From positions 109,300 through 173,299 of the forward strand of contig OX639990.1 of the NCBI GenBank assembly GCA_951828535.1: a stretch of 64,000 nucleotides of DNA, read 5' to 3'. Position numbers and translations under genes: made by a program. Origin of the DNA: an uncultured Candidatus Entotheonella sp. (GTDB lineage: Bacteria; Tectomicrobia; Entotheonellia; Entotheonellales; Entotheonellaceae). Below the pieces are notes generated by a model. The model had not been told where the DNA came from. It ran no database searches and saw only the letters and a list, made by a program, of their open reading frames with translations. Each line of letters opens with the position of its first letter. The stretch's first letter is position 1. Shown piece by piece: positions 1-64,000 of the stretch.

Positions 1-16
1 GGGCGCCTGTGTTTGG

Positions 17-547
17 TTGGGCCTGATCGTGGCAACTGTTTTGGCGCTGCATCCCATACAGGCGAATGCCTCAGACGGCCTCGCCCCTCCTTGGGGTATG
101 CGGGCTCCGAGTAAATCCGTAACTCTCCCAGCCTTTGAGCTCCCCGATTCCGGGGGTGAGGTCGTTCGTGCCAGCGACCTACAAGGCAAGGTGGTGGTCG
201 TACGATTCTGGGCCACTTGGTGAGGGAACTGCCGACGCGAGATGCCCTCCGTGCAGAGGGTACACGAAGCCTTCCGGAAAGATGATGTCGCGATGATTGC
301 CGTTTCCATTGACCGCGGCGGTTTACCGACGGTGCGGTTCTTCCTTGCCGGGTATGCATACACCTTTCCCACGCTGGTGGATCAGAAGATGACGCTGGCT
401 CGCGCGCTTCGCGCCCGCGGCGTTCCGTATACGCTCGTCATCAACCGCGAGGGCAAGGTTGTTGCCCGGGCCTCCGGACCTTTCAATCTCGACAGCAGCT
501 CGTTCCGCCAGTACATTGCCGATCTGGCAGCGCAGCCGCGCAGCTAA
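17..547 (+). CDS. TlpA/ResA-family periplasmic thiol:disulfide oxidoreductase, candidate selenoprotein (UGNC active site, TGA 221-223 read as Sec)
   Basis: ORFs 17..223 and 242..547 share one frame and are separated only by TGA (221-223) plus 6 sense codons. The joined product reads ...VVVRFWATW[TGA]GNCRREMPSVQRVHEAF..., the TlpA/ResA 'FWATWCxxCrxEMP' active-site context. The N-terminus looks like a signal peptide (..ATVLALHPIQANA). The TTG start at 17 is uncertain. Confidence 0.7.
243..262 (+). promoter_or_regulatory. Candidate bacterial SECIS-like hairpin downstream of the in-frame UGA
   Basis: 7-bp stem UGCCCUC/GAGGGUA (one G-U pair) with a 6-nt loop CGUGCA, starting 20 nt 3' of the UGA. 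Shape and position fit a bSECIS but are not diagnostic. An alternative pairing exists (222-226 with 245-249). Confidence 0.3.
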
Positions 548-555
548 TGTGCGTT

Positions 556-1032
556 CACTGGACCAGGTCTGGTTCGGGGCCGTGGCCACCAGTTCGGGTT
601 TGGCGTACTGGGGATGCTCACGCTGATGGCGCCTCTCTCGGACCTGCTGGTTGGTGGCCAGGATCCGTGCATGGTGCGCTCCGAGCACAGGTAGCGGCCT
701 TCGTCGAGCAGTGTTGCCACCACCTCCGCAGCCGCACGGTCAACGAAGCGTGGACAGGCGAGCACATCGAGGACCTACTCGCGCTCGGCGTCACACAGCG
801 CCCGGGCGGGCGTTGAACGGGGCTGCTGCTGCCCGGGAGTTAACCTCTGACGACGGTAGAAAGTCGCCCGCGACACGCCCGGCACGATGCCGACCTGCTC
901 TGCCAACGATTGGGCCTCCATCAGGAGCGCGTTTCGTGTTCGATGCTCAATCCCAGCAGCCCGGATATTTTTCCCTAACTCCTTGGTCTTCGCCTCCTGG
1001 AAGGATCGCATAAAGGTCATGCCCGACCTCAA
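556..1032 (-). pseudogene. IS3-family (HTH + rve type) transposase remnant, frameshifted and 3'-truncated
   Basis: Minus-strand frames give an HTH block ..AEQVGIVPGVSRATFYRRQR.. (775..1032). After frame changes they give ..RFVDRAAAEVVATLLDEGRYLCSERTMH.. and ..RERRHQREHPQYAKPELVATAPNQTWS... This is the typical N-terminal half of IS3-type transposases. The DDE core is absent, and homology stops a few nt from the tlpA-like stop codon. Confidence 0.55.
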
Positions 1033-1221
1033 GGCGGTCTACCGGGCCGAGACGGCCGCGGCGGCCAGGCTCGACGAGTTCGAAGCCCGCTGGGGCCAGC
1101 GCTACCCGGCGGTGGTCCCAGCTTGGCGGCGCGCCGTTTCGCATCTGCACCGGCTCCAGCAACTCCCCCGGTTGGTTGCCGGCTTCTTTCACACTCCCAC
1201 CACGCTATATGCGAGCGTTTA
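1010..1221 (+). pseudogene. IS256/Mutator-family transposase C-terminal remnant
   Basis: ..MPDLKAVYRAETAAAARLDEFEARWGQRYPAVVPAWRR.. matches the conserved C-terminal block of IS256-type transposases (DLKaIY...A...L..F...W...YP). No N-terminal part is present. The remnant is interrupted by the IS inserted at 1222. Confidence 0.45.
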
Positions 1222-2035
1222 GGGCCTGTTAACACAAATGAGCATATCATGCTATGATTGACGAATGGAAATCACTGAAACTCAGTACCAACGCATCGCA
1301 CCCTACCTGCCGATACAACGCGGCAACGTCAGGGTGTCCAACCGGCATGTTCTGAACGCTATCCTGTACGTCGCTGAGCATGGTTGCAAATGGCGCGGCC
1401 TGCCCCAGTCCTTTGGCAATTGGCACACCATCTACACCCGCATGAATCGCTGGTCGAAAAACGGCGTGCTCGACCGCGTGTTCGAACACCTGCAGCGAGA
1501 GCAGATCGTGCGCCTTAAACTTGAGGTGCTCTCCATGGACAGCACCTCAGTCAAGGTGCATCCCGATGGCACGGGGGCGTTAAAAAAAACGGTCACCAAG
1601 CCATTGGCAAATCCCGCGGCGGCTGGACCACCAAGATTCATATGGTTGCCGCGGATTCTCGCACGGCGCTGACGTTTTCGTTGTCACCTGGGCAGGCGCA
1701 CGACGCCCCGCAAGGGCGTGACCTGCTGCGTGGTCTTGGTGCATGGCAGGAGTCCTGCTCCTTGGTCATGGACCGCGCCTATGAAGGCGACGAGACGCGG
1801 CAGTTGGCCTTGGACCTGGGTTTCACCCCGGTGGTACCGCCTCTGAGTACACGGGTGGAGCCGTGGGAATACGACCGAGAACTATACAAACGCCGCAACG
1901 AGATAGAGCGGTTGTTTCGTCGTCTGAAGGGTTTTCGTCGCATTTTCAGTCGCTACGAGAAGCTCGACGTGATCTTCCTGGGCTTTATCCTCTTCGCGCT
2001 CATCTTCGATGCGCTGCGATAGTGTGAACAGGCCC
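1222..2035 (+). mobile_element. Intact IS5-family (IS427-group-like) insertion sequence, 814 bp
   Basis: Terminal inverted repeats GGGCCTGTTAACAC (1222-1235) and GTGTGAACAGGCCC (2022-2035) match 13/14. They are flanked by a TA/TA direct duplication (1220-1221 and 2036-2037). Two overlapping transposase ORFs lie inside. Confidence 0.8.
1265..2022 (+). CDS. IS5/IS427-group DDE transposase, orfA-orfB fusion via -1 programmed frameshift
   Basis: orfA is 1265..1672 (..RHVLNAILYVAEHGCKWRGLP..WHTIYTRMNRWSKNGV..). orfB is 1642..2022 (..VMDRAYEGDETR..YKRRNEIERLFRRLKGFRRIFSRYEKL..). The slippery A8 run at 1582-1589 lies in the overlap. Reading -1 from it gives ..LKKNGHQAIGKSRGGWTTKIHMVAAD.., the canonical family junction. 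Confidence 0.8.
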
Positions 2036-2084
2036 TAGTCCGCCTCCCGTAAACACGGGGACGGTTCATTGACGTTCCTTCCAG

Positions 2085-3585
2085 TAACTGGAGAGCCTCT
2101 TGCAGAATTACGAAACGACTGGATTTATTGCAGATTGGAGTAGGATGACTTTGGCTGGGACAGGCCGACCCTCCTGAGTATCATGGTGTCCTCCACAGAC
2201 CTCATGACGAGGAGAGCGGCCATGCCCCTGCGCGAGACTCTATCGAACTATTGGTATGCCTTTCAACAAGAACTGTTCCCCAGACTCGAAATGGAGTTTG
2301 GCCCCCTGAGCGGGCGCTATGGACTCTTTGTTGCGGTCCTCGAGTTCGTGCGCCTCGAAATCCTTTTGCCGTCCATGTCCAGCTTGCCAGGCCGGCCACC
2401 GCAGGATCGCGCCGCACTGGCGCGCGCCTTCATTGCCAAGGCGGTCTTCGACATCCCGACAACGCGGGCCCTCATCGAACGTCTGCGGGTTGACCAGACA
2501 CTTCAGCGCCTGTGCGGCTTCAGCAGCGCCTGCCGACTTCCGAGCGAGGCCACGTTCTCACGCGGCTTTGCCGAATTCGCCGACAGCGCCCTGGTTAGCC
2601 GTCTGCACGAGGCGCTGGTTACGCGGACGATGAAGGGCCACTTGGTCGGGCATATCTCGCGCGATGCCACGGCAATCGCGGGCCGTGAAAAGCCGCTGCC
2701 GAAGGTGCCTGGCGCACGCCGAACGAAGCGCCAGCGAGGGCGCCCGCGAAAGGGTGAACAACGGCCCAAGGAACCCACCCGCCTGCAACGTCAGTTAGCC
2801 ATGACGCTGCCGCAAATGTTGGACGAGTTGCCAAAGCCGTGCGACGTCGGAGTGCGGACAAACGCCAAGGGCGCGTTTGAAAAGTGGGTCGGCTACAAGC
2901 TGCACGTCGACGCCGCCGATGGCGGCGTGCCGGTGAGTTGTATTTTGACCTCGGCGTCGCTGCATGACTCACAAGCAGCCATCCCATTGGCACGTCTGAC
3001 GGCTGGGCGGGTTAACAACCTCTACGACCTGATGGACGCAGCTTACGACGCTGAGGAGATACGGGCCTACAGTCGAAACCTCGGCCACGTGCCGATCATC
3101 GACTTCAACCCCCGGGGATCGGGCGGGCGAGGCGAAGCGATCAAGCGCGAAGCAACGGCACGCCGCGCTCTTGGCTATGTTTTTCCGGAACAGCGGCGCT
3201 ACCACGAACGCACGACCGTCGAGCGGGTGTATGCGCGGCTCAAGGAGGAGTTCGGCGGTCGTCATGTTCGGGTACGGGGGCACGCGAAGGTGCTATGCCA
3301 CCTCATGTTGGGCATCCTTGCGCTGGCGGTCAGCCAGCTGATGCACCTGCTGCCACCGCTCTGATGGAGCTTGTTCGCCCGACATCACTGCAACACCGCC
3401 CTCATGGAGGGCCGGGGACAACCTTGCCCACAGGTCGTAGAACCTGCTCCAACTGGACACCGAGGTAACTCTTGCAGCACGTTCCTTAAGCCTTCATGCC
3501 TATTGCGGCTCAAGGCGACGCTTCGTGCTTCCGTAGCCGAGCCTGCAGTTGCTCATGAATTTTGCAAGAGGCTCGTTCTATACAG
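2085..3585 (+). mobile_element. IS5-family insertion sequence (approximate ends)
   Basis: Inverted repeat GAGCCTCTTGCAGAATT (2093-2109) matches the reverse complement of AATTTTGCAAGAGGCTC (3559-3575) at 16/17 and brackets the transposase gene. The exact termini and target duplication were not resolved. Confidence 0.55.
2183..3364 (+). CDS. IS5-family DDE transposase (DUF772 N-terminal domain + DDE_Tnp_1)
   Basis: 393 aa. The N-terminal block is ..ALARAFIAKAVFDIPTTRALIERLRVDQTLQRLCGF..PSEATFSRGFAEF... The DDE region is ..GYKLHVDAADGG..YDLMDAAYDAEEIR... The C-terminal block is ..ERVYARLKEEFGGRHVRVRGHAKV... Confidence 0.8.
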   Translation: MVSSTDLMTRRAAMPLRETLSNYWYAFQQELFPRLEMEFGPLSGRYGLFVAVLEFVRLEILLPSMSSLPGRPPQDRAALARAFIAKAVFDIPTTRALIERLRVDQTLQRLCGFSSACRLPSEATFSRGFAEFADSALVSRLHEALVTRTMKGHLVGHISRDATAIAGREKPLPKVPGARRTKRQRGRPRKGEQRPKEPTRLQRQLAMTLPQMLDELPKPCDVGVRTNAKGAFEKWVGYKLHVDAADGGVPVSCILTSASLHDSQAAIPLARLTAGRVNNLYDLMDAAYDAEEIRAYSRNLGHVPIIDFNPRGSGGRGEAIKREATARRALGYVFPEQRRYHERTTVERVYARLKEEFGGRHVRVRGHAKVLCHLMLGILALAVSQLMHLLPPL

Positions 3586-3590
3586 ATTAA

Positions 3591-3642
3591 ACCGGGAACA
3601 TGGTTTACGTTGTGAGTCAACCGTGTAAACCATGTTCCCGGT
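3591..3642. repeat. Perfect 18-bp inverted repeat (long hairpin) just outside the IS5-family element
   Basis: ACCGGGAACATGGTTTAC (3591-3608) and GTAAACCATGTTCCCGGT (3625-3642) are exact reverse complements with a 16-nt spacer. The spacer itself contains GTTG/CAAC pairing. Confidence 0.7.
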
Positions 3643-3832
3643 CTCGTTTGTTCGATGTTCGGCTTGCACAGTGAGGGGAACCGCCCCTTGGCCGGGCGAC
3701 TACCCAAGCCCAATGGCCTATGTTATGGTAGGCGCCTTCGGTTTCGGCCATCCGCGCAAGGCTACCGGGCTTGAAAGCCCCGCAGGGGTGCAGGATGAGA
3801 CATACCAAATTCAGGAGGGGTAGGGATCAGCT

Positions 3833-6352
3833 ATGAGTACGACAAGCTTACTGTCGCCCGTCAAGCCATTGACCGCGGCGTACGACCGCGAGCGCTATGA
3901 TGACGTCGGTTTCATGACCTGCATGACCCTGGTGATGATGGGCAATTATGCTCAGACGGGGCATTTTGGCGGGCCGCTGGCCTACACGCCGTACAACGTC
4001 GCGCTGCACCTTGCCGGGCCGGATCTGGGCGGCCTGCGGTACGATTACCGCCGCCCCAAACACCCGTTCTGCGACAAGTTCATGCTCGCCGGCGGGCACA
4101 ACATCCCCACCTCCTACGCCTTGTGGATGATCATGGGCGAGGCGCTCAGCCGCAAGCACGCCGCTACCGGCGACACCCGCTACCGCGTGGACCCGCACGA
4201 CGCCATCCTGCCGATTGACGCCCTGGGCTTTCGGCGCGGCGCCGGCGCCCTGGCGACCCTCCTGAGGGACAATGACCTCGCCAATCACCCGCTCTTCGCG
4301 CAAGCCGGGCTGCGCGGCATTCGCGCCCTGGCCGGACACGCCGAAACCACCGACGTGACCAACGACGTCAACGGCGGCCCGTCCGGTATCGGCATCGCCA
4401 CCGCGGCGGGCAAGGCGGCTTTCTGGAACTTCATCGGCGCGCCGGATAGCCTGAAAATCCTGAGCATCGAGGGCGAGTTCGCCATGACCGAGGGACACGC
4501 CCAGGAGCTTAAAACCCAGGCCGTGGCGATGCAGGTCGGCAAGCGCCTGCGCGTCCTGCTGTCGCTGAACAACGCCGGCATCGACGACACCCTGATCGGC
4601 GGGGTCATCGACGCCAAATTCGACCGCTACGAAATCGAGGATCAATGGACCTCCTACGGCTGGAACGTCTTCGCGCTCGACGACGGTAACGACTACGACC
4701 AGGTTCTCGCCGCCCTGAAGACCATGGAGGACTGGGATGCCAGCGACCGGCGCCCCATGATCGTGCTCGGCAGAACGGTCAAGGGCTACTGGCCGGCGGC
4801 GGTGCAGGGCAAGATTCCCGGCTACGGCGATCAATTGGTCAGCTACGCCAGCCATCCCTACGCCATGAGGATGAACAGCGAGTACTTTGTCGCCCTCGCC
4901 GAGACGTTCGAGAAGTATTACGGGGTTGAATTCCAGGGCATCCGCGACGGTGCGGTCAGCGACACGCGGGAACGGCTGATCCAGTTTAAGACCAACATCG
5001 ACGTGGTGATGTCGGTGCTGGAGCGCAACGGGCTGGGGGACTGGCTGGCCGACCGCCTGGCGGACATCGGCGACACGGTGCACGACGACACCCCGACGCG
5101 CATCGACACGAAACGCGACCCCTTCCTCGACGACCGCCTGCAGGTCGGCAATCTGCCGGTCGAGCCGCAGACCGTCACGGTGCACAACCCGCTGTCCAAG
5201 GCCGACAAGGAAGTGGGCATCCAGCTGTTCCGTGAGGCGGGCGAGGTGGCCGGCACGCGGCGGGGGATTTCGGAGATCATCAAGTGGGTCAACTATGTGA
5301 CCGATAACCGTTTCATCACCCTCGCTGCTGACCTGTCGGAGTCGATCAACGTCGAGCACGGCAGCCTGTGGGGTCATTACCACGCCGACGACAACCCCTT
5401 GGGGACGCGCTTCAAGGCGCCGATCCAGGAGGCCGGCAACGCTTCGTCGGCGATCGGGCTGGTGAGCCAGAGCGCGAGTCTGGACCCGCAACAATTCGCC
5501 GGCCTGTGGGCGCTGAGCGGCACGTACGGCGCCTTCACGCCGCTGATGTACCTGCCGGCGCGGGTGTGGAGCCAGCAGAGCCAGGACAGCCGTTTCCGCA
5601 TGGGCGTGCTGCACATTCTGGCCGGCCATTCCGGGCCGGAGACGGCGGCGGACGCGCGCACCCACTTCGGCATCTTCGCGCCGCAGGTGTGGAAGCTGTT
5701 CCCGCGCGGCCAGGCCATCCATCTCAGCTTCTGGGACTACAACGACGTGGCACCTGGCTATTTTGCCGCTGCGGAAATCGCCGCCCGCGACCCGAAGGTC
5801 GGCGTCATTATCCTCGAAGTGGCGCGGCCCGATTTCCCCGTCGCCGACCGCAGCCAGTTTGCCGACACCGACCTCAAGGCTGCCGCTAAGGGCCTGTATG
5901 TCATCCGTGATTTCGCGCCGGGTCAGCCGCGGCACGGCTATGTGGTGGCGCAGGGGTCCAACTCCACCGTCAATCTTGTCAGAGTGATTCCGCGCCTGGA
6001 GGAGGCGGGCGTCAACGTCAAGATCATCGCGGCGGTGAGCGAAGACCTGTTCGACCGCCAGCCGGAGGCCTACCGCCGGTCGGTGCTGCCGCCCGAGGCG
6101 CGTTACGACCTCATGATGGTGAGCACCGGCACCCGGCGCATGTGGTCCGTCCGCGACGTCGGTCCGATGACCGATGCGTATTCGCTGACCTCCGATTGGG
6201 ATAATCAGTGGCTGACCGGCGGCACCGAGGCGGACGTCATCGCCGAGGCGCACCTGGATTCGGAGTCCATTTTTGCCGGTATCCAGCGCTTCGCCGCCGA
6301 GCGCGAGCAGCGTTTGAGCAGTCAGCGCGAATTGCTGGCGGCACTGGGCTGA
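3833..6352 (+). CDS. Large transketolase-like thiamine-diphosphate enzyme (839 aa), function unknown
   Basis: TK-like motifs are present: ..TGHFGGPLAYTPYNVALHL.., ..FMLAGGHNIPTSYALW.., ..GGPSGIGIATAAGKA.., and a ThDP/Mg motif variant IEGEFAMTEGHAQE-x20-LSLNNAGIDD. An AGGAGG RBS lies upstream of the ATG. The opposite-strand 874-aa ORF is a GC-shadow ORF. Confidence 0.7.
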   Translation: MSTTSLLSPVKPLTAAYDRERYDDVGFMTCMTLVMMGNYAQTGHFGGPLAYTPYNVALHLAGPDLGGLRYDYRRPKHPFCDKFMLAGGHNIPTSYALWMIMGEALSRKHAATGDTRYRVDPHDAILPIDALGFRRGAGALATLLRDNDLANHPLFAQAGLRGIRALAGHAETTDVTNDVNGGPSGIGIATAAGKAAFWNFIGAPDSLKILSIEGEFAMTEGHAQELKTQAVAMQVGKRLRVLLSLNNAGIDDTLIGGVIDAKFDRYEIEDQWTSYGWNVFALDDGNDYDQVLAALKTMEDWDASDRRPMIVLGRTVKGYWPAAVQGKIPGYGDQLVSYASHPYAMRMNSEYFVALAETFEKYYGVEFQGIRDGAVSDTRERLIQFKTNIDVVMSVLERNGLGDWLADRLADIGDTVHDDTPTRIDTKRDPFLDDRLQVGNLPVEPQTVTVHNPLSKADKEVGIQLFREAGEVAGTRRGISEIIKWVNYVTDNRFITLAADLSESINVEHGSLWGHYHADDNPLGTRFKAPIQEAGNASSAIGLVSQSASLDPQQFAGLWALSGTYGAFTPLMYLPARVWSQQSQDSRFRMGVLHILAGHSGPETAADARTHFGIFAPQVWKLFPRGQAIHLSFWDYNDVAPGYFAAAEIAARDPKVGVIILEVARPDFPVADRSQFADTDLKAAAKGLYVIRDFAPGQPRHGYVVAQGSNSTVNLVRVIPRLEEAGVNVKIIAAVSEDLFDRQPEAYRRSVLPPEARYDLMMVSTGTRRMWSVRDVGPMTDAYSLTSDWDNQWLTGGTEADVIAEAHLDSESIFAGIQRFAAEREQRLSSQRELLAALG

Positions 6353-6395
6353 GCAACGCCCCCGACCGTCGTAATGGCGCCCCTTGTGGGTGCCC

Positions 6396-6745
6396 ATTGT
6401 TCCATGCAGGCGGGAACCCCCCCAACCCCCTTCGTCAGGGGGCGGCCGCGGGGGAAACATGTAACCCCCCAACCCCCCTTGTCAGGGGGGCGGCCGTGGC
6501 GGGACACATTTCCGTCACCATGACATGGCCTGCAAGGCTTGCCTCCGGCTTAAATGGGGGCCATGGGGGATTCCGAAAACAGGCTGTTCAAAGCCCCCAA
6601 ATCGTCATTCCGGGCTTGACCCGGAATCCAGGGATCCCGGATCCAGCCGAATTGTCGGATGACGCTGCGCTAATCCGATCTACCCTCTCTCCTGGGCTGA
6701 GACCGGGCCGGTAGGAGCGGGTCTCAAGCCCGTCCGTCGATCCCG
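6396..6745. repeat. Cluster of short GC-rich hairpin (REP/MITE-like) repeats in the TK-like/uvrB intergenic region
   Basis: Two direct ~38-nt copies of CCCCCCAACCCCC(C)TT(C)GTCAGGGGG(G)CGGCCG(C/T)GG lie at about 6415-6453 and 6465-6503. An 8-bp hairpin ATTCCGGG-cttga-CCCGGAAT lies at 6607-6628. A further GC hairpin lies at about 6712-6735. Confidence 0.5.
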
Positions 6746-6774
6746 GCGTTCCCATCCGTTGCCCCGAGACCGCC

Positions 6775-8781
<2,007 letters not shown>

Positions 8782-8791
8782 GAGACGCCCC

Positions 8792-10639
<1,848 letters not shown>

Positions 10640-10672
10640 CGCCGCGTAATCCGATGTTGGATGAGCCCCGAA

Positions 10673-11332
10673 TCACGCTTCACGGCATGCCAGCCGCACC
10701 CACGCGGCGAACGTCGTGATAGCGAGTGCCTGGCCAAGTACCAGCATCCACCAGCGATAAGTCGTGGGAATCCATTCGCTCAGCAAGGCGCCGTTATCCG
10801 GCAGCCGCGGCAGCACGTCGAGCGTAAATGAGGCGATGATGATGAGACACGCGGCCATCTGGGCTGTCCAGACCCGCATCGCTGCCGTCGGCACGGCGCC
10901 GCGTTGTTCCAGATGCAGCAGCACCAGCCCCATGCCGATCATGGTGCAGGCGACGCTGACCGGGGCGATGACCGGCCCGACCCACGGCACCGGGATGAGG
11001 AAGAGCACGTCCCAGGTGAGCAGCGAGGCCGGCCAGTCGAGCACCACCTTGAGCCACACGTAGTAGAAGATGTCCCAGACGCCGAACGCGATGATGAAGT
11101 TGGCCAGTTTTCCCGCCTTGGTTCGCCCGGCGGCGAGGCCGTAAGCGGCCAGCATGACGAGGGTGGCGGCTTCGCGTTCGAGTTCCAATAGCAGGGTCGG
11201 CGTGTCGATGATGACCAGCGGAAAGCGGAAGCCCTCCGGGTAATACAGACGCCGCAGGTAAACGACGATCATGGTTTCGACGTGCGCCATTGCAATGGCA
11301 AACGCCGACACGGTAAGAACCGCTGGCCACAT
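10673..11332 (-). CDS. Integral membrane protein of unknown function
   Basis: 219 aa with several hydrophobic helices. No family recognised by eye. Confidence 0.55.
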   Translation of the reverse strand: MWPAVLTVSAFAIAMAHVETMIVVYLRRLYYPEGFRFPLVIIDTPTLLLELEREAATLVMLAAYGLAAGRTKAGKLANFIIAFGVWDIFYYVWLKVVLDWPASLLTWDVLFLIPVPWVGPVIAPVSVACTMIGMGLVLLHLEQRGAVPTAAMRVWTAQMAACLIIIASFTLDVLPRLPDNGALLSEWIPTTYRWWMLVLGQALAITTFAAWVRLACREA

Positions 11333-11364
11333 TGCCGGTCATCCTTCCTTCTTTGAGGTCTGTC

Positions 11365-12753
11365 ATGCCGCGACGCCGCCAACGATCACGCATGACGACT
11401 GACCTGCCGTCTGTTGAGCCAATCGAGGGCACCCTGGAGATTACTCGCCTGGCGCACGGCGGACAAGGGATTGGACACCTCGCCGGGCTCGCCGTGTTCG
11501 TGCCGCGCACCCTGCCGGGCGACGTGGTTGATGTTCGTCTCACCGAGCGGCGCAAGCGCCACGCTTTTGCGGAACTGCTGGCATTGCGGGAGGCGTCGCC
11601 GCTGCGGGTGCCGGCGCCGTGCCCCCTGTACGAACGCTGCGGCGGCTGTCACCTGCAGCACCTCGGGTACGACGATCAACTGGCTAACAAGGCCCAACAG
11701 GTGCGCGATTGCCTGACGCGCATTGGCAAGTTGCCCGAAGTGCCCGTTCTGCCCATGTTGGCGAGTCCGCAACCGTTTGGGTACCGCAACAAGGCCCTTT
11801 ACCATTTCGACGCGGCCAGCAACGCCCTCGGGCTGATCGAACGCGGCAAATCCGCCGTGCTCGACGTGCCGCAGTGCCGCATCGGCGACGCACGAATCGA
11901 CGCGGTGATGGCGCGGGTGCGCGGTTTGGCGGGTCGGGAGCGGGCCTTGCGGCGTGTGTTGCATCAAGTCCAGGTGCAGGTGGGCCAGCGGATTGGGGAG
12001 GTGCTGGTAACGGTTATCGTGCGAGGTGAGATACCGGCGCAGGCGCAGCACCAACTTTGGGAAAGCCTGCGCGACCTGGCTGCCGGCTTACTGATGCACC
12101 GCAAGACGACAACGACGCCGGCCGTGTTCAACGGCATCACAACCCGCCTTGCCGGCAGCGCCGTCATCCACGAACGCATCGGCGACCTGCGGTTTGATAT
12201 CGAACCGCAAGCCTTTTTCCAGGTCAACAGCGCGCAGACCGAACGGTTGTATGGCTTGGTGCGCGCCGCCGCGCGACTGCAGCCTGATGACATTGTCTTC
12301 GACCTCTACAGCGGCGGCGGCTCTATCGCGTTGACCCTGGCGCCGCACTGTGCGGCGGTACATGCCGTCGAGATCAACCGCCAGGCAACGCTTCTCGCCA
12401 CCCGGCAGGCGGCTACGCTTGGCATCGCCAATTGCGAATTTCGCACCGGCAAGGTGGAGCGCATTTTGTACCGGTATCTGGCCCAAGGCATCCGCGCCCG
12501 CGTCGCCGTGCTCGACCCGCCGCGCGCCGGCTGCCGACCGCAAGCCCTTGAAGCCCTCGCCAAGATGCGCGTTCCGCGGCTCGCCTACGTCTCGTGCAGC
12601 CCCCCGACGCTCGCCCGCGACCTGCGCTTGCTGGCCGACCTCGGCTACCGTACCGAGAGCGTGCAGCCGCTGGACATGTTTCCGCAGACCTACCACGTTG
12701 AATGCCTGGCCACCCTCAGCCACACGGCAGCGCCCGGGCCGAACGAGGCGTGA
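11365..12753 (+). CDS. TRAM-domain 23S rRNA (uracil-5-)-methyltransferase, RumA/RlmD family
   Basis: It has a TRAM-like N-terminus (..GQGIGHLAGLAVFVPRTLPGDVVDV..), the Fe-S Cys cluster ..CPLYERCGGCHLQH.., a SAM-MTase region ..DLYSGGGSIAL.., and ..AYVSCSPPTLARD... Start is ambiguous (11365 or 11392). Confidence 0.85.
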   Translation: MPRRRQRSRMTTDLPSVEPIEGTLEITRLAHGGQGIGHLAGLAVFVPRTLPGDVVDVRLTERRKRHAFAELLALREASPLRVPAPCPLYERCGGCHLQHLGYDDQLANKAQQVRDCLTRIGKLPEVPVLPMLASPQPFGYRNKALYHFDAASNALGLIERGKSAVLDVPQCRIGDARIDAVMARVRGLAGRERALRRVLHQVQVQVGQRIGEVLVTVIVRGEIPAQAQHQLWESLRDLAAGLLMHRKTTTTPAVFNGITTRLAGSAVIHERIGDLRFDIEPQAFFQVNSAQTERLYGLVRAAARLQPDDIVFDLYSGGGSIALTLAPHCAAVHAVEINRQATLLATRQAATLGIANCEFRTGKVERILYRYLAQGIRARVAVLDPPRAGCRPQALEALAKMRVPRLAYVSCSPPTLARDLRLLADLGYRTESVQPLDMFPQTYHVECLATLSHTAAPGPNEA

Positions 12754-12833
12754 CGCTGTGCTACAATCCCGCCGCGTCGCAGCGGCTGCGTTGCGGCGTC
12801 GGATCCTACCCACAACCTCATAAGGAATACCGC

Positions 12834-13097
12834 ATGCGCGTATCACGGGAAGCCTTTCTGGCCCCCTGGCAAGCCGCCGATTATGCCGGGTTGAAGCTTG
12901 AGGCGATCTACGAAATGCTCGAATCGGGGGAGATTACCGGGGAGCAGACCGACGGACTCTGGCGCATCCGCAAGTCGGTGCTGGATGCCTGGCTGGACGC
13001 CGAGGTCGAGCCGGAAGAGTTGGAGCGATTGACCACCAAGATGAGCCGCCTGACGGAAGAACAGGCGAAACAGGTACTGGAGCAGGCCCAAAGCTAG
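12834..13097 (+). CDS. Small excisionase/MerR-like (HTH_17-type) DNA-binding protein with acidic coiled tail
   Basis: The sequence ..AADYAGLKLEAIYEMLESGEITGEQTDGLWRIRKSVLDAWL.. fits the HTH_17 pattern. An AAGGAA RBS lies 6 nt upstream of the ATG at 12834. Confidence 0.6.
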   Translation: MRVSREAFLAPWQAADYAGLKLEAIYEMLESGEITGEQTDGLWRIRKSVLDAWLDAEVEPEELERLTTKMSRLTEEQAKQVLEQAQS

Positions 13098-13118
13098 CGG
13101 CCGGGAAGGAAACCATCC

Positions 13119-13982
13119 ATGTTGCTGTCCGAACGCCGCGAATGTTATCGGCGGGTATTGGCGGGGAACGCCTGTGTCTACCCGGCTTCGGTATTCGATC
13201 CCATGTCGGCCCGTATGGCCGAATCGCTCGGCTATGACGTGGGCATGCTGGCGGGCTCCATCGCCTCGGCCACGGTGCTGGGTGCGCCGGACCTCGTGGT
13301 GCTCACCCTGACCGAGTTCGCCGAGCAAATCCGCCGCATCACGCGCGCCGGCTCGCTCAGCCTGATGGTCGACGCCGATCACGGCTACGGAAACGCCCTG
13401 AACGTTATGCGCACGGTCGAGGAGCTGGAAACGGCTGGCGTGGCGGCGCTGACGATCGAGGACACCCTGCTGCCGACCGCGTTTGGCGGCGAGGGGGAGG
13501 GGCTGATCAGCATCCCGGAGATGCTTGGCAAGCTGCGGGCGGCGGTGGCGGCGCGCCAGGATCCGTCGCTGGTCGTCATCGGCCGCACCAGCGCCCTGCG
13601 CCACGGCGGCATTGACGAAGCCGTCCGCCGCTTGCAAGCCTATCAGGCCACCGGCGTCGACGCCTTTTTCATCGTCGGCGCCCGCGACCGCGCCGAAATC
13701 GAAGCCATTCACGCCGCCACGTCCCTGCCGCTAATGCTGGGCGGCAGCCCGGCGGCGCTGTGGTCCGACCTGCCTTTCCTGAACGCCCACCGCGTGCGCA
13801 TCGCCCTGCAAGGCCATGCCCCATTCTACGCCGCCGCGCAGGCGGTGTACGACGTGCTCAAGCACCTCAAGGCCGGCGGCGCCCCCGCCGATCTTAAGAC
13901 CCCGGTCGCCGCCGGCGACGTGCTGGCGACGGCGCTCCGGCAGGATGCCTATGCCGGCTGGCAGGATTCGTATTTGCGTTAG
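13119..13982 (+). CDS. PEP mutase/isocitrate lyase superfamily protein (oxaloacetate decarboxylase / methylisocitrate lyase-like)
   Basis: 287 aa with ..ASVFDPMSARMAESLGYD.. and ..LMVDADHGYGNALNVMRTVEELETAGVAALTIEDT... Confidence 0.8.
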   Translation: MLLSERRECYRRVLAGNACVYPASVFDPMSARMAESLGYDVGMLAGSIASATVLGAPDLVVLTLTEFAEQIRRITRAGSLSLMVDADHGYGNALNVMRTVEELETAGVAALTIEDTLLPTAFGGEGEGLISIPEMLGKLRAAVAARQDPSLVVIGRTSALRHGGIDEAVRRLQAYQATGVDAFFIVGARDRAEIEAIHAATSLPLMLGGSPAALWSDLPFLNAHRVRIALQGHAPFYAAAQAVYDVLKHLKAGGAPADLKTPVAAGDVLATALRQDAYAGWQDSYLR

Positions 13983-14052
13983 GGCAAGGCTGACACAAGT
14001 CGCGGTCAGCCCTGCGCGTAGGGATTTTGTGCCGGAGGCCTGCGGAAGGTCC

Positions 14053-14602
14053 CACCATCTGACGTGGGAACCGGGGGATCTGGGAGACTGAGGGAGATGC
14101 AAACAGCGGACAGTCGCGGAATGGGAGGTCGGTGGGCAAGAAGCGTCGTATCCGCCGCCGGAAGTTGCTGGAGATAATGGAACGGCTCATGCCGCAGCAG
14201 CGTCCCGATGCCCTATCGCCAAGTAGGACGTGGGTGGACGCCCTGTGACCTCGCCGTCATGCTTCTCGCCCAGCGTCAATCGAAAGCCCCTTTGGCGTCG
14301 CCGCAGAGGGCTTCCTATCAGACGTCCAGGGCCTCAGGCGGTTCGTGAGGGGTGGAGTGAGCGGAGTGAAGCCGCAACCCGTGGGCCTCTCGGAAGCCGC
14401 CTGCACGAGCCAGCGGCGGCGTCACCGAATGGGCTTCTCTGAGCGCGCTCCAAGCCGGTAGCAGGAAGGGGGTGTGCACGCTGCAGCCGGCTCGGCGCTG
14501 TCGCCTCAAGCAGGGCATTGGGGAGGCTGGGGGGAACCCCGCTTGGCCCGGCGCCGTGCAAGCGGGCCCATGCAGGCGCCGGAGGCCCCCCGCTGGCCCA
14601 CG
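14053..14602. repeat. Conserved non-coding module, copy 1 (orphan A segment + X + B), 3' of fibre gene 1
   Basis: Shares the segment CACCATCTGACGTGGAACCGGGGG..GGGAG..AGGGAGATGCAA..CGGAATGGGA with 16036.., 17185.. and 18783... Shares the B core CTTCCTATCAGACGTCCAG (14311-14329) with 16158-16176 and 17437-17455. No ORF is conserved between copies. Confidence 0.75.
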
Positions 14603-15940
14603 TCAATTGGACTGGAATAGCCCACCGGCCCTCCAGTTGGACGGCTGTCCAGCCAGACGGTTTTCGCCGCCGCTCACGCTGGCAGCCCAGCCGCCGGCCT
14701 CGTTGTCCCGACCGCCGCTGACGCTGGAAGCCCAGCCTCTGGCCTTGTTGTCCCGACCGCCGCTGACGCTGGAAGCAATTGAGCTGGCCTCATTGTATCT
14801 GCCGCCGCTAACGCTCGCAAAATTCCCACTGGCCTCGTTGTATCTGCCGCCGCTGACGCTGGCAAAAGTACCGCTGGCGTCATTGTACTGACCGCCGCCA
14901 ACGCTGGCCCGAGAGCCGCTGGCCGTGTTGCTGCCGCCGCCGCTGACGCTGGTATACTCCCCGCTGGCCTCATTGTTTTTGCCGCCGCTGACGCTGGCAT
15001 AAGCGCCGCTGGCCTTGTTGCCAAAACCGCCGCTGACACTGGCTTGAGAGCCGCTGGCCTCATTGTTCCGACCGCCGCTGATGCTGGCATTACTACTGTT
15101 GGCCGTGTTGTTGGAACCGCCGCTGACGCTGGTACTACTGCCGCTGGCGGTATTGCTGCTGCCGCCGCTGACGCTGGCATAATCGCCGCTGGCCTCGTTG
15201 CTTTCACCGCCGCTGACGCTGGCATAAGTGCCGCTGGCCTTGTTGGAGTCACCGCCGCTGACGCTGGCAAACTCCCCGCTGGCCTCGTTGCTGGAACCGC
15301 CGCTGACGCTGGCCCAAGAGTGGCTGGCCTCGTTGCTGGCACCGCCGCTGACGGTGGCAGTATCGCCGCTGGCCTTGTTGACGGAACCGCCGCTGACGCT
15401 GGAATAATGGCCGCTGGCTTCGTTGTTAAAACCGCCGCTGACGCTGGCATACGATCCGCTCACGATGTTGTTGTAGCCCGCCACCAAGCCGCCATAACTC
15501 GAATAGCTGTGCAGCGAACCAATCACCACATTATGCGAGCCCTCGCGAGCAGAGGAGCCACTACTGTCACTCTCATTGTAGCCAATGATCAGATTGCCGA
15601 CGCCGTTGCTGCTTTCAGTGTTTCCCTGGCCGTTTTGCACGTGCACGTTGCAGCCCGTAAAGATGACATCGTCGACCGAGCCCGCTCCCGACGCCGTGGT
15701 CATGCAGTCGGGCATGCCTGCTGCCGCGCCGTTAATCAGGCTTTGCAGCGTAGCATCCTGGGCTTGCAGCGCGCCAATTTGGGCCTGCAGCGTATTATTC
15801 TGGGCTTGTAGTGCGCCCATCTGGGCCTGCAACGCGTTAATCTGGGCTTGCAACTGGCTATGGGTCTGCGCCGCCGCTGGCAGGGCGGCGAGACCACCGC
15901 ACACCAACGCCAATGCCAGGGTCTTCATGAGTCGGGTCAT
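14603..15940 (-). CDS. Secreted repeat protein 1: signal peptide + LQAQ heptad coiled coil + Cys-containing domain + 18 x 14-aa SVSGGxxNxASGxx repeats (YadA-head/Hep_Hag-like)
   Basis: The N-terminus MTRLMKTLALALVCGGLAALPAAAQ is a signal peptide. It is followed by LQAQINALQAQMGALQAQNNTLQAQIGALQAQ and then ..DCMTTASGAGSVDDVIFTGCNVHVQNG..NLIIGYNE... Next come 18 tandem 14-residue repeats, and the protein ends ..NWRAGGLFQSN. A GGAG RBS precedes the ATG at 15940. Confidence 0.8.
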   Translation of the reverse strand: MTRLMKTLALALVCGGLAALPAAAQTHSQLQAQINALQAQMGALQAQNNTLQAQIGALQAQDATLQSLINGAAAGMPDCMTTASGAGSVDDVIFTGCNVHVQNGQGNTESSNGVGNLIIGYNESDSSGSSAREGSHNVVIGSLHSYSSYGGLVAGYNNIVSGSYASVSGGFNNEASGHYSSVSGGSVNKASGDTATVSGGASNEASHSWASVSGGSSNEASGEFASVSGGDSNKASGTYASVSGGESNEASGDYASVSGGSSNTASGSSTSVSGGSNNTANSSNASISGGRNNEASGSQASVSGGFGNKASGAYASVSGGKNNEASGEYTSVSGGGSNTASGSRASVGGGQYNDASGTFASVSGGRYNEASGNFASVSGGRYNEASSIASSVSGGRDNKARGWASSVSGGRDNEAGGWAASVSGGENRLAGQPSNWRAGGLFQSN

Positions 15941-16403
15941 GCTCAACTCCTTCACAGGGTCGTGTTTGTGTTGGTCTTACGAATTGGAGGCCGTGCATTA
16001 TAGAGGTAAGGTCTGATCAAGGACACCGGGGGTGTCACCATCTGGCGTTGAACCGGGGGGTTTGGGAGGATCAGGGAGATACAACAGCGGGCAGTCGCGG
16101 AATGGGAAGACGACGGCGAGCGCCAATCGAAAGCTCCTTCGGCGTCGCCGCGTGGGGCTTCCTATCAGACGTCCAGGGTCTCAGGCGGCTCTTGAGGGGT
16201 GTAGCAAGCGCCGTGAAGCCCAGCCCCCGTGGGGCCTCTCGGAAGCCGCCTGTTCGAACGGCCGGATTCGTCCCTGCATGGGCTTCTCTGGCCGCCCCGG
16301 AGCCGGCTGCAGGGGACGGGAGGTGTACCGCTGCAGCCGGCTCGGCGCTGTCGCCTCGAGCAGGGCATTGTTGGGGAGGCCGGCGGGAACCGCTTGGCCC
16401 ACG
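15941..16403. repeat. Conserved non-coding module, copy 2 (5'UTR/promoter of gene 1 + A + B; lacks the ~125-nt X segment)
   Basis: Aligns with 14053-14602 and 17091-17622. Relative to the other copies, the segment between ..GGAATGGGAAGACGACGG and CGAGCGCCAATCGAAAG.. is deleted. Confidence 0.75.
15997..16020 (-). promoter_or_regulatory. Candidate promoter of fibre gene 1 (conserved TATAAT)
   Basis: The minus strand reads CCTTGATCAGACCTTACCTCTATAATGCACGG. TATAAT is conserved before all three paralogues, about 55 nt upstream of the ATG. The -35 is poor (TTGATC at only 12-nt spacing). Confidence 0.4.
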
Positions 16404-17090
16404 TTACTTGGTCTGGAAGAGCCCGCCGGCCTTCCAGTCGTGCTTCCCGGAAGCCGTCCGGTTACGGCCGCCGCTGACGCTGGCAGCAAAGCCGCTGGCC
16501 GTGTTGAGTTCACCGCCGCTGACGTTGGCATACCTGTGGCTGGCCTCGTTGAGTTTGCCGCCGCTAACGCTGGCAGCAAAGTCGCTACCCTCGTTGTTAA
16601 AACCGCCGCTGACGCTGGCAAAATCGCCGCTGGCCTCATTGTCTTTGCCGCCGCTGACGCTGGCAAAATGGCCGCTCACCGTATTGCCCCAACCCGCCAC
16701 CAGACCGCCATAACTCAAATAGCTGTGCTGAGGGCCAATCACCACATTATGCGAGCCAACGCGGACGGGGAAGTCGGCAAGAATCTCATTGTAGCCAATG
16801 ATCAGATTGCCGACGCTGTTGCTGCTATCGGTTTCTCCCTGGCCGTTGCGCACGTGCACGTTGCAGCCCGTAAAGATGACATCGTCGACCGAACCCGCTC
16901 CCGAAGCCGTCGTCATGCAGGCCGGCAGTCCCGATGCCACGACGGGACTCCAGCTTTGCAGGGCGGTAATCTGGGCTTGTAGCGCGTCAATCTGGTCTTG
17001 CAACTCCTTCGGGGTCTGTGCCGTCGCTGGCAGGGCAGCAAGCCCACCGCACACCATCGTCAATACCAAGGTCTTCATGAGTCGGGACAT
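16404..17090 (-). CDS. Secreted repeat protein 2 (paralogue; 5 x 14-aa repeats)
   Basis: Signal peptide MSRLMKTLVLTMVCGGLAALPATAQ is followed by a short LQDQIDALQAQITALQ coil, ..ACMTTASGAGSVDDVIFTGCNVHVRNG.. and 5 SVSGGxxNxASG repeats. The protein ends ..HDWKAGGLFQTK. Confidence 0.8.
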   Translation of the reverse strand: MSRLMKTLVLTMVCGGLAALPATAQTPKELQDQIDALQAQITALQSWSPVVASGLPACMTTASGAGSVDDVIFTGCNVHVRNGQGETDSSNSVGNLIIGYNEILADFPVRVGSHNVVIGPQHSYLSYGGLVAGWGNTVSGHFASVSGGKDNEASGDFASVSGGFNNEGSDFAASVSGGKLNEASHRYANVSGGELNTASGFAASVSGGRNRTASGKHDWKAGGLFQTK

Positions 17091-17622
17091 GATCAGCTCC
17101 TTCACACACAGGATTTGGCTTGGCAGTACGAATGGGAAGCCAGGCATTATAGAGGTAAGTTCTGATCAAGGACACCAGCGGCGTCACCATCTGACATGGA
17201 ACCGGGGGGTTTGGGAGGATCAGGGAGATGCAATAACAGATAGTCTCGGAATGGGAAGACAACGGTAAGAACCACCGCACCCACCGCTGGAAGTTGCAGA
17301 CAATGGAATGGCTCATGCCGCGGCCGCGGCCGGATGCTCTATCGCCGAGCGGGGCGTGGCTGGACGCCCAGTGACCTCGCCGTCATGCTTCTCGTCGAGC
17401 GCCAATCGAGAGCCCCTTCGTTGTCGCTGCAGAGGCCTTCCTATCAGACGTCCAGAGCCTCAGGCGGCTCGTGAGGGGTGGAGCCCCCACTCGTGGGCCT
17501 CTCGGACGCCGTCTACACGAGCGGGCGGAGTTGTCACCGTATGGGCTTCTGTGAGCGCGCCCGAAGCCGCTTGCAGGGACGGGGGTGTGCCGATGCAGCC
17601 GCCCGAAACCTGTTGGCCTACC
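17091..17622. repeat. Conserved non-coding module, copy 3 (5'UTR/promoter of gene 2 + A + X + B)
   Basis: Aligns with 14053-14602 throughout, with indels that are not multiples of 3 (for example 74 vs 70 nt between GGAATGGGA and CTCATG). It has a shorter internal loop in the B hairpin region. Confidence 0.75.
17146..17170 (-). promoter_or_regulatory. Candidate promoter of fibre gene 2 (conserved TATAAT)
   Basis: The reverse complement of 17146-17151 is TATAAT, in the same context (CTTGATCAGAACTTACCTCTATAATGCC) as the other two genes. Confidence 0.4.
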
Positions 17623-18687
17623 CTAGTTGCTCTGAGAGAGCCCGCCGGCCCGCCAGTTGTGCAAGCCGGAAGCCGTCCGGTCAGAGCCGCCGCTGACGCT
17701 GGCCCGATCGCCGCTGGCCTCGTTCATATAACCGCCGCTGACGCTGGCAGCAACGCCGCTGGCCGTGTTGTTTTTGCCGCCGCTGACGCTGGCAAACGCC
17801 TCGCTCACCGTATTGCTATAGCCGGCCACCAAACCCCCATAACTCGAATAGCTGTGGTCAGAACCGATCACCACATTATGCGAGCCATTGCGGACCAGGG
17901 AGCCAACATGCTCATTGTAGCCAATGATCAGATTGCCCAGGCCGTTGTTGCTATCGGTGCTTCCATGGCCGTTTTGCACGTGCACGTCGCAACCCGTAAA
18001 GATGACATCGTCGACCGCACCGGCACCCGGAGCCGTGGTCATGCAGTCCGGAACCGCAGGTAAAATGGCAAAATCGCCGCTGGCCGTGTTGTCCTGACCG
18101 CCGCTGACGCTGGCAGCATAGCCGCTGGCCACGTTATAGCTACCGCCACTGACGCTGGCAGTCCAGCCACTTGCTTTGTTGAACTGGCCGCCGCTGACGC
18201 TGGAATATTCCCCGCTCACCGTATTACCCCAGCCCGTCACCAAACCGCCATAACTCGAATAGCTGTGCCCAGGACCGATCACTACATTATGCGAGCCGCT
18301 GCGGGCGGGGGAGCCACTGCCCCCAATTTCATTGTAGCCAATGATCAGGTTACCCACGCCGTTGCTGCTATCGGTGCCTCCATGGCCGTTTTGCACGTGT
18401 ACGTTGCAGCCCTTAAAAATGACATCGTCGACCGCACCGGCACCCAAAGCCGTGGTCATGCAGTCGGGAATGTCCGCTGCCACGCCGTTAATCAGGCTTT
18501 GCAGCGTCGCCATCTGGGCCATGTGGGCTTGTTGCAGCGTGGCCATCTGTCCTTGTAGCGCGCCCATCTGGGCTTGCAACGCGTTAATCTGGGCTTGCAG
18601 TTGGCTATGGGTCTGCGCCGTAGCTGGCAAAGCGGCGAGCCCGCTGCACAGCATCGCCAATACCAGGGTCTTCATGAGTCGTGTCAT
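17623..18687 (-). CDS. Secreted repeat protein 3 (paralogue; duplicated head module, 3 + 3 repeats)
   Basis: It has signal peptide MTRLMKTLVLAMLCSGLAALPATAQ and an LQAQ coiled coil. The ..DCMTTA.GAGAVDDVIF.GC.VHVQNGHG..NLIIGYNE.. module occurs twice, each time followed by 3 SVSGGxxNxASG repeats. The protein ends ..HNWRAGGLSQSN. Confidence 0.8.
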   Translation of the reverse strand: MTRLMKTLVLAMLCSGLAALPATAQTHSQLQAQINALQAQMGALQGQMATLQQAHMAQMATLQSLINGVAADIPDCMTTALGAGAVDDVIFKGCNVHVQNGHGGTDSSNGVGNLIIGYNEIGGSGSPARSGSHNVVIGPGHSYSSYGGLVTGWGNTVSGEYSSVSGGQFNKASGWTASVSGGSYNVASGYAASVSGGQDNTASGDFAILPAVPDCMTTAPGAGAVDDVIFTGCDVHVQNGHGSTDSNNGLGNLIIGYNEHVGSLVRNGSHNVVIGSDHSYSSYGGLVAGYSNTVSEAFASVSGGKNNTASGVAASVSGGYMNEASGDRASVSGGSDRTASGLHNWRAGGLSQSN

Positions 18688-18854
18688 GCTCAACTCCTTC
18701 ACAGGGTCGTGTCTATGTTGATCATACGAATGGGAGGCCGTGGATTATAGAGGCAAGGTCTGATCAAGGACATCAGCGGCGTCACCATCTGACGTTGAAC
18801 CGGGGGGTTTGGGAGGCTCAGGGAGATGCAACAGCGGCCAGCCGCGGAATGGGA
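18688..18854. repeat. Conserved non-coding module, copy 4 (5'UTR/promoter of gene 3 + truncated A)
   Basis: Same sequence as 15941-16100 and 17091-17260. Homology ends after GGAATGGGA at 18854. Confidence 0.7.
18744..18768 (-). promoter_or_regulatory. Candidate promoter of fibre gene 3 (conserved TATAAT)
   Basis: The reverse complement of 18744-18749 is TATAAT, in the same context as genes 1 and 2. Confidence 0.4.
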
Positions 18855-18958
18855 ATCCCCCATGGCCCTCGTTCAGGCGGGAGTATCAAAACTGTGGGGC
18901 AATCAGGCATCGCGTGGTTCAGCTTCCGCTGCCCTATCTCCGGTTTTGGCATTCCCTC

Positions 18959-19654
18959 CTAAAACGGCACCCCAACCGTCCGCGACAGGAAGCGGACGAA
19001 CGCAGCGCCGCTCCGCGCGATATGGGCAAAGCGCCGGAGGAAATCGGGTCGGATGGCGTCGGCTTCTCGGAACACCGTTCCCGCGATGAAGTCCTTGCGC
19101 TTCAAGTCGTCGATCAAGGGATGGGCGTCGTCGTAACCCCGCGGTGGGCGCTTCAGGGACTGACCCATCAGCTTGAATGTTTCGCGGAAGGCTTTCGCCT
19201 GGGTGATACGCGTCCAGTCGGCGGGGTTCTCAACGATGGCATTGCGGATACTGGCCAATGCCTCGCCGTCCGGATGCCAGATGCCGCAGGCGGCAAAACA
19301 CGAGTCCGGCTCCAGGTGGAGATAGAAGCCGGGGGCGTGCGCGTCCTTGCCTGCGACGTGGCGGAAATGAGCCCCGGCGTTGGTCTTGTACGGTGTTTTG
19401 TCGGGGGAGAAGCGGGTGTCGCGGTAGATTCTGAAGAGCGAGCCGCCGTTGGCTCGCGGGTCGGCAACGAAGTGCGGGCTCATGTCAGCGAGCGGCTCCG
19501 CGAAGGCGGCGATGAAATCGAGCATCGGGTCGCGCACGTCAGCGTGGTAACGTGCCTTGTTGGCCTCGAACCACGAGCGCTCGTTGTTGGCCTTTAAGTC
19601 ACGCAGGAAGTCAAAGAATGCCGGTTTGAATCGTGGCGCCGTCATGCTTGTCAA
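18959..19654 (-). CDS. DUF2461 (TIGR02453) family protein
   Basis: It has ..FFDFLRDLKANNERSWFEANKARYHADVRDP.. and ..GGSLFRIYRDTRFSPDKTPYKTNAGAHF..GFYLHLEP... Its start overlaps the mlaC stop (ATGA). Confidence 0.8.
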   Translation of the reverse strand: MTSMTAPRFKPAFFDFLRDLKANNERSWFEANKARYHADVRDPMLDFIAAFAEPLADMSPHFVADPRANGGSLFRIYRDTRFSPDKTPYKTNAGAHFRHVAGKDAHAPGFYLHLEPDSCFAACGIWHPDGEALASIRNAIVENPADWTRITQAKAFRETFKLMGQSLKRPPRGYDDAHPLIDDLKRKDFIAGTVFREADAIRPDFLRRFAHIARSGAAFVRFLSRTVGVPF

Positions 19655-20271
19655 TCCGTCGCTTCTTCCTGCTCCTGTTTGAGGCGCAGCTGTTTGACGA
19701 GGCCGTCGTAGGACGTTCGATGGATGATGTTGTTGAACTGGGTGCGGTAGTTGTTAATCAGGCTGACGCCTTCGATGACGATATCGTACACCACCCAGGG
19801 CGTGTTGCCGCCGCGCTGCAGCAGGCGGTATTCGACCTCCACCTGTGACCCCAGGCGATTGGTGATCACGGTCAGGACCGAGGCAAAGCCCTCGTCATCA
19901 ATCTTTTCCTTGGGGTAGGCGACCTCGCTGCCGGCCCCGGTGCTCTCGATTTTGCCGACGTATGAACGTTCCAGCAGGTCGCTGAACAGGGCGACGAATT
20001 CCTGCCGCTGGTCTGCGCTCAGGTCGCGCCAATGCCGTCCCATGGCGCGCCGAGCCATCTCTTCAAAGCCGAACCGCTGCTGCACCGCCTGGCGCAGCTT
20101 GCCGCGGCGCAATTCCCGACGCTCCGGGGCCTGCAGGGTCTCGTCGCCGAGCACGGACAGTACGTCCTCGACGGTTTCGCGAATCTTGTCCAGAGGTTCC
20201 CCGGCACCGGCGGCCCCCGTCAACAGGCCTAAAACCGCGACCCCGACAACCCATCTGCCCAACATAGTCAT
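19651..20271 (-). CDS. mlaC: MlaC/Ttg2D-family periplasmic lipid-binding protein
   Basis: It has a signal peptide, ..RFGFEEMARRAMGRHWRDLSADQRQEFVALFSDLLERSYV.., and ..PWVVYDIVIEGVSLINNYRTQF... Confidence 0.8.
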   Translation of the reverse strand: MTMLGRWVVGVAVLGLLTGAAGAGEPLDKIRETVEDVLSVLGDETLQAPERRELRRGKLRQAVQQRFGFEEMARRAMGRHWRDLSADQRQEFVALFSDLLERSYVGKIESTGAGSEVAYPKEKIDDEGFASVLTVITNRLGSQVEVEYRLLQRGGNTPWVVYDIVIEGVSLINNYRTQFNNIIHRTSYDGLVKQLRLKQEQEEATD

Positions 20272-20300
20272 GTCCTTATCCCGTCATCAAACACCCTGCC

Positions 20301-21737
20301 TCACCGCACCTGCGGCATCGGCGGCAGCTGCTCCCGCACCGCGGCCACGTCGCGGCCGGCCCGGTGATCGAGCTTGGCGAGGCTCAGGTTGTAGGAGTAA
20401 ACGGCCTGGAAATAGGCGGCGTGCAATTGCGCGTAAGCCAATGCGGCCTCGGCTACGTCCTTGCCCTCGCCAACCCCGAGATCGAAATTGGCCACTGCCG
20501 CCACCAGCCACTGGCGCCCGCTGCGAAACGCCTTGCGGGTCGCGGCGATGTTGGCCTGGTGCTGCTGCAATTCGAGGTACGCCTGCCGTACCTGGAAGGG
20601 GATGCCTTGTTCCGCCAGGGCGTGCTGTTGCTGCACCTGGCCGAGTTCGGCCGCCACCTCATCGACCTTGCCCGCGGTAACGCCAAGGTCGAAGTGCCAG
20701 CGCATGCCAAGCACCGGCGCCAGCACGTCGTCCATCAAGGGATCGTTGAGGAAGGGGTTGCTGAGTCGGTCGCGGTTGGTGGCCTCTGCCAAGTTGCCGA
20801 ACAGCCCCACGAAGACCATCGGGTAGTAATCGGCCTCCGCCGCTGCCAGCAGGCGCTCGAACGCCTGAATACCTTCGCGTGCCTGGACGAATTCGGGCCG
20901 CAGGCGCTGCGCGTCGCTGAGGGATTCATCGAGCGTCGGCGCCTGGCGTTCCAGCGGCTGCAGCCGGGTATCGGCCAGTTGAATGGGCAGCGACGGTTCC
21001 AGCCCCGTCAGGGTGCGCAGGCCCGTCAACGCCAACGCCTTGCCCTGACGGATGTCGTTCAGTTGTTTTTCCAACTGCCCCTGAAAGGTGCGCAGCTTGA
21101 GCAGGTCCACGTTGTCAACGCCGGGCACCCCGGCGTCAAGCTGGCGCTGTACCTTCTTCATGGTGCCGCCGAGCTGAGCGCCGATTTCCAGGGCCAGATT
21201 TTCCAGGGAGACGGCTAGCAGATAACCGTAATACGCCTCGCGCACCAGCATCGCCACTTCCGTCGCCTTCTGGTGCACGCGGGCTTCCTCGACCGCCATG
21301 CCGTGGGTGGCGGCGGCGCGCAGGTTGTTGATTTTACCGAACGCATAAATCGGCTGGATGATATTGAAGGTTGCCAGGCCAAAGACACCCGACACGCTCA
21401 CGGCGTTTTTGGAATCCGGCGACTCGACCTGGTCACCGCGGGCACGGGGCGATGGGCCACCGACGACGGTCACGTCAAGCTGGGCGAAGCGGGCGGCGTC
21501 GGCCTGGGCGCGTTGGCTCTGGCGCATCAGGACGGCAAATTGTTTGGCCTTGATTTCCGGGCTGTTGCGGACCGCCAGCGCCACGGCTTCGTCGACCGTC
21601 AACATTTTAACGGCCGATGGCTCAGTTCGGGCAAACGCTGGTCGAGCGGCCATTGCGACGCACAGAATGACGAGCGCGAGCATCAGGCCGGCGTGAACCC
21701 TGACGCGCTCCAGCGTGTTACTAGACATCATGGTCAC
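20301..21737 (-). CDS. TolC-family outer membrane efflux protein embedded in the mla operon
   Basis: 478 aa with a signal peptide, ..LTVDEAVALAVRNSPEIKAKQF.., and two internal OEP repeats. Confidence 0.85.
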   Translation of the reverse strand: MTMMSSNTLERVRVHAGLMLALVILCVAMAARPAFARTEPSAVKMLTVDEAVALAVRNSPEIKAKQFAVLMRQSQRAQADAARFAQLDVTVVGGPSPRARGDQVESPDSKNAVSVSGVFGLATFNIIQPIYAFGKINNLRAAATHGMAVEEARVHQKATEVAMLVREAYYGYLLAVSLENLALEIGAQLGGTMKKVQRQLDAGVPGVDNVDLLKLRTFQGQLEKQLNDIRQGKALALTGLRTLTGLEPSLPIQLADTRLQPLERQAPTLDESLSDAQRLRPEFVQAREGIQAFERLLAAAEADYYPMVFVGLFGNLAEATNRDRLSNPFLNDPLMDDVLAPVLGMRWHFDLGVTAGKVDEVAAELGQVQQQHALAEQGIPFQVRQAYLELQQHQANIAATRKAFRSGRQWLVAAVANFDLGVGEGKDVAEAALAYAQLHAAYFQAVYSYNLSLAKLDHRAGRDVAAVREQLPPMPQVR

Positions 21738-21738
21738 C

Positions 21739-22179
21739 TTAAATTTTCCCCTGGATAAGTTGAGCGATCATCTCCTCGAAGTCGAGCGGCGGCTCGACCT
21801 CCCGCACACGGCCACCCGCCGGAATCGTCCGGTCGTCGGCGCCCTGGCTCACACGCAAATACTTCTCGCCAATCAACCCGCGCGTGCGAATGGAGACAAT
21901 CGCGTCCGTGCTGAATTGAACGTCCTTTCTCACACGCATGGTGACCACAGCGTCAAAATCGTCCAGTTCGACGCTCTGCACATGGCCCACCGTCACCCCG
22001 GCGATTTCCACCGACGCACCACTGCGCAGCCCGGATACGGTTGGAAAGACGGCTGTCAGCGTGTACATGTTACCCCCGAAAAGCTGCACCCTGGCCAATT
22101 GCACCGACAGATAGGCCAGGCAGCCCAGCCCCACGACGACGAACAAGCCGACAACCGCTTCAAGACGGAGTTGTTTCAT
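21739..22179 (-). CDS. mlaD: MlaD (MCE domain) protein
   Basis: The sequence MKQLRLEAVVGLFVVVGLGCLAYLSV..YTLTAVFPTVSGLRSGASVEIAGVTVGHV..IRTRGLIGEKYL.. carries the MCE domain. A GGGGAGGGG RBS precedes the ATG at 22179. Confidence 0.8.
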   Translation of the reverse strand: MKQLRLEAVVGLFVVVGLGCLAYLSVQLARVQLFGGNMYTLTAVFPTVSGLRSGASVEIAGVTVGHVQSVELDDFDAVVTMRVRKDVQFSTDAIVSIRTRGLIGEKYLRVSQGADDRTIPAGGRVREVEPPLDFEEMIAQLIQGKI

Positions 22180-22207
22180 GTCCCCTCCCCAATGAAACCC
22201 CGCAATG

Positions 22208-22990
22208 CTACGTAGCCGTGAGCGGCCCTTCGAGGCGCCCGGCAATGAACTGCTGCACCACGGGGTTGGCGGATGCCTGGAAGGTGTCCGGCGTGGCGAC
22301 CTCCAACAAGGCGCCCTCGTGCAGCATGGCAACGCGGGAGGCGATCTCGAAAATTCCTGGCACCTCGTGACTGACCACCACCGCGGTGTACTGAAAACGC
22401 TGCTGCGTGTCGGCGATGAGCCGATGGATGGCCCGCACCATGATGGGGTCCAGACCAGTTGTCGGTTCGTCGAACAGCATGATCTCCGGGCGATGCGCCA
22501 AGGCGCGCGCCAAAGCAGCCCGCTTGCGCATGCCGCCGCTCAATTCGGCGGGAAACTTGCCGTCCATGCCTTGCAGGCCGACGCTCTTGAGCACTTCCGT
22601 CACCACCCCGGCGACCTGTCCACGCGACTGCCGCGTCTTCTCTCGCAGCGGGAACGCCACGTTGTCGGCCACGCTCAGCGAATCGAAAAGCGCGCCGCCT
22701 TGAAACAGCATGCCAAACCGCTCGCGCAGGCGCGACAGGCGCCGCCCTCGCGCCCGATGCAGGTCCTCGCCCGCCACCAGCACGGCGCCGCTGTCGGGTT
22801 GCAACAAGCCGATGAGGTTTTTCAGCAGCACGCTTTTGCCGGCGCCGCTGCGGCCGACGATGGCCAGTATCTCGCCGGGCATAACGTCGAGGTCCACGCC
22901 GCGCAACACGACCTGTCGGCCGAAGCGCTTGTACAGGCCCTCGGCGCGGATGACCGGATGGTCCGGGGCCGGCGGCGCGGCTGACGTCAC
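22208..22990 (-). CDS. mlaF: MlaF ABC transporter ATP-binding protein
   Basis: It has Walker A GRSGAGKS, the signature LSGGMRKRAALARAL and Walker B MLFDEPTTGLD. The GTG start overlaps the mlaE stop (GTGA). Confidence 0.9.
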   Translation of the reverse strand: MTSAAPPAPDHPVIRAEGLYKRFGRQVVLRGVDLDVMPGEILAIVGRSGAGKSVLLKNLIGLLQPDSGAVLVAGEDLHRARGRRLSRLRERFGMLFQGGALFDSLSVADNVAFPLREKTRQSRGQVAGVVTEVLKSVGLQGMDGKFPAELSGGMRKRAALARALAHRPEIMLFDEPTTGLDPIMVRAIHRLIADTQQRFQYTAVVVSHEVPGIFEIASRVAMLHEGALLEVATPDTFQASANPVVQQFIAGRLEGPLTAT

Positions 22991-23760
22991 AGCAGCACCG
23001 TGTTGAGAACGTAATCCAGCACCAGGATCAGCACCGCCGAGATCACCACCGCTTCCGTGGTTGCCTTGCTCACGCCCTCGGCGCCGTAGCCCGCGTGATA
23101 GCCCTTGAAACAACAGACGAGCAACACGACAAGCCCGAAGCAAAGGGATTTGTAAACGCCGTTCGTTACGTCCTGCAGATCGACCACGTCCGCGATGCCG
23201 CCGAAATACGTGCCGCGGTTGACGCCGAGGATCAGCACCCCGGCGACGTAGCCGCCCCATATGCCGACGACCGAGAACATGGCGCCGAGCAGCGGCATCA
23301 CCAGGGTACCCGCCACGACGTTCGGCACTGCCACGTAGCGCAACGGGTTCAGGGCCATGACGGTCATGGCGTCGAGTTGCTCCGTGATCCGCATGATGCC
23401 GATTTGCGCCGTAATCGCCGAGCCGGCCCGCGCCGTCACCATGATGGCCGAAAACACCGGCCCTAATTCGGTAATCAGCGTCAGCGACACGAACTGCCCG
23501 AGCAGCGCCTCGGAGCCGAACCGCGTCAGCACGTGAAAGCCCTGCAGACCCAGCACCATGCCGGCGAAGGCGCCCGTCAGGGCGATAACCAGCACGGAGC
23601 GCGCCCCGATGAAGTGCATCTGTTGCACAATGAGCCGCCCCTTCAGCGGCGGCACGACGACAAGCCCCAGCACCCGCGCCACAAAAAACGCGGCCCGTCC
23701 GAGAGCGGCGAGTCGCGTCAGGGTGACACTGCCAAGTTGGGTAAGCACGCCGAGCATCAT
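22987..23760 (-). CDS. mlaE: MlaE ABC transporter permease
   Basis: Polytopic, with ..QMHFIGARSVLVIALTGAFAGMVLGLQG.. and ..GIMRITEQLDAMTVMALNPLRYV... The start is taken at MMLGVL. Confidence 0.85.
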   Translation of the reverse strand: MMLGVLTQLGSVTLTRLAALGRAAFFVARVLGLVVVPPLKGRLIVQQMHFIGARSVLVIALTGAFAGMVLGLQGFHVLTRFGSEALLGQFVSLTLITELGPVFSAIMVTARAGSAITAQIGIMRITEQLDAMTVMALNPLRYVAVPNVVAGTLVMPLLGAMFSVVGIWGGYVAGVLILGVNRGTYFGGIADVVDLQDVTNGVYKSLCFGLVVLLVCCFKGYHAGYGAEGVSKATTEAVVISAVLILVLDYVLNTVLL

Positions 23761-23945
23761 AAGCGCTGTTCGCTGGGCTCCGGGGCGGGGGACCTGTCGC
23801 CCGCAGGCTGGTGGCGACAAAAACGTCGTAAGTCTGAATGATTGCCTAGTCTATTGCAACCAGGCGCGGGGCAACTTTACGGGTGGTCTCTGAAAGGGTC
23901 AACGAAGGAATGGGGAAGTAGGGTTCAGAAAATCCATGAGGGCAC

Positions 23946-24434
23946 TCAAGCGTTCTCTCCAGCCAAATCGAGCACGATCCCGCGGGTTTCTGCACTCAGC
24001 CGGAATCGTAACGCCTGAAGACGAGCCAGAGCGGGTTGAACCGAGTCGAGAATGCCGCGTTCCTTCGCCAACAGCAAGATACCGACTGTCCCCGTAATCT
24101 CCAATCCCATTGCGATGGCATGTCGCCGCGCGTCCCGATCATCCAGCACGAGCAGGGAGTCGGAAGCCTCCAGCCCCAGTGCAAGGACTTCTTTTTCCCC
24201 GCTGCCCAAGTTTGTTGTGGGAGATGACAACTTGCCTGCGTCCACACGCTGCGTTGTTATCCAGGAAAGTTCCGCCAATTCCGGCAGGGGAACGCCCCGC
24301 CTCCGGCCTTCGCTCAGTTCAGCCACCACGGCCGATGGCACCTGCACCGGCCCAAACAGGGTCGGCAGCAAGTGTAGAAGATCAATTTGATGCAGATACT
24401 GGAGCGGTGATGTATTACAGATGACGGCGCGCAT
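23946..24434 (-). CDS. DUF3368-family PIN-like toxin
   Basis: It has ..VICNTSPLQYLHQIDLLHLLPTLFGPVQVPSAVVAEL.. and ..LGSGEKEVLALGLE..LLVLDDRDARRHAIAMGLEITGTVGILLLAKERG... It overlaps the upstream antitoxin gene by 20 nt. Confidence 0.75.
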   Translation of the reverse strand: MRAVICNTSPLQYLHQIDLLHLLPTLFGPVQVPSAVVAELSEGRRRGVPLPELAELSWITTQRVDAGKLSSPTTNLGSGEKEVLALGLEASDSLLVLDDRDARRHAIAMGLEITGTVGILLLAKERGILDSVQPALARLQALRFRLSAETRGIVLDLAGENA

Positions 24435-24681
24435 TGGCCACGTCGTGTTGAATCTCTTCCTCAGACAGGTCAAAGGTGTTGAGGCCGTAGTCCGCCAATT
24501 TGGTCAAGAATAATGCCTTGGGAACGCCTGCCAATGCAGCCGCTGCACCGGTGGACAATCGGCCCATTTCGTAGAGTTTGACGGCAATGAGTATCTTTGC
24601 CTCTTCTCGGAACTCCTCGGGGGTCAAACCCAAGGCCAGCAGGACGTCATCGGAGTAGTCGATGGTCAACGATCTTGTCAC
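24415..24681 (-). CDS. UPF0175-family antitoxin
   Basis: 88 aa with ..EEFREEAKILIAVKLYEMGRLSTGAAAALAGVPKALFLTKLADYGL... Confidence 0.75.
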   Translation of the reverse strand: MTRSLTIDYSDDVLLALGLTPEEFREEAKILIAVKLYEMGRLSTGAAAALAGVPKALFLTKLADYGLNTFDLSEEEIQHDVANARRHL

Positions 24682-24741
24682 ACTGCCATCCTCCTATTTT
24701 GAAAGGGTAGGCCCGGATTGTAGGGCTGCCACGCACGCATA

Positions 24742-25779
24742 TCACCCGCTCAAACCATACTCCTGCTGCAGTCCGGCAATGAGATCCCAGGTGGCGTCCT
24801 CTACGTAGATGCCGTCGCGTTGGCGCTGCTGCGTGGTGCGGAATTCCAGCTCGCCGGGGTAGAGCACTTCGGTGAAGCCTGCTGCCGGCGGCGTGGCTTT
24901 GAGGTAGTCGACGAAGGCGGCGATTTCGCGCTTGAACTCCGACAGGGGCCGGAACGCCTCGACGTCGAACACGGCCAGGAAGGAGCCGTCGTTGTGCCGC
25001 CCTTGCGGGTCGATGCCGAAGCCGAGGCCGGTGAGAATGCCGGACAGGGTTTCGACCATGAAGGAGAGCACGAAGCCCTTGTGTGCCTGATCGCCGCCCA
25101 TGGGCAGGATGGCGCCGCCGTCGTAGTAGACACCGAGGTCGGTGGTGGGATTGCCGTGCTTGTCGATTACCCAACCGGGCGGCGCCGCTTCGCCGCGGCT
25201 GCGGCGCACGGCCAGCTTGCCAGCGGCCACGGCGCTGGTGGCCATGTCGAGGAAGACCGGCCCTTCCAGATCGCTGGGGAAAGCCACTGAGATCGGGTTG
25301 GTTCCGAGACGCGCCTCGCGCCCGCCATATGGCGCCACCGCCTTGGGGCCGCGCCCGGAGTCGCAGGTGATCAGGCCGATCATGCCGGCGCGGGCGGCCA
25401 TCAGCGGGTAATCGGCCAGGCGCCCGACGTGGCTTTGTTGGTAAATGGTAATGGCCGCCACCTGCCGCTCGCGGGCCTTGGCGATGGCCATTTCCATGGC
25501 GCGCGTGGTGACCACGTAGCCGAAGCCCCAGTTGCCGTTGATTCGAGCACTGTTGGGCGTTTCGCGCTCCACTTCCATCGGCGCCCCAGGCACGATGTGG
25601 GACCGTTTGATGCGCGCGATGTAGGTGGGCATCAGAATGATACCGTGCGAGTCGTGCCCGGCGAGGTTCGCCCCCACCAGGTGCTCCATGACGATCTGCG
25701 CTTCCTCTCCGGATGCCCCGGCGGCTTGCAGGATGTCCTCACCAATCCGATGAAGTTCTTGGGGTGCAAGAGTGGGCAT
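24742..25779 (-). CDS. Ldh_2 family (malate/L-lactate/sulfolactate-type) dehydrogenase
   Basis: It has ..LVGANLAGHDSHGIILMPTYI.., ..GFGYVVTTRAMEMAIAKA.., ..QSHVGRLADYPLMAA.., and ..GGDQAHKGFVLSFMVE... Confidence 0.8.
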   Translation of the reverse strand: MPTLAPQELHRIGEDILQAAGASGEEAQIVMEHLVGANLAGHDSHGIILMPTYIARIKRSHIVPGAPMEVERETPNSARINGNWGFGYVVTTRAMEMAIAKARERQVAAITIYQQSHVGRLADYPLMAARAGMIGLITCDSGRGPKAVAPYGGREARLGTNPISVAFPSDLEGPVFLDMATSAVAAGKLAVRRSRGEAAPPGWVIDKHGNPTTDLGVYYDGGAILPMGGDQAHKGFVLSFMVETLSGILTGLGFGIDPQGRHNDGSFLAVFDVEAFRPLSEFKREIAAFVDYLKATPPAAGFTEVLYPGELEFRTTQQRQRDGIYVEDATWDLIAGLQQEYGLSG

Positions 25780-25843
25780 TGCGTTTCCTCCCGGTTGATA
25801 GGTGCCTGGGCTCCCAGGGCTGGTGATGTCGGAATACGCTCCG

Positions 25844-26245
25844 CTAATGCGACCTGATGGCATTCTTCCAAGCGGTTTCAATACGGGCGTGAGCGGCGTT
25901 CAGTTGCTGGGTGAGTTCGGTGGCGTCGGCCTGTCGGAGCGGGTCGGCGTGAAAACGGTCCGGATGACAGCGTTTCAGGTAGGTCTTCCACCGCTTGTTC
26001 GCGTCCGCCAGGGGTGCGCCAAAGGGCAGGTCGAGCAGCCGGTAGGCATCGGCGAGGCCGGCGCTGTAGGGCAGGGGGCTGGTCGGCTGGTGCGGCTCGG
26101 CAGCGTCGTCATGGAGAGGTTCGTCCGGCCAGTCGTCAACTGCCTGCCATGGCGCGGCGGTGGGCGTTGTGAAAAGGTGCCGCTGCAGAAAGTCGTACAG
26201 GTGAGTGCGGGCGTTCTGCGCCAGTCGGTCGAGAATTCCGGGCAC
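25844..26245 (-). CDS. J-domain (DnaJ-like) protein
   Basis: The C-terminal half has ..DAYRLLDLPFGAPLADANKRWKTYLKRCHPDRF... with an HPD motif. Confidence 0.6.
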   Translation of the reverse strand: MPGILDRLAQNARTHLYDFLQRHLFTTPTAAPWQAVDDWPDEPLHDDAAEPHQPTSPLPYSAGLADAYRLLDLPFGAPLADANKRWKTYLKRCHPDRFHADPLRQADATELTQQLNAAHARIETAWKNAIRSH

Positions 26246-26472
26246 GGTTTTTCCTTCGATGTAGGCCGGCTTAGCGAAGCGTAAGCGGACTCCCTTTTCA
26301 TTCGGCTGCGCCTAGCCCAGCATGGTAACAGATTGCCCAGGGCGCCGACAGGCCCGCGCCTGACGCAAGGCTTACCGCCCAAAGAACCTTGACACACGCC
26401 AACGCCGCGTGGTTTAGATAGGCGTCCACGTCTTGAACTTGATCCACAGAATGCCCCTTAGGAGGAAATCCG

Positions 26473-27168
26473 GTGAGCATGACCCTCATCCTTTTCGATA
26501 TCGACGGCACCCTCGTGAGCACCGGCCTCGCAGGGGGGGATGCCATGGGCAGGGCCTTCGAAGAAATCCACGGCGTTGCGGACGCCTTTGCCGGTATCGA
26601 GATGTCCGGCAAAACCGATCCGGCGATCCTGCGGGAAGCCTGGGATGCCGCCGGCGTCGACCCGGCGCAGCGCGATTTGCAGGCGTTTCACGACTGTTAC
26701 GTCGGCCATCTGAAGGACACTCTGAACGAGTCCGACCGTTCGCGCCACCTGAAGCCAGGGCTGCCGGGCTTGCTTGACACCATTGTGGCCAACGACAACG
26801 TTGTCCTGGGGCTGCTGACCGGCAATTTCGTAACCGGGGCACAACTCAAGCTGGAGTCATTCGGCATCCTGCACTACTTCCGCATCGGCGCCTACGGCAG
26901 CGACAACGAGGACCGTAAGGCCCTGGTGCCGGTGGCCCAACTGCGCGCCCGGCAGTACTGCGTGACCTACATTGGGCCGGAGCGTACCTTTGTGATCGGC
27001 GACACGCCGCGCGACATCGATTGCGCGCGGGCGCACGGGGTGCAGGCCGTGGCGGTGGCGACGGGCAATTATTCCCTCGAAGATCTGCAAGCCCATGCGC
27101 CGGACCATTGTTTTGTCGATCTGAGTGACCAACAGGCGGTGCTGCAATACCTGGGGCTCGACGCCTAA
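26473..27168 (+). CDS. HAD-superfamily hydrolase (phosphoglycolate phosphatase-like)
   Basis: HAD motifs are present: LILFDIDGTLV (motif I), ..LGLLTGN.. (motif II) and ..FVIGDTPRDIDCA.. (motif IV). An AGGAGGA RBS lies upstream of the GTG start. Confidence 0.85.
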   Translation: MSMTLILFDIDGTLVSTGLAGGDAMGRAFEEIHGVADAFAGIEMSGKTDPAILREAWDAAGVDPAQRDLQAFHDCYVGHLKDTLNESDRSRHLKPGLPGLLDTIVANDNVVLGLLTGNFVTGAQLKLESFGILHYFRIGAYGSDNEDRKALVPVAQLRARQYCVTYIGPERTFVIGDTPRDIDCARAHGVQAVAVATGNYSLEDLQAHAPDHCFVDLSDQQAVLQYLGLDA

Positions 27169-27190
27169 GCTATCGGTGAGGAGTAGCGCG

Positions 27191-27691
27191 GTGATAGTCG
27201 AAACGGAACCCAACGGCCTGTCGATGGTGCTGTTCAAACTGTATTTCAACCAGCAACGCGCCGACCCGGAGGACCCGTGGGTGCTGGACTACCTGCGAGA
27301 GCAAGGCTTGGAGGCGCGCCGCGAACTGGCGGAGACGCACGAGGGCATCTCCTACAGGGTGCTGCACTTCGGGCAATGCTACCTGGGGCGGCACGTGCCG
27401 ACGTTGCGGGAGCTTTATCAGCGGGGCATTGAATATACGGTGCTGGCGCAACACGTTGGCAATTGCCTGTCCGAGACGGACGACGCCGACATGCGGGCCT
27501 TTGCCGAATCGTCGAGTGCTGACGAGATCGCTGAGGTTGCGGCCACCCTCGCCGCCCGTCTGCACGAGCAGGCGCAATTCGCGGAAACCGCCGAGCACAG
27601 TCTCGGGGTCGCCATTGCGGCCGATGTCATCCGCGAGGCGTTTCTCCACCTGCGGCGCGCGGACGCGCAACCGTCCGACACCGATGGTTAA
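27191..27691 (+). CDS. Hypothetical protein
   Basis: 166 aa with protein-like composition. A GGTGAGGAG RBS precedes the GTG at 27191. No family recognised. Confidence 0.45.
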   Translation: MIVETEPNGLSMVLFKLYFNQQRADPEDPWVLDYLREQGLEARRELAETHEGISYRVLHFGQCYLGRHVPTLRELYQRGIEYTVLAQHVGNCLSETDDADMRAFAESSSADEIAEVAATLAARLHEQAQFAETAEHSLGVAIAADVIREAFLHLRRADAQPSDTDG

Positions 27692-27707
27692 GGGAGAAGC
27701 CGCGGCG

Positions 27708-28775
27708 ATGCAGGTCGACCGTCAGGTACTGGTCGACGCCGAGGCCGTGTGCGTGCAGGCCATTCAAGAAGCCGGCGCGCTGCTGCTGTCATACTTCCGG
27801 CGGCCTCTGGAGGTGAAATTCAAGGAAAAGGGCCAGCAGTCGCCGGTCACCGAGGCGGACCGGCGTTCCGAGATGCTGCTCCGGGACACCCTCAGTCACG
27901 CTTTTCCCGACCACGGCATCATCGGCGAGGAGGCCGAGGACGCCGTCAACCCTGAAGCCGATTACCTGTGGTTCCTCGACCCTCTTGACGGCACCACGAA
28001 CTTTGCGGCCGGCCTGCCCGCCTTCGCGGTCTCCATGGGCCTGTGCTTTCGCGGCGTGCCGGTGCTCGGCGTCGTCGCGGTGCCGTGGGAGGGTCCGGGC
28101 GGCACGGTTTTCCGCGCCCATGTGGGCGGCGGCGCATATTGCAATGACGAGCCCATGCAGGCAGCCGGGGACGACGTGCCGGACGGCATGCGGCTCGCCA
28201 GCACGCCGGGTTGGATGCTGCACCAGTATCGCGTGCAGCGCGGTGCCAAGGTGCAGCGCCTCAACGTGCGCTCGGCCGGCAGCATCGCCTACGAGTTGGC
28301 CTACGCGGCGCGCGGCACGTTTCAGTTGACCGTCATTAGCGGCGCGCGCCTGTGGGACATGGTAGCCGGCGCCGTGCTCGTTCAGGAAGCCGGCGGCGCC
28401 GTGTTGTTCTGCAACGGCAAGGCGCGCCGCTGGGATGCGTGGGAAGCGTTCCAGCGTCAGGCCCTGTCGGCGCCGTTCGGCCAGGACGCCGCGGCGCTGC
28501 GCAAGCTGCACGTCTACATGCTGGCGGGCAACGCGCAGATCGTCCGCGAGCGCGCCGGCCAGATCGCCTTGCGGCGGCTTCCCGGCCCGCTCGCCAAGCT
28601 GCGCCGGCGCGGTCGCAAGCTGTTGGGAAAATTGAAGGGCGGGGAGGCCGGGCCATCTCAACCGGGCGGCGCATCGCACACCAATTCAAACCCGAATGGA
28701 GGTCTCGAGAATGGACAAGAAAGGGCTGTTCATCGTCATGGCGAAGGTGAAGCCGGAAGCGGAGGAGGCGTTTAA
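27708..28775 (+). CDS. Inositol monophosphatase (SuhB/CysQ) family protein with unusual basic/Gly-rich C-terminal tail
   Basis: It has ..SPVTEADRRSEMLL.. and ..WFLDPLDGTTNF.. (the WxxDPxDGT motif), plus ..WDMVAGAVLVQEAGG... The ~70-aa tail overlaps the next ORF. Confidence 0.8.
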   Translation: MQVDRQVLVDAEAVCVQAIQEAGALLLSYFRRPLEVKFKEKGQQSPVTEADRRSEMLLRDTLSHAFPDHGIIGEEAEDAVNPEADYLWFLDPLDGTTNFAAGLPAFAVSMGLCFRGVPVLGVVAVPWEGPGGTVFRAHVGGGAYCNDEPMQAAGDDVPDGMRLASTPGWMLHQYRVQRGAKVQRLNVRSAGSIAYELAYAARGTFQLTVISGARLWDMVAGAVLVQEAGGAVLFCNGKARRWDAWEAFQRQALSAPFGQDAAALRKLHVYMLAGNAQIVRERAGQIALRRLPGPLAKLRRRGRKLLGKLKGGEAGPSQPGGASHTNSNPNGGLENGQERAVHRHGEGEAGSGGGV

Positions 28776-29037
28776 CCGCTGGTACAACGAGGACCATCTG
28801 CCCAAGGCGCTGGAACGCTTTCCCGGCGTGGTCAGCGGGCGGCGCTACCAGATCATGGAAGGCGAGGATGAGTATCGCTTCATGACCATGTATGAGTTCG
28901 AGACCTACGAAGCGATGCAGAAAGCGGTGAATTCGGAGGCCATCCAGGGGTTGATCAAGGAGTTCGACGAGGCGTTCGGCAAAGGCGGGCGCAAGAAGCT
29001 GCTGGCCGTCCAGCTCAAGGCCCTCGCCGTCGGCTGA
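28711..29037 (+). CDS. Small ferredoxin-fold (DUF4286/EthD-like) protein
   Basis: The sequence MDKKGLFIVMAKVKPEAEEAFNRWYNEDHLPKALERFPGVVSGRRYQ..YRFMTMYEFETYEAM.. fits this fold. The family assignment is tentative. Confidence 0.5.
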   Translation: MDKKGLFIVMAKVKPEAEEAFNRWYNEDHLPKALERFPGVVSGRRYQIMEGEDEYRFMTMYEFETYEAMQKAVNSEAIQGLIKEFDEAFGKGGRKKLLAVQLKALAVG

Positions 29038-29041
29038 TCGC

Positions 29042-30625
29042 CTACCTGTCCTGTTCGGCCGCTTTGCGGGCCTGGGCCGCATGGCCGCTGCCGCGGCTGA
29101 GCATCAGCACGAACGGGATGCTCAGGATGAACAGCATGCCCATCAGCCAGAACACGTCGTTGTAGGCCATCATGGTGGCGTGACGGGTAACGGTGCCGTC
29201 CAGAAGTTTCAGCGCGCCGCTCTCCGCCGTCCCCGGCGCCAATCCGCGGCCGGCGCCGAGCCGCCCGGTGAGCCCGTCGAGCATTTGATTCGTGCTGGCG
29301 TCGTAGGGTGTGACGTGATCCACCAGGCGGGCGCGATGGAAGGCGGCGCGGTGTTGCACCTGACTGGCCACGAAGGCGTAGCCGACGTTGCCGCCCACCC
29401 GGCGTCCGAGCGTGTATAGACTGGTGGCGGCGGTGAGGGACCGAATCGGCACGGTACGCATGACGACCGCCGACATCGGCCCGAACATGAACGACATGCC
29501 GGCCCCGGTGAGCAGAAAACTGGTCATCATGTGCGTCCATTCCATGTCCAGCGTGAAGCCCGACATATTCAGATATCCCACCATCATCATCAGCACGCCG
29601 AGGCCGATCAGCAGGCGGCTGTCCACCGAGTTGTAGAGCCGCCCGGCTATCGGCGTCACCACCAGCATGATCAGCGTGCGCGGCAGTTGCAGCAACCCCG
29701 AATCCGTCACCGAATAGCCCTGCAGGCGCTGCAGGAACAGGGGTAGCACAAAGATGCTGCCGAACAGCGTGATGCCGAACAGGAACCCCAGGCCGATGCC
29801 GGCGCTGAAGGGCACGTTCTTGAGCAGCCGCAGGTGAATGACCGGCTCCTCGGCGTACAGCTCCCATACCACCAGCGCCACCAGTGAGATGCCGGCGACC
29901 ACCGCCAGCATGACGATGAAGGATGAATCAAACCACTGCTCACGCTCGCCGCGCTCCAGGAACAGTTGCAGAGCCGTCAGCCCCACTCCCAGCAGAATGA
30001 TGCCCGGTACGTCGATGCGTGCCAGGGTGCGTTGCAAATGCGGCGGGTCCTTAAGCACGATTATCGACAGGCCGATGCCGAGGGCCCCCAGCGGCAGATT
30101 GATGTAGAAAATCCACGGCCAGCCATACTGATCGGTTAGCCAGCCGCCCAGCACCGGGCCGACGGCCGGCGCGATCGTCACCCCCATCGCGTACAGCGCC
30201 ATGGCCATGCCGCGTTCTTCTTCCGGGAAGGTCTCCAGCACGATGGCCTGCGAGACCGGAATGAGCCCGCCGCCGCCGATGCCTTGCAGAATACGCGCCA
30301 GGATCATCATTTCGATGGAACGGGCGAGGCCGCACAGGAGTGAGGCGGCGGTGAACAGGATGAAGGAGAGGACGAAAAAGCGCTTGCGGCCCATCAGGGT
30401 GCTGAACCAGGCGGCCATGGTGACGAGGATGATCTCGGAGATGCTGTAGGCCACCGCCACCCAGGTGATGGCGTCCAGCGACACGCCGAAGGTGCTGATC
30501 ATCTGCGGCATGGCCACGTTGACGATGCTGATGTCCATCACCGACACGAACGAGCCCAGGACCACGGTGCCGGCAATGATCCACTTGCCGGCGGGGGTCG
30601 TCCGTGCCGAAACGCTCTGCTGCAT
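29042..30625 (-). CDS. MFS transporter, DHA2 (EmrB/QacA, 14-TMS) drug-efflux family
   Basis: 527 aa with ..FVSVMDISIVNVAMPQM.., ..MGRKRFFVLSFILFTAASLLCGLA.., and ..RILQGIGGGGL... Confidence 0.9.
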   Translation of the reverse strand: MQQSVSARTTPAGKWIIAGTVVLGSFVSVMDISIVNVAMPQMISTFGVSLDAITWVAVAYSISEIILVTMAAWFSTLMGRKRFFVLSFILFTAASLLCGLARSIEMMILARILQGIGGGGLIPVSQAIVLETFPEEERGMAMALYAMGVTIAPAVGPVLGGWLTDQYGWPWIFYINLPLGALGIGLSIIVLKDPPHLQRTLARIDVPGIILLGVGLTALQLFLERGEREQWFDSSFIVMLAVVAGISLVALVVWELYAEEPVIHLRLLKNVPFSAGIGLGFLFGITLFGSIFVLPLFLQRLQGYSVTDSGLLQLPRTLIMLVVTPIAGRLYNSVDSRLLIGLGVLMMMVGYLNMSGFTLDMEWTHMMTSFLLTGAGMSFMFGPMSAVVMRTVPIRSLTAATSLYTLGRRVGGNVGYAFVASQVQHRAAFHRARLVDHVTPYDASTNQMLDGLTGRLGAGRGLAPGTAESGALKLLDGTVTRHATMMAYNDVFWLMGMLFILSIPFVLMLSRGSGHAAQARKAAEQDR

Positions 30626-30780
30626 CGCCTGTTTTGCCTCCGTTCTGACTAGGGAATCATGGGCGGGCCAACGAAACTTGTTACTCTACGTGCTCACCGA
30701 ATTGATGTAAACCGGGTTCCCGGCTTCTTGCGACGCTGCAGGACGCAACGCTCCGGCAAGCCCTGAAGCGGTTTTTTTCA

Positions 30781-30809
30781 TTGCGAGCCGTGCGGCCAGC
30801 CGCTATGCT
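30781..30809 (+). promoter_or_regulatory. Candidate sigma70-type promoter for the PQQ dehydrogenase gene
   Basis: TTGCGA (30781-30786), a 17-nt spacer, then TATGCT (30804-30809), about 65 nt upstream of the ATG. Confidence 0.3.
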
Positions 30810-30875
30810 GTCTGCCATCGTAGAAAGCAAGTACGTTCCCTTTTGGGGAACGATTTCACTCTTCAAGGAGGGATT

Positions 30876-32639
30876 ATGTCCAGTAGAACCTTCACGGCCC
30901 TTGCGGTCGCGTTCGTGGTCAGCCTGGCCATGGCGTTCAGCGCCGCGGCCCAGGATATTCCACCGACTCCGACGCCGGGACCGATAGCGAATTACAGTAC
31001 CGTGACGGACGACCGGCTGGCCAGCCAGGAAGCGCATAACTGGCTGCAGATTCGCGGCAACTACGAGGGCTGGATGCATAGCCCCCTGGATCAGATCAAC
31101 ACCGGCAACGTGGCGAACCTGCGGCCGTCGTGGATGTTCTCGACTGGCGTGGTGGAAGGCCACCAGGCACCGCCGGTTGTCAACGACGGCATTATGTTCG
31201 TGACCACGCCGAGCAACCAGACCATCGCCCTCGACGCGGCGACCGGTGCGCAGATCTGGCGCTACCGGCGTGAGAAGCCCGAGGATCTGGTTGAGATTCA
31301 CCCGACCAACCGCGGCCCCGGCCTGTACGGCGACCAGGTGTTCGTCGTGACCACGGACTGCTTCCTGGTAGCCCTCGACGCCAAGACCGGCGAGGTGAAT
31401 TGGGAAGTGGCGGTCGACGACTACCAAAAGGGTTACTACACGACCCTGGCGCCCCTGACCGCGCGGGGCAAGGTGCTCGTTGGCGTATCCGGCGGCGAGT
31501 TCGGCATCCGCGGCTACGTGGCGGCCTACAATGTGGACGACGGCACCCAGGCGTGGCGTACCTACACAATTCCCGCCCCTGGCGAGCCGGGCCACGAGAC
31601 CTGGACGGCCGACTCCTGGCAGACGGGCGGCGGCTCCTCCTGGGTCACCGGCATTTTTGACGTCGAGACCGGGATCGTCTACTGGGGCGTTGGCAACGGC
31701 GCACCGTGGGCAGGCGACCGGCGCGGCAGCCTGGACAACCTGTACACCACTTCCGTTATCGCCCTGAACCTCGAAAGCGGCCAGATCATCGGCCACCACC
31801 AGTACCATTGGAACGATTCCTGGGACTGGGATGAGGTTTCTCCTCCGATTCTCACTGATCTCACCTACGGCGGCCGTACCTTCAAGGCCCTCGTCAACGT
31901 GGCCCGTAACGGCCACATCTTTGTGCTGGAACCCTCCCCGGAAGGTCCGATTGGGTTCGTGGATGCGTGGAACTACGTGTACAGCGACGTGGTCACCGCC
32001 ATCGATCCCGAGACCGGGCGCTTCACCTATGACGACGCCCACTGGCCGAAGACGAACGTGAGCGCGCCGTTCTGCCCCTCCCTGTGGGGCGGCAAGGACT
32101 GGCCGTACGTGTCCTACAGCCCGGCCAGCGGCCTGCTCTACATCCCGGCCAACGAGAACATCTGCAGCACCATGGCCGGCGATGAGTCGGAATATGTTGC
32201 CGGTGAGTTGTGGCTCGGCGTGAACATCCCGGAACTCGTCGAAGGCTTCTACCTGCGTGAAGGCTGGGAGCACATCGGCGAAATTCAGGCCTGGGACGTG
32301 GGCAACAAGAACGAGGTGTGGAAGCACACCTTCAAGCACCACAACTGGGGTCCGATCCTGTCCACCGGCGGCGGCCTGCTGTTTGCCGGCGGCACCAACG
32401 ACCGCATGTTCCGCGCCTTTGACGCGGCAACCGGCGCGGTGCTGTGGGAGTACCCCACCAACTCCGGTATCGGCGCTCCCCCGAGCACCTACTCGCTGAA
32501 CGGCAAGCAGTACGTCGCCGTGGCGTCCGGCTGGGGTGTCGACGCGGAACGCAAGCAGGACATCTTGCGGCGGGAGATTCCGGGTTACGCGGAACACGTG
32601 CCGCAGGGTGGTGTCGTATGGGTCTTCGAGCTGCCGTAA
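30876..32639 (+). CDS. PQQ-dependent alcohol/methanol dehydrogenase family quinoprotein (8-bladed propeller)
   Basis: It has a signal peptide MSSRTFTALAVAFVVSLAMAFSAAAQ, ..HQAPPVVNDGIMFV.., ..SGGEFGIRGY.., ..WGVGNGAPW.., and ..HWNDSWDWDEVS... An AAGGAGGG RBS is present. Confidence 0.9.
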   Translation: MSSRTFTALAVAFVVSLAMAFSAAAQDIPPTPTPGPIANYSTVTDDRLASQEAHNWLQIRGNYEGWMHSPLDQINTGNVANLRPSWMFSTGVVEGHQAPPVVNDGIMFVTTPSNQTIALDAATGAQIWRYRREKPEDLVEIHPTNRGPGLYGDQVFVVTTDCFLVALDAKTGEVNWEVAVDDYQKGYYTTLAPLTARGKVLVGVSGGEFGIRGYVAAYNVDDGTQAWRTYTIPAPGEPGHETWTADSWQTGGGSSWVTGIFDVETGIVYWGVGNGAPWAGDRRGSLDNLYTTSVIALNLESGQIIGHHQYHWNDSWDWDEVSPPILTDLTYGGRTFKALVNVARNGHIFVLEPSPEGPIGFVDAWNYVYSDVVTAIDPETGRFTYDDAHWPKTNVSAPFCPSLWGGKDWPYVSYSPASGLLYIPANENICSTMAGDESEYVAGELWLGVNIPELVEGFYLREGWEHIGEIQAWDVGNKNEVWKHTFKHHNWGPILSTGGGLLFAGGTNDRMFRAFDAATGAVLWEYPTNSGIGAPPSTYSLNGKQYVAVASGWGVDAERKQDILRREIPGYAEHVPQGGVVWVFELP

Positions 32640-32665
32640 GGCTGCTGATCTGACCTAAGACCGAC

Positions 32666-32705
32666 GGGAGGAGGAGCTTGATTGGGCTCCTTCTCCCGTT
32701 TTTTT
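32666..32705 (+). terminator. Rho-independent terminator after the PQQ dehydrogenase gene
   Basis: Stem GGGAGGAGGAGC / GCTCCTTCTCCC (one G-U pair) with an 8-nt loop, followed by GTTTTTTT. Confidence 0.7.
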
Positions 32706-32751
32706 CAGCTATTCCCCTCCCGCTGGGAGGGGTCAGGGGAGGGCCCAGGAT

Positions 32752-33273
32752 TTGGAAAGAATGACCGACGGGCACCGGGCGCGCGCCGCTTGTCGCATCA
32801 CGTGGCTGTTGGCCTTGGCGGGGTTTCTTCTGGCGGCGGCGACCGCACAGGCGGACACCAAGGAAGACGTCCTGGCCTTCATGGACCATTATCTCGATAG
32901 CTTCGATAATCAAAATTCCCGCTACACTGCCTCGCTGCATCACGCACCCCTGTACCTGCTGGCGCCGCACGGCGCGCTGACGGAGTTTGAAACGCCCGAG
33001 AACATCCGCCGCACCATGCGCCGCTGGAGGCGCACCCTCAATTACAACGGCTACGACCATACCGAATGGGTGTCCGTGAACGTCAAGCCGATGAGCGGCG
33101 ACACCGCGCTCGTCAGCACCGTGTTCAACCGCATCAAGGGCACGGGCGAACTGCTCCATCAGGGCGCCGCCACCTACACGCTGCTGCGTCAGGACGGCGA
33201 ATGGAAAATCTTCCTCATGCACGTGCACGAGCCGGAGCGGGCGTTAGGGTTCGGGCAGAGCGGCACTGAATAA
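32752..33273 (+). CDS. Secreted NTF2-like (SnoaL/DUF4440-type) protein
   Basis: It has a signal peptide ..ITWLLALAGFLLAAATAQA and ends ..ATYTLLRQDGEWKIFLMHVHE... The fold assignment is tentative. Confidence 0.55.
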   Translation: MERMTDGHRARAACRITWLLALAGFLLAAATAQADTKEDVLAFMDHYLDSFDNQNSRYTASLHHAPLYLLAPHGALTEFETPENIRRTMRRWRRTLNYNGYDHTEWVSVNVKPMSGDTALVSTVFNRIKGTGELLHQGAATYTLLRQDGEWKIFLMHVHEPERALGFGQSGTE

Positions 33274-33282
33274 GCCCCGGCA

Positions 33283-33333
33283 ATGTGGAACAGTATTTTG
33301 AAACAGGCCGGATTGAGGAGGGGTGAGCGATGA
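33283..33333 (+). pseudogene. hicA: hicA toxin remnant (last ~16 codons only)
   Basis: MWNSILKQAGLRRGER* resembles the conserved HicA C-terminus (..SILKQAGL..). A TAA stop lies 3 codons upstream in the same frame. Its TGA overlaps the hicB ATG (ATGA). Confidence 0.5.
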
Positions 33334-33536
33334 AATACGCGGTGATTATCGAAAAGGCCGAGAATAACTACTCGGCCTACGTGCCCGACTTGCCCGGCTG
33401 TGTGGCTACGGGCAAGACGAGGGAGGAAACCGCTCAGAACATGCGGGAGGCGATTGCCTTTCATCTTGAGGGTTTACGGGAAGACGGGATTCCGATCCCT
33501 GAGCCACAGACGTCTGCGGAATTTGTGGAGGTGTAG
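33330..33536 (+). CDS. hicB: HicB-family antitoxin (UPF0150)
   Basis: The sequence is MKYAVIIEKAENNYSAYVPDLPGCVATGKTREETAQNMREAIAFHLEGLREDGIPIPEP... Confidence 0.8.
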   Translation: MKYAVIIEKAENNYSAYVPDLPGCVATGKTREETAQNMREAIAFHLEGLREDGIPIPEPQTSAEFVEV

Positions 33537-33578
33537 GCCCCCAAGGCTTGGACCGCCGAGGGTGAGAGACTGATCCAC

Positions 33579-33641
33579 ATGGACAAGAAAAGCCTCAGCG
33601 AACGCGACATCTGCACCAAATTCATCACCCCGGCCTTGTTT
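33579..33641 (+). pseudogene. Type I restriction enzyme R-subunit (hsdR) 5' stub
   Basis: MDKKSLSERDICTKFITPAL matches the conserved HsdR N-terminal motif (SE.DICTKFITPA). Similarity ends after about 21 codons. Confidence 0.5.
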
Positions 33642-33694
33642 ACAGTCCCAGTGTTTGATGGGTTGGTCCTTTCCATGCAATGGAAGGAGGCACT

Positions 33695-34211
33695 ATGGGA
33701 CAGATACTTCACGGCTGCGCCACGACAACGCACGCTGTCAGAAAAGCAATACAGCGATCGAAAGCTTCGCTCACGCAGTTGAGCCGGACCTACGGGATCA
33801 ATCCCAAGACCGTCCAGAAATGGAGCAGGCGATAAACCGTCGAAGATCGCAAGACAGGGCCGAAACATCCGCACTCGACGCTTCTGGGCGAGGCTGAAGA
33901 AGCGCTCATCGTGACCTTCCGCCGACACACGCTGCTACCGCTCGACGAAGCCGAATCATCCCTGGACCAACGGTCAGGCTGAGCGCATGAACCGCACGAT
34001 CAAGGAGGCGACCGTCAAGCGTTTCCACTACGATAGCCATGACCGGCTTCGCGGCCATCTGGATGCCTGTGTCTCAGCTTACAACTTCGCGCGGCGCCTT
34101 AAGACCCTCCAGGGTCTCACGCCCTACGAATACATCTGCAAGGTCTGGACCTGGGAACCGCAAAGATTCAAAGTCGATCCAACCCGTCAAACTCCGGGAC
34201 TATACAGTTAG
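33695..34211 (+). pseudogene. IS481-family transposase, internally deleted and with premature stop
   Basis: The N-terminal part reads MGQILHGCATTTHAVRKAIQRSKASLTQLSRTYGINPKTVQKWSRR*..GPKHPHSTLLGEAEEALIVTFRRHTLLPLDE. It is joined out of frame to the C-terminal part ..PNHPWTNGQAERMNRTIKEATVKRFHYDSHDRLRGHLDACVSAYNFARRLKTLQGLTPYEYI... The DDE core is missing. Confidence 0.7.
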
Positions 34212-34282
34212 CAGCACCATCCTGCTATGCTCTCTGGTCTTGCATTGTCCGACTGCCTCTGTTAAGGTCACGGCTATTCGCT

Positions 34283-34376
34283 AGGGGTGTGAGACGCTGA
34301 GAGTTACCGGGACGATTCGTATCTCTGGTAACAACCCTCAGAACCTGACCTGGGTAATGCCAGCGTAGGGAAGCGC
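34283..34376 (+). promoter_or_regulatory. TPP (THI-box) riboswitch
   Basis: The sequence is GGGGTGTGAGACGCTGAGAGTTACCGGG...TCTCTGGTAACAACCCTCAGAACCTGACCTGGGTAATGCCAGCGTAGGGAAGC. It contains the conserved CUGAGA, ACCC..GAACCUGA and UAAUGCCAGCGUAGGGAA blocks. Confidence 0.9.
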
Positions 34377-34440
34377 CATTCACGCATCGCCGGGCCGCAG
34401 GCCGGATGCGCTCAGAGAATGGGTCCTTTACGGAAGCTGA

Positions 34441-34472
34441 AGCCGCACGCCCTGGCGTGGCGGCTTTTTTGT
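34441..34472 (+). terminator. Riboswitch expression-platform terminator
   Basis: Stem AGCCGCACGCC-ct-GGCGTGGCGGCT followed by TTTTTTGTTTG, 17 nt before the thiS ATG. Confidence 0.75.
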
Positions 34473-34488
34473 TTGTGGCAGGCAAATC

Positions 34489-34698
34489 ATGATGATCGAC
34501 GTACTCGTAAACGGAGACAAGCGCACCATTCCAGAGGCAAGTACCGTACGCAGTTTGCTCGAAGCCCTGGGCGTGGCCGATCGGCAAGGAACCGCGGTGG
34601 CCGTGAACATGACGGTCGTGCCGCGCCAGGCCCACGCGGCCACCGTTTTGCAGGCCGGCGACCGCGTCGAGGTTGTGCAGGCCGTTGGCGGCGGATAG
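34489..34698 (+). CDS. thiS: Sulfur carrier protein ThiS
   Basis: 69 aa with a ubiquitin-like fold and a C-terminal ..VQAVGGG. Confidence 0.9.
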   Translation: MMIDVLVNGDKRTIPEASTVRSLLEALGVADRQGTAVAVNMTVVPRQAHAATVLQAGDRVEVVQAVGGG

Positions 34699-34710
34699 GA
34701 GACATGTCAG

Positions 34711-35490
34711 ATGCAACAAGACGATTTGCTGGAGATTGGGGGTAAAACGTTCGGTTCACGGCTCATCGTCGGCACCGGCAAATATCCCACCATGGACCTG
34801 ATGCAGCAGTGCCACGAGGCTTCCGGGGCGGACATGGTGACCGTCGCGCTGCGGCGCATGGAACTGCCGGACAGCAAGCAAACGCTGCTGGATTACATCG
34901 ACCGCGACCGTTTCACCATTTTGCCCAACACCGCCGGGTGCTACGACGCCGAGTCCGCTATCCTCACCGCCCGGCTGGCGCGCGAGGCGGGGCTGTCGGA
35001 CTTCATCAAGCTGGAAGTGATCGGCGACCCGAAGACCCTCTTCCCGGACGTGGTGGATTTGCTGGAAGCCACCCGCGTGCTGGCCAAGGAAGGCTTCATC
35101 GTCATGCCCTACACCAACGACGACCCGGTGATGGCCAAGAAGCTCGAGGACGCCGGCGCCGCGGTCGTCATGCCACTCGGTGCGCCGATAGGCTCCGGCC
35201 TGGGCATCTGCAACCCCTACACCGTCCGGCTGGTTATGGAAGCGGTGCAGGTGCCGGTGATCGTCGACGCGGGCGTCGGCACGGCCTCCGACGCCGCGGT
35301 GGCCATGGAACTCGGTGTGGACGGCGTGCTGATGAACACCGGCATTGCCGGCGCCAAGGACCCCCTGGCCATGGCCCACGCCATGCGCATGGCTGTGGAG
35401 GCCGGCCGCCTGGCTTTCAAGGCCGGGCGTATCGAGCGTAAGCTCTACGCCACCGCCAGCAGCCCGCTGGAGGGCGTCATTGGCACCTGA
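34711..35490 (+). CDS. thiG: Thiazole synthase ThiG
   Basis: It has ..[11 protein letters not shown].., ..TVALRR.., ..ILPNTAGC.., ..KLEVIGD..TLFPD.., and ..[44 protein letters not shown]... Confidence 0.95.
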
Positions 35491-35603
35491 AACGCCGCGC
35501 CCTCCCCGCGGACCCCTTTCAGAGGGAGGGCAATGGAGGAAATGACCCCTCCAAAGGGGAGAGGGATGTGTGGCCTCGGCTTTCTCGTTGAGAGAGAAAT
35601 GGT

Positions 35604-36260
35604 ATGCCAGTTAACACCCGGCAGAGGAGGGGAACGCATGGCCCCGGCTTTCGCCTCTACGTGGTGACCGACCGGCACCAAACCGCCGGGCGCCCCTTGG
35701 CGGAAGTGGTTGCGGCGGCGGCGCGCGGCGGGGTGGGAGCTGTTCAGTTGCGGGAGAAGGATCTCAGCGCCCGTGAACTCTACGATTTGGGCGCGTGCCT
35801 GCAAGAGGTGTTAAGTCCCTACCGGGTGCCGCTGCTGATCAACGACCGCCTCGACGTCGCCCTGGCCCTGCACGCCGCCGGCGTTCATTTGGCTGGTCAT
35901 TCCCTGCCCACCCGAACGGCCCGCAGCATGCTGGGACCCGACAAGCTTCTCGGCGTTTCCACCCACAGCCTCGACGCGGCGCATCAAGCCGCGGAAGAAG
36001 GCGCCGACTTCGTGGTCTTCGGTCCCGTCTTCGCAACCCCCTCCAAACTCGCCTACGGCCCGCCGCAGGGCCTGTCGCAACTGGCCGCGGTGGTACGGGA
36101 CGTTTCCATCCCGGTACTGGCCATCGGCGGCATCACGCCCGTCAATCTCCCGCAAGTGCAGCAGACCGGAGCGCACGGCGTCGCCATGATCCGCGCCGTC
36201 CTCGCAGCGCCCGATCCGTGCGCGGCGACCCAGCAGTTGTGTCGTTTACTTGCCGAATAA
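35604..36260 (+). CDS. thiE: Thiamine-phosphate synthase ThiE
   Basis: It has ..LYVVTDR.., ..GGVGAVQLREKDLSAREL.., ..LINDRLDVALALHAAGVHL.., ..GVSTHS.., ..GADFVVFGPVFATPSK.., and ..VLAIGGI... Start is uncertain. Confidence 0.85.
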   Translation: MPVNTRQRRGTHGPGFRLYVVTDRHQTAGRPLAEVVAAAARGGVGAVQLREKDLSARELYDLGACLQEVLSPYRVPLLINDRLDVALALHAAGVHLAGHSLPTRTARSMLGPDKLLGVSTHSLDAAHQAAEEGADFVVFGPVFATPSKLAYGPPQGLSQLAAVVRDVSIPVLAIGGITPVNLPQVQQTGAHGVAMIRAVLAAPDPCAATQQLCRLLAE

Positions 36261-38618
36261 AATCTGAACAATCGCGGTGAGGACGGCGTCCGTGTCAATG
36301 CGGTGCTGGTGGTACAGCTCCTGCACCGAGCCGGTCTGGCCGAATTGCACCACGCCCAGGGGCTTGAGCGGGGCATTGAAGACGGTGCCTAGCCAGGCGA
36401 GCGTCAGGGGATGTCCGTCGAGCAGGGTGATCGCCGGCGTTTGGCGGTCGGCGGCGGGAAGCAGTTCGTCGAGGTAGGAAGACCCGGCCCCGGAACCGGC
36501 GGCCTCGAAGTGGTCGCGGAACAGGCGGTCGGCGCTGGTGACGTTGATAACGTTGACGTAAATACCGTCCTCGCAAGCCAGTTCGCTGGCCTGCAAAGCC
36601 TCCTCTAACATGACGCCGGACGCGAACAGGTGCACGCGCGGACGCTGGGCGTAGTCGTGCTCCTGGCGGTAATCGCGCAGCCAATAGCCGCCGGCCAAGA
36701 CCTGCCGCCGCCATTCCGGGGTCGATCGGCGCACCGCCTGCGTAATCGGCCGTGTCGACAGCCGCAGATACAGGCTCTGGCCGTTTTCGCGGTCCGCCAA
36801 TTGCCGCAGCCCCCAGCACATCATGCACTCCAACTCGGCGGCGTAGGCCGGCTCGTAGTAGATCAGACCCGGCATGCCCATGCCCACCAGCGGCGTGTAG
36901 ATCGATTGGTGCGCGCCGCCTTCGCGGTTCAGGCTCAGCCCCGACGGGGTGCCCGCAAAGAGGAACTTCGCCCCCACGTAGGTCGCATAGGTTAGAGCGT
37001 CCAGGCCGCGTGCCACGAAGGGGTCGTACACGGTGCCGACGGGCAGCAACAGTTCGCCGTGGAATTCGTAGGACAGGCCCAGCATGGTCAGGGCCAGGTA
37101 GAAATTATTCTCCGCGATGCCGAGCTCGATGTGCTGGCCCGAGGCGGTTTCCTGCCAGCGCAGCAGGCTGGTGACGTCGTACTTGGCCCAGTAGTTGGGC
37201 TTTTCGGCGGGCGCATAAATGCCGCGCTTGTTGATCCAATTGGCCAGATTTGTGGAAACCGCCACGTCGGGCGAGGTGGTGACGAGGCGCGCTGCCACGT
37301 CCTCGTATTCGTTCAGCGCCACCAGGATATGGCCGAACGCCCCCTGTGTGGCGGCGCGCTCGGGAAAGGGGATGTCCAGCGTCTCGGGAATCGGCGGCGG
37401 CACGCTCGGCGGTGCCGGAGCAGGGCTTCGGCCATTCCGATCGGTGATCTGTCGCTGTTTGATCCAGCCAGCAATCGGGTGCGGCTCTTCGTAGCCGTCC
37501 CATTCGTGGCCCTCGGCGATGCCGTGCTGTTCTTGCAGCGCGGCGATGTGCGCCGACGTCAGCTGGGCGGCGTGGTTGTCGATGTGCCCGGCAATCGGCA
37601 GCCCCCAGCCCTTGATGGTATAGGCCATGATGACGACCGGCCGGTCGGCGATGGCCTCAGCGGCGGCGAACGTCTTGAGAATCTCCGGGATGTCGTGCCC
37701 GCCCAGGTTCATCAGCAGGTCCTTGAGGGTGACGTCGGGCACGTCGGCCAGGACGCTGCGCATGTCGGCGTCGTTCAACTGGCCCCACTCGACGACGGCG
37801 CGGCGAATTTCCGAGCCGTCGGCGTTCAGCAGGGTCTGGTACTCGGCGTTGCTGCAGGAATCGATCCACTGCCGTAAGCCCTCACCGCCCGGCCGGTCGA
37901 AAAAATCCAGCTGTTGGCTGCCGAACTTGAGCCACAGCACCTCCCAGCCCTTGGCCTCGAACAGCCGCGCGATCTGCGTGACCTGGCCCTCCGGGGCGAT
38001 GTGGTCGAGGCTCTGCCGGTTGATGTCGATGATCCACCACAGGTCGTTCAGGCCGTAGGCGCTGGCCTCGCCGATGGCTTCCGGGACGTTGCCCTCGTCG
38101 ATTTCGGCGTCGCCGACCAGGGCGATGTAGCGCCCTTGACCGTCGGTCTTGCCGAAGTGATCGCGTACGTAACGCTGCGTCAGGGCGCCGAAAACCGTCG
38201 CCGCGGCGCCCAGGCCGACCGAGCCGGTGGAAATCGTCACGCCGTCCGGGTCCTTGGTGCGGCTGGGATAGGCCTGCAGGCCGCCGAAATCGCGCAGGGT
38301 GGTCAGCATGTGGCGCGGCAGGTTGCCGAGCAGATACTGAATGGCGTGCAGCACCGGCGCGGCGTGCGGCTTCACCGCCACGTGGTCTTCGGGGCGCAGG
38401 ATGCCGAAATACAGCGCCGTCATCAAATTGACCGCCGAGGCGCAACTCGCCTGATGCCCGCCGACCTTGAGGCCGTCCGGGTTCGGGCGAATCTTGTTGG
38501 CGTAGTGGATCATGTATGTCGACAGCCACAGGACGCGCTGCGAGATGGTTTCCAGGGTAGTGATAATTTCGGGGTCAGCCGCGGCAGGCGGGGCAGAGGG
38601 GGGTGACATAATGGCCAT
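36246..38618 (-). CDS. AceE-type (homodimeric) 2-oxoacid dehydrogenase E1-like ThDP enzyme, no E2/E3 partner nearby
   Basis: 791 aa. The blocks ..GGHQASCASAVNLMTALYF.., ..LVGDAEIDEGNVPEAI..WWIIDINRQSLD.., ..FEAKGWEVLWLKFG.., and ..LNREGGAHQS..IYYEPAYAAELE.. parallel E. coli AceE blocks (GGH.AS, GDGEMDEPES..NCNLQRLDG, LNGEGLQHEDGHS..YDPAYAYE). Confidence 0.85.
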   Translation of the reverse strand: MAIMSPPSAPPAAADPEIITTLETISQRVLWLSTYMIHYANKIRPNPDGLKVGGHQASCASAVNLMTALYFGILRPEDHVAVKPHAAPVLHAIQYLLGNLPRHMLTTLRDFGGLQAYPSRTKDPDGVTISTGSVGLGAAATVFGALTQRYVRDHFGKTDGQGRYIALVGDAEIDEGNVPEAIGEASAYGLNDLWWIIDINRQSLDHIAPEGQVTQIARLFEAKGWEVLWLKFGSQQLDFFDRPGGEGLRQWIDSCSNAEYQTLLNADGSEIRRAVVEWGQLNDADMRSVLADVPDVTLKDLLMNLGGHDIPEILKTFAAAEAIADRPVVIMAYTIKGWGLPIAGHIDNHAAQLTSAHIAALQEQHGIAEGHEWDGYEEPHPIAGWIKQRQITDRNGRSPAPAPPSVPPPIPETLDIPFPERAATQGAFGHILVALNEYEDVAARLVTTSPDVAVSTNLANWINKRGIYAPAEKPNYWAKYDVTSLLRWQETASGQHIELGIAENNFYLALTMLGLSYEFHGELLLPVGTVYDPFVARGLDALTYATYVGAKFLFAGTPSGLSLNREGGAHQSIYTPLVGMGMPGLIYYEPAYAAELECMMCWGLRQLADRENGQSLYLRLSTRPITQAVRRSTPEWRRQVLAGGYWLRDYRQEHDYAQRPRVHLFASGVMLEEALQASELACEDGIYVNVINVTSADRLFRDHFEAAGSGAGSSYLDELLPAADRQTPAITLLDGHPLTLAWLGTVFNAPLKPLGVVQFGQTGSVQELYHQHRIDTDAVLTAIVQILFGK

Positions 38619-38640
38619 CAACGTGCCTCTTCTCAAACGC

Positions 38641-39528
38641 TCAACAGTCGTCTTCCAACAAACGGGCAACTTCCGAGCGTAGGGTGTCGAGGTAGGCCGA
38701 ATACGAATGGTCTTGATAAACCAGTAGTTGTTGCGATACCCCGGTGTCGTACCAGTCGACCCATCCGGGCTCGTCCTGGCCGCGAAACGCCGCCATTTCC
38801 ATCGGCACGCCGATAATGTCGTACAGATCGGCGACGTACTTGCGCCCGGTCGTCTGCCAAGTCGATCCGCCGGCGATGTTCAGGGTTTTGCCGCGCGCCG
38901 CCGGGGTGATCAGCGCCTTGTACAGTGCGGTCACCACGTCGTCGCGCTGTACCATTTCCAGGCGCTGCTCGGCGGTGAACGGCCATACCTCGGGAGGTTC
39001 CTGCAGAACCGGCACGGCGATGCCGGCAATGCGCAGCACCACCACGGGCAGGGAGGATGCCCGCACCAAGCGCTCGCTGGCGATCTTGCTTTCGGCGTAG
39101 AGGTCGAGGGCCGTTTGGGGATGCTCCACCCCCAGCGGCGGCGCCTCGGCAGTGGTGTCGCCATAGGTACTCACCGACGAGCTGAACACCAGCACGGCGT
39201 CGCTGGCGGCGGCTTGCATGGCGCTGATGATGGTCGCGGTGCCGTCCACGTTGACGGCGAACGTCCGCGACCGGTCGGCCTCACTCGCCGGCGGCAACAG
39301 TGCCGCCAAGTGCAGCACGCTACTCACGCCCTGCACCGCGGCTTCGACGTGCTCCAGCTTCGTAATGTCGCCCTTAACGACTTCGATTCCCGTTTCGCCT
39401 TCCAGGCCCGTAAAGTCGCACACCGGCAGGTCGAAAACGCGCACCGCATAGCCATCGGCGCGGCAGCAGGCTACCAAGCTGCGGCCGACGCTGCCGGCGC
39501 CTCCGGTGATCAGGATCGGACCGCTCAT
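38641..39528 (-). CDS. NAD-dependent epimerase/dehydratase (extended SDR)
   Basis: It has a Rossmann motif ILITGGAGSVGRSL and the catalytic motif ..YAESKIASE.. (YxxxK). Confidence 0.85.
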   Translation of the reverse strand: MSGPILITGGAGSVGRSLVACCRADGYAVRVFDLPVCDFTGLEGETGIEVVKGDITKLEHVEAAVQGVSSVLHLAALLPPASEADRSRTFAVNVDGTATIISAMQAAASDAVLVFSSSVSTYGDTTAEAPPLGVEHPQTALDLYAESKIASERLVRASSLPVVVLRIAGIAVPVLQEPPEVWPFTAEQRLEMVQRDDVVTALYKALITPAARGKTLNIAGGSTWQTTGRKYVADLYDIIGVPMEMAAFRGQDEPGWVDWYDTGVSQQLLVYQDHSYSAYLDTLRSEVARLLEDDC

Positions 39529-39893
39529 GTAATCGTGGTCCCGTCCATCTTGGCCTTGGTCACCAATGTTTTCGTGGCCTTTTGCAGCTTCTCCAAGGCC
39601 CCCGGCAGGCTGTCCCACTTCTGCTCGGAAATGAGAGATGCCACCGCCGCGGCCTCTACCCGGCAGGCCTTGGTGGGCGGCACGCTCATCATGGTCTTGA
39701 GGAAAAATTTGTCGCTGACATCATTAAACGCCGTGAGTGATTCTTGCACCACGCTCTGCGCCTTCACCGCCTCGGCATCGGTGGCGGCGGACAGGCTGGC
39801 GTCCAGCTGCTCGCACGTGCTGATAGCCTCTTGCAGATTCTCCAAACCCTTCGTGACCGCTGCCATGTCGACCTCCTGAAAAAACCGGTTCAT
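39525..39893 (-). CDS. Small predicted all-helical protein, unknown function
   Basis: 122 aa (MNRFFQEVDMAAVTKGLENLQEAISTCEQLDASL...). Its stop overlaps the SDR start (ATGA). No family recognised. Confidence 0.5.
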   Translation of the reverse strand: MNRFFQEVDMAAVTKGLENLQEAISTCEQLDASLSAATDAEAVKAQSVVQESLTAFNDVSDKFFLKTMMSVPPTKACRVEAAAVASLISEQKWDSLPGALEKLQKATKTLVTKAKMDGTTIT

Positions 39894-39897
39894 ACTT

Positions 39898-40038
39898 CCC
39901 CCCACCCTGGCCCTCCCCCTCCAAGGAGGAGGGAACTCGTGTCCCATCCTCTTTGATCGGGGAGGATTGCTATTCCCTCTCTGGGGGTCGTATTCCTGCT
40001 CCCTCTCCCCTGGAGGGAGAGGGCCAGGGTGAGGGGGG
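39898..40038. repeat. MITE-like inverted pair of GC-rich 'CCCTCxCCC...GGGAGxGGG' hairpin units
   Basis: CCCCCACCCTGGCCCTCCCCCTCCAAGGAGGAGGG (39898-39932) is an imperfect inverted copy of CCCTCTCCCCTGGAGGGAGAGGGCCAGGGTGAGGGGGG (40001-40038). Each unit is itself a hairpin (for example CCCTCTCCC-ctgga-GGGAGAGGG). Confidence 0.65.
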
Positions 40039-40116
40039 AAACTTGAAGCGAGAACTGCCAAAGGGCGCGGCGTGCAGTCCCGAATCGAGCCTTGCACGCC
40101 GCGCTCGCCAGGACGT

Positions 40117-41532
40117 TTAATCGCCTGTCGCTGCCTCTTCGGCGGAACCTGAGGCGCCCGGCACGCCGGCGTTGCCGTTGCCGTGCCAGGTCTTGACGAA
40201 TTCCGTGTCCACCTCCTGCTCGCGCAGGAAACCCTGGCCGTCGTAACGGTCGTACGGGAAGGGCGAGAACTTCATGAACTTGGCGCCGAAGCGCACACCG
40301 CTGGGCCGCTTGTCCAGCGCAAACAGGTGGCGGCTGGCCGGCTGCGGTTCCGCCTCGATGAGGTTGTAGTCACGGCTGCCGAGGCCGTTCAGGGTGCCCG
40401 TGTTGATCTGGGCTTCCTCGCTGAGGCCGTGCACCGTGGCCGACACCGTCTCGAACTTCTTCTCACCGGCTTCCAGCAAATCGAAATCCTCCGCAATCGA
40501 GCCCGGCATGCCATGCGACTCGCGCACCTTGTCCAGGCAGGCCATGTCGATGGCCACCGGGTCCGTGCTGGCGAACACGCCGAGGTTCGGCACCACCGGC
40601 ATGTCGGCGAAGTTCACGCAGTCACAGCGCGGCGAGATGTCGATGGCCAGGTTGATGAAGCCGCACTTCTCGCGGCCCACCGCCAGCACCGCGCCGAGGG
40701 CGCCATCGGCGATGGAGGCGTCGGTGGCGGCAAACGTTTCTTCCGGGAACTCGAACAGGCCGCGCGGCGCCATGATGCCGAGGCAGCCCAAGCAGCTGGT
40801 GCAGGCCTCCCGATCCCAGTGAATCGTGTCATCCTCGACCTTGAAAAGGTGGTAAGGGCAGCACTCTTCAAGGATGTTCCAGTCCGGCGTGTCGGCCTTG
40901 CCCTTGAAGTTCTCGGGATGCCAGATGGCCGAGTTGGCGACGCTGTACTTGGGGTGGCCGCCGAGGTGCACGTTGTGCTTGCCGCGCTTGGACTGGCAGC
41001 CGATGCCGAGGTTTTTGATGGCGCCGCCGATGACGCCCATGGGGTGCCCCTTGAAGTGGGTGAGGCAGATCAGCACGTCGGCAGCGGCAACCGCCTGCGC
41101 GATATAGGCTTCTTTCAACAGGTAGCCGGTCGGCACGTCGACGCGATAATCGCCGGTGCCGATGAAGCCGTCGGCGCAAATGAACGGGCAGCCCAGCACC
41201 GCGGAGCTGAAGCCGTTGCGTTCGGCGGTCATCATGATGTCGAGCTCGGTCGCCCGCGAGGCGTAGGGAGAGTAGGTGAGGGTGGTGGTGTCGCACACGA
41301 AGGGCCGGCCGCCGAGCTCCTTGATACGGTCGGCCAGGGCGCGCGGGTAGACGGGCCGCAGGTAGGCGGTGTTGTTCCACTCGCCGCAGTGAATTTTGAT
41401 GGCCACGAGGTCGTTCGGCTTGATCATCGCGTCAAGCCCCGCTTCCTCGAAAACGGTCAGCATCTTGGCCACCAGACCCGTCTGGGGCGACTCGCTGCGC
41501 GCGTCCATGTAATAAACGTCAGAAGCCGTCAT
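40117..41532 (-). CDS. DUF362-domain Fe-S protein (COG2768-like)
   Basis: It has ..DLVAIKIHCGEWNNTAYLRP.., ..ICLTHFKGHPMGVIGGAIKNLGIGC.., and a Cys-rich segment ..CPYH..REACTSCLGCLG... Confidence 0.75.
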   Translation of the reverse strand: MTASDVYYMDARSESPQTGLVAKMLTVFEEAGLDAMIKPNDLVAIKIHCGEWNNTAYLRPVYPRALADRIKELGGRPFVCDTTTLTYSPYASRATELDIMMTAERNGFSSAVLGCPFICADGFIGTGDYRVDVPTGYLLKEAYIAQAVAAADVLICLTHFKGHPMGVIGGAIKNLGIGCQSKRGKHNVHLGGHPKYSVANSAIWHPENFKGKADTPDWNILEECCPYHLFKVEDDTIHWDREACTSCLGCLGIMAPRGLFEFPEETFAATDASIADGALGAVLAVGREKCGFINLAIDISPRCDCVNFADMPVVPNLGVFASTDPVAIDMACLDKVRESHGMPGSIAEDFDLLEAGEKKFETVSATVHGLSEEAQINTGTLNGLGSRDYNLIEAEPQPASRHLFALDKRPSGVRFGAKFMKFSPFPYDRYDGQGFLREQEVDTEFVKTWHGNGNAGVPGASGSAEEAATGD

Positions 41533-41807
41533 CGTGCCTCTCCTCTGCCATGCGTTTGCCACTTTTCTTCGAGCCGGGGTTGTCGCAATCGGGCCGACCC
41601 GCTTGCAAGGGGCGAGGGAAACCGAGGAACCGCATGCCCCTGCCGTTGTCTAGACACAGGAATTACAAAGCGATGCACTATAATGAAATCCACAGGCCAA
41701 GTCAAAACGGCGCCGTGCGGCTTTGGGCTAACACGTGCGGTTTTGAAATCCGCCCCGATCGTCGCATCGGCCAGGCAGCGTTGGGGGTTTGGAGAGGAGA
41801 AAACGGC

Positions 41808-42899
41808 ATGTCAGCAACGCGTCCGCAACCGCTGTTCGACTGGTTCATTCCCATTGACGGTGACGGGGTTCGGTTGGGCACCGCGCGGGCCGAACGGCCG
41901 CCGGATTTCGACTACCTGACACGGGTGGTGCGGACGGCGGAAGCGCAGGGTTTTGACGCCCTGCTGATTCCCACGCGCTTCGTCAACGGCCTGTTCGACG
42001 AGGCCGCGCCGTTGGTGGAAACGTGGACGACCGCTACGGCGCTGGCGACGGTGACGACCCGCATCCGCTTCCTGATTGCCGTGCGGCCGGGGTTCATCGC
42101 CGCCGGCTTATTGGCCAAGATGGTGGCGACGCTGGACCAGATCAGCCGCGGCAGGGTGGATATCAACATTGTGCCCGGCGGTATTCGGCACGATTTTGAG
42201 CGGCTCGGGGTGGATAGCGACCACACCGGACGCTATGAGCAGGCGGAGGAATTGATGCGCGCCTGCAGGATGCTATGGACAGGGGAACTGACCGATTTTG
42301 CCGGCCAGCACCTGACGCTGCGTGGCGCCCGCTGTGTGCCGACACCGTTCGGAACACCGCGTTTTTACCAGGGCGGGGCGTCGCCGCGTGCCGAGGCGCT
42401 GGCGGCGCGCGAGGCGGACGTGTATCTGCTGTGGATCGAGCCGTTGGACCAGATTGCGGCACGCATTGCGCGGTTGCGGACGGCTTACGAAGCATGCGGC
42501 CGCGCACCGGCATTCGGTCTGCGCACCCACCTGATCGTGCGTGACGACGTTGACGAGGCATGGGACGCAGCGCATCGCCTGATTGCCGACGCCGTTCCCG
42601 AGGTGCTGCGGCAGCGGCGGGCGGTGGCGGTTGGTGAGCAGTCGGCGCCGGGCGCGGATGCGGACCGGCACCGGCTCGGAAGGCATCTGTGGAATGGCCT
42701 TGCTACCGTGCGCGTTAACTGTGGCACGGCCATCGTCGGCACCCCGGATCAGGTGGTGCAGGAACTCTACGAATACTGGAAGCTTGGCGTCGACGAATTC
42801 ATCTTGTCCGGCTTTCCGCACGTCGAGGAATGCGTTCGGGTGGCGCAAACGGTGCTGCCGCGCCTGCGGGCCTGCATAGCCGCCGGTTCGGAGGCGTAA
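41808..42899 (+). CDS. Luciferase-like (LLM) flavin monooxygenase, SsuD/alkanesulfonate monooxygenase-like
   Basis: The blocks ..LFDWFIPIDGDG.., ..FLIAVRPGFI.., ..LDQISRGRVDINIVPGG.., ..RYEQAEEL.., ..LIVRDDVDEAWDAAHRLI.., and ..IVGTPDQVVQELYEYWKLGVDEFILSGFPHVEE.. are collinear with E. coli SsuD. A GGAGAGGAG RBS is present. Confidence 0.85.
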   Translation: MSATRPQPLFDWFIPIDGDGVRLGTARAERPPDFDYLTRVVRTAEAQGFDALLIPTRFVNGLFDEAAPLVETWTTATALATVTTRIRFLIAVRPGFIAAGLLAKMVATLDQISRGRVDINIVPGGIRHDFERLGVDSDHTGRYEQAEELMRACRMLWTGELTDFAGQHLTLRGARCVPTPFGTPRFYQGGASPRAEALAAREADVYLLWIEPLDQIAARIARLRTAYEACGRAPAFGLRTHLIVRDDVDEAWDAAHRLIADAVPEVLRQRRAVAVGEQSAPGADADRHRLGRHLWNGLATVRVNCGTAIVGTPDQVVQELYEYWKLGVDEFILSGFPHVEECVRVAQTVLPRLRACIAAGSEA

Positions 42900-42941
42900 C
42901 CGCCTTGGCGGTTTTCATCACGAGGAAAAAAGGGTCTCTTC

Positions 42942-43442
42942 ATGCAGCGAGCAATTGTAGCCTTAAGCCTTGCCGTCCTGTTGTCCGTCGCTATGACGGG
43001 CGTCCTGCCGACAGCGGGGCAACACCATCATCACCACGAACACCAGGGCCACCAGGACACTCACAAGCACCATAGGTGGCGAACCCCGCCCGCGGCATAC
43101 GCCGACAAGGTCAGCCACCGCTGGGGTGACGACGGTGCCATTGCGCGGGGCAAGGCGCTGTACGACACCCACTGCACCGCCTGCCACGGCGCCGATGGCC
43201 TCGGCACCACCGCCTTTGCCAAGGCCCTGCCGCATCCGCCCGCCGACCTCATGCACCACTTCCACCTGCATCCCGGGGAGGGGGATGCCTATCTGTACTG
43301 GCGCGTCAGCGAGGGCGGAATGGTGGAACCCTTCAAGTCAGCGGAATCGCTCATGCCGGCGTTTAAAACGTTGCTCAGTGAGGACGAGCGCTGGGACGTT
43401 CTCGCCTACGTGTGCGCTGCGTTTCACCGGGGCTTCGAGTGA
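42942..43442 (+). CDS. Periplasmic class I c-type cytochrome with His-rich N-terminal segment
   Basis: It has a signal peptide, GQHHHHHEHQGHQDTHKHH, the haem motif CTACHG, and a distal ..LMPAF... Confidence 0.8.
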   Translation: MQRAIVALSLAVLLSVAMTGVLPTAGQHHHHHEHQGHQDTHKHHRWRTPPAAYADKVSHRWGDDGAIARGKALYDTHCTACHGADGLGTTAFAKALPHPPADLMHHFHLHPGEGDAYLYWRVSEGGMVEPFKSAESLMPAFKTLLSEDERWDVLAYVCAAFHRGFE

Positions 43443-43477
43443 CAATGCCGGAAGGGCGGTACTTTCCCCACTTCCCT

Positions 43478-43942
43478 TCACTTCACTTCATAGGTGAACT
43501 GATCTAGTAATGTGGCGCCGCTGGCGACAGCTTTGGTCTTGACGGTGTAGGCGCCCGGCGCCTTGAAATCGACGTCGGCCCCGAAGCCGTCTTTCATGCC
43601 CATGGCCATCAGCTTCTGCTTGTTGCCGTCGGGCCCGACGACCAAGTATCCCACTTTGGCCTGGCCAAGGACCGTGCCATCGGGGCCGGTCACGTAAACC
43701 ATCATGTGATGCGTCGCCTGCATCTCCGGCATGTTTTCCATGTCTTTCATCTTCTGTTGCATGTCGATGAGATGATAGGCGAGGCTGTAGCCGTCCACGG
43801 TCGAGTTGTGAATGTTGGGGCCGCGATGACCGGAGTGGTCCATCTGGTCCATGTCGCGCTCATGGTTGGCTGCCAGGACTGGGAAGCCGCCCGCGAACGT
43901 CACCAGCAGCGTGATGAGGGTCAGGCTTAAAGCGATGCGCAT
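43478..43942 (-). CDS. Periplasmic Met/His-rich protein (putative Cu/Ag-binding)
   Basis: It has a signal peptide, ..HERDMDQMDHSGH.., ..IDMQQKMKDMENMPEMQATHHMMV.. and ..MAMGMKDG... It lies first downstream of cusA. Confidence 0.65.
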   Translation of the reverse strand: MRIALSLTLITLLVTFAGGFPVLAANHERDMDQMDHSGHRGPNIHNSTVDGYSLAYHLIDMQQKMKDMENMPEMQATHHMMVYVTGPDGTVLGQAKVGYLVVGPDGNKQKLMAMGMKDGFGADVDFKAPGAYTVKTKAVASGATLLDQFTYEVK

Positions 43943-43982
43943 CGGGTTCTCCTTCTTGAGAGCAAAATGGGTGGTGGGGATG

Positions 43983-46900
43983 TTACTCGACGGTATTGCT
44001 GACCTCCGTGGTGACAGGTTGAGAGTCTGCCGGGGCTGCGTGGCGCAGCGCCAGACGCTTCCACATGTCGTAGACCACCGGGATGATGACCAGGGTTAGA
44101 ATTGCTGAGGACACGAGGCCGCCGACCATGGGCGCGGCGATACGCTTCATCACCTCGGAGCCGGATTCCGTGCCCCACATCACCGGCAGCAGTCCGATAA
44201 GAGTGGTCGAGACGGTCATGAGCTTCGGACGCACGCGTTCCACGGCGCCCTCGATGATGGCGTTGCGCAGATCGGCGGCGGAACGCATACGGCCCTCGGC
44301 GTGGCGGCGCCGGTACGATTCGTCGAGGTAAACCAGCATCACGACGCCGGTTTCCGCCGCCAGCCCGGCCAGGGCGATGAATCCTACCACCACCGCCACC
44401 GACAGGTGGTAATCCAGCACGTAGAGAAGCCAGACGCCGCCGACCAGGGCAAAGGGGAGGCTGGCCATGACGATCATCGCCTCCGCCACGCTGTGAAAGT
44501 GGAGGTAGAGAAGGATGAAGATGAGCACCAGGGTGACCGGCACGATGACGCGCAAGGTGCGGCGGGCTTTCTCCATGTACTCGAACTGGCCCGACCAGAC
44601 CATGGAGTAGCCCTGCGGTAGTTCGACGCCGCGGTCCACGATGGCCATCGCCCGGCGCACGTAGGAGCCGACGTCGACGCCCTTCAGATCGACGTAGATC
44701 CAGGCGGTCTGGCGCGAGTTTTCGCTTTTGATGCTGGCGGCCCCTTTGCGGATGGCGAAGTCGGCGAGCTGGACCAGCGGCACCTGGGCGCCCGCAGGCG
44801 TCGGTACCAGCACTCGCTTGAGCCGGTCGATGTCGTCGCGCAGCTCCCGGCTGTAGCGCAGGTTAACCGGGTAGCGTTCCAGCCCCTCGACGGTGAAGGT
44901 GACGTTCATGCCGCCGATCGCGGTCATGATCACGTCCTGCACGTCGCCCACCGTCAGGCCGTAACGGGCGATCTGGGTGCGGTCGATGGTGAAATCCAGG
45001 TAATTGCCGCCGGTGACGCGTTCGGCATACACGGACAGGGTGCCGGGAATGTCCCGCACCACCGCTTCGATCTGCGCGCCCAGGTCGGAGAGCACGTCCA
45101 GGTCGGGGCCCATCAGCTTGAGGCCGACCGGGGTTTTGATGCCAGTGGAAAGCATGTCGATGCGGGTTTTGATGGGCATGGTCCAGGCATTCGTCAAACC
45201 CGGAAACTGGATGGCAAGGTCGAGGTCGTGCGCCAACTCTTGCATTGTCAGGTATCGTTCCTCGGGCCATATCCAGGCGAGCGGGACTTTCAGCCAGCCG
45301 GGCCAGCTCGAGAAAAAGCGCTCCAGGCGTTTCTTGCGCCATTCATGCGCGACCTCGCCCCGTTGAACCTCCGGCCACAGGAAGGTGAGGGGCTTCTTGA
45401 GCCAGCCCGGCCAGTCCGCAAAGACGCGCCGGACCGGTATGAGCTCGTATTCGACCTTGGGCCGCAGGGTAATCGTCGTTTCGATCATCGACAAAGGCGC
45501 CGGATCGGTCGCCGTTTCGGCGCGGCCGATTTTCCCATGCGTGGTCAGGACTTCCGGAAAGCGCTGGATGATCTTGTCGGTCTGCTGCAACAACTCTTTG
45601 GCCTTGGTAATCGAAATGCCCGGCAGGGTTGTCGGCATGTAGAGAAAGTCGCCCTCGTTGAGCGGCGGCATGAACTCGCTGCCCAGTCGGCTGAGCGGGT
45701 AGAGGGTGACGAGGAGCACGGCGACGGCCAGCAGCAGCGTGCTCTTACGCCGGCCCATCACCAGGCGGATAAACGGGTGGTACACGCGGATGAAAAAACG
45801 GCTGAGCGGATTGCGTGCCTCCGGGAGGATGCGCTGCCGTGCCAGACAGATAAAGGCAACGCCGGACGCCAGCAACCCGGCGACCAGGCTCCATTCCGGC
45901 AATTCCATCCCTGCGACCCCGGCGACGATGACCAGCAGCGGCGGGCCGGCCAGGGCGGCCAGCCACACCCAGCGGCGTTGGCGCCGCGGCACCTGCGGGT
46001 CGAGGACGTGCTCGCGGACGAAAAACGTCATCAGGACCGGTACAATGGTAATGGCCAGGAGTGCCGAGGCGGCCATGGCGAAGGTCTTGGTATACGCCAG
46101 CGGCTTGAATAGGCGCCCGGATTGTTCCTGCAGGCTGAACACCGGCAGGAACGACACCGTGATGATGAGCAGGCTGTAGAACAGGGCTGGGCCGACTTCC
46201 TTGGCGGCATCGAGCATGATAGCCGCATGGCTTTTCCGGCCGCGGTCGCGCTCCAGGTGCTTGTGGGCGTTCTCCACGAGCACCACGGACGCATCCACCA
46301 TGACGCCGATGGCAATGGCGATACCGCCCAGGCTCATCACGTTGGCGTTGATCCCCAGGGGATACATCATCAGAAACGACATGAGGATGCCCACCGGCAG
46401 GGTGACGATCGCCACCAGGGCCGAGCGGACGTGCAGCAGAAAGATCACGCAGATCGCCGCGACGACGAGCATTTCTTCGATCAGCTTGGTCTGCAGGGTG
46501 TGGATGGCCCGCTTGATGAGGTTGGAGCGGTCGTAGCCCGCGACGATCTCCACGCCTTCCGGCAAGCCCTTCTGCAGCGAGCGCAGCTTTGCCTTGACGT
46601 TGCGGATGACCTCAAGGGCATTTTCGCCGTAGCGCATCACCACAATGCCGCCGACAGCCTCGCCGGTGCCGTTCCATTCCAGGATGCCCCGCCGCAGCTC
46701 GGGTCCTTGCTGAATGGCGGCGATGTTTTTCAGCAGCACTGGCGTGCCCATGCTGTCCACAGCCACGACGACCTGCTCCAGATCCTCCCGTGACCGAATG
46801 TAGCCCAGGCTGCGCACCATGAACTCGGTCTCGCCCATCTCGACCAGCTTGCCGCCCACGTCGTCGTTGGAGCGCTGGATGGCGCGCCTGACCTGCTGGA

Positions 46901-47507
46901 TGGACAAGCCGTAGGCCAACAGCCGGTTGGGATCGACCTCGACTTGATACTGCTTGACGAAGCCGCCGATGCTGGCGACCTCGGAGACGCCCGCAACCGA
47001 CGTGAGCTCGTAGCGCAGGTACCAATCCTGCATGCTGCGCAGTTCCTGCAGGTCGTAGGTGCCGGTGGTGTCCTGCAGCACGTATTCATACACCCAGCCG
47101 ACGCCGGTAGCGTCCGGGCCGAGGCTGGGGGTGACGCCGGCGGGCAGGCGACCGGCAACAAAGTTGAGATACTCCAGGACGCGCGAACGTGCCCAGTAGA
47201 TGTCGGTACCGTCCTCGAAAAGGATGTAGACAAAGGAAAAGCCGAAGAAGGAATACCCCCGCACCACCTTGGCGTATGGCACGCTCAGCATGGCGGTGGT
47301 CAGCGGATAGGTTACCTGATCCTCAACCACGCGCGGCGCCTGACCGGGGTACTTGGTGTAGATGATGACCTGCACGTCCGACAGGTCGGGGATGGCGTCC
47401 AGCGGCGTTCCCTGCATGGCCAGCATGCCGCCGAGGATCACGAAGACCGTGACGAGCACGACCATGAAGCGGTTACGCATGGACCAGGAAATAATGGCTT
47501 CGATCAT
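43983..47507 (-). CDS. cusA: CusA/CzcA-family heavy-metal RND efflux pump (enlarged, 1174 aa)
   Basis: The N-terminus MIEAIISWSMRNRFMVVLVTVFV..GTPLDAIPDLSDVQVIIYT..G.AP..VE.QVTYPL is HME-RND-like, with 12 TMS architecture. The Cu/Ag call rests on the Met/His-rich neighbours. The start overlaps the cusB stop (ATGA). Confidence 0.85.
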   Translation of the reverse strand: MIEAIISWSMRNRFMVVLVTVFVILGGMLAMQGTPLDAIPDLSDVQVIIYTKYPGQAPRVVEDQVTYPLTTAMLSVPYAKVVRGYSFFGFSFVYILFEDGTDIYWARSRVLEYLNFVAGRLPAGVTPSLGPDATGVGWVYEYVLQDTTGTYDLQELRSMQDWYLRYELTSVAGVSEVASIGGFVKQYQVEVDPNRLLAYGLSIQQVRRAIQRSNDDVGGKLVEMGETEFMVRSLGYIRSREDLEQVVVAVDSMGTPVLLKNIAAIQQGPELRRGILEWNGTGEAVGGIVVMRYGENALEVIRNVKAKLRSLQKGLPEGVEIVAGYDRSNLIKRAIHTLQTKLIEEMLVVAAICVIFLLHVRSALVAIVTLPVGILMSFLMMYPLGINANVMSLGGIAIAIGVMVDASVVLVENAHKHLERDRGRKSHAAIMLDAAKEVGPALFYSLLIITVSFLPVFSLQEQSGRLFKPLAYTKTFAMAASALLAITIVPVLMTFFVREHVLDPQVPRRQRRWVWLAALAGPPLLVIVAGVAGMELPEWSLVAGLLASGVAFICLARQRILPEARNPLSRFFIRVYHPFIRLVMGRRKSTLLLAVAVLLVTLYPLSRLGSEFMPPLNEGDFLYMPTTLPGISITKAKELLQQTDKIIQRFPEVLTTHGKIGRAETATDPAPLSMIETTITLRPKVEYELIPVRRVFADWPGWLKKPLTFLWPEVQRGEVAHEWRKKRLERFFSSWPGWLKVPLAWIWPEERYLTMQELAHDLDLAIQFPGLTNAWTMPIKTRIDMLSTGIKTPVGLKLMGPDLDVLSDLGAQIEAVVRDIPGTLSVYAERVTGGNYLDFTIDRTQIARYGLTVGDVQDVIMTAIGGMNVTFTVEGLERYPVNLRYSRELRDDIDRLKRVLVPTPAGAQVPLVQLADFAIRKGAASIKSENSRQTAWIYVDLKGVDVGSYVRRAMAIVDRGVELPQGYSMVWSGQFEYMEKARRTLRVIVPVTLVLIFILLYLHFHSVAEAMIVMASLPFALVGGVWLLYVLDYHLSVAVVVGFIALAGLAAETGVVMLVYLDESYRRRHAEGRMRSAADLRNAIIEGAVERVRPKLMTVSTTLIGLLPVMWGTESGSEVMKRIAAPMVGGLVSSAILTLVIIPVVYDMWKRLALRHAAPADSQPVTTEVSNTVE

Positions 47508-49057
47508 GGGGAGGGAGTCTTCTCGGGTTCGGCTTCTTCCATGTCGGCGAAAAAGTCTTCTTCCGTGTCGTCGTCCATATCGCTGAAGAAGTCATCCTCG
47601 TCTGCGTTCTGACCGGGTCCCGCTGAAGCCATGCTTATTTCCATCATTTTCTGCACGGCCTCCTGCAGCTTGGACTCTGAGTCGAGGAGGAACTGTCCCG
47701 ACGTCACCACCACGTCGCCCGGCGCCAGACCGGCCAGGGCTTGAACCTTGCCGCCGTCCGTGGACAGGCCGAGGGTCACCTCGCGCGGCGTGAACTTGCC
47801 GCCGCCCTTGACCACGAACACCACGTTGCGCTCGCCGGAGCGCAGCACGGCCTCGGAGGGGAGCAACAGACCCTGCTCGTCGGCGTGTGTCTTAATGTGG
47901 ATGTCGGCGTACATTTCCGGCTTGAGGCGCAGGTCGGCATTGTCGAATTCCAGCCTCAGCCTCACGTCCCGCGTTTGCGGGCGCAGGTATGGGTACACGT
48001 ACGTCACCGTGCCGGAGCGAACGTCACCCGGCCAATAGGGAATCGTCATTTCCGCTGCCTGGCCTTCCCTGACCCAGGGGAGTTCATATTCAAAGATGTG
48101 GGCTTCCACCCACACGCGGGACAAATCGGCAATCCGGTAGGTTGTCGTCCCGGCCTTCACGTAGCCGCCCTCTTCAGCCGCTTTTTCGATGACGACGCCG
48201 CTGGCAGGTGAGCGAATCACCAGGGTCTTGCGGACCTGGCCGGTGGTTTCAAGCGCCTCGATTTCGCTGTCGGCGATATCGAAATACTGCAGGCGCCGCC
48301 GCGCCGAGGCCAGCAGGCCGGTCTGCCTATCCTTTGCCAGTCGCTTGGCGCTCTGAAAGGCTCCCAGGTACGCTTCCTGCGCTGTGACCAACTCCGGCGC
48401 ATAGATTTCAAACAGGGGTTCGCCCTCGCTGACGGACTTGCCGGCGAAGTCCGCGTGGAGGGTTTCGATCCAGCCGCTGGCCTTGGGACTGACCCGCACC
48501 GTGCGGGTCTCGTCGTAAGTCACGTGTCCGTATGTGCGGATTGTGCGGGCAAGCGGCTGCTGGGTAACCGTCGCAGTGCGGATGCCCATGTTCTGCTGGG
48601 TCACCGGATCGATGAAGATGTCCACGCCGCCGACCAGATCGTCCTCGTAGACCGGCACCAGGTCCATGCCCATGGCGCTTTTTCCCGGTTGGTCATAAAT
48701 CTCTGCCGGATTCATGGGCGCCCGCCAGTAGGCGATCATGCGTTCGCCGGAGGATTCGGCGGCGTTCGGTCCGTCCCGCTTGGCAACGAGGTCCATGCCG
48801 CAGATTGGGCACTGGCCGGGCTCATCCGAGACGATCCAGGGGTGCATCGGGGACACGTAGACAGTCTCTTCCGCCTGTGCTTCCCCAGCCACGGGAGGCG
48901 CCGACAAGTGCCTCTGCACGTTAAGGAGGGCGTCCCCGAAATAACGATACGCGGCACCGCTCACCGCCAGGGTTACAAGCGCGGTTATGGCAATGGTGCG
49001 CAGTGGCGATGAGGATTTCGGTTTCTGTTCGGGAGTCTCCATTTCAATAACCTCCAA
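47504..49057 (-). CDS. cusB: RND periplasmic adaptor (CusB-like) with N-terminal heavy-metal-binding domain and acidic C-terminal tail
   Basis: It has ..YVSPMHPWIVSDEPGQCPICGMDLV.. (HMBD), the MFP core ..VSEGEPLFEIYAPELVTAQ.., and a C-terminal tail ..NADEDDFFSDMDDDTEEDFFADMEEAEPE... Confidence 0.85.
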   Translation of the reverse strand: MEVIEMETPEQKPKSSSPLRTIAITALVTLAVSGAAYRYFGDALLNVQRHLSAPPVAGEAQAEETVYVSPMHPWIVSDEPGQCPICGMDLVAKRDGPNAAESSGERMIAYWRAPMNPAEIYDQPGKSAMGMDLVPVYEDDLVGGVDIFIDPVTQQNMGIRTATVTQQPLARTIRTYGHVTYDETRTVRVSPKASGWIETLHADFAGKSVSEGEPLFEIYAPELVTAQEAYLGAFQSAKRLAKDRQTGLLASARRRLQYFDIADSEIEALETTGQVRKTLVIRSPASGVVIEKAAEEGGYVKAGTTTYRIADLSRVWVEAHIFEYELPWVREGQAAEMTIPYWPGDVRSGTVTYVYPYLRPQTRDVRLRLEFDNADLRLKPEMYADIHIKTHADEQGLLLPSEAVLRSGERNVVFVVKGGGKFTPREVTLGLSTDGGKVQALAGLAPGDVVVTSGQFLLDSESKLQEAVQKMMEISMASAGPGQNADEDDFFSDMDDDTEEDFFADMEEAEPEKTPSP

Positions 49058-49087
49058 AAAAACCTACAGCAGAGGGCATCCGGCGGA

Positions 49088-50641
49088 TTATTCTTCGCGG
49101 CGCTGAGTGAAGGATTGTCCCACCGCCTGCTCGAGTTCCGCCAGACTCGTCCCATAGGCGCTGCGCTTGTCGGCCAGCGCGAGATTGGCGTCGAGCCACA
49201 GGGTATAGGATGCAATCACGTCGGCAAACGGCACCCTGTCCGATTCGTACCCGCTGGTCGAGACCTCCAGGGCGGCTTCCGATAGCTGCACCAAGGTGTT
49301 CTGGTACAATCGTTTTTCACGTTTTGCTCGGTCGAGAACAAACCACTTGTTGCGGACCAGCGCGACGGTGGCGTCTTCCAGTCGGTTCAATTCTTCCTGC
49401 ATGGCCTGGCGCTTCTGCCGCATCTCGCGAAGATAAGCATCAGCGAAACCGGACCAGGGTTTGTGAGGTCGTCCGGTCCCGGCAGAGGCGTCTGCCCTGG
49501 TAGCGAATGTCGGTTGCCCGGCTTGTGTTCCCACTTGCCTGATGGCTTGGTCTTTGTAGATGGAAAGACCCAGATGGAAGGCCGGCAGGAGCATCGTTTC
49601 GGCCATCTCGATCGTGGCGTCCATCTTGCCGATGCGGGCGCGCAGCACGCTAAGCTCCTGGCGGCCCGCGACGGCCATGTCGTAGAGCGACGGCAAGTCC
49701 GGGATGTCGGCCTCGGCCAGGTTCACTTGCGGCAGGCCAATCGGGGTGTCCGGCGGCAGATGGAGGATTTTCCGGATCTCCACGTGCGCATTTCGCAACT
49801 GCTCCCGCAGCGTGACCAGTCGCTCGTCCAGCAACTCCCCCTGCACCTGTACCTTGATCACGTCCTGGAAACTGGTCCTGCCAGCCTCGTAGCGGGTGAT
49901 CGACACCTGCTCCAATTCTCTCAACAGCCCGATGGTGCGCTCGGTGATCGACAGCACCTGGTGCAGGAACCACTGCCGCCAGTGGGTTTTGCGTGCCGCG
50001 GTCACGGCATCGCGGCGTGCGGCTTCCAGTTGTTCACGAGCCGCCTTCACGTCCTGGGTTACTACCTGCCCTTTCAGCGCCAGCACCCCCGGAAAGGGAA
50101 ACTGACCCCGCCCCCCGCCCTGCCCCCGCATGGTGCCAACGCCGGTCATGCCGCCTTCCGTGAAGGCGGTATAGCGCCGCAGGATGTCGTCGACGGCGCT
50201 GACCTGGCTGTATTTTTCCAGTGCCGCCCGCACCCGATGCTCCGCCGCCTTGATCGCCGGTGAGCGCAGCAGAGCCAGCACCTCCGGCACGTCCTGGGGA
50301 AATGGCTGGCTCACGGCGGCTTGCGCCGCTGCGGCATCCGTCTGTGCGCTCTCCAAATCCTCCAATGCCTGCGGGTCTGGGGGGTAGAACGCCGTGGACG
50401 CCGACAGGTCCCGAAGCGCTTCCTGCCAGCGCGCCTGGAGGTCCAGGAGGCGTTGTTTTTCGGCCTCGAAGGCGTGGTTTTTATCGGCAGGCGTTTCAGA
50501 CGGTGTGTCGACGGGGCGGTGAAACAGGTACGAAGGGGGCTGGTACTGCTCAAAGGCGGTCCGCAAGTCACGGTAATCGCCCCGAGCGTGTGCTGTCCCG
50601 AGTCCCATCAGGACGACAAGCCACACCAGTCCGCGTTTCAT
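49088..50641 (-). CDS. TolC-family outer membrane factor (second of tandem pair)
   Basis: 517 aa with a signal peptide MKRGLVWLVVLMGLGTAHA and OEP-type repeats. The start overlaps the upstream OMF stop (ATGA). Confidence 0.75.
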   Translation of the reverse strand: MKRGLVWLVVLMGLGTAHARGDYRDLRTAFEQYQPPSYLFHRPVDTPSETPADKNHAFEAEKQRLLDLQARWQEALRDLSASTAFYPPDPQALEDLESAQTDAAAAQAAVSQPFPQDVPEVLALLRSPAIKAAEHRVRAALEKYSQVSAVDDILRRYTAFTEGGMTGVGTMRGQGGGRGQFPFPGVLALKGQVVTQDVKAAREQLEAARRDAVTAARKTHWRQWFLHQVLSITERTIGLLRELEQVSITRYEAGRTSFQDVIKVQVQGELLDERLVTLREQLRNAHVEIRKILHLPPDTPIGLPQVNLAEADIPDLPSLYDMAVAGRQELSVLRARIGKMDATIEMAETMLLPAFHLGLSIYKDQAIRQVGTQAGQPTFATRADASAGTGRPHKPWSGFADAYLREMRQKRQAMQEELNRLEDATVALVRNKWFVLDRAKREKRLYQNTLVQLSEAALEVSTSGYESDRVPFADVIASYTLWLDANLALADKRSAYGTSLAELEQAVGQSFTQRREE

Positions 50642-52008
50642 GGGTCTGACCTCCCTTCAGGGGTTGCGACTGTTGGCGGAGCCTGCAGCGTCAAGGGGTA
50701 CCCCACCAACGCCTCCAGGCGGGCAAAGTGTTTTCCATAGTCAGCCTGTGCCCTGGCCAGCGTTAACTGAAAGCTGTGCCAGGTCGACTGGGCCTCGATG
50801 AGATCGCTGAACTCGGCGTACCCCTCGCGGAACCAGGCCTCGGTGGTTTCGAGGGCGCTTGCCGCCTGCGGCAGCAGGTCGGTCCGGTAGAGCTCGACCA
50901 AGCGTTGGGCGTTCTGCAGGCGAAAATAGGCCACGTGGATGTCGGTGCGCGAGTCGTTGACGCGGCCCTCTCGCAGCGCCTCGGCTCTGGCCCGTTCGGC
51001 GTGCGCCCGACTGACGCGGCCCCGGTTTTTGCCGACCCACAGGGGCAAGGTGAGACCAAGCCGCACGCCCAAGGCGTCCTTGCCAGCCTGCGGCGGCCGC
51101 TGCGGGGTATCCGGTTCGCCGATCGAGGCGTAAAACAGGCCCACGTTGAAGTCTGGGAAGTAGTGGTAGCGGGCCAGATCGACCTGCGATTCGGCCCGGC
51201 TCACGCCTTGCTCGGCGATACGGATGTCTTCCTGATACGCCGCGGCCAGTTGGTAGAGGTCTTCGAGGCTGTACGTCAACGGCTGGAGGGGCGGCGGGGC
51301 AATCGCGCCAAGCGCCGCTTGCGGAGGACGGTTGAGCAGGCCGTTCAGGCGGGTGATTTCGGTCAGCTCCAGCTCGCCCAGAAGGAGCGTGTCATAGCGG
51401 AGTTGCCCGCTTTGCGACAGGGCTTTCATTACGTCCATTAGTGCCGCCCGGTTGTCGGTATAGGCCGTCTCGGCGGCGCTGCGCAGTTGGTCGAGCAACG
51501 CCGTATTCTGGGCCGCAATCTGCCTGGCGGCGCGAATGTAAATCAACTCATGTGCCGACGCCTGGATGCTGGCGGCAATCGTCCGCACGGTTTTATCCAG
51601 GCGTAAACGGGCGATATGAGATTCTGTCTTGACAACCTCACCGGCCTTCGACAGCTTGCCCGGGAAGGGGACTTTCTGGGAGAGGGTGACATTCCAATCC
51701 TGGGGACCAAGACGGGTTTGCAAGGGCTCCGGGAAATAGGTGGCCGTTAGTTGCGGATCCGGCAGGCCGGTAACAATGCGGTAGCTTTCCACCTTGGCGC
51801 GCCATGCTTCACGAGCCGCGGCAATGTCGGAATTCTCGTTGTAGGCATAGGCGATCATGTCCGGCATCGTGGCCGTGTGGGTAAGCCGGCGTTCCAGTTC
51901 TTCGATTGATGGCAGGTCCTGCGCGTGGCCGGTGCTCCACAGCACTAGCAGGACGGCCAATGCCGTGAGGTAGGGTAGCCATGAGAGCATCGTCCCGGTG
52001 ACTCGCAT
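50638..52008 (-). CDS. TolC-family outer membrane factor (first of tandem pair)
   Basis: It has a signal peptide ..MLSWLPYLTALAVLLVLWSTGHAQ, ..AYNENSDIAAAREAWRAK.., ..PDPQLTATYFPEPLQTRLGPQDWNVTLSQKVPFPGKL.., and OEP repeats. Start is uncertain (52008 or 51990). Confidence 0.8.
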   Translation of the reverse strand: MRVTGTMLSWLPYLTALAVLLVLWSTGHAQDLPSIEELERRLTHTATMPDMIAYAYNENSDIAAAREAWRAKVESYRIVTGLPDPQLTATYFPEPLQTRLGPQDWNVTLSQKVPFPGKLSKAGEVVKTESHIARLRLDKTVRTIAASIQASAHELIYIRAARQIAAQNTALLDQLRSAAETAYTDNRAALMDVMKALSQSGQLRYDTLLLGELELTEITRLNGLLNRPPQAALGAIAPPPLQPLTYSLEDLYQLAAAYQEDIRIAEQGVSRAESQVDLARYHYFPDFNVGLFYASIGEPDTPQRPPQAGKDALGVRLGLTLPLWVGKNRGRVSRAHAERARAEALREGRVNDSRTDIHVAYFRLQNAQRLVELYRTDLLPQAASALETTEAWFREGYAEFSDLIEAQSTWHSFQLTLARAQADYGKHFARLEALVGYPLTLQAPPTVATPEGRSDP

Positions 52009-52099
52009 CGTATGCGGCGGGCTGGGAGTGAATTCTGGCACCTGAGTTTCCTTGTCCCTGACATCGGCGATATAAATTGCTGACAATGAAAACATCTCA

Positions 52100-52128
52100 T
52101 TCCTACCTGGATATTTCTGGGGTGTCAA
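52100..52128 (-). promoter_or_regulatory. Candidate sigma70-type promoter of the efflux operon
   Basis: The minus strand has TTGACA (52128-52123), a 17-nt spacer, then TAGGAA (52105-52100). Confidence 0.3.
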
Positions 52129-52227
52129 TCCGCTGGGTTATGGGCAACGGCGAGTTGTTCGAGATCGGGGTCAACGGTAAAATGCGGGCGGCAAGAGGAT
52201 TGCGGCAAAACACGCGGCGGGAAGTGT

Positions 52228-53073
52228 GTGAAAAGAGGGAATATGAAACGGCCGGACGAGGGTGAGTTGGATAAGGCTGACGGCAAGACGGACGCCACAG
52301 GGAAACTGTTGCTGGAACTCATGGGCGTGGTGGACAGGTTGAGGTCCGAGCAGGGCTGCCCGTGGGACCGGCAGCAAACCGCGCAGAGCTTGCTGCCGTA
52401 TCTGCTGGAAGAGACGTATGAGGTGATGGAAAGTGTCACCGCGGATGATGGGCAAGCGCTTCGCGAAGAGCTCGGGGATTTGCTTCTGCACATCGTTTTT
52501 CAGGGATCTCTGGCCAGCGAGCAGGGACGGTTTACGCTCGGCGACAGCCTCCAGACCGTGATTGACAAGCTCGTCCGACGGCATCCGCACGTATTCGGGG
52601 ACCAGCCGGCGGCGGATACGACGGTGATCCGGCAGCGCTGGGAGGCGGCGAAGCAGCTGGAAAAGGGCAGAGAGTCGATCCTGGATGGCGTGCCGCGCAC
52701 CCTGCCGGCCCTCAATCGGGCGCGGCGCCTGCAGGAAAAAGCGTCGTCCGTCGGGTTCGACTGGCAGCAGGTGGACGACGTATGGGCCAAGGTGGCCGAA
52801 GAAATTGACGAGTTGCGAGAAGCTTGCTCGACAGGGGATGGCGCGGCCATGCAAGAAGAGTTCGGCGACGTACTGTTCAGCCTGGTGAACCTCGGGCGCT
52901 TTCTGCGCTTGAGCGGGGAAGACGCTCTGCGCCAGGCGATCGGTAAGTTTGAACAGCGCTTCCGGGGTATCGAGCAGGAACTCGCGCGGCGCGGCCGACG
53001 CATCGAGGACGCGACGCTGGAAGAAATGGACGGCATCTGGAATCGTTTACGTCAGGAGGGAAAACATGTTTGA
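52228..53073 (+). CDS. mazG: Nucleoside triphosphate pyrophosphohydrolase MazG (tandem MazG domains)
   Basis: It has ..LRSEQGCPWDRQQT..LLPYLLEETYEV.. and a second domain ..GFDWQQVDDVWAKVAEEIDEL..EEFGDVLFSLVNLGR... Confidence 0.9.
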   Translation: MKRGNMKRPDEGELDKADGKTDATGKLLLELMGVVDRLRSEQGCPWDRQQTAQSLLPYLLEETYEVMESVTADDGQALREELGDLLLHIVFQGSLASEQGRFTLGDSLQTVIDKLVRRHPHVFGDQPAADTTVIRQRWEAAKQLEKGRESILDGVPRTLPALNRARRLQEKASSVGFDWQQVDDVWAKVAEEIDELREACSTGDGAAMQEEFGDVLFSLVNLGRFLRLSGEDALRQAIGKFEQRFRGIEQELARRGRRIEDATLEEMDGIWNRLRQEGKHV

Positions 53074-54685
53074 GACCAGTCGCCTTGAGCGTGACGGCTT
53101 TGCGGCACGGCGTTCGGTCGTCATGTCGTGCAACGGCATGGTGGCGACCAGCCAGCCGCTGGCCAGCGAGGCCGGATTGGCCGTTCTGAAAAAGGGGGGC
53201 AACGCGCTGGATGCCGCCATCGCCACGGCGCTGGTACTGGGTGTGGTGGAACCGATGTCCACCGGAATCGGCGGTGACGCCTTCCTGCTTTACTACCGGG
53301 CCGCCGACAACCGCATCTACGGGGTCAACGGCAGCGGCCGCTGCCCCGGGCGCCTGACGCTGGATACCTTGCGGCAGCGGGGCGTCGAGGGCGTACCGTC
53401 GAAGGGCTGGGAATCGGTCACCGTGCCCGGGGCTATCGACGCCTTTTCGGAGGTGCTGGAGCGCCACGGCAGGCTCAGCCTCGCGGAAGCCATCGAACCT
53501 GCGCTGTCCTATGCACGCGACGGCTTTCCGGTGAGCGAGGTCATCGCCAATCAGTGGCAGCATGAGGCGCCGCTGCTGCCGCAGCATCCCGCCAGCGCGC
53601 AAACGTATCTGATTGATGGCAAGGCGCCGCGGGCCGGGGACGTACACCGGCAGCCGAACCTTGGCAAGACCCTGCAGATTGTCGCTGAGGAAGGGCGCGA
53701 TGTCTTCTATCGCGGCGACATCGCCAAACGCATCGTGGCGTTTTCGGAGGCCAACGGCGGCTTTTTCGACACGGACGACTTCGCCGCCCACACCACCGAA
53801 TGGGTGGAACCCATCGGTACCGACTACCGCGGCCACACGGTCCTGGAGCTGCCGCCGAATGGCCAGGGAATTACCGCCCTGATGGCCCTGAACGTACTCG
53901 AAGGTTTTGACCTCTCGGGCTACGAGTACGGCTCAGCCCCGTATTACCACCTCCTCATCGAGGCCACCAAGCAGGCCTTCGCCGACCGCAACCGTTACAT
54001 CGCTGATCCCGCCTTCGCAAACGTCCCGATAGCGGGCCTGCTTTCCAAATCCTACGCTGCCGCTCGCCGCCAGGAAATCAATCCCAGCCGCGCCAGCGAT
54101 TTTTCAGCCGGCATGCCGGCGGCTTTCGGCGACACGGTGTACGTCTCCTGTGTTGACGCCGAACGCAACGCCGTCTCGCTGATTCATAGCTTGTTTCAGG
54201 GATTCGGTTCCGGCATCGTGGCGGGTGACACGGGTATCTGCTTGCAAAATCGCGGCGCCGGCTTCGCTGCTGACCCCAGCCATCCGAACGCGCTGCAGCC
54301 GGGCAAGCGCCCCTTCCACACCATAATTCCGGCGATGATTCTGCGCGACGGCAAGCCGTGGCTGTGTTACGGCGTCATGGGCGGCCACATGCAGGCGCAG
54401 GGCCATGTGCAGGTCGCCCTCAACAGCATCGATTTTGGCATGAATGTCCAGGAGGCTCTGGAGGCGCCACGTTGCCGCATCATGGGCGGCCGCGAAGTGG
54501 CGCTGGAACGCGCCGTCCCGCAGGCGGTTCGGGACGAGTTGGGCTTCATGGGGCACGAACTGTGGCCGCGCGGCGCGCAAAATGTATCGTACGGCGGTGG
54601 CCAAGCGATTTTGATCGATCACGAACGAGGGGTACTGCAAGGTGGGAGCGACTATCGGAAGGACGGGTGTGCTCTGGGGCATTAA
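53066..54685 (+). CDS. ggt: Gamma-glutamyltransferase
   Basis: It has ..MVATSQPLASEAGLAVLKKGGNALDAAIA..EPMSTGIGGDAF.., the autoprocessing site ..GDTVYVSCVD.., and ..GVMGGHMQAQGH... It overlaps mazG by 8 nt. Confidence 0.9.
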   Translation: MFETSRLERDGFAARRSVVMSCNGMVATSQPLASEAGLAVLKKGGNALDAAIATALVLGVVEPMSTGIGGDAFLLYYRAADNRIYGVNGSGRCPGRLTLDTLRQRGVEGVPSKGWESVTVPGAIDAFSEVLERHGRLSLAEAIEPALSYARDGFPVSEVIANQWQHEAPLLPQHPASAQTYLIDGKAPRAGDVHRQPNLGKTLQIVAEEGRDVFYRGDIAKRIVAFSEANGGFFDTDDFAAHTTEWVEPIGTDYRGHTVLELPPNGQGITALMALNVLEGFDLSGYEYGSAPYYHLLIEATKQAFADRNRYIADPAFANVPIAGLLSKSYAAARRQEINPSRASDFSAGMPAAFGDTVYVSCVDAERNAVSLIHSLFQGFGSGIVAGDTGICLQNRGAGFAADPSHPNALQPGKRPFHTIIPAMILRDGKPWLCYGVMGGHMQAQGHVQVALNSIDFGMNVQEALEAPRCRIMGGREVALERAVPQAVRDELGFMGHELWPRGAQNVSYGGGQAILIDHERGVLQGGSDYRKDGCALGH

Positions 54686-54765
54686 TCAAGGGCGGCGAGT
54701 TGCGTTTGTTGGGGGTTGGCCGTTTACTCCCCGCCCCGAATGGTCTGGTGCCGGTATCTCGGAAC

Positions 54766-55065
54766 TTACCCGCGCCGTCTCGCCGGAGCGGCGAGATTTT
54801 GCTTGAGGCCGGGCGCCGGCTTGAAGCCGACGGTCTTGCTGGCTTTGATGTCGATCGCAGCGCCCGTGCGCGGGTTGCGGCCCTTGCGAGCGGATCGCTC
54901 CTTGACCGAAAACGTGCCAAACCCCGGATAGGAGAAGCGATTCTCGTCCTTGATTGCCGTACCGATCACGCTAAAAACGGTGTCCAGGACCCCGGCAACG
55001 TCCTTCTTGCTGAGTTCCACGCCCGCAGACTTGACTACCTGATCAATAAATTCTGCCTTCGTCAT
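54766..55065 (-). CDS. HU/IHF-family DNA-binding protein
   Basis: The sequence is MTKAEFIDQVVKSAG..GFGTFSVKERSARKGRNPRTGAAIDIKASKTVGFKP... Confidence 0.9.
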   Translation of the reverse strand: MTKAEFIDQVVKSAGVELSKKDVAGVLDTVFSVIGTAIKDENRFSYPGFGTFSVKERSARKGRNPRTGAAIDIKASKTVGFKPAPGLKQNLAAPARRRG

Positions 55066-55240
55066 ATGTCCTTTACCTCCTTTCGTAGGTCACAGCACAA
55101 AACATTCCACCAGAACACGAGTCTCCAGTGGTCGCGACATTCTCTGCGTCAGAATCCATCTTTCGGCCAGCCAAGTCAAGGGCATGGCCGAAAATAGACC
55201 GGGAAAAAACCTCAAAATCCCCTGAAATACGGGGGCAAAT

Positions 55241-56284
55241 TCAATCTGCTTGCGGTGTCGGCAAGATGACCACCTTGAGCGCCTCACGGGCCATCATCAA
55301 TTGGAAAGCCTCCGGGAGGCGGGCCAACGGCAAGGTGGCGCTCAATAGCGAGGCCCAAGGCAATGTGGGATCCGCCAGAATCTCCAGGGCCTGCGCGACG
55401 TGCGTGGGGGTGTTATGGAACACACCTTGCAAGGTAATCTGGTCGTAGTGGAGAGCCGGGGCGTCCACGCGCATGCTGGTGCCGCCAGGGGGGCCGCCGT
55501 AAAAAATGGCCTGGCCGCCCTTGCGGACCATCGCTGTGGTGGTCTCCCAGACTTCGGGGCGTCCCACCGCCTCGATGGCCACTTCCACACCGCGACGACC
55601 TTCCGTCAGGGCGCGCACCGCCTCGACCTGATCGGGTACCTCGGCGTAGTTGACTAGCCATTCGATACCGAACTGCTGTGCTACCCGCAGGCGTTGCGGT
55701 GCCCGACCGCACAGAATCACCCGCGCGCCGCGCCGCTTGGCCATGGCTGCGAGCATCAGGCCGCTAGGGCCGTCGCCATTCACCGCCACGGTGTCCCCGA
55801 CGGCAAACGAGGCCAAGTCCAGACAGTGCAGCACGCAGGCCAAGGGTTCGGTGATGCACGCCACGGGGAAGGGGAGGGCGTCGGGAAGGCGCAGCATATT
55901 GATGCGTACGATGCGCTCCGGCACCGTCATGTATTCGGCGTAGGCGCCGTTGATGTACATCAGATCGTCGCACAGGTTTGCCTGGCCGCGTCCGCAGTAG
56001 TAACAACGACCGCACGGCGCTGAATTGTTGGACACCACCCGCATGCCGGGCTCGAAACCTCGCACTTGGCTGCCCACAGCCGCCACCGTGCCGCTGAACT
56101 CGTGTCCGAAGACCGAAGGCGGCGTCAGCATGCGCGCATGGCGGCCCTGTAAATAGACCTTCAGGTCGGTGCCGCAGGTGGTGGCGGCGGCCACGCGGAC
56201 CAGCACGTCGCCCGGGCCGATGTCCGGGACAGGAAGCGTTTCGACGGCGACCTGGCTCGGCCCGTAAAGCACCGCCGCCTGCAT
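55241..56284 (-). CDS. Zn-dependent medium-chain alcohol/polyol dehydrogenase
   Basis: The sequence MQAAVLYGP..VRVAAATTCGTDLKVY..GHEFSGTV..CGRCYYCGRGQANLC.. carries the catalytic and structural Zn motifs. Confidence 0.85.
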   Translation of the reverse strand: MQAAVLYGPSQVAVETLPVPDIGPGDVLVRVAAATTCGTDLKVYLQGRHARMLTPPSVFGHEFSGTVAAVGSQVRGFEPGMRVVSNNSAPCGRCYYCGRGQANLCDDLMYINGAYAEYMTVPERIVRINMLRLPDALPFPVACITEPLACVLHCLDLASFAVGDTVAVNGDGPSGLMLAAMAKRRGARVILCGRAPQRLRVAQQFGIEWLVNYAEVPDQVEAVRALTEGRRGVEVAIEAVGRPEVWETTTAMVRKGGQAIFYGGPPGGTSMRVDAPALHYDQITLQGVFHNTPTHVAQALEILADPTLPWASLLSATLPLARLPEAFQLMMAREALKVVILPTPQAD

Positions 56285-56307
56285 GGAACCATTGTGGCGC
56301 TGGGTTG

Positions 56308-57222
56308 TCAAAGGCGGTCTCCTCGTCCGCTGCCGGCTGTCGTTTGGCGTTGTCTCGGCCATTTGTCGCGGGTCTGGAGCGCCACGAACGTCCCCAGGCC
56401 AATGGCCAGTTTGTGCAGCCCTGACAGGCGCGTGCGACCGTGAAAGACGTTGAAGTGCCGGCGTCGGATCTTGTGAAGCGTCGCCCGGTAGATGGCAGCC
56501 ATGATTTCCGGCGCCATCAGGCCGGCCCGGTCGCCCGGCAGCAAGCAGGCAGCGGCTCGGCGGTAATAGCTCATGATACGCTCCTGCTGAAACTGCATCA
56601 GCGCAGCAAATTCTGCCGTGTAACGTCTTTGCAGCACATCGTCTTCGGGTACGCCAAAGGCTCGTAAATCTTCCTGCGGCAAGTAGATCCGGCCGCGCTC
56701 GGCGTCTTCCCGGACATCGCGCAGAATGTTCGTGAGTTGTAAGGCGATGCCGAGATGGTGGGCATATGTCCGGACGCCGGAATGTTGGTAACCGAAGATC
56801 TCCAGACAGGCCAAGCCGACCGCTGAGGCTACCCGGTAGCAATAGACCCGCAGGTCGTCGAACGAGGCGTAACGCTGCACGGTCAGGTCCATCTCGACCC
56901 CTTGCAGCAGGTCCTCGAAGTAGCGACGCGGGATGGAATATCGCTCGATGGCGTGCCGCAAAGCGCGCGTGATGAGGCGGGTCGGCTTGCCGTTATAGCA
57001 ATTATCCAACTCGCCGCGCCAAGCTCTTAGTTGGCCTTGTTTGTCGTGGAGGGTGCCGGGCTCGTCGGCAATGTCATCGCTATGGCGGCAGAACGCATAG
57101 ACGCTGTAGACGGCCGCGCGCTTGTCGGAGGGCAGGAACAGAAAGGCGTAATAGAAATTCTTGGCTTGCTGACGGGTCACCTGTCGGCAATGCGCCAGCG
57201 CCTGCTGCACGTCGGTGTTCAC
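56308..57222 (-). CDS. Squalene/phytoene synthase family protein (HpnD/CrtB-like)
   Basis: It has ..AKNFYYAFLFLP..RAAVYSVYAFCRHSDDIAD.. and a second Asp-rich region ..NILRDVREDAERGRIYLP... Confidence 0.85.
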   Translation of the reverse strand: MNTDVQQALAHCRQVTRQQAKNFYYAFLFLPSDKRAAVYSVYAFCRHSDDIADEPGTLHDKQGQLRAWRGELDNCYNGKPTRLITRALRHAIERYSIPRRYFEDLLQGVEMDLTVQRYASFDDLRVYCYRVASAVGLACLEIFGYQHSGVRTYAHHLGIALQLTNILRDVREDAERGRIYLPQEDLRAFGVPEDDVLQRRYTAEFAALMQFQQERIMSYYRRAAACLLPGDRAGLMAPEIMAAIYRATLHKIRRRHFNVFHGRTRLSGLHKLAIGLGTFVALQTRDKWPRQRQTTAGSGRGDRL

Positions 57223-57270
57223 GCAAAAACCCTCATCCCGGCGGTTTGCAGGTCAACAAAACGGCGGTCA

Positions 57271-57299
57271 TTGTCGCAAATCTGAGTGCCTGATACAAT
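57271..57299 (+). promoter_or_regulatory. Candidate sigma70-type promoter of the radical-SAM gene
   Basis: TTGTCG (57271-57276), a 17-nt spacer, then TACAAT (57294-57299). Confidence 0.35.
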
Positions 57300-57367
57300 C
57301 GCTGCCGACACCTCCCTCCCCGGCATGGGCACAACACGAGGGCCTCTTGGCCCAGGGAACCCCCTTT

Positions 57368-58255
57368 ATGCAGACCATACCCCAGGCACCCTTCCATCAC
57401 CTGCACGCCCTGTGGTTCCAACTGACCGGAACCCTGTGCAACCTGGCGTGCAGCCATTGCTTCATATCTTGTAGCCCGACCAACCACGCCCTCAAATTTG
57501 TGGCGCCGGAAACCGTGTACCAATACCTCGACGAAGCGGAGACGCACGGCGTGCGGGAGGTGTACTTCACCGGCGGCGAGCCGTTTCTGCATAAGCAGAT
57601 CATGCCCATCCTGGCGCGCTCGCTGCAGGTGGCCGCTACGTCGGTGCTGACCAATGGCACCCTGATCACCCCGGCGGTGGCCGGCGAGTTGGCGGCGCTG
57701 GCCGCCGGGTCGCCCTATTCCCTGGAGATGCGCATCAGCCTGGACGACGTGGACGAGGCGCGGAACGACGCCGTGCGCGGCAAGGGCGCCTTGCGCCGGG
57801 CCTTACGGGCGCTGCAGTTGCTACAGGAACGGGGACTGCCGCCCATCGTGGCGGTGACGGAATACTTCTACGAGGCGCAGGAAACGACCCCGCAGGAGGC
57901 GGGTGACGGCAGCGGGTTTTATCAGAAATTCCGGGATTTCCTGCTGGAAAACGGTATCGAAAAACCTCGGCTGAAGGTGATTCCCGTATTCGCCATGGGC
58001 AAGCTGCATCCCTCGGAAACGGGCGCTTCTTACGTCACCCCGGGCATGATGCACGGCTTCGACGTCACCACGCTGCAGTGCACCAAATCCCGCATCGTCG
58101 CCGATGGCGGTGTCTACGCCTGCCCGCTGCTGGTAGGGGAGCCGGAGGCGCGTCTGTCGGAAAGTTCATTGAGCGAGGCGATGCAGCCCTGCTCGCTCTA
58201 TCACACGGCTTGCCATACCTGCTACGTGACCGGCATGACGTGCAGCAACTACTGA
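57368..58255 (+). CDS. Radical SAM protein with Cys-rich (SPASM/twitch-like) C-terminus
   Basis: It has CNLACSHC (CxxxCxxC), ..VYFTGGEPFL.., and a C-terminal ..CTKSRIVADGGVYACPLL..CSLYHTACHTCYVTGMTCSNY. Confidence 0.8.
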   Translation: MQTIPQAPFHHLHALWFQLTGTLCNLACSHCFISCSPTNHALKFVAPETVYQYLDEAETHGVREVYFTGGEPFLHKQIMPILARSLQVAATSVLTNGTLITPAVAGELAALAAGSPYSLEMRISLDDVDEARNDAVRGKGALRRALRALQLLQERGLPPIVAVTEYFYEAQETTPQEAGDGSGFYQKFRDFLLENGIEKPRLKVIPVFAMGKLHPSETGASYVTPGMMHGFDVTTLQCTKSRIVADGGVYACPLLVGEPEARLSESSLSEAMQPCSLYHTACHTCYVTGMTCSNY

Positions 58256-58264
58256 GGGGGCAAC

Positions 58265-59050
58265 GTGTTCTATCGCCGCATCGCCGTGTTTGGCGGGGTG
58301 TACAGTAATTACCAAGCTCTGGCCGCTATGATCGATGACGCCCGCCGGCACCAGGCGGAAGCGCTGTTCTGCCTTGGCGACCTGGGTGGCTTCGGTCCCT
58401 ACCCGGACCGCGTTTATCCGTTGTTGCGGGAATCCGGCGTGCAGGTCATGCGCGGTAACTACGACGTTTCGTTGGCGGAAGGGCTGACAGACTGCGGTTG
58501 CGGCTACACGGACCCGCGCGACAACTACTACGCGGCGCTGAGCTACGAATACACCTTTCGGCACACCTCGGAGGACAACAAGGGGTGGTTGCGCACCCTG
58601 CCGGACGTGCTGCGCGTGCAGTTGGGAAATTACCAACTGCACATGTCCCACGGCTCGCCGCGGCAGGTGAACGAATTTCTTTGGGAGAGCACGACGCCGG
58701 ACGGCTTTCTCAGCAAGCTGTGCGGCGACTATGAAGCAGATGTGCTGTTGTGCACCCATACGGGGATCAAGTGGCATCGCCGCCTGCCGGACGATCGCCA
58801 CGCCGTGAACGTCGGCGTCATCGGGCGCCCGGAGAACGACGGCGAGACGCACGTCTGGTACACCCTGCTGACGGCCGACCCCCACCTGCAGGTGGAGTTC
58901 GTTCCGGTATATTACGACTACGAGGCGTTAGCGCGTGACATGCGGCAGGAGCAGTTGCCGGAGGCGTTCGTCGAAACGATCCGCTCCGGCTGGTGGACGA
59001 CCTGCCTGGAAGTGTTGCCGGGCAAGGAGCGGGCGCGCGGACGTTGGTAG
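58265..59050 (+). CDS. Metallophosphoesterase (calcineurin-like, MJ0936/YfcE-type)
   Basis: It has ..IAVFGGVYSN.., ..FCLGDLGGFGP.., ..MRGNYD.., ..MSHGSP.., and ..LCTHTG... The GTG start lies 9 nt after the radical-SAM stop. Confidence 0.8.
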   Translation: MFYRRIAVFGGVYSNYQALAAMIDDARRHQAEALFCLGDLGGFGPYPDRVYPLLRESGVQVMRGNYDVSLAEGLTDCGCGYTDPRDNYYAALSYEYTFRHTSEDNKGWLRTLPDVLRVQLGNYQLHMSHGSPRQVNEFLWESTTPDGFLSKLCGDYEADVLLCTHTGIKWHRRLPDDRHAVNVGVIGRPENDGETHVWYTLLTADPHLQVEFVPVYYDYEALARDMRQEQLPEAFVETIRSGWWTTCLEVLPGKERARGRW

Positions 59051-59091
59051 GATTTTCGGCCGGAAGCAGGATGGTGGACGAGCCGTCCGTT

Positions 59092-59541
59092 CTATTCGTT
59101 GAGGAGTGAGAGCGTTCCCGCCGCAACGCTGGCGATGGTCCCTGCCAATACTCCGCCCGTCCTTAGCTTCCTGGCGAGCGCCTCACGCGCCGCGGTAGCT
59201 TGCCTCGACGCGTTGGTATCGACCATGACATAGTCCACCTGCGTGCCGTCCATAAACCACACGGCGCGAAACGGTTCCATGTAGATCCACTCGTAGACGG
59301 GTCTGCGGGATTCGACGTCGCGAAAGAATCGCAGCACGTCCGGCGTGCCGAATTCCTCGAACACGTTGCGCTCATCGTCAGACAGCTTGTCGGTGTTGAT
59401 CGTGCCGCTTGTCCAGCGATTCGTGATGTCCTCCACCGGGTCCCAGCCTTGCATGTAGGACGCCTGCACGCCGCAACCCGCCAGCATGCAGGCCAGCAAC
59501 ACGAAACCGCTCAGCTTGGACCAGAAACGTTGCACCGTCAT
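59092..59541 (-). CDS. Predicted lipoprotein, unknown function
   Basis: It has a lipobox ..FVLLACMLAGC. No family recognised. Confidence 0.55.
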   Translation of the reverse strand: MTVQRFWSKLSGFVLLACMLAGCGVQASYMQGWDPVEDITNRWTSGTINTDKLSDDERNVFEEFGTPDVLRFFRDVESRRPVYEWIYMEPFRAVWFMDGTQVDYVMVDTNASRQATAAREALARKLRTGGVLAGTIASVAAGTLSLLNE

Positions 59542-59689
59542 TTGTCTCCTCAATTCGGGCCATTCGGGAATCACAAGGCATTCTAGCAGCGGCGCCGCGC
59601 CGCCACAAACCGGCAGGGCATGGTGGCAATTGATCCTGCGGAAGCTGCTCCGTATAGTAGGTGCCTCAATCTGGAATCCGTCAGCGGAA

Positions 59690-60709
59690 ATGAAACCGAC
59701 CATGTTGCCGACGCCTCATCGTTTCGATGTGATTATCGCGGCGGGAAACCGCCGGGCGAGCCGTGCAGTTCTGGGCACCAACAAAATCTTGTTGCCCGTG
59801 GCCGGCGTGCCGGTCATTACGCACGTCCTCAGCGCCGTCGAACGCGCCCGCTGTACCGACCGCATCTTCGTCATAGGCGATACCGCGCAGCTTGAGGAAG
59901 CCCTCGCCAGCCCCCACAGCCCGTTTCAGGGCAAGCGCCCCTTGCACCTTCTTGAGCAATACCAGACCTTCTACGAAAACGTCTGGCAAGGTTTTCTGCA
60001 CACCCTGCCGGACTACGCGCCTGAAACCGGATGGCAGGTCTATCTGGACAGGCCCGAAGCCGACAAGGCGGCCCTGTTCATGTCGGGTGACATCCCGCTG
60101 GCGACACCGCAAGAGATCGAGGCGTTCGTCGCAAGCTGCGATGTCACCCGGTACGACTATTTCCTGGGCATGACGTCGGAGCAGGTGCTGCGAGCCTACT
60201 ATCCGCGGCATGGCCGGCCCGGCATCCATATGGCGTATTTCAACCTGCGCGACATGCAGATTCGCCAGAACAACCTTCACCTGGTGAAGCCCTTCCGGCT
60301 GGGCAATCGTTTCTATATTGAGAAGATGTACGACTACCGGTACCAGAAGGAATGGCACAACATCCTGAAGCTGTGTTGGGAATTGATCGGCAAGCAGCGC
60401 GGCTCCATGCAATTCGTTGCTGCATTCCTGCGCTTGCACGCAGCGCGCCTGCTGGCCCGCTACGGCTTGCGGGATTACCGGCTCACCCGGCCCATCTTCA
60501 TGCAGTTACAGGCTGTGTGCAGTGTGTTGTCGCAACTCCTGAGCACCCGCTTCACCATTGTGACGACCCCGTACGGCGGCTGCACGCTTGACATCGACAA
60601 CGCCGAGCACTACGCCGCCCTGTGCGCCAATTTCACGGCGTGGCTGAGCCACCAGGAGATGCTGGCTCAAGAATTGAAAGACAACCCGTACGATGCGCTT
60701 TCTGCGTGA
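59690..60709 (+). CDS. MobA-like nucleotidyltransferase (NTP_transf_3) domain protein with long C-terminal extension
   Basis: It has ..FDVIIAAGNRRASR..NKILLPVAGVPVITHVL..RIFVIGD... The C-terminal ~200 aa is unassigned. Confidence 0.6.
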   Translation: MKPTMLPTPHRFDVIIAAGNRRASRAVLGTNKILLPVAGVPVITHVLSAVERARCTDRIFVIGDTAQLEEALASPHSPFQGKRPLHLLEQYQTFYENVWQGFLHTLPDYAPETGWQVYLDRPEADKAALFMSGDIPLATPQEIEAFVASCDVTRYDYFLGMTSEQVLRAYYPRHGRPGIHMAYFNLRDMQIRQNNLHLVKPFRLGNRFYIEKMYDYRYQKEWHNILKLCWELIGKQRGSMQFVAAFLRLHAARLLARYGLRDYRLTRPIFMQLQAVCSVLSQLLSTRFTIVTTPYGGCTLDIDNAEHYAALCANFTAWLSHQEMLAQELKDNPYDALSA

Positions 60710-60840
60710 CGTTGGAATGGCGGCCGTCCCGAAGGATAATGTTGGCTTTGGCTCAAGGCGCAGCCGTTTGCGACTCACCGGGAAAGCCTGTAAGGTGAAT
60801 GCCTTGAACATCACAGCGTCAATTCTCAGGAGACCATGCG

Positions 60841-61434
60841 ATGCAGCAAGCTGACGCTCCGGCAGTGAACGGCGTGATCAATCAGGAAAAAATTGCCGCC
60901 GGCGTGCGAATGATCATTGAGGCGATCGGCGACGACCCCGACCGCGAGGGGCTGAAGGACACGGCCAGCCGGGTCGCCAGGATGTATGGCGAGTTCTTCC
61001 AGGGGCTGCACGAGGACCCGCGCACCTACCTGCAGGTGGTGTTCGACGAGCAGCACGATGAGATGGTGCTGGTGAAGGACGTGCCGTTCCACTCCATGTG
61101 CGAGCACCATTTGCTGCCGTTTCACGGCCGGGTGCACGCTGCCTACATTCCGCGCGGCAGGGTCGTCGGGCTCAGCAAAATTGCTCGTGTCATCGAAGTG
61201 TTCGCCCGCCGTCCGCAGGTGCAGGAACGCATGACGTCGCAAATTGCCGACCTGTTGATTGACGAGTTGGACGCGCACGGTGTTGGTATCGTCGTGGAAG
61301 CCTCCCACACCTGTATGACCATGCGCGGCGTCAAGAAGCCCGGCTCGCTGATGGTCACCTCGGCCATGCGCGGTTCGTTCAAGACCGATCAGGCCACCCG
61401 CAGTGAATTCATGTCGCTGGTCGTCAGCCGCTGA
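60841..61434 (+). CDS. folE: GTP cyclohydrolase I
   Basis: It has ..[18 protein letters not shown].., ..[32 protein letters not shown].., and ..RPQVQERMT... Confidence 0.95.
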
Positions 61435-61462
61435 TGCCCTCCCTTCACGTCGAGACAACCCA

Positions 61463-61855
61463 TTGAGCTGCGACACCATCCACCTCCGCAACATGCAGTT
61501 TTATGCCTATCACGGCGTCAATCCCGAAGAAAAAACCCTTGGACAACGCTTCGAAGTCGATGTCGCGCTGCAAGTGGACGCGCGCCCGGCGGGGTTGAGT
61601 GACGACCTACGACAGACGATCAACTACGCGCAGGTCTACAAGTTGGTGAAACGTATCGTCGAGGAGGAGCGGTTCGATCTCGTCGAGGCGCTCGCCGAGA
61701 CACTGGCGATGCAGATCGGCAAGCAGTTTGCCCCCGACGGCGTGCGGATCTGCGTTCGCAAGCCGCACGTGGCGCTGAAGGGGAGCGTGCTGGACTATGT
61801 CGGCGTCGACATCGAACGCTCACAGGAATCATGGCAGTCGTCTATCTCGGATTAG
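61463..61855 (+). CDS. folB: Dihydroneopterin aldolase
   Basis: It has ..DTIHLRNMQFYAYHGVNPEEKTLGQRFEVDVAL.. and ..DLRQTINYAQVY... The start (TTG 61463 or ATG 61484) is uncertain. Confidence 0.85.
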   Translation: MSCDTIHLRNMQFYAYHGVNPEEKTLGQRFEVDVALQVDARPAGLSDDLRQTINYAQVYKLVKRIVEEERFDLVEALAETLAMQIGKQFAPDGVRICVRKPHVALKGSVLDYVGVDIERSQESWQSSISD

Positions 61856-62346
61856 GCTCCAACATCGGCGATCGCGAGCAGCACCTAGTGCGCGCCTGCG
61901 GCCTGTTGCACCAGCATCCGGCCATCGCCGTGCAGAACGTCTCGTCGCTCTATGAGACCGCCCCGGTCGGCCTTACCGCGCAGGACGCCTTCCTGAATGC
62001 CGTCGCGCGGGTGCATACCACCCTGCGCCCCGAATCCTTGCTCGCCATCACGCAGGCGGTCGAAAGCCGCTTGGGGCGCGAGCCTGCAATCAGGTGGGGT
62101 CCGCGAGTCATCGACGTCGACCTCCTGCTCTACGACGCTCGGCAGATCCGCAGGCCCTTTCTCGATATTCCCCACAAAGCCTTGAACCAACGGCTGTTCG
62201 TGCTCGTTCCTCTCAGCGAACTTGAACCGAATCTGCATTTGCCGCCGGGCGAGCCCATCCGCCAAATCATCGCCGCCTTGCCGGATCAGGGCGACGTGAC
62301 GCGCCTCGGCCCATTTCCCCCTTTTGCGAACGGAAATCGATCATGA
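61831..62346 (+). CDS. folK: 2-amino-4-hydroxy-6-hydroxymethyldihydropteridine diphosphokinase
   Basis: It has MAVVYLGLGSNIGDRE.., ..SSLYETAPVG.., ..RWGPRVIDVDLLLY.., and ..IPHKALNQRLFVLVPL... Confidence 0.9.
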   Translation: MAVVYLGLGSNIGDREQHLVRACGLLHQHPAIAVQNVSSLYETAPVGLTAQDAFLNAVARVHTTLRPESLLAITQAVESRLGREPAIRWGPRVIDVDLLLYDARQIRRPFLDIPHKALNQRLFVLVPLSELEPNLHLPPGEPIRQIIAALPDQGDVTRLGPFPPFANGNRS

Positions 62347-62846
62347 GCCACCAGGAACACCGGCAGCAGGCCGCCGATGGCATCCGCTGTGCGATCATCA
62401 CGGTCAGCGACACCCGCACACCGGAAACCGACACCAGCGGACGGCTGATGCAGGACGCTCTCACACAGGCGGGCCACGCCGTCCACGCCTACTGCATCGT
62501 CGAAGACGAGCCCGACGACATCCGGCGCCTGCTGCGGCATCACATCCAGGACGCCGACACCGACGCCGTTCTACTGAGCGGCGGCACGGGCCTGTCGCCG
62601 CGCGATGGCACGTACGAAGTGGTGCGGGATTGTCTGGAAAAGGAGTTGACGGGCTTCGGCGAGCTCTTTCGCTACCTAAGCTACGACCAGATCGGCGCCG
62701 CGGCCATGATGAGCCGGGCCACCGCTGGGGTCGCCAAGGGCACGGTCATCGTCTCCATGCCCGGGTCGAGCGCCGCAGTGCGCTTGGCCATGGAAAAGCT
62801 CATTCTGCCCGAACTGGCGCACATGGCTCATATCGCGGGAGGTTGA
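62343..62846 (+). CDS. moaB: Molybdenum cofactor biosynthesis protein B (MoaB/Mog family)
   Basis: It has ..AIITVSDTRT..DTSG.., ..LLSGGTGLSPRDGT.., ..SRATAGV..GTVIVSMPGS... Confidence 0.85.
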   Translation: MSHQEHRQQAADGIRCAIITVSDTRTPETDTSGRLMQDALTQAGHAVHAYCIVEDEPDDIRRLLRHHIQDADTDAVLLSGGTGLSPRDGTYEVVRDCLEKELTGFGELFRYLSYDQIGAAAMMSRATAGVAKGTVIVSMPGSSAAVRLAMEKLILPELAHMAHIAGG

Positions 62847-62855
62847 AGCCAAGTC

Positions 62856-64000
62856 CTACCCAATCGTCGCCAATTCAAACTGGCGGCCCCAGCGGGTCTG
62901 CACGGCTTGCAACAAGGCGCGATGCTCTTCGCGGCTCAGATGTGGGTCCTTGTCCAGCAACGTGAACGCCGACTGCCGCGCCCGTTCCAGCCACACGCCG
63001 TGATGCAGAATGTTGCCGACGCGCAATTCCGGCAGCCCCGACTGTTTCGTCCCCAGCAATTCCCCCGGCCCGCGAATCTGCAAATCCTGCTCGGCCACGT
63101 AAAACCCATCGGTGCTTTCCTGCATGACTTTCAACCGCTGGCGGCTCTCGCGGCTGAGCTTCTGACCAGGCAGCAGCAGGCAGGTGGCGTGCGCGGTGCC
63201 CCGCCCGACACGACCGCGTAACTGATGGAGCTGCGCCAGGCCGAACCGCTCGGCGTTTTCGATCAGCATGACCGTGGCGTTGGCGACATCGACGCCGACC
63301 TCGATGACGGTCGTGGACACCAGAATTTGCAGCCGTCCCTCCGTAAACGCCCGCATGATTGCGTCCCGTTCCTCGGCGGCCAGGCGTCCGTGCAGCAGGC
63401 CGACCTCGTATTCCGGGAACACCGCATGCCGCAGGTGCTCGGCCATGGCCGCGGCGGCGCCGAGGTCGAGGTTTTCAGATTCCTCGATGAGCGGGTAGAC
63501 GATGTAGGCTTGGTGGCCTTTGTCGACCTCGCGGCGTACCACGTCGTAAGCATGTTCGCGGCGTTTTTCGCTGAGCAGGACGGTTTTAACCGGCAGGCGG
63601 CCGGGTGGCAATTCGTCGAGGACGGACAGGTCGAGGTCGCCGTACAGGGTCATGGCTAAGGTGCGCGGAATCGGCGTGGCTGTCATCACCAGCACGTCGG
63701 GCCGGAGTCCCTTCTGTCGCAGGCCGGCGCGCTGCATGACGCCGAAGCGGTGCTGCTCGTCAACGACGATCATACCGAGGCCGTGGAACTGCACGTTTTC
63801 GTACAGCAGGGCGTGGGTACCGACCAGCACGGATACCTCGCCATCGGCGATGCGCTGAAGGAGTTTTCGGCGGCTGCGGCCTTTGACCGTGCCGGTGAGC
63901 AGCGCCACTTCGAGGTCCAGATGCTCTAGCAGGGTACGCAACGTTGCCAAGTGCTGCTCTGCGAGGAGCTCCGTCGGCGCCATGAAGGCGGCTTGCTGGC
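62856..64000 (-). CDS. recG: ATP-dependent DNA helicase RecG (C-terminal part; 5' end beyond the window)
   Basis: It has ..MAPTELLAEQH.., ..LLTGTVKGRSRR.., ..VVDEQHRFGV.. (DEQH box), ..VLVMTATPIPRTLAMT.., ..VSTTVIEVGVDVANATVM.., and ..QLHQLRGRVGRG... Confidence 0.9.
   Translation of the reverse strand, partial: QQAAFMAPTELLAEQHLATLRTLLEHLDLEVALLTGTVKGRSRRKLLQRIADGEVSVLVGTHALLYENVQFHGLGMIVVDEQHRFGVMQRAGLRQKGLRPDVLVMTATPIPRTLAMTLYGDLDLSVLDELPPGRLPVKTVLLSEKRREHAYDVVRREVDKGHQAYIVYPLIEESENLDLGAAAAMAEHLRHAVFPEYEVGLLHGRLAAEERDAIMRAFTEGRLQILVSTTVIEVGVDVANATVMLIENAERFGLAQLHQLRGRVGRGTAHATCLLLPGQKLSRESRQRLKVMQESTDGFYVAEQDLQIRGPGELLGTKQSGLPELRVGNILHHGVWLERARQSAFTLLDKDPHLSREEHRALLQAVQTRWGRQFELATIG

Follow-up and report, generated by a model that had tools for sequence, protein, structure and literature searches.

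At the start of the 64,000-nucleotide stretch of DNA analysed here (the window), two open reading frames, 17..223 and 242..547, follow one another on the plus strand, the first of them closing with a TGA codon at 221-223. The question raised by this locus is whether that TGA ends a gene, disables one, or is decoded as selenocysteine (Sec) in the middle of one. The earlier note favoured the last of these, and each prediction of the Sec reading that could be tested held, these being alignment of the codon with Cys in homologues, conservation of the TGA, selection on both sides of it, a hairpin downstream and the normal use of TGA as a stop elsewhere in the window. Judged from comparative sequence data, the TGA almost certainly specifies Sec, at the active site of a thioredoxin-like redox enzyme that is probably exported. 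The fuller reading, to which we give a probability of about 0.88, is that positions -22..547, counted from the first base of the window, encode one 189-residue extracytoplasmic TlpA/ResA-like oxidoreductase, with its UGA recoded as Sec by means of the hairpin and with the active site U82-G-N-C85.

Reading frame, protein family and Cys homologues

Translation of the window shows that the two open reading frames are indeed one, as had been proposed, with a single frame running from 2 to 547 and the TGA at 221-223 as its sole interruption. The sequence around this codon is RFWATW-TGA-GNC-RREMPSVQR, with …LQGKVVVVRFWATW-TGA-GNCRREMPSVQRVHEAF… as the wider context, and the fused translation reads ...GKVVVVRFWATW*GNCRREMPSVQRVHEAF... 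and terminates at a TAA (545-547). The TTG at 17 that had been taken as the start of the frame turned out to be an artefact of the window edge. Two near-identical loci, L006 (in the 99.9-100% identity class over window positions 1..1222) and L007 (likewise over 1..1115), continue upstream and have the true ATG 23 nt 5′ of window base 1, after AAGGAGGTG. It is preceded by a strong Shine-Dalgarno sequence, AAGGAGG, which accordingly lies 23 nt or more outside the window, and the first eight codons (MSRLRRAG) are known from these two loci.

The gene spans -22..547 and its product is made up of 81 residues, U82, a further 6 residues and a final 101, giving 189 in total. Codons 9-81 occupy positions 1..220 (+), read in frame from window base 2, and end in RFWATW; this part takes in what is left of a signal-peptide-like stretch (…ACVWLGLIVATVLALHPIQANA|SDG) as well as the opening strand of the thioredoxin fold. 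The TGA (221..223, +), read as residue U82, falls where a CxxC motif has its N-terminal, nucleophilic Cys. It is followed by six codons (224..241, +) encoding GNCRRE, among them the resolving Cys of the UxxC motif (TGC, 230-232), and then by the 101-residue C-terminal part (242..547, +), which gene callers treat separately as an 'AhpC-TSA/Redoxin' fragment beginning at the Met of E-M-P.

With C written in place of U, the fused protein matches the Pfam families AhpC-TSA (PF00578, 88.4 bits against a cut-off of 26), Redoxin (PF08534, 83.3 bits against 26.6) and Thioredoxin_8 (PF13905, 48.5 bits against 27). Among NCBIfam models the top ranks were taken by ResA, TlpA, a WAxxUGC TlpA-like selenoprotein and StoA, all of them far under their curated cut-offs. 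Assignment as an orthologue of ResA (NF002854, 89.6 against 170), TlpA (NF047696, 80.3 against 230) or DsbE (TIGR00385, 35.8 against 123) was rejected on these scores. The selenoprotein model itself, NF041054 (WAxxUGC_long), was also set aside, with 73.4 bits against 300, a UxxC rather than a U-G-C spacing, and a length of 189 rather than about 354 residues. The closest protein of known structure is 3kcm, a thioredoxin-family protein from Geobacter (E 2.6e-26), followed by ResA (3c71/1st9) and TlpA (1jfu). Inspection of the N-terminus (MSRLRRAGGACVWLGLIVATVLALHPIQANA|SDG) shows the n/h/c organisation and AxA site of a signal peptide, apparently a cleavable one, the N-termini of relatives being similar. 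The predicted product would thus be a thiol-disulfide oxidoreductase of the TlpA/ResA-like type, located outside the cytoplasm and with U-x-x-C at its active site.

The earlier note had placed the TGA on the nucleophilic Cys of the thioredoxin motif, and the alignments bear this out. The codon matches a Cys in the homologues P0019, P0023 and P0025, in the Cys-form loci listed by a genome scan and in the structures 3kcm and 3c71, where it falls on the first Cys of WATWCPPC or WGTWCPHC. The closest Cys forms, P0019 and P0023 (44% identity), read FWATWCGYC. The genome scan used the pattern FWA[TS]WC, with C at the Sec position, which picks out Cys forms, and served as a Cys-form control; among the matches listed, 64 loci have WxxW-[C/U]xxC, comprising 63 Cys forms and one Sec form, L008.

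Gene callers everywhere annotate this locus as though the TGA were a true stop, which would leave an 81-residue fragment followed by a 101-residue fragment re-initiated at the ATG at 242, 18 nt past the TGA, or else a nonsense pseudogene. Such splitting had been anticipated and is widespread in databases, a protein search having found some 25 clusters, each of exactly 101 residues, all starting MPSVQR and 45-98% identical to the C-terminal half. The same exact length across diverged clusters means that in many genomes the call breaks off at this one codon. Taken as biology rather than as annotation, however, the split would leave the two ends of the CxxC motif on separate products, and the Met chosen as the start is a conserved internal residue (E-M-P) in the Cys homologues as well.

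Three JGI metagenome gene calls (P0002, P0008 and P0024) treat the codon in another way, showing W at the Sec position (WATWWTIC), which suggests that the TGA was translated under code 4. Use of a TGA=Trp code on short contigs is the presumed source of these calls, and it produces a silent mis-annotation unlike the usual truncation. They are also what could be cited for the proposal that the TGA is Trp or Gly under an alternative code, or that it is a sequencing or assembly error. This proposal is effectively refuted, as the TGA recurs in dozens of independent assemblies and technologies, the catalytic position holds Cys in homologues and not Trp or Gly, and TGA is the commonest stop in the window, ending 15 of the 32 Pfam-supported genes, from which it follows that the code is not reassigned.

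Conservation of the TGA and of the hairpin downstream

A metagenome scan yielded 80 further loci with 47-56% identity, the position in question being present in 77. Of these, 76 have TGA and none has TGC or TGT. The one locus without it, L124, has lost its 5′ end through rearrangement, and in no relative is the split accompanied by additional disabling mutations, an outcome that according to the earlier note would have counted against Sec. TGA is also found in three more distant loci with 43-71% identity, namely L001 (70%; FWASW-TGA-GTC), L003 (NCBI GCA_041806335.1, about 45%; FWATW-TGA-SSC), both with the N-terminal half in frame, and L008, the Sec form from the genome collection.

Selection acts on both sides of the codon. 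Comparison of the window lineage with diverse relatives by the Nei-Gojobori method gave dN/dS values of 0.12-0.29 over the 32 codons 5′ of the TGA and 0.11-0.30 over the 94 codons 3′ of it, with synonymous sites near saturation (dS from 0.9 to saturated). Within the six codons that separate the TGA from the ATG at 242, the Cys of UxxC is fixed as an amino acid with its codon varying (TGC in 60 and TGT in 7 of 67 unique sequences), and so is the Glu of GNCRRE (GAG in 61, GAA in 6). A fixed residue with synonymous variation means that 224..241 is selected at the protein level and must be translated, which excludes both a family-level pseudogene and a stop followed by a restart. The high conservation 3′ of the TGA could in principle serve re-initiation; against this stand the protein-level selection on those six codons and the fact that a nonsense mutation would not be expected to last in 76 of 77 orthologues whose two halves both show a dN/dS of about 0.2. 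We therefore regard a true stop, whether with re-initiation or as a nonsense pseudogene, as very improbable, and decoding of the TGA as Sec as the reading to be followed further.

Decoding as Sec in bacteria calls attention to the RNA just 3′ of the codon. A putative bacterial SECIS hairpin lies at 243..262 (+), with arms UGCCCUC (243-249) and GAGGGUA (256-262) enclosing the loop CGUGCA (250-255). This is the hairpin and loop that had been described beforehand as lying 20 nt downstream; the element is present, while its stem starts 19 nt after the UGA. It has 7 bp, a predicted energy of -10.3 kcal/mol and G-U at loop positions 2-3. The loop starts 26 nt after the UGA, within the coding sequence for M-P-S-V-Q-R-V. 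The bSECISearch model allows a distance of 16-37 nt between UGA and loop, and the 26 nt found here falls inside this range.

The conservation of the hairpin was examined in a comparison set of 67 unique 123-nt segments around the TGA. Nineteen nucleotides, ATGCCCTCCGTGCAGAGGG (242-260), are unchanged in 66 of the 67, synonymous positions included, and the sole variant, in L003, is a change of CCC to CCU that turns a C-G pair into U·G and is compatible with the stem. At the Ser, Val, Gln and Arg codons the synonymous entropy is 0 bits, and the Pro codon has 0.11 bits, compared with 0.3-1.4 bits in flanking codons. The Arg in the hairpin core is AGG in 67/67 sequences, while the Arg six codons before U is CGN in 65/66. 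RNAalifold, applied to 24 diverse sequences, predicted one element, the 7-bp hairpin, with five pairs fixed, outer pairs varying compatibly (G·U/G-C and U-A/U·G) and the closing pair mismatched in 3 of the 24. The pair changes in this set comprise G·U to G-C in 5/24 and C-G to U·G in 1/24, with no compensatory double changes among the 24 sequences. The lack of covariation is due to the core of the hairpin never varying, so that its support comes from conservation.

The Cys forms provide the contrast. The 63 among the matches listed use varied codons at E-M-P-x-x, and the core sequence and hairpin occur in none of them. The mean minimum free energy of the equivalent 30 nt was -5.0 kcal/mol for the 64 listed matches (L008 included) versus -10.4 kcal/mol for the Sec forms. 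An 86-nt fold containing the hairpin was no more stable than its shuffles (z = -0.24); for this reason the significance of the hairpin derives from the comparative data and not from thermodynamics. Searches against the Rfam SECIS families gave 0 matches over the window at the gathering threshold and 0 over 200-330 at E<=10. By these sequence comparisons, the hairpin at 243-262 is under RNA-level constraint, and its placement is that of bacterial SECIS geometry.

In the proposed mechanism, the UGA at 221-223 would be recoded by a SelB·GTP·Sec-tRNA(Sec) complex, with dependence on SelB being presumed, and SelB would be tethered to the hairpin at 243-262 through the CGUGCA loop 26 nt 3′ of the UGA. 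The exported protein would then act as a selenol/thiol reductant, the selenolate attacking the substrate and C85 bringing about resolution.

Decoding machinery, gene neighbourhood and a possible partner peroxiredoxin

The genes for Sec incorporation were sought in the window and around the relatives. ARAGORN found no tRNA-Sec in the window, which is without any tRNA gene, or in 1.56 Mb of the other loci compared. SelA, SelB and SelD were absent from the 40 window ORFs searched with Pfam, and no selA, selB or selD gene was seen in the flanks examined. Further selenoprotein candidates in the window were gene-boundary artefacts only. Full Sec machinery has been reported in Entotheonella genomes (preprint 10.1101/2024.12.22.630014), and homologs of SelA and SelB have been noted in Entotheonella (PMC12858407). 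The UvrB protein of the window (uvrB, 6775-8781) is 82-83% identical to proteins of Candidatus Tectomicrobia and Entotheonellaceae, and the host appears to be a Tectomicrobia/Entotheonellaceae-like bacterium. Taken with this affiliation, the published reports lend indirect support to Sec decoding here, and expression of the gene in the present genome would be expected on the Sec reading.

The window also carries a TPP riboswitch (34273-34388; Rfam RF00059, 65.9 bits) 5′ of thiS/thiG (34711-35490) and thiE (35604-36260). One member of the ThiG cluster is annotated under the sponge Geodia barretti and is probably a symbiont sequence. Other genes of the window include uvrB/uvrC, an Mla system, a PQQ dehydrogenase, a Cus-like RND pump and hopanoid genes. 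Two ORFs on the minus strand, 14603-15955 and 17623-18702, have repeat-type matches (UspA1_rep and the LbR_Ice_bind beta-roll) and a GC3 lower than that of their neighbours; these may encode low-complexity or adhesin-like proteins, or may be repeats without coding function.

In the relatives, the TlpA-like gene has a single conserved neighbour. An exported AhpC/TSA peroxiredoxin gene with Sec at the peroxidatic position lies about 20 nt 3′ of it in 59 of 67 informative loci, namely L001 (10328-10903), L003 (10331-10900) and 57 loci among L088-L167, where it too is recorded as a split 'AhpC-TSA' call. Its motif is AF(T/G)xx-U-TQEALAFQ, and it has a conserved stem-loop of its own that starts 17 nt after its UGA and shows compensatory changes in L001. 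A second Sec gene adjoining the first in 59 of 67 relatives indicates that those organisms decode UGA as Sec. CcdA/DsbD, Sco and Ccm genes were found neither near the TlpA-like gene nor near its relatives, leaving this peroxiredoxin, Prx-U, as the sole conserved neighbour.

With the two genes side by side and both products predicted to be exported, the likeliest task of the reductase would be to re-reduce the partner Sec-peroxiredoxin, or possibly other periplasmic targets, the redox partner being a supposition drawn from the gene order. The most economical model is a two-component relay for reducing peroxide outside the cytoplasm, the Sec-peroxiredoxin being re-reduced by the UxxC protein. 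PQQ-dependent dehydrogenase and cytochrome c genes are found in the window (30843-32639, +, and 42942-43442, +) and also near the L001 cassette (L001:901-2679), there together with pqq biosynthesis genes. Speculatively, these may reflect a periplasmic oxidative metabolism that creates a need for peroxide defence.

The partner peroxiredoxin gene is absent from the entire 64-kb window. The site that it occupies in relatives is filled by an IS insertion of about 813 bp (1223..2035, with ORFs 1265-1672 and 1642-2022), which is missing from the otherwise 99.9% identical L006, and by a transposase ORF at 2183-3364. In L006, 3 or 4 transposase genes lie directly 5′ of the selenoprotein gene (L006 6426-9568), marking the region as an IS hotspot.

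This arrangement brings in the possibility that the family is genuine and the present copy a stranded, non-functional remnant on its way to becoming a pseudogene, IS insertions having taken its partner and perhaps its promoter. The transposase genes directly 5′ (in L006) and 3′ (window 1265-3364), the one IS that the window has in addition to those of L006, and the loss from the whole window of a peroxiredoxin kept in 59 of 67 relatives are all in keeping with such decay. The gene itself shows none of it, however, as the ORF is full length and the family-invariant residues, the UxxC motif, the SECIS core and the strong Shine-Dalgarno sequence are all intact; in addition, about 170 nt of intergenic DNA remain 5′ of the gene to hold a promoter, and the identical protein is found in several independent assemblies. 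The IS elements on either side and the loss of the partner could impair expression or function in this lineage, but we consider a remnant improbable, though less so than a true stop, and the gene probably a functional one encoding a Sec-containing reductase.

A broader proposal is put forward tentatively, and we think it somewhat less probable than its negation. The gene may be one half of a so far undescribed, self-contained two-gene cassette, common in soil metagenomes, in which an exported UxxC TlpA-like reductase and a TxxU-type peroxiredoxin form a selenium-based peroxide relay. The hairpin is base-identical across lineages with a G+C content of 50-63%, with the synonymous sites around it saturated, and this could point to unusually strict recognition by SelB. 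Here IS elements would have disrupted the cassette, so that only the reductase remains.

Relation to known selenoproteins and significance

The replacement of Cys by Sec in thioredoxin-fold proteins is, as the earlier note stated, an established class, and UxxC selenoproteins of the AhpC-TSA, Redoxin and TlpA-like kinds have long been catalogued. 'Prx-like' and 'thiol-disulfide isomerase-like' UxxC selenoproteins are defined in PMC13188914 (Table 1) and PMC2398784 (Table 2), with further definitions of UxxC families in PMC9312934 and PMC1088965. The present protein has both the domain (PF00578/PF08534/PF13905, cd02966) and the UxxC motif of this catalogued group, whose published exemplars include WP_010940744.1, WP_011366075.1 and MGB1650493.1, and by these two features it belongs to that kind, while its identity with any one catalogued subfamily is putative. 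It shares with the group the AhpC-TSA, Redoxin and Thioredoxin_8 affiliation, Sec in place of the first Cys of CxxC, a small stem-loop with a G-containing apical loop just 3′ of the UGA, and widespread Cys homologs. The present clade differs in being, by prediction, exported and usually paired with a Sec-peroxiredoxin gene, and in coming mostly from soil metagenomes along with a Tectomicrobia-like genome rather than from marine plankton or Deltaproteobacteria. Adjoining selenoprotein gene pairs have been noted earlier, including Prx/Prx-like 2 on GOS reads, so that the tandem is only mildly new.

With TlpA of Bradyrhizobium, ResA of Bacillus and CcmG/DsbE the protein has in common the fold, the WxxW-CxxC-x-x-E-[MF]-P context and a putative N-terminal export or anchor segment. 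It is unlike them in having Sec at the nucleophilic Cys and in the lack of cytochrome c maturation, Sco or CcdA/DsbD genes nearby. The NF041054 family also has a TlpA-like domain with Sec right after WAxx, and its HMM gives a weak match spanning the domain; its members, however, have the adjacent-Cys arrangement U-G-C and about 354 residues, in contrast to U-x-x-C and 189 residues here. The hairpin resembles the E. coli fdhF-type SECIS and the bSECISearch consensus in being placed within the coding sequence, a little 3′ of the UGA, and in having a small apical loop with G(U) towards the 5′ end. It departs from the fdhF type in its short 7-bp stem placed 19 nt past the UGA and with no evident bulged U, and the SelB site within it is putative.

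Taken together, the comparisons argue for a genuine selenoprotein gene of a kind already known, which annotation has wrongly split and which has what appears to be an unusually rigid SECIS. It adds a well-supported, probably exported UxxC selenoprotein to those on record, and its relatives point to a candidate periplasmic pair of Sec-reductase and Sec-peroxiredoxin. The current understanding of Sec decoding is unchanged by it. The invariant 19-nt hairpin is a clean natural case of a SECIS constraining synonymous sites, and it could be of use in motif searches and as a test substrate in work on SelB specificity beyond model organisms. The gene and dozens of its relatives are at present recorded as fragments of 81 and 101 residues or with W at the Sec position. 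As a consequence the record lacks the half of a redox enzyme that carries the active site, and the use of selenium by soil bacteria and Tectomicrobia-like bacteria is under-counted.

Follow-up and report, generated by a model that had tools for sequence, protein, structure and literature searches.

The window analyzed here is a stretch of 64,000 nucleotides from an uncultured Candidatus Entotheonella sp., and it carries an array of three paralogous genes. An earlier note on this DNA had described them as same-strand ORFs, and all three are indeed present on the minus strand (Table 1). The protein lengths of 228 and 354 aa were borne out, while the 446 aa proposed for gene 1 includes the stop codon. 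The host of the array is a soil bacterium. Around the array lie housekeeping genes, namely UvrB, UvrC, RlmD, PEP mutase, DUF2461, MlaC and TolC.

The three proteins share one layout, in which a Sec signal peptide is followed by a Q/A/L heptad coiled coil, N-terminal beta-roll layers carrying a C-x17-C pair, tandem repeats and a WRAGGL terminus. Alignment of the paralogues agrees with the earlier description of the near-identical signal peptide (M[TS]RLMKTL..C.GLAALPA.AQ), of the heptads (LQAQxxx) and of the shared C-terminus W[RK]AGGL.Q (NWRAGGLFQSN in gene 1, DWKAGGLFQTK in gene 2 and NWRAGGLSQSN in gene 3). Repeat numbers of 18, 5 and 3+3 were found again on recounting, including the duplicated head module of gene 3, whose two modules are fused directly without a second stalk between them, the internal duplication having a spacing of 411-417 nt. 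The repeat period, taken before to be 14 residues, had to be corrected: the consensus is ASVSGGxxNxASGxx, and the period is strictly 15 residues (45 nt). Regarding the Cys-pair module, the conserved stretch is real (CMTTA.GAG.VDDVIF.GC.VHV..G.G.T.SSN.VGNLIIGYNE...GSHNVVIG..HSY.SYGGLV.G), but it is not a separate domain, as it corresponds to the first four beta-roll layers (cap layers), which are more hydrophobic than the repeat layers.

Table 1. Features of the three-gene array and its flanking elements (window positions).
Feature	Positions	Strand	Details
Partial upstream-element copy, geneless	14053-14126	-	85% over 74 nt
3' element after gene 1	14230-14602	-	part of duplicated unit
Gene 1	14603-15940	-	445 aa from ATG
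Gene 1 repeat layers	14639-15448		18 x 15 aa
Gene 1 beta-roll head	14606-15706		aa 79-445; C79/C97, four cap layers, 18 layers
Gene 1 coiled-coil stalk	15707-15868		aa 25-78; six LQAQxxx heptads
Gene 1 signal peptide	15869-15940		aa 1-24
Upstream element, gene 1	15956-16125	-	perfect -10 TATAAT at 15997-16002
3' element copy after gene 2	16119-16400
Gene 2	16404-17090	-	228 aa
Gene 2 head	16407-16919		C58/C76, cap layers, 5 layers of 15 aa
Gene 2 short stalk	16920-17018		about 3 heptads
Gene 2 signal peptide	17019-17090
Upstream element, gene 2	17114-17265	-	TATAAT at 17146-17151
3' element copy after gene 3	17356-17601
Gene 3	17623-18687	-	354 aa
Gene 3 head module B	17626-18069		C215/C233, 3 layers
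Gene 3 head module A	18070-18462		C76/C94, 3 layers
Gene 3 stalk	18463-18615
Gene 3 signal peptide	18616-18687
Upstream element, gene 3	18703-18855	-	TATAAT at 18744-18749

The duplicated unit exceeds the genes themselves, as it also takes in some 150 nt of upstream (promoter) sequence and some 300 nt on the downstream side. A 24-nt upstream motif occurs three times where no occurrence is expected by chance, and the upstream element is conserved at 87-93% in locus L002 and at 78% ahead of a fourth paralogue found elsewhere in the same genome (locus L001). Upstream of gene 1 the element also holds the palindrome GACACCcccGGTGTC, and a Shine-Dalgarno AAGGAG lies 6 nt ahead of the ATG. The -35 spacing of the putative promoter is poor. 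No sigma-54 promoter was found upstream of the three genes; sigma-54 control was considered because NtrC-type regulators occur in 12 of 76 loci by clustering, but these are not consistently adjacent. Similarly, the 3' element was considered as a structured RNA and set aside, since RNAalifold revealed little covariation among the three copies and Rfam gave no match. The geneless partial copy of the upstream element is either the relic of a lost copy or a duplication edge.

Comparison with contig OZ250173.1 of a close relative, a Ca. Entotheonellaceae MAG, showed that the locus is highly variable between stable borders. The flanks are 94-96% identical, while the array measures 7.4 kb there and 4.9 kb here and its identity is a mosaic of 72-84%, except for one 290-nt segment at 91%. 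A search of sequencing runs for expression of the array retrieved metagenome contig sets only and yielded no transcript or proteome evidence; these contigs show that the array is present, with many alternative joints in related populations. Tandem copies (2-5) occur in 15 of 68 related loci. The locus illustrates neatly how conserved flanks can enclose a hypervariable island of presumed surface proteins.

We then considered the homology of the repeats, which the earlier note had compared to the YadA head. They are homologous to head repeats of trimeric autotransporters (TAAs), but with a period of 15 residues they belong with UspA1 and not with YadA, whose repeats have 14. Gene 1 scores 64.2 bits (E=4.6e-18) against Pfam UspA1_rep (PF18792; cutoff 27), with genes 2 and 3 below the cutoff at 24.9 and 19.2 bits, and PDB 3pr7, the UspA1 head, is matched at E=1.8e-31 by a single-protein query and at 5e-29 when a profile is used. 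Taken together, the UspA1_rep and 3pr7 matches put the repeat observation far beyond chance. UspA1 is the only TAA head with 15-residue layers bearing an extra Gly (PMC9543794), and the period and GG of the array repeats agree with its head layers. AF2 monomer models were mediocre, both for the full 228-aa protein (47-sequence alignment, pLDDT 66.5) and for its head alone (74 sequences, pLDDT 60.9), and Foldseek of these models against PDB returned no match at E<1, the first list being assorted beta-solenoids. The models being too weak, the fold assignment rests on sequence homology. The gene 2 model nonetheless places a helix at residues 27-53, its best-scoring region, and after it short strands at intervals of about 7 residues, in agreement with the claim that the coiled coil precedes the repeats.

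The head of Moraxella catarrhalis UspA1 (3pr7, 3ntn) shares with the array the 15-residue layer of a left-handed parallel beta-roll, including a double or triple Gly; its layer STIGGGxxNxAxGxY has the same register as the array layer ASVSGGxxNxASGxY. Both systems also combine signal peptide and coiled coil in one polypeptide. On the contrary, UspA1 is arranged as head, neck, long stalk and C-terminal YadA anchor, whereas in the array proteins the stalk comes first and the head follows; Ser replaces T/G at trimer-core positions, and UspA1 has nothing equivalent to the four cap layers, the C-x17-C pair or the W[RA]AGxL end. Calling this order "inverse" was correct as to stalk before head, although its rarity had been overstated. 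What is truly distinctive is that the head closes the protein, and neither neck nor stalk nor anchor follows it: the chain stops 10-12 residues past the last beta-roll layer in all three proteins, and in these we found neither a neck (HIM) match nor a coiled coil downstream of the head.

Results showed that the family is not peculiar to the host genome, as it has thousands of members across phyla. At 50% identity these form 1,526 to 13,022 clusters from at least 15 phyla, every one annotated as "hypothetical", and more than 564 loci lie in bacterial genomes. Members come from marine sediment, groundwater CPR, sponge and worm symbionts and soils. As already proposed, no characterized family could be assigned: NCBIfam gave no match, and our search for literature on the family (head types, anchorless or SLH forms, Entotheonella adhesins) found none. 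Some relatives swap the stalk for collagen, the repeats lying directly ahead of the head (P0027, P0034, P0044 and P0071), or for SLH plus coiled coil, with SLH at the N-terminus (P0029 and P0113). In relative P0004 the two heads are separated by twelve IxxNTxx (N@d-type) heptads, and the giant relative P0131 ends in a Peptidase_S74 intramolecular chaperone. These modules, together with the helical heptad stalk and the hydrophobic core positions of the cap layers, point to homotrimers as the probable state of the fibres. Using the trimer-axis position rule of PMC9543794 and PMC2373917, we found hydrophobic residues at these positions in cap layers 2-4 (in layer 2, L at 114 of 119 sites and I/V at 116 of 119), while in the 15-mer layers Ser occupies 85% and 83% of them. 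A Ser/Thr-lined trimer core is physically viable, as BpaC demonstrates (PMC9543794). The C-terminal head of BpaC has, like the array layers, a long and near-identical LPBR run with T/S/N/G at positions 5 and 7; unlike the array, it has 14-residue layers in a 42-residue super-repeat within a canonical anchored TAA, and we found no direct sequence match between BpaC and the array proteins. The serines at the would-be core could instead form a solvent-exposed ladder on a monomer, as in 3ult.

Where such fibres would reside was considered from the signal peptide and the domain content. The earlier note had called the proteins secreted, which holds only as far as the Sec signal peptide. It had also seen no beta-barrel anchor, sortase signal or chaperone domain, and domain searches of the three proteins likewise gave none, with no Pfam match to the YadA anchor or a beta-barrel at E<=1 and no SLH domain. 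A lipoprotein attached via Cys14 was rejected by inspection, using the pattern [LVI][ASTVI][GAS]C at the signal-peptide end, because the preceding residue is V, V or L and not [GAS]; M also occurs there in close relatives, Cys14 is not conserved in distant ones, and an AxA-Q signal-peptidase-I site lies downstream of it. The signal peptide, the paired cysteines and the SLH-anchored relatives suggest that the fibres are extracytoplasmic. Export as Sec only, with no outer-membrane anchor or secretion partner, would also suit an oligomer that stays in the periplasm as a spacer, scaffold or binding protein rather than a surface fibre; a disulphide would fit that compartment, and the coiled coil has a weak likeness to trimerization modules of periplasmic proteins (such as TolA_bind_tri, E=0.003). 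We consider this unlikely, although it is the strongest of the alternatives, because wall-anchored relatives (N-terminal SLH), those in CPR and those with collagen stalks resemble external fibres, because exposed proteins typically show fast turnover of their loci and multi-copy arrays, and because the only solved repeat homologue with strong similarity is a surface adhesin head. BclA-type fibres provide a known design of this kind, with N-terminal attachment, a trimeric stalk and a distal globular head. Their head is a C1q/TNF-like jelly roll in place of the beta-roll, and the array proteins are without collagen or SLH; other family members do carry collagen or SLH modules.

A free-standing beta-roll binding ice, mineral or crystals, with the invariant serine ladders S2, S4 and S12 as a lattice-matching flat face, was also weighed. 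Gene 1 matches Pfam LbR_Ice_bind (PF21300) at 45.9 bits (E=6e-12), above the gathering cutoff of 30, with genes 2 and 3 just under it (24.1 and 28.5 bits); 49 of 77 diverse relatives match the same model, and outward Ser positions are conserved. The alignment spans the Cys-pair stretch, that is the cap layers, and the first repeats. The Lolium perenne protein LpIBP (3ult) is a left-handed beta-roll with 14-15-residue coils of NxVxG-like half repeats, as in the array, but this plant protein is a monomer of the apoplast and lacks a coiled coil as well as the cap and C-terminal motifs. Its match is much weaker (E=3e-5 to 2e-2), against 1.8e-31 for UspA1. Moreover, the head is fused to trimerizing modules throughout the family, a monomer would leave the hydrophobic 5/7 positions of the cap layers exposed, the opposite face bears charged E/K residues, and the relatives' habitats are not specifically cold. 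Judged by sequence, the link to ice-binding beta-rolls is thus one of domain-level membership of LbR_Ice_bind only, and an ice- or crystal-binding monomer appears improbable. A paper on rotifer ice binding was set aside as it concerns the unrelated DUF3494.

The TAA-type head repeats, and a TolC-like outer-membrane gene 1.6 kb from the array, could also suggest a split trimeric autotransporter, with the array encoding the passengers and a gene at another site the beta-barrel anchor. This is very hard to maintain, given that YadA_anchor is absent from the three proteins, from the neighborhood genes and from 77 diverse relatives, that all-against-all clustering of 1,102 neighbor ORFs in 76 loci found no recurrent partner gene but paralogues, that TolC and MlaC, both housekeeping genes in synteny, show no link to the family at other loci, and that carriers of the family include monoderm-type lineages (Chloroflexia, CPR, Thermoleophilia), which have no outer membrane. 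It can be observed that no anchor, secretion system or conserved partner gene accounts for display or release in a diderm. Phage tail-fibre genes or a prophage remnant, evoked by the trimeric fibre-like architecture, the S74 chaperone of P0131 and family members on eight IMG/VR contigs, are scarcely credible, as tblastn against 50,697 phage genomes (INPHARED) and PHROG searches gave no match, the eight contigs are out of 2.9 million viral ones against the many bacterial loci, tail fibres lack the Sec signal peptides present here, the neighbors are housekeeping genes and the GC content is unremarkable.

On balance, we lean towards a reading of the proteins as trimeric "lollipop" fibres that lie outside the cytoplasm and bear a variable binding surface, their location beyond the periplasm and their function being predicted. 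With the same modest preference, we regard the array as a tandem and rapidly reshuffling set of genes for such exported fibres, each with its own conserved promoter, from an uncharacterized and very large bacterial family. Signal peptidase I would cleave at ...LPA[AT]A, ahead of QT, leaving a mature chain of 20-41 kDa. This chain would consist of a coiled coil of 3-6 heptads, four conserved beta-roll layers in which the C-x17-C disulphide would pin the linker to layer 1, 5-18 UspA1-type 15-residue layers (ASVSGGxxNxASGxx) and a short Trp-containing C-terminal cap. Three chains would then assemble, the coiled coil forming the stalk of the lollipop and the three left-handed beta-rolls packing round a three-fold axis. 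In the first layers the core would be hydrophobic, with L/V/I at LPBR positions 5 and 7, and in the 15-mer layers it would be hydrophilic and serine-lined, as in BpaC. The variable layer positions 7, 8, 10, 14 and 15 would face the solvent, so that the head may act as a binding or coat surface, variable in length and sequence, in or outside the cell envelope. Its diversity would arise by tandem duplication and by recombination between paralogues.

Nearly all known left-handed beta-roll heads belong to anchored autotransporter adhesins of pathogens or to an antifreeze protein of a grass; in the array, the same repeat occurs in a plain stalk-plus-head protein that has no anchor. More tentatively, the family may represent an unrecognized, pan-bacterial class of trimeric beta-roll fibres that lack an anchor or are attached by the N-terminus, a free-living counterpart and possibly the evolutionary source of TAA heads, serving as a hypervariable surface or adhesion module from CPR to Proteobacteria and diversified by recombination in tandem arrays. 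A characterized member would provide a small (about 20 kDa mature) and naturally length-variable beta-roll scaffold, would bear on the origin of TAA heads, and would give a function to many envelope proteins now listed as "hypothetical" in genomes from soil, sediment and symbionts.

Aligning the products of the three tandem fibre genes showed that they are paralogues of one layout, as the earlier note had proposed, with nearly the same signal peptide in all three, LQAQxxx heptads, a conserved two-Cys module, tandem repeats and a W[RK]AGGL.Q end. Repeat numbers of 18, 5 and 3+3 (genes 1, 2 and 3) were also recovered, gene 3 carrying a second complete head module. The proposed period of 14 residues had to be corrected, as the repeat measures exactly 45 nt, or 15 residues, with the consensus A-S-V-S-G-G-x-x-N-x-A-S-G-x-x. 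Cysteine spacing is always C-x17-C (C79/C97 in gene 1, C58/C76 in gene 2, C76/C94 and C215/C233 in gene 3). The mature proteins have an acidic pI (4.8-5.4), with 13-24% Ser and 17-20% Gly in the heads. The Cys-pair module is present and conserved, but it is not separate from the beta-roll: the Pfam LbR_Ice_bind model spans it, and it consists of four further layers with the inner strands VIFTG, NLIIG, NVVIG and GLVAG. The module thus belongs to the beta-roll as its N-terminal and more hydrophobic portion. Long Ala/Pro/Arg-rich ORFs overlap the fibre genes in other frames or on the opposite strand (14674-15450, minus; 15044-15811, 16032-16982 and 17308-18063, plus). These are by-products of the GC-rich periodic sequence, and similar antisense ORFs cluster across 11 loci.

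Coordinates of the fibre genes, their flanking elements and two family members in phage-like contigs
Feature	Position	Strand	Remarks
Gene 1	14603-15940	minus	445 aa from ATG after AAGGAG Shine-Dalgarno; ORF listing
Gene 2	16404-17090	minus	228 aa; ORF listing
Gene 3	17623-18687	minus	354 aa; ORF listing
Shared promoter motif	15997-16020, 17146-17169, 18744-18767	minus	perfect TATAAT
Conserved 3' element	14230-14602, 16119-16400, 17356-17601		about 300 nt; after genes 1, 2 and 3
Family member, IMG/VR contig L079	7914-8615		N-terminal hydrophobic (signal-peptide- or TM-like) stretch
Family member, IMG/VR contig L080	7833-8837		N-terminal hydrophobic (signal-peptide- or TM-like) stretch

Gene 1 matched two Pfam families, UspA1_rep (E=4.6e-18, 64 bits, cutoff 27) and LbR_Ice_bind, the grass antifreeze beta-roll (E=6e-12, 45.9 bits, cutoff 30), and genes 2 and 3 matched both just under cutoff. 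Among all PDB sequences, the real relatives were only the head of UspA1, a trimeric autotransporter adhesin (TAA) of Moraxella (3pr7, E=1.8e-31 for gene 1, 5e-29 for a family profile; 3ntn likewise), and the Lolium ice-binding protein (3ult, E=3e-5). Features common to the UspA1 head and the fibre repeats are the 15-residue period, GG, Asn, Ala and a final aromatic residue. The likeness to TAA heads suspected earlier is thus borne out by the UspA1_rep and 3pr7 matches, and the fibre proteins are domain-level members of both Pfam families. Caution about assigning them to a characterised family was nevertheless justified, as the NCBIfam search of the fibre proteins gave no match and their relatives, more than 2,426 across many phyla in a word-indexed search, are all annotated as hypothetical.

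We also looked for features by which such proteins are usually attached or assembled. YadA anchor, neck (HIM), SLH, PEP-CTERM, sortase signal and chaperone domain were all absent from the three proteins, in agreement with the earlier observation that beta-barrel anchor, sortase signal and chaperone domain are missing. No lipobox was found, because V or L precedes Cys14 and an AxA|Q site follows it in the alignment. TAAs are defined by their anchor and by a head-neck-stalk order; both were checked, and the fibre proteins show neither. They would act as a stalk-borne TAA head does, but they are not TAAs. A phage fibre was rejected, considering that tblastn against phage records and PHROG gave no match to the fibre proteins. 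Two family members do lie in phage-like IMG/VR contigs, where they adjoin ORFs interpreted by eye as ThyX and ribonucleotide reductase and come just ahead of structural-looking ORFs; instead of tail fibres, they may be envelope proteins carried by phages.

The neighbours of the array are housekeeping genes, with UvrB, UvrC, RlmD, a small HTH_17 gene and a PEP-mutase-family gene on one side and DUF2461, MlaC, a TolC-like protein and an ABC ATPase on the other, and ordinary metabolic and transport genes farther off. The HTH_17 gene (12834-13097, plus), encoding an excisionase-type helix-turn-helix, lies between RlmD and the PEP-mutase-family gene and is kept in the relative OZ250173.1 (L002); no integrase was found near it. 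Elsewhere in the window we observed a TPP riboswitch (34273-34388, plus; Rfam RF00059, 65.9 bits, gathering score 54.3) upstream of the ORF at 34711-35490, two large transketolase/E1-type paralogues within the 64 kb (3833-6352, plus; 36246-38669, minus), an RND pump (43983-47507) and a PQQ dehydrogenase (30843-32639).

This genome is only one of many that carry the family. When 1.84 billion cluster representatives were searched exhaustively with phmmer, 13,022 matched at E<=1e-3, 7,486 at <=1e-10 and 1,526 at <=1e-30, some of them multi-head giants as long as 2,979 aa. Scanning one genome per species revealed more than 564 loci, in lineages that include Ca. Entotheonellaceae, Binatia, Chloroflexia, Anaerolineales, Nitrospinota, Nitrospiraceae, Myxococcota, Planctomycetota, Armatimonadota, Thermoleophilia and CPR (Giovannonibacteria, Parcubacteria); one cultured carrier is Pseudogulbenkiania subflava DSM 22618, with a homologue at L044 1284-2114. 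Throughout, the core is constant, running from cap layers through 15-mers to a C-terminal [DN]W[RA]AGxL[FS][EQ]x[ND], which ends at least 74 of the best 120 matches. The N-terminal part is modular: a signal peptide and coiled coil in the window's proteins, SLH and coiled coil in two relatives (P0029, P0113), and collagen Gly-X-Y runs directly ahead of each head in four others (P0027, P0034, P0044, P0071). In the close relative P0004, the two heads are separated by twelve heptads of the form IxxNTxx (the N@d motif, as in TAA stalks), and P0131 carries a Peptidase_S74 intramolecular chaperone at its C-terminal end. Among 77 diverse members, a YadA anchor occurs in none. A fourth paralogue of the same 3.6-Mb genome (P0010; 290 aa, 8 layers, L001 10001-10873) stands alone among housekeeping genes, with an N@d-like TNTTNI motif ahead of its head. 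Tandem copies, two to five, occur at 15 of 68 family loci, and no recurrent neighbour gene other than paralogues was found.

The fibre proteins probably form homotrimers: the nearest homologue of solved structure is trimeric, and each of three modules seen in relatives (collagen, N@d coiled coil, S74 chaperone) forms trimers. In the beta-rolls of TAAs, the residues at inner-strand positions 5 and 7 (in NSVAIG, V and I) point towards the three-fold axis (PMC9543794; PMC2373917). We equated Gly5 of the fibre repeat with the invariant G@8, so that the two flanking residues of the inner strand are positions 5 and 7, and counted residues across 120 relatives. At position 5, L occupies 114/119 sites in layer 2 and L/V/I occupy 136/139 in layer 3; at position 7, I/V occupy 116/119 in layer 2 and V/I/L occupy 125/139 in layer 3. 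In layer 4 the two positions hold L/F/I and A/V, respectively. The 15-mer layers (n=1,214) have S at position 5 in 85% and at position 7 in 83%. Conserved hydrophobic stripes would be odd on the outside of a monomeric roll and would make up the core of a trimer, and at the serine layers the core would be hydrophilic and filled with water, similar to that of BpaC, a TAA of Burkholderia pseudomallei. Positions 7, 8, 10, 14 and 15 of the 15-mer layer are variable and would be solvent-exposed in the trimer. AF2 monomer models were mediocre (pLDDT 66.5 and 60.9), with non-significant Foldseek matches.

The duplicated unit is larger than the gene, extending roughly 150 nt beyond its 5' end and roughly 300 nt beyond its 3' end. 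Within the upstream element lies TTGATCAGAnCTTnCCTCTATAAT, with 3 copies in the window and 0 expected. Its perfect TATAAT ends 57 nt ahead of each ATG, with a 6-bp palindrome (GACACCcccGGTGTC) just upstream, and the sole -35-like hexamer, TTGATC, lies 12 nt upstream of TATAAT, a promoter that may be activator- or operator-controlled. The element is 87-93% conserved in the relative's array (L002), where most coding sequence is less so, and is recognisable (78%) upstream of P0010. As it is kept at each copy, P0010 included, each fibre gene seems to be transcribed on its own, under a control region that the copies have in common. At 14053-14126, downstream of gene 1, 74 nt of the element recur (85%) but are followed by no gene; they either remain from a lost copy or mark the limit of the duplication. 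The 3' element is 81-82% identical between copies and 82-83% to L002; it had no Rfam match and little covariation in its RNAalifold structure.

The array itself varies. In the nearest genome, a Ca. Entotheonellaceae bacterium of the phylum Ca. Tectimicrobiota (OZ250173.1), the flanks are shared at 95.9% and 94.2% nucleotide identity, while the array spans 7.4 kb with four to five genes, compared with 4.9 kb and three in the window. Its pieces form a mosaic of 72-84% identity, in which a single segment of 290 nt reaches 91%. A PRiA4_ORF3-family gene (PF07929, E=3e-21; L002 6596-7153, plus) lies there between DUF2461 and the array and is missing from the window, which hints at mobile-element activity at the island border. 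Contigs of other metagenomes join the paralogues in other combinations, joints that are only suggestive because they come from short-read assembly of repeats.

Taken together, we propose that the shared promoter type would drive transcription, followed by Sec export, presumably with signal-peptidase-I cleavage, and by oxidative folding in which the C-x17-C pair may form a disulphide staple. The heptad stalk and hydrophobic cap layers would then bring about trimerisation, 5-18 serine-cored layers would zipper, and the Trp-containing C-terminal cap would close the structure. The repertoire would change by duplication and recombination. We hypothesise that the proteins are secreted and may be adhesins; the resulting stalk-and-head fibre would either bind something through its exposed variable layer positions or merely coat the cell. 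The family is real, very widespread and unstudied, with a putative role as envelope fibres.
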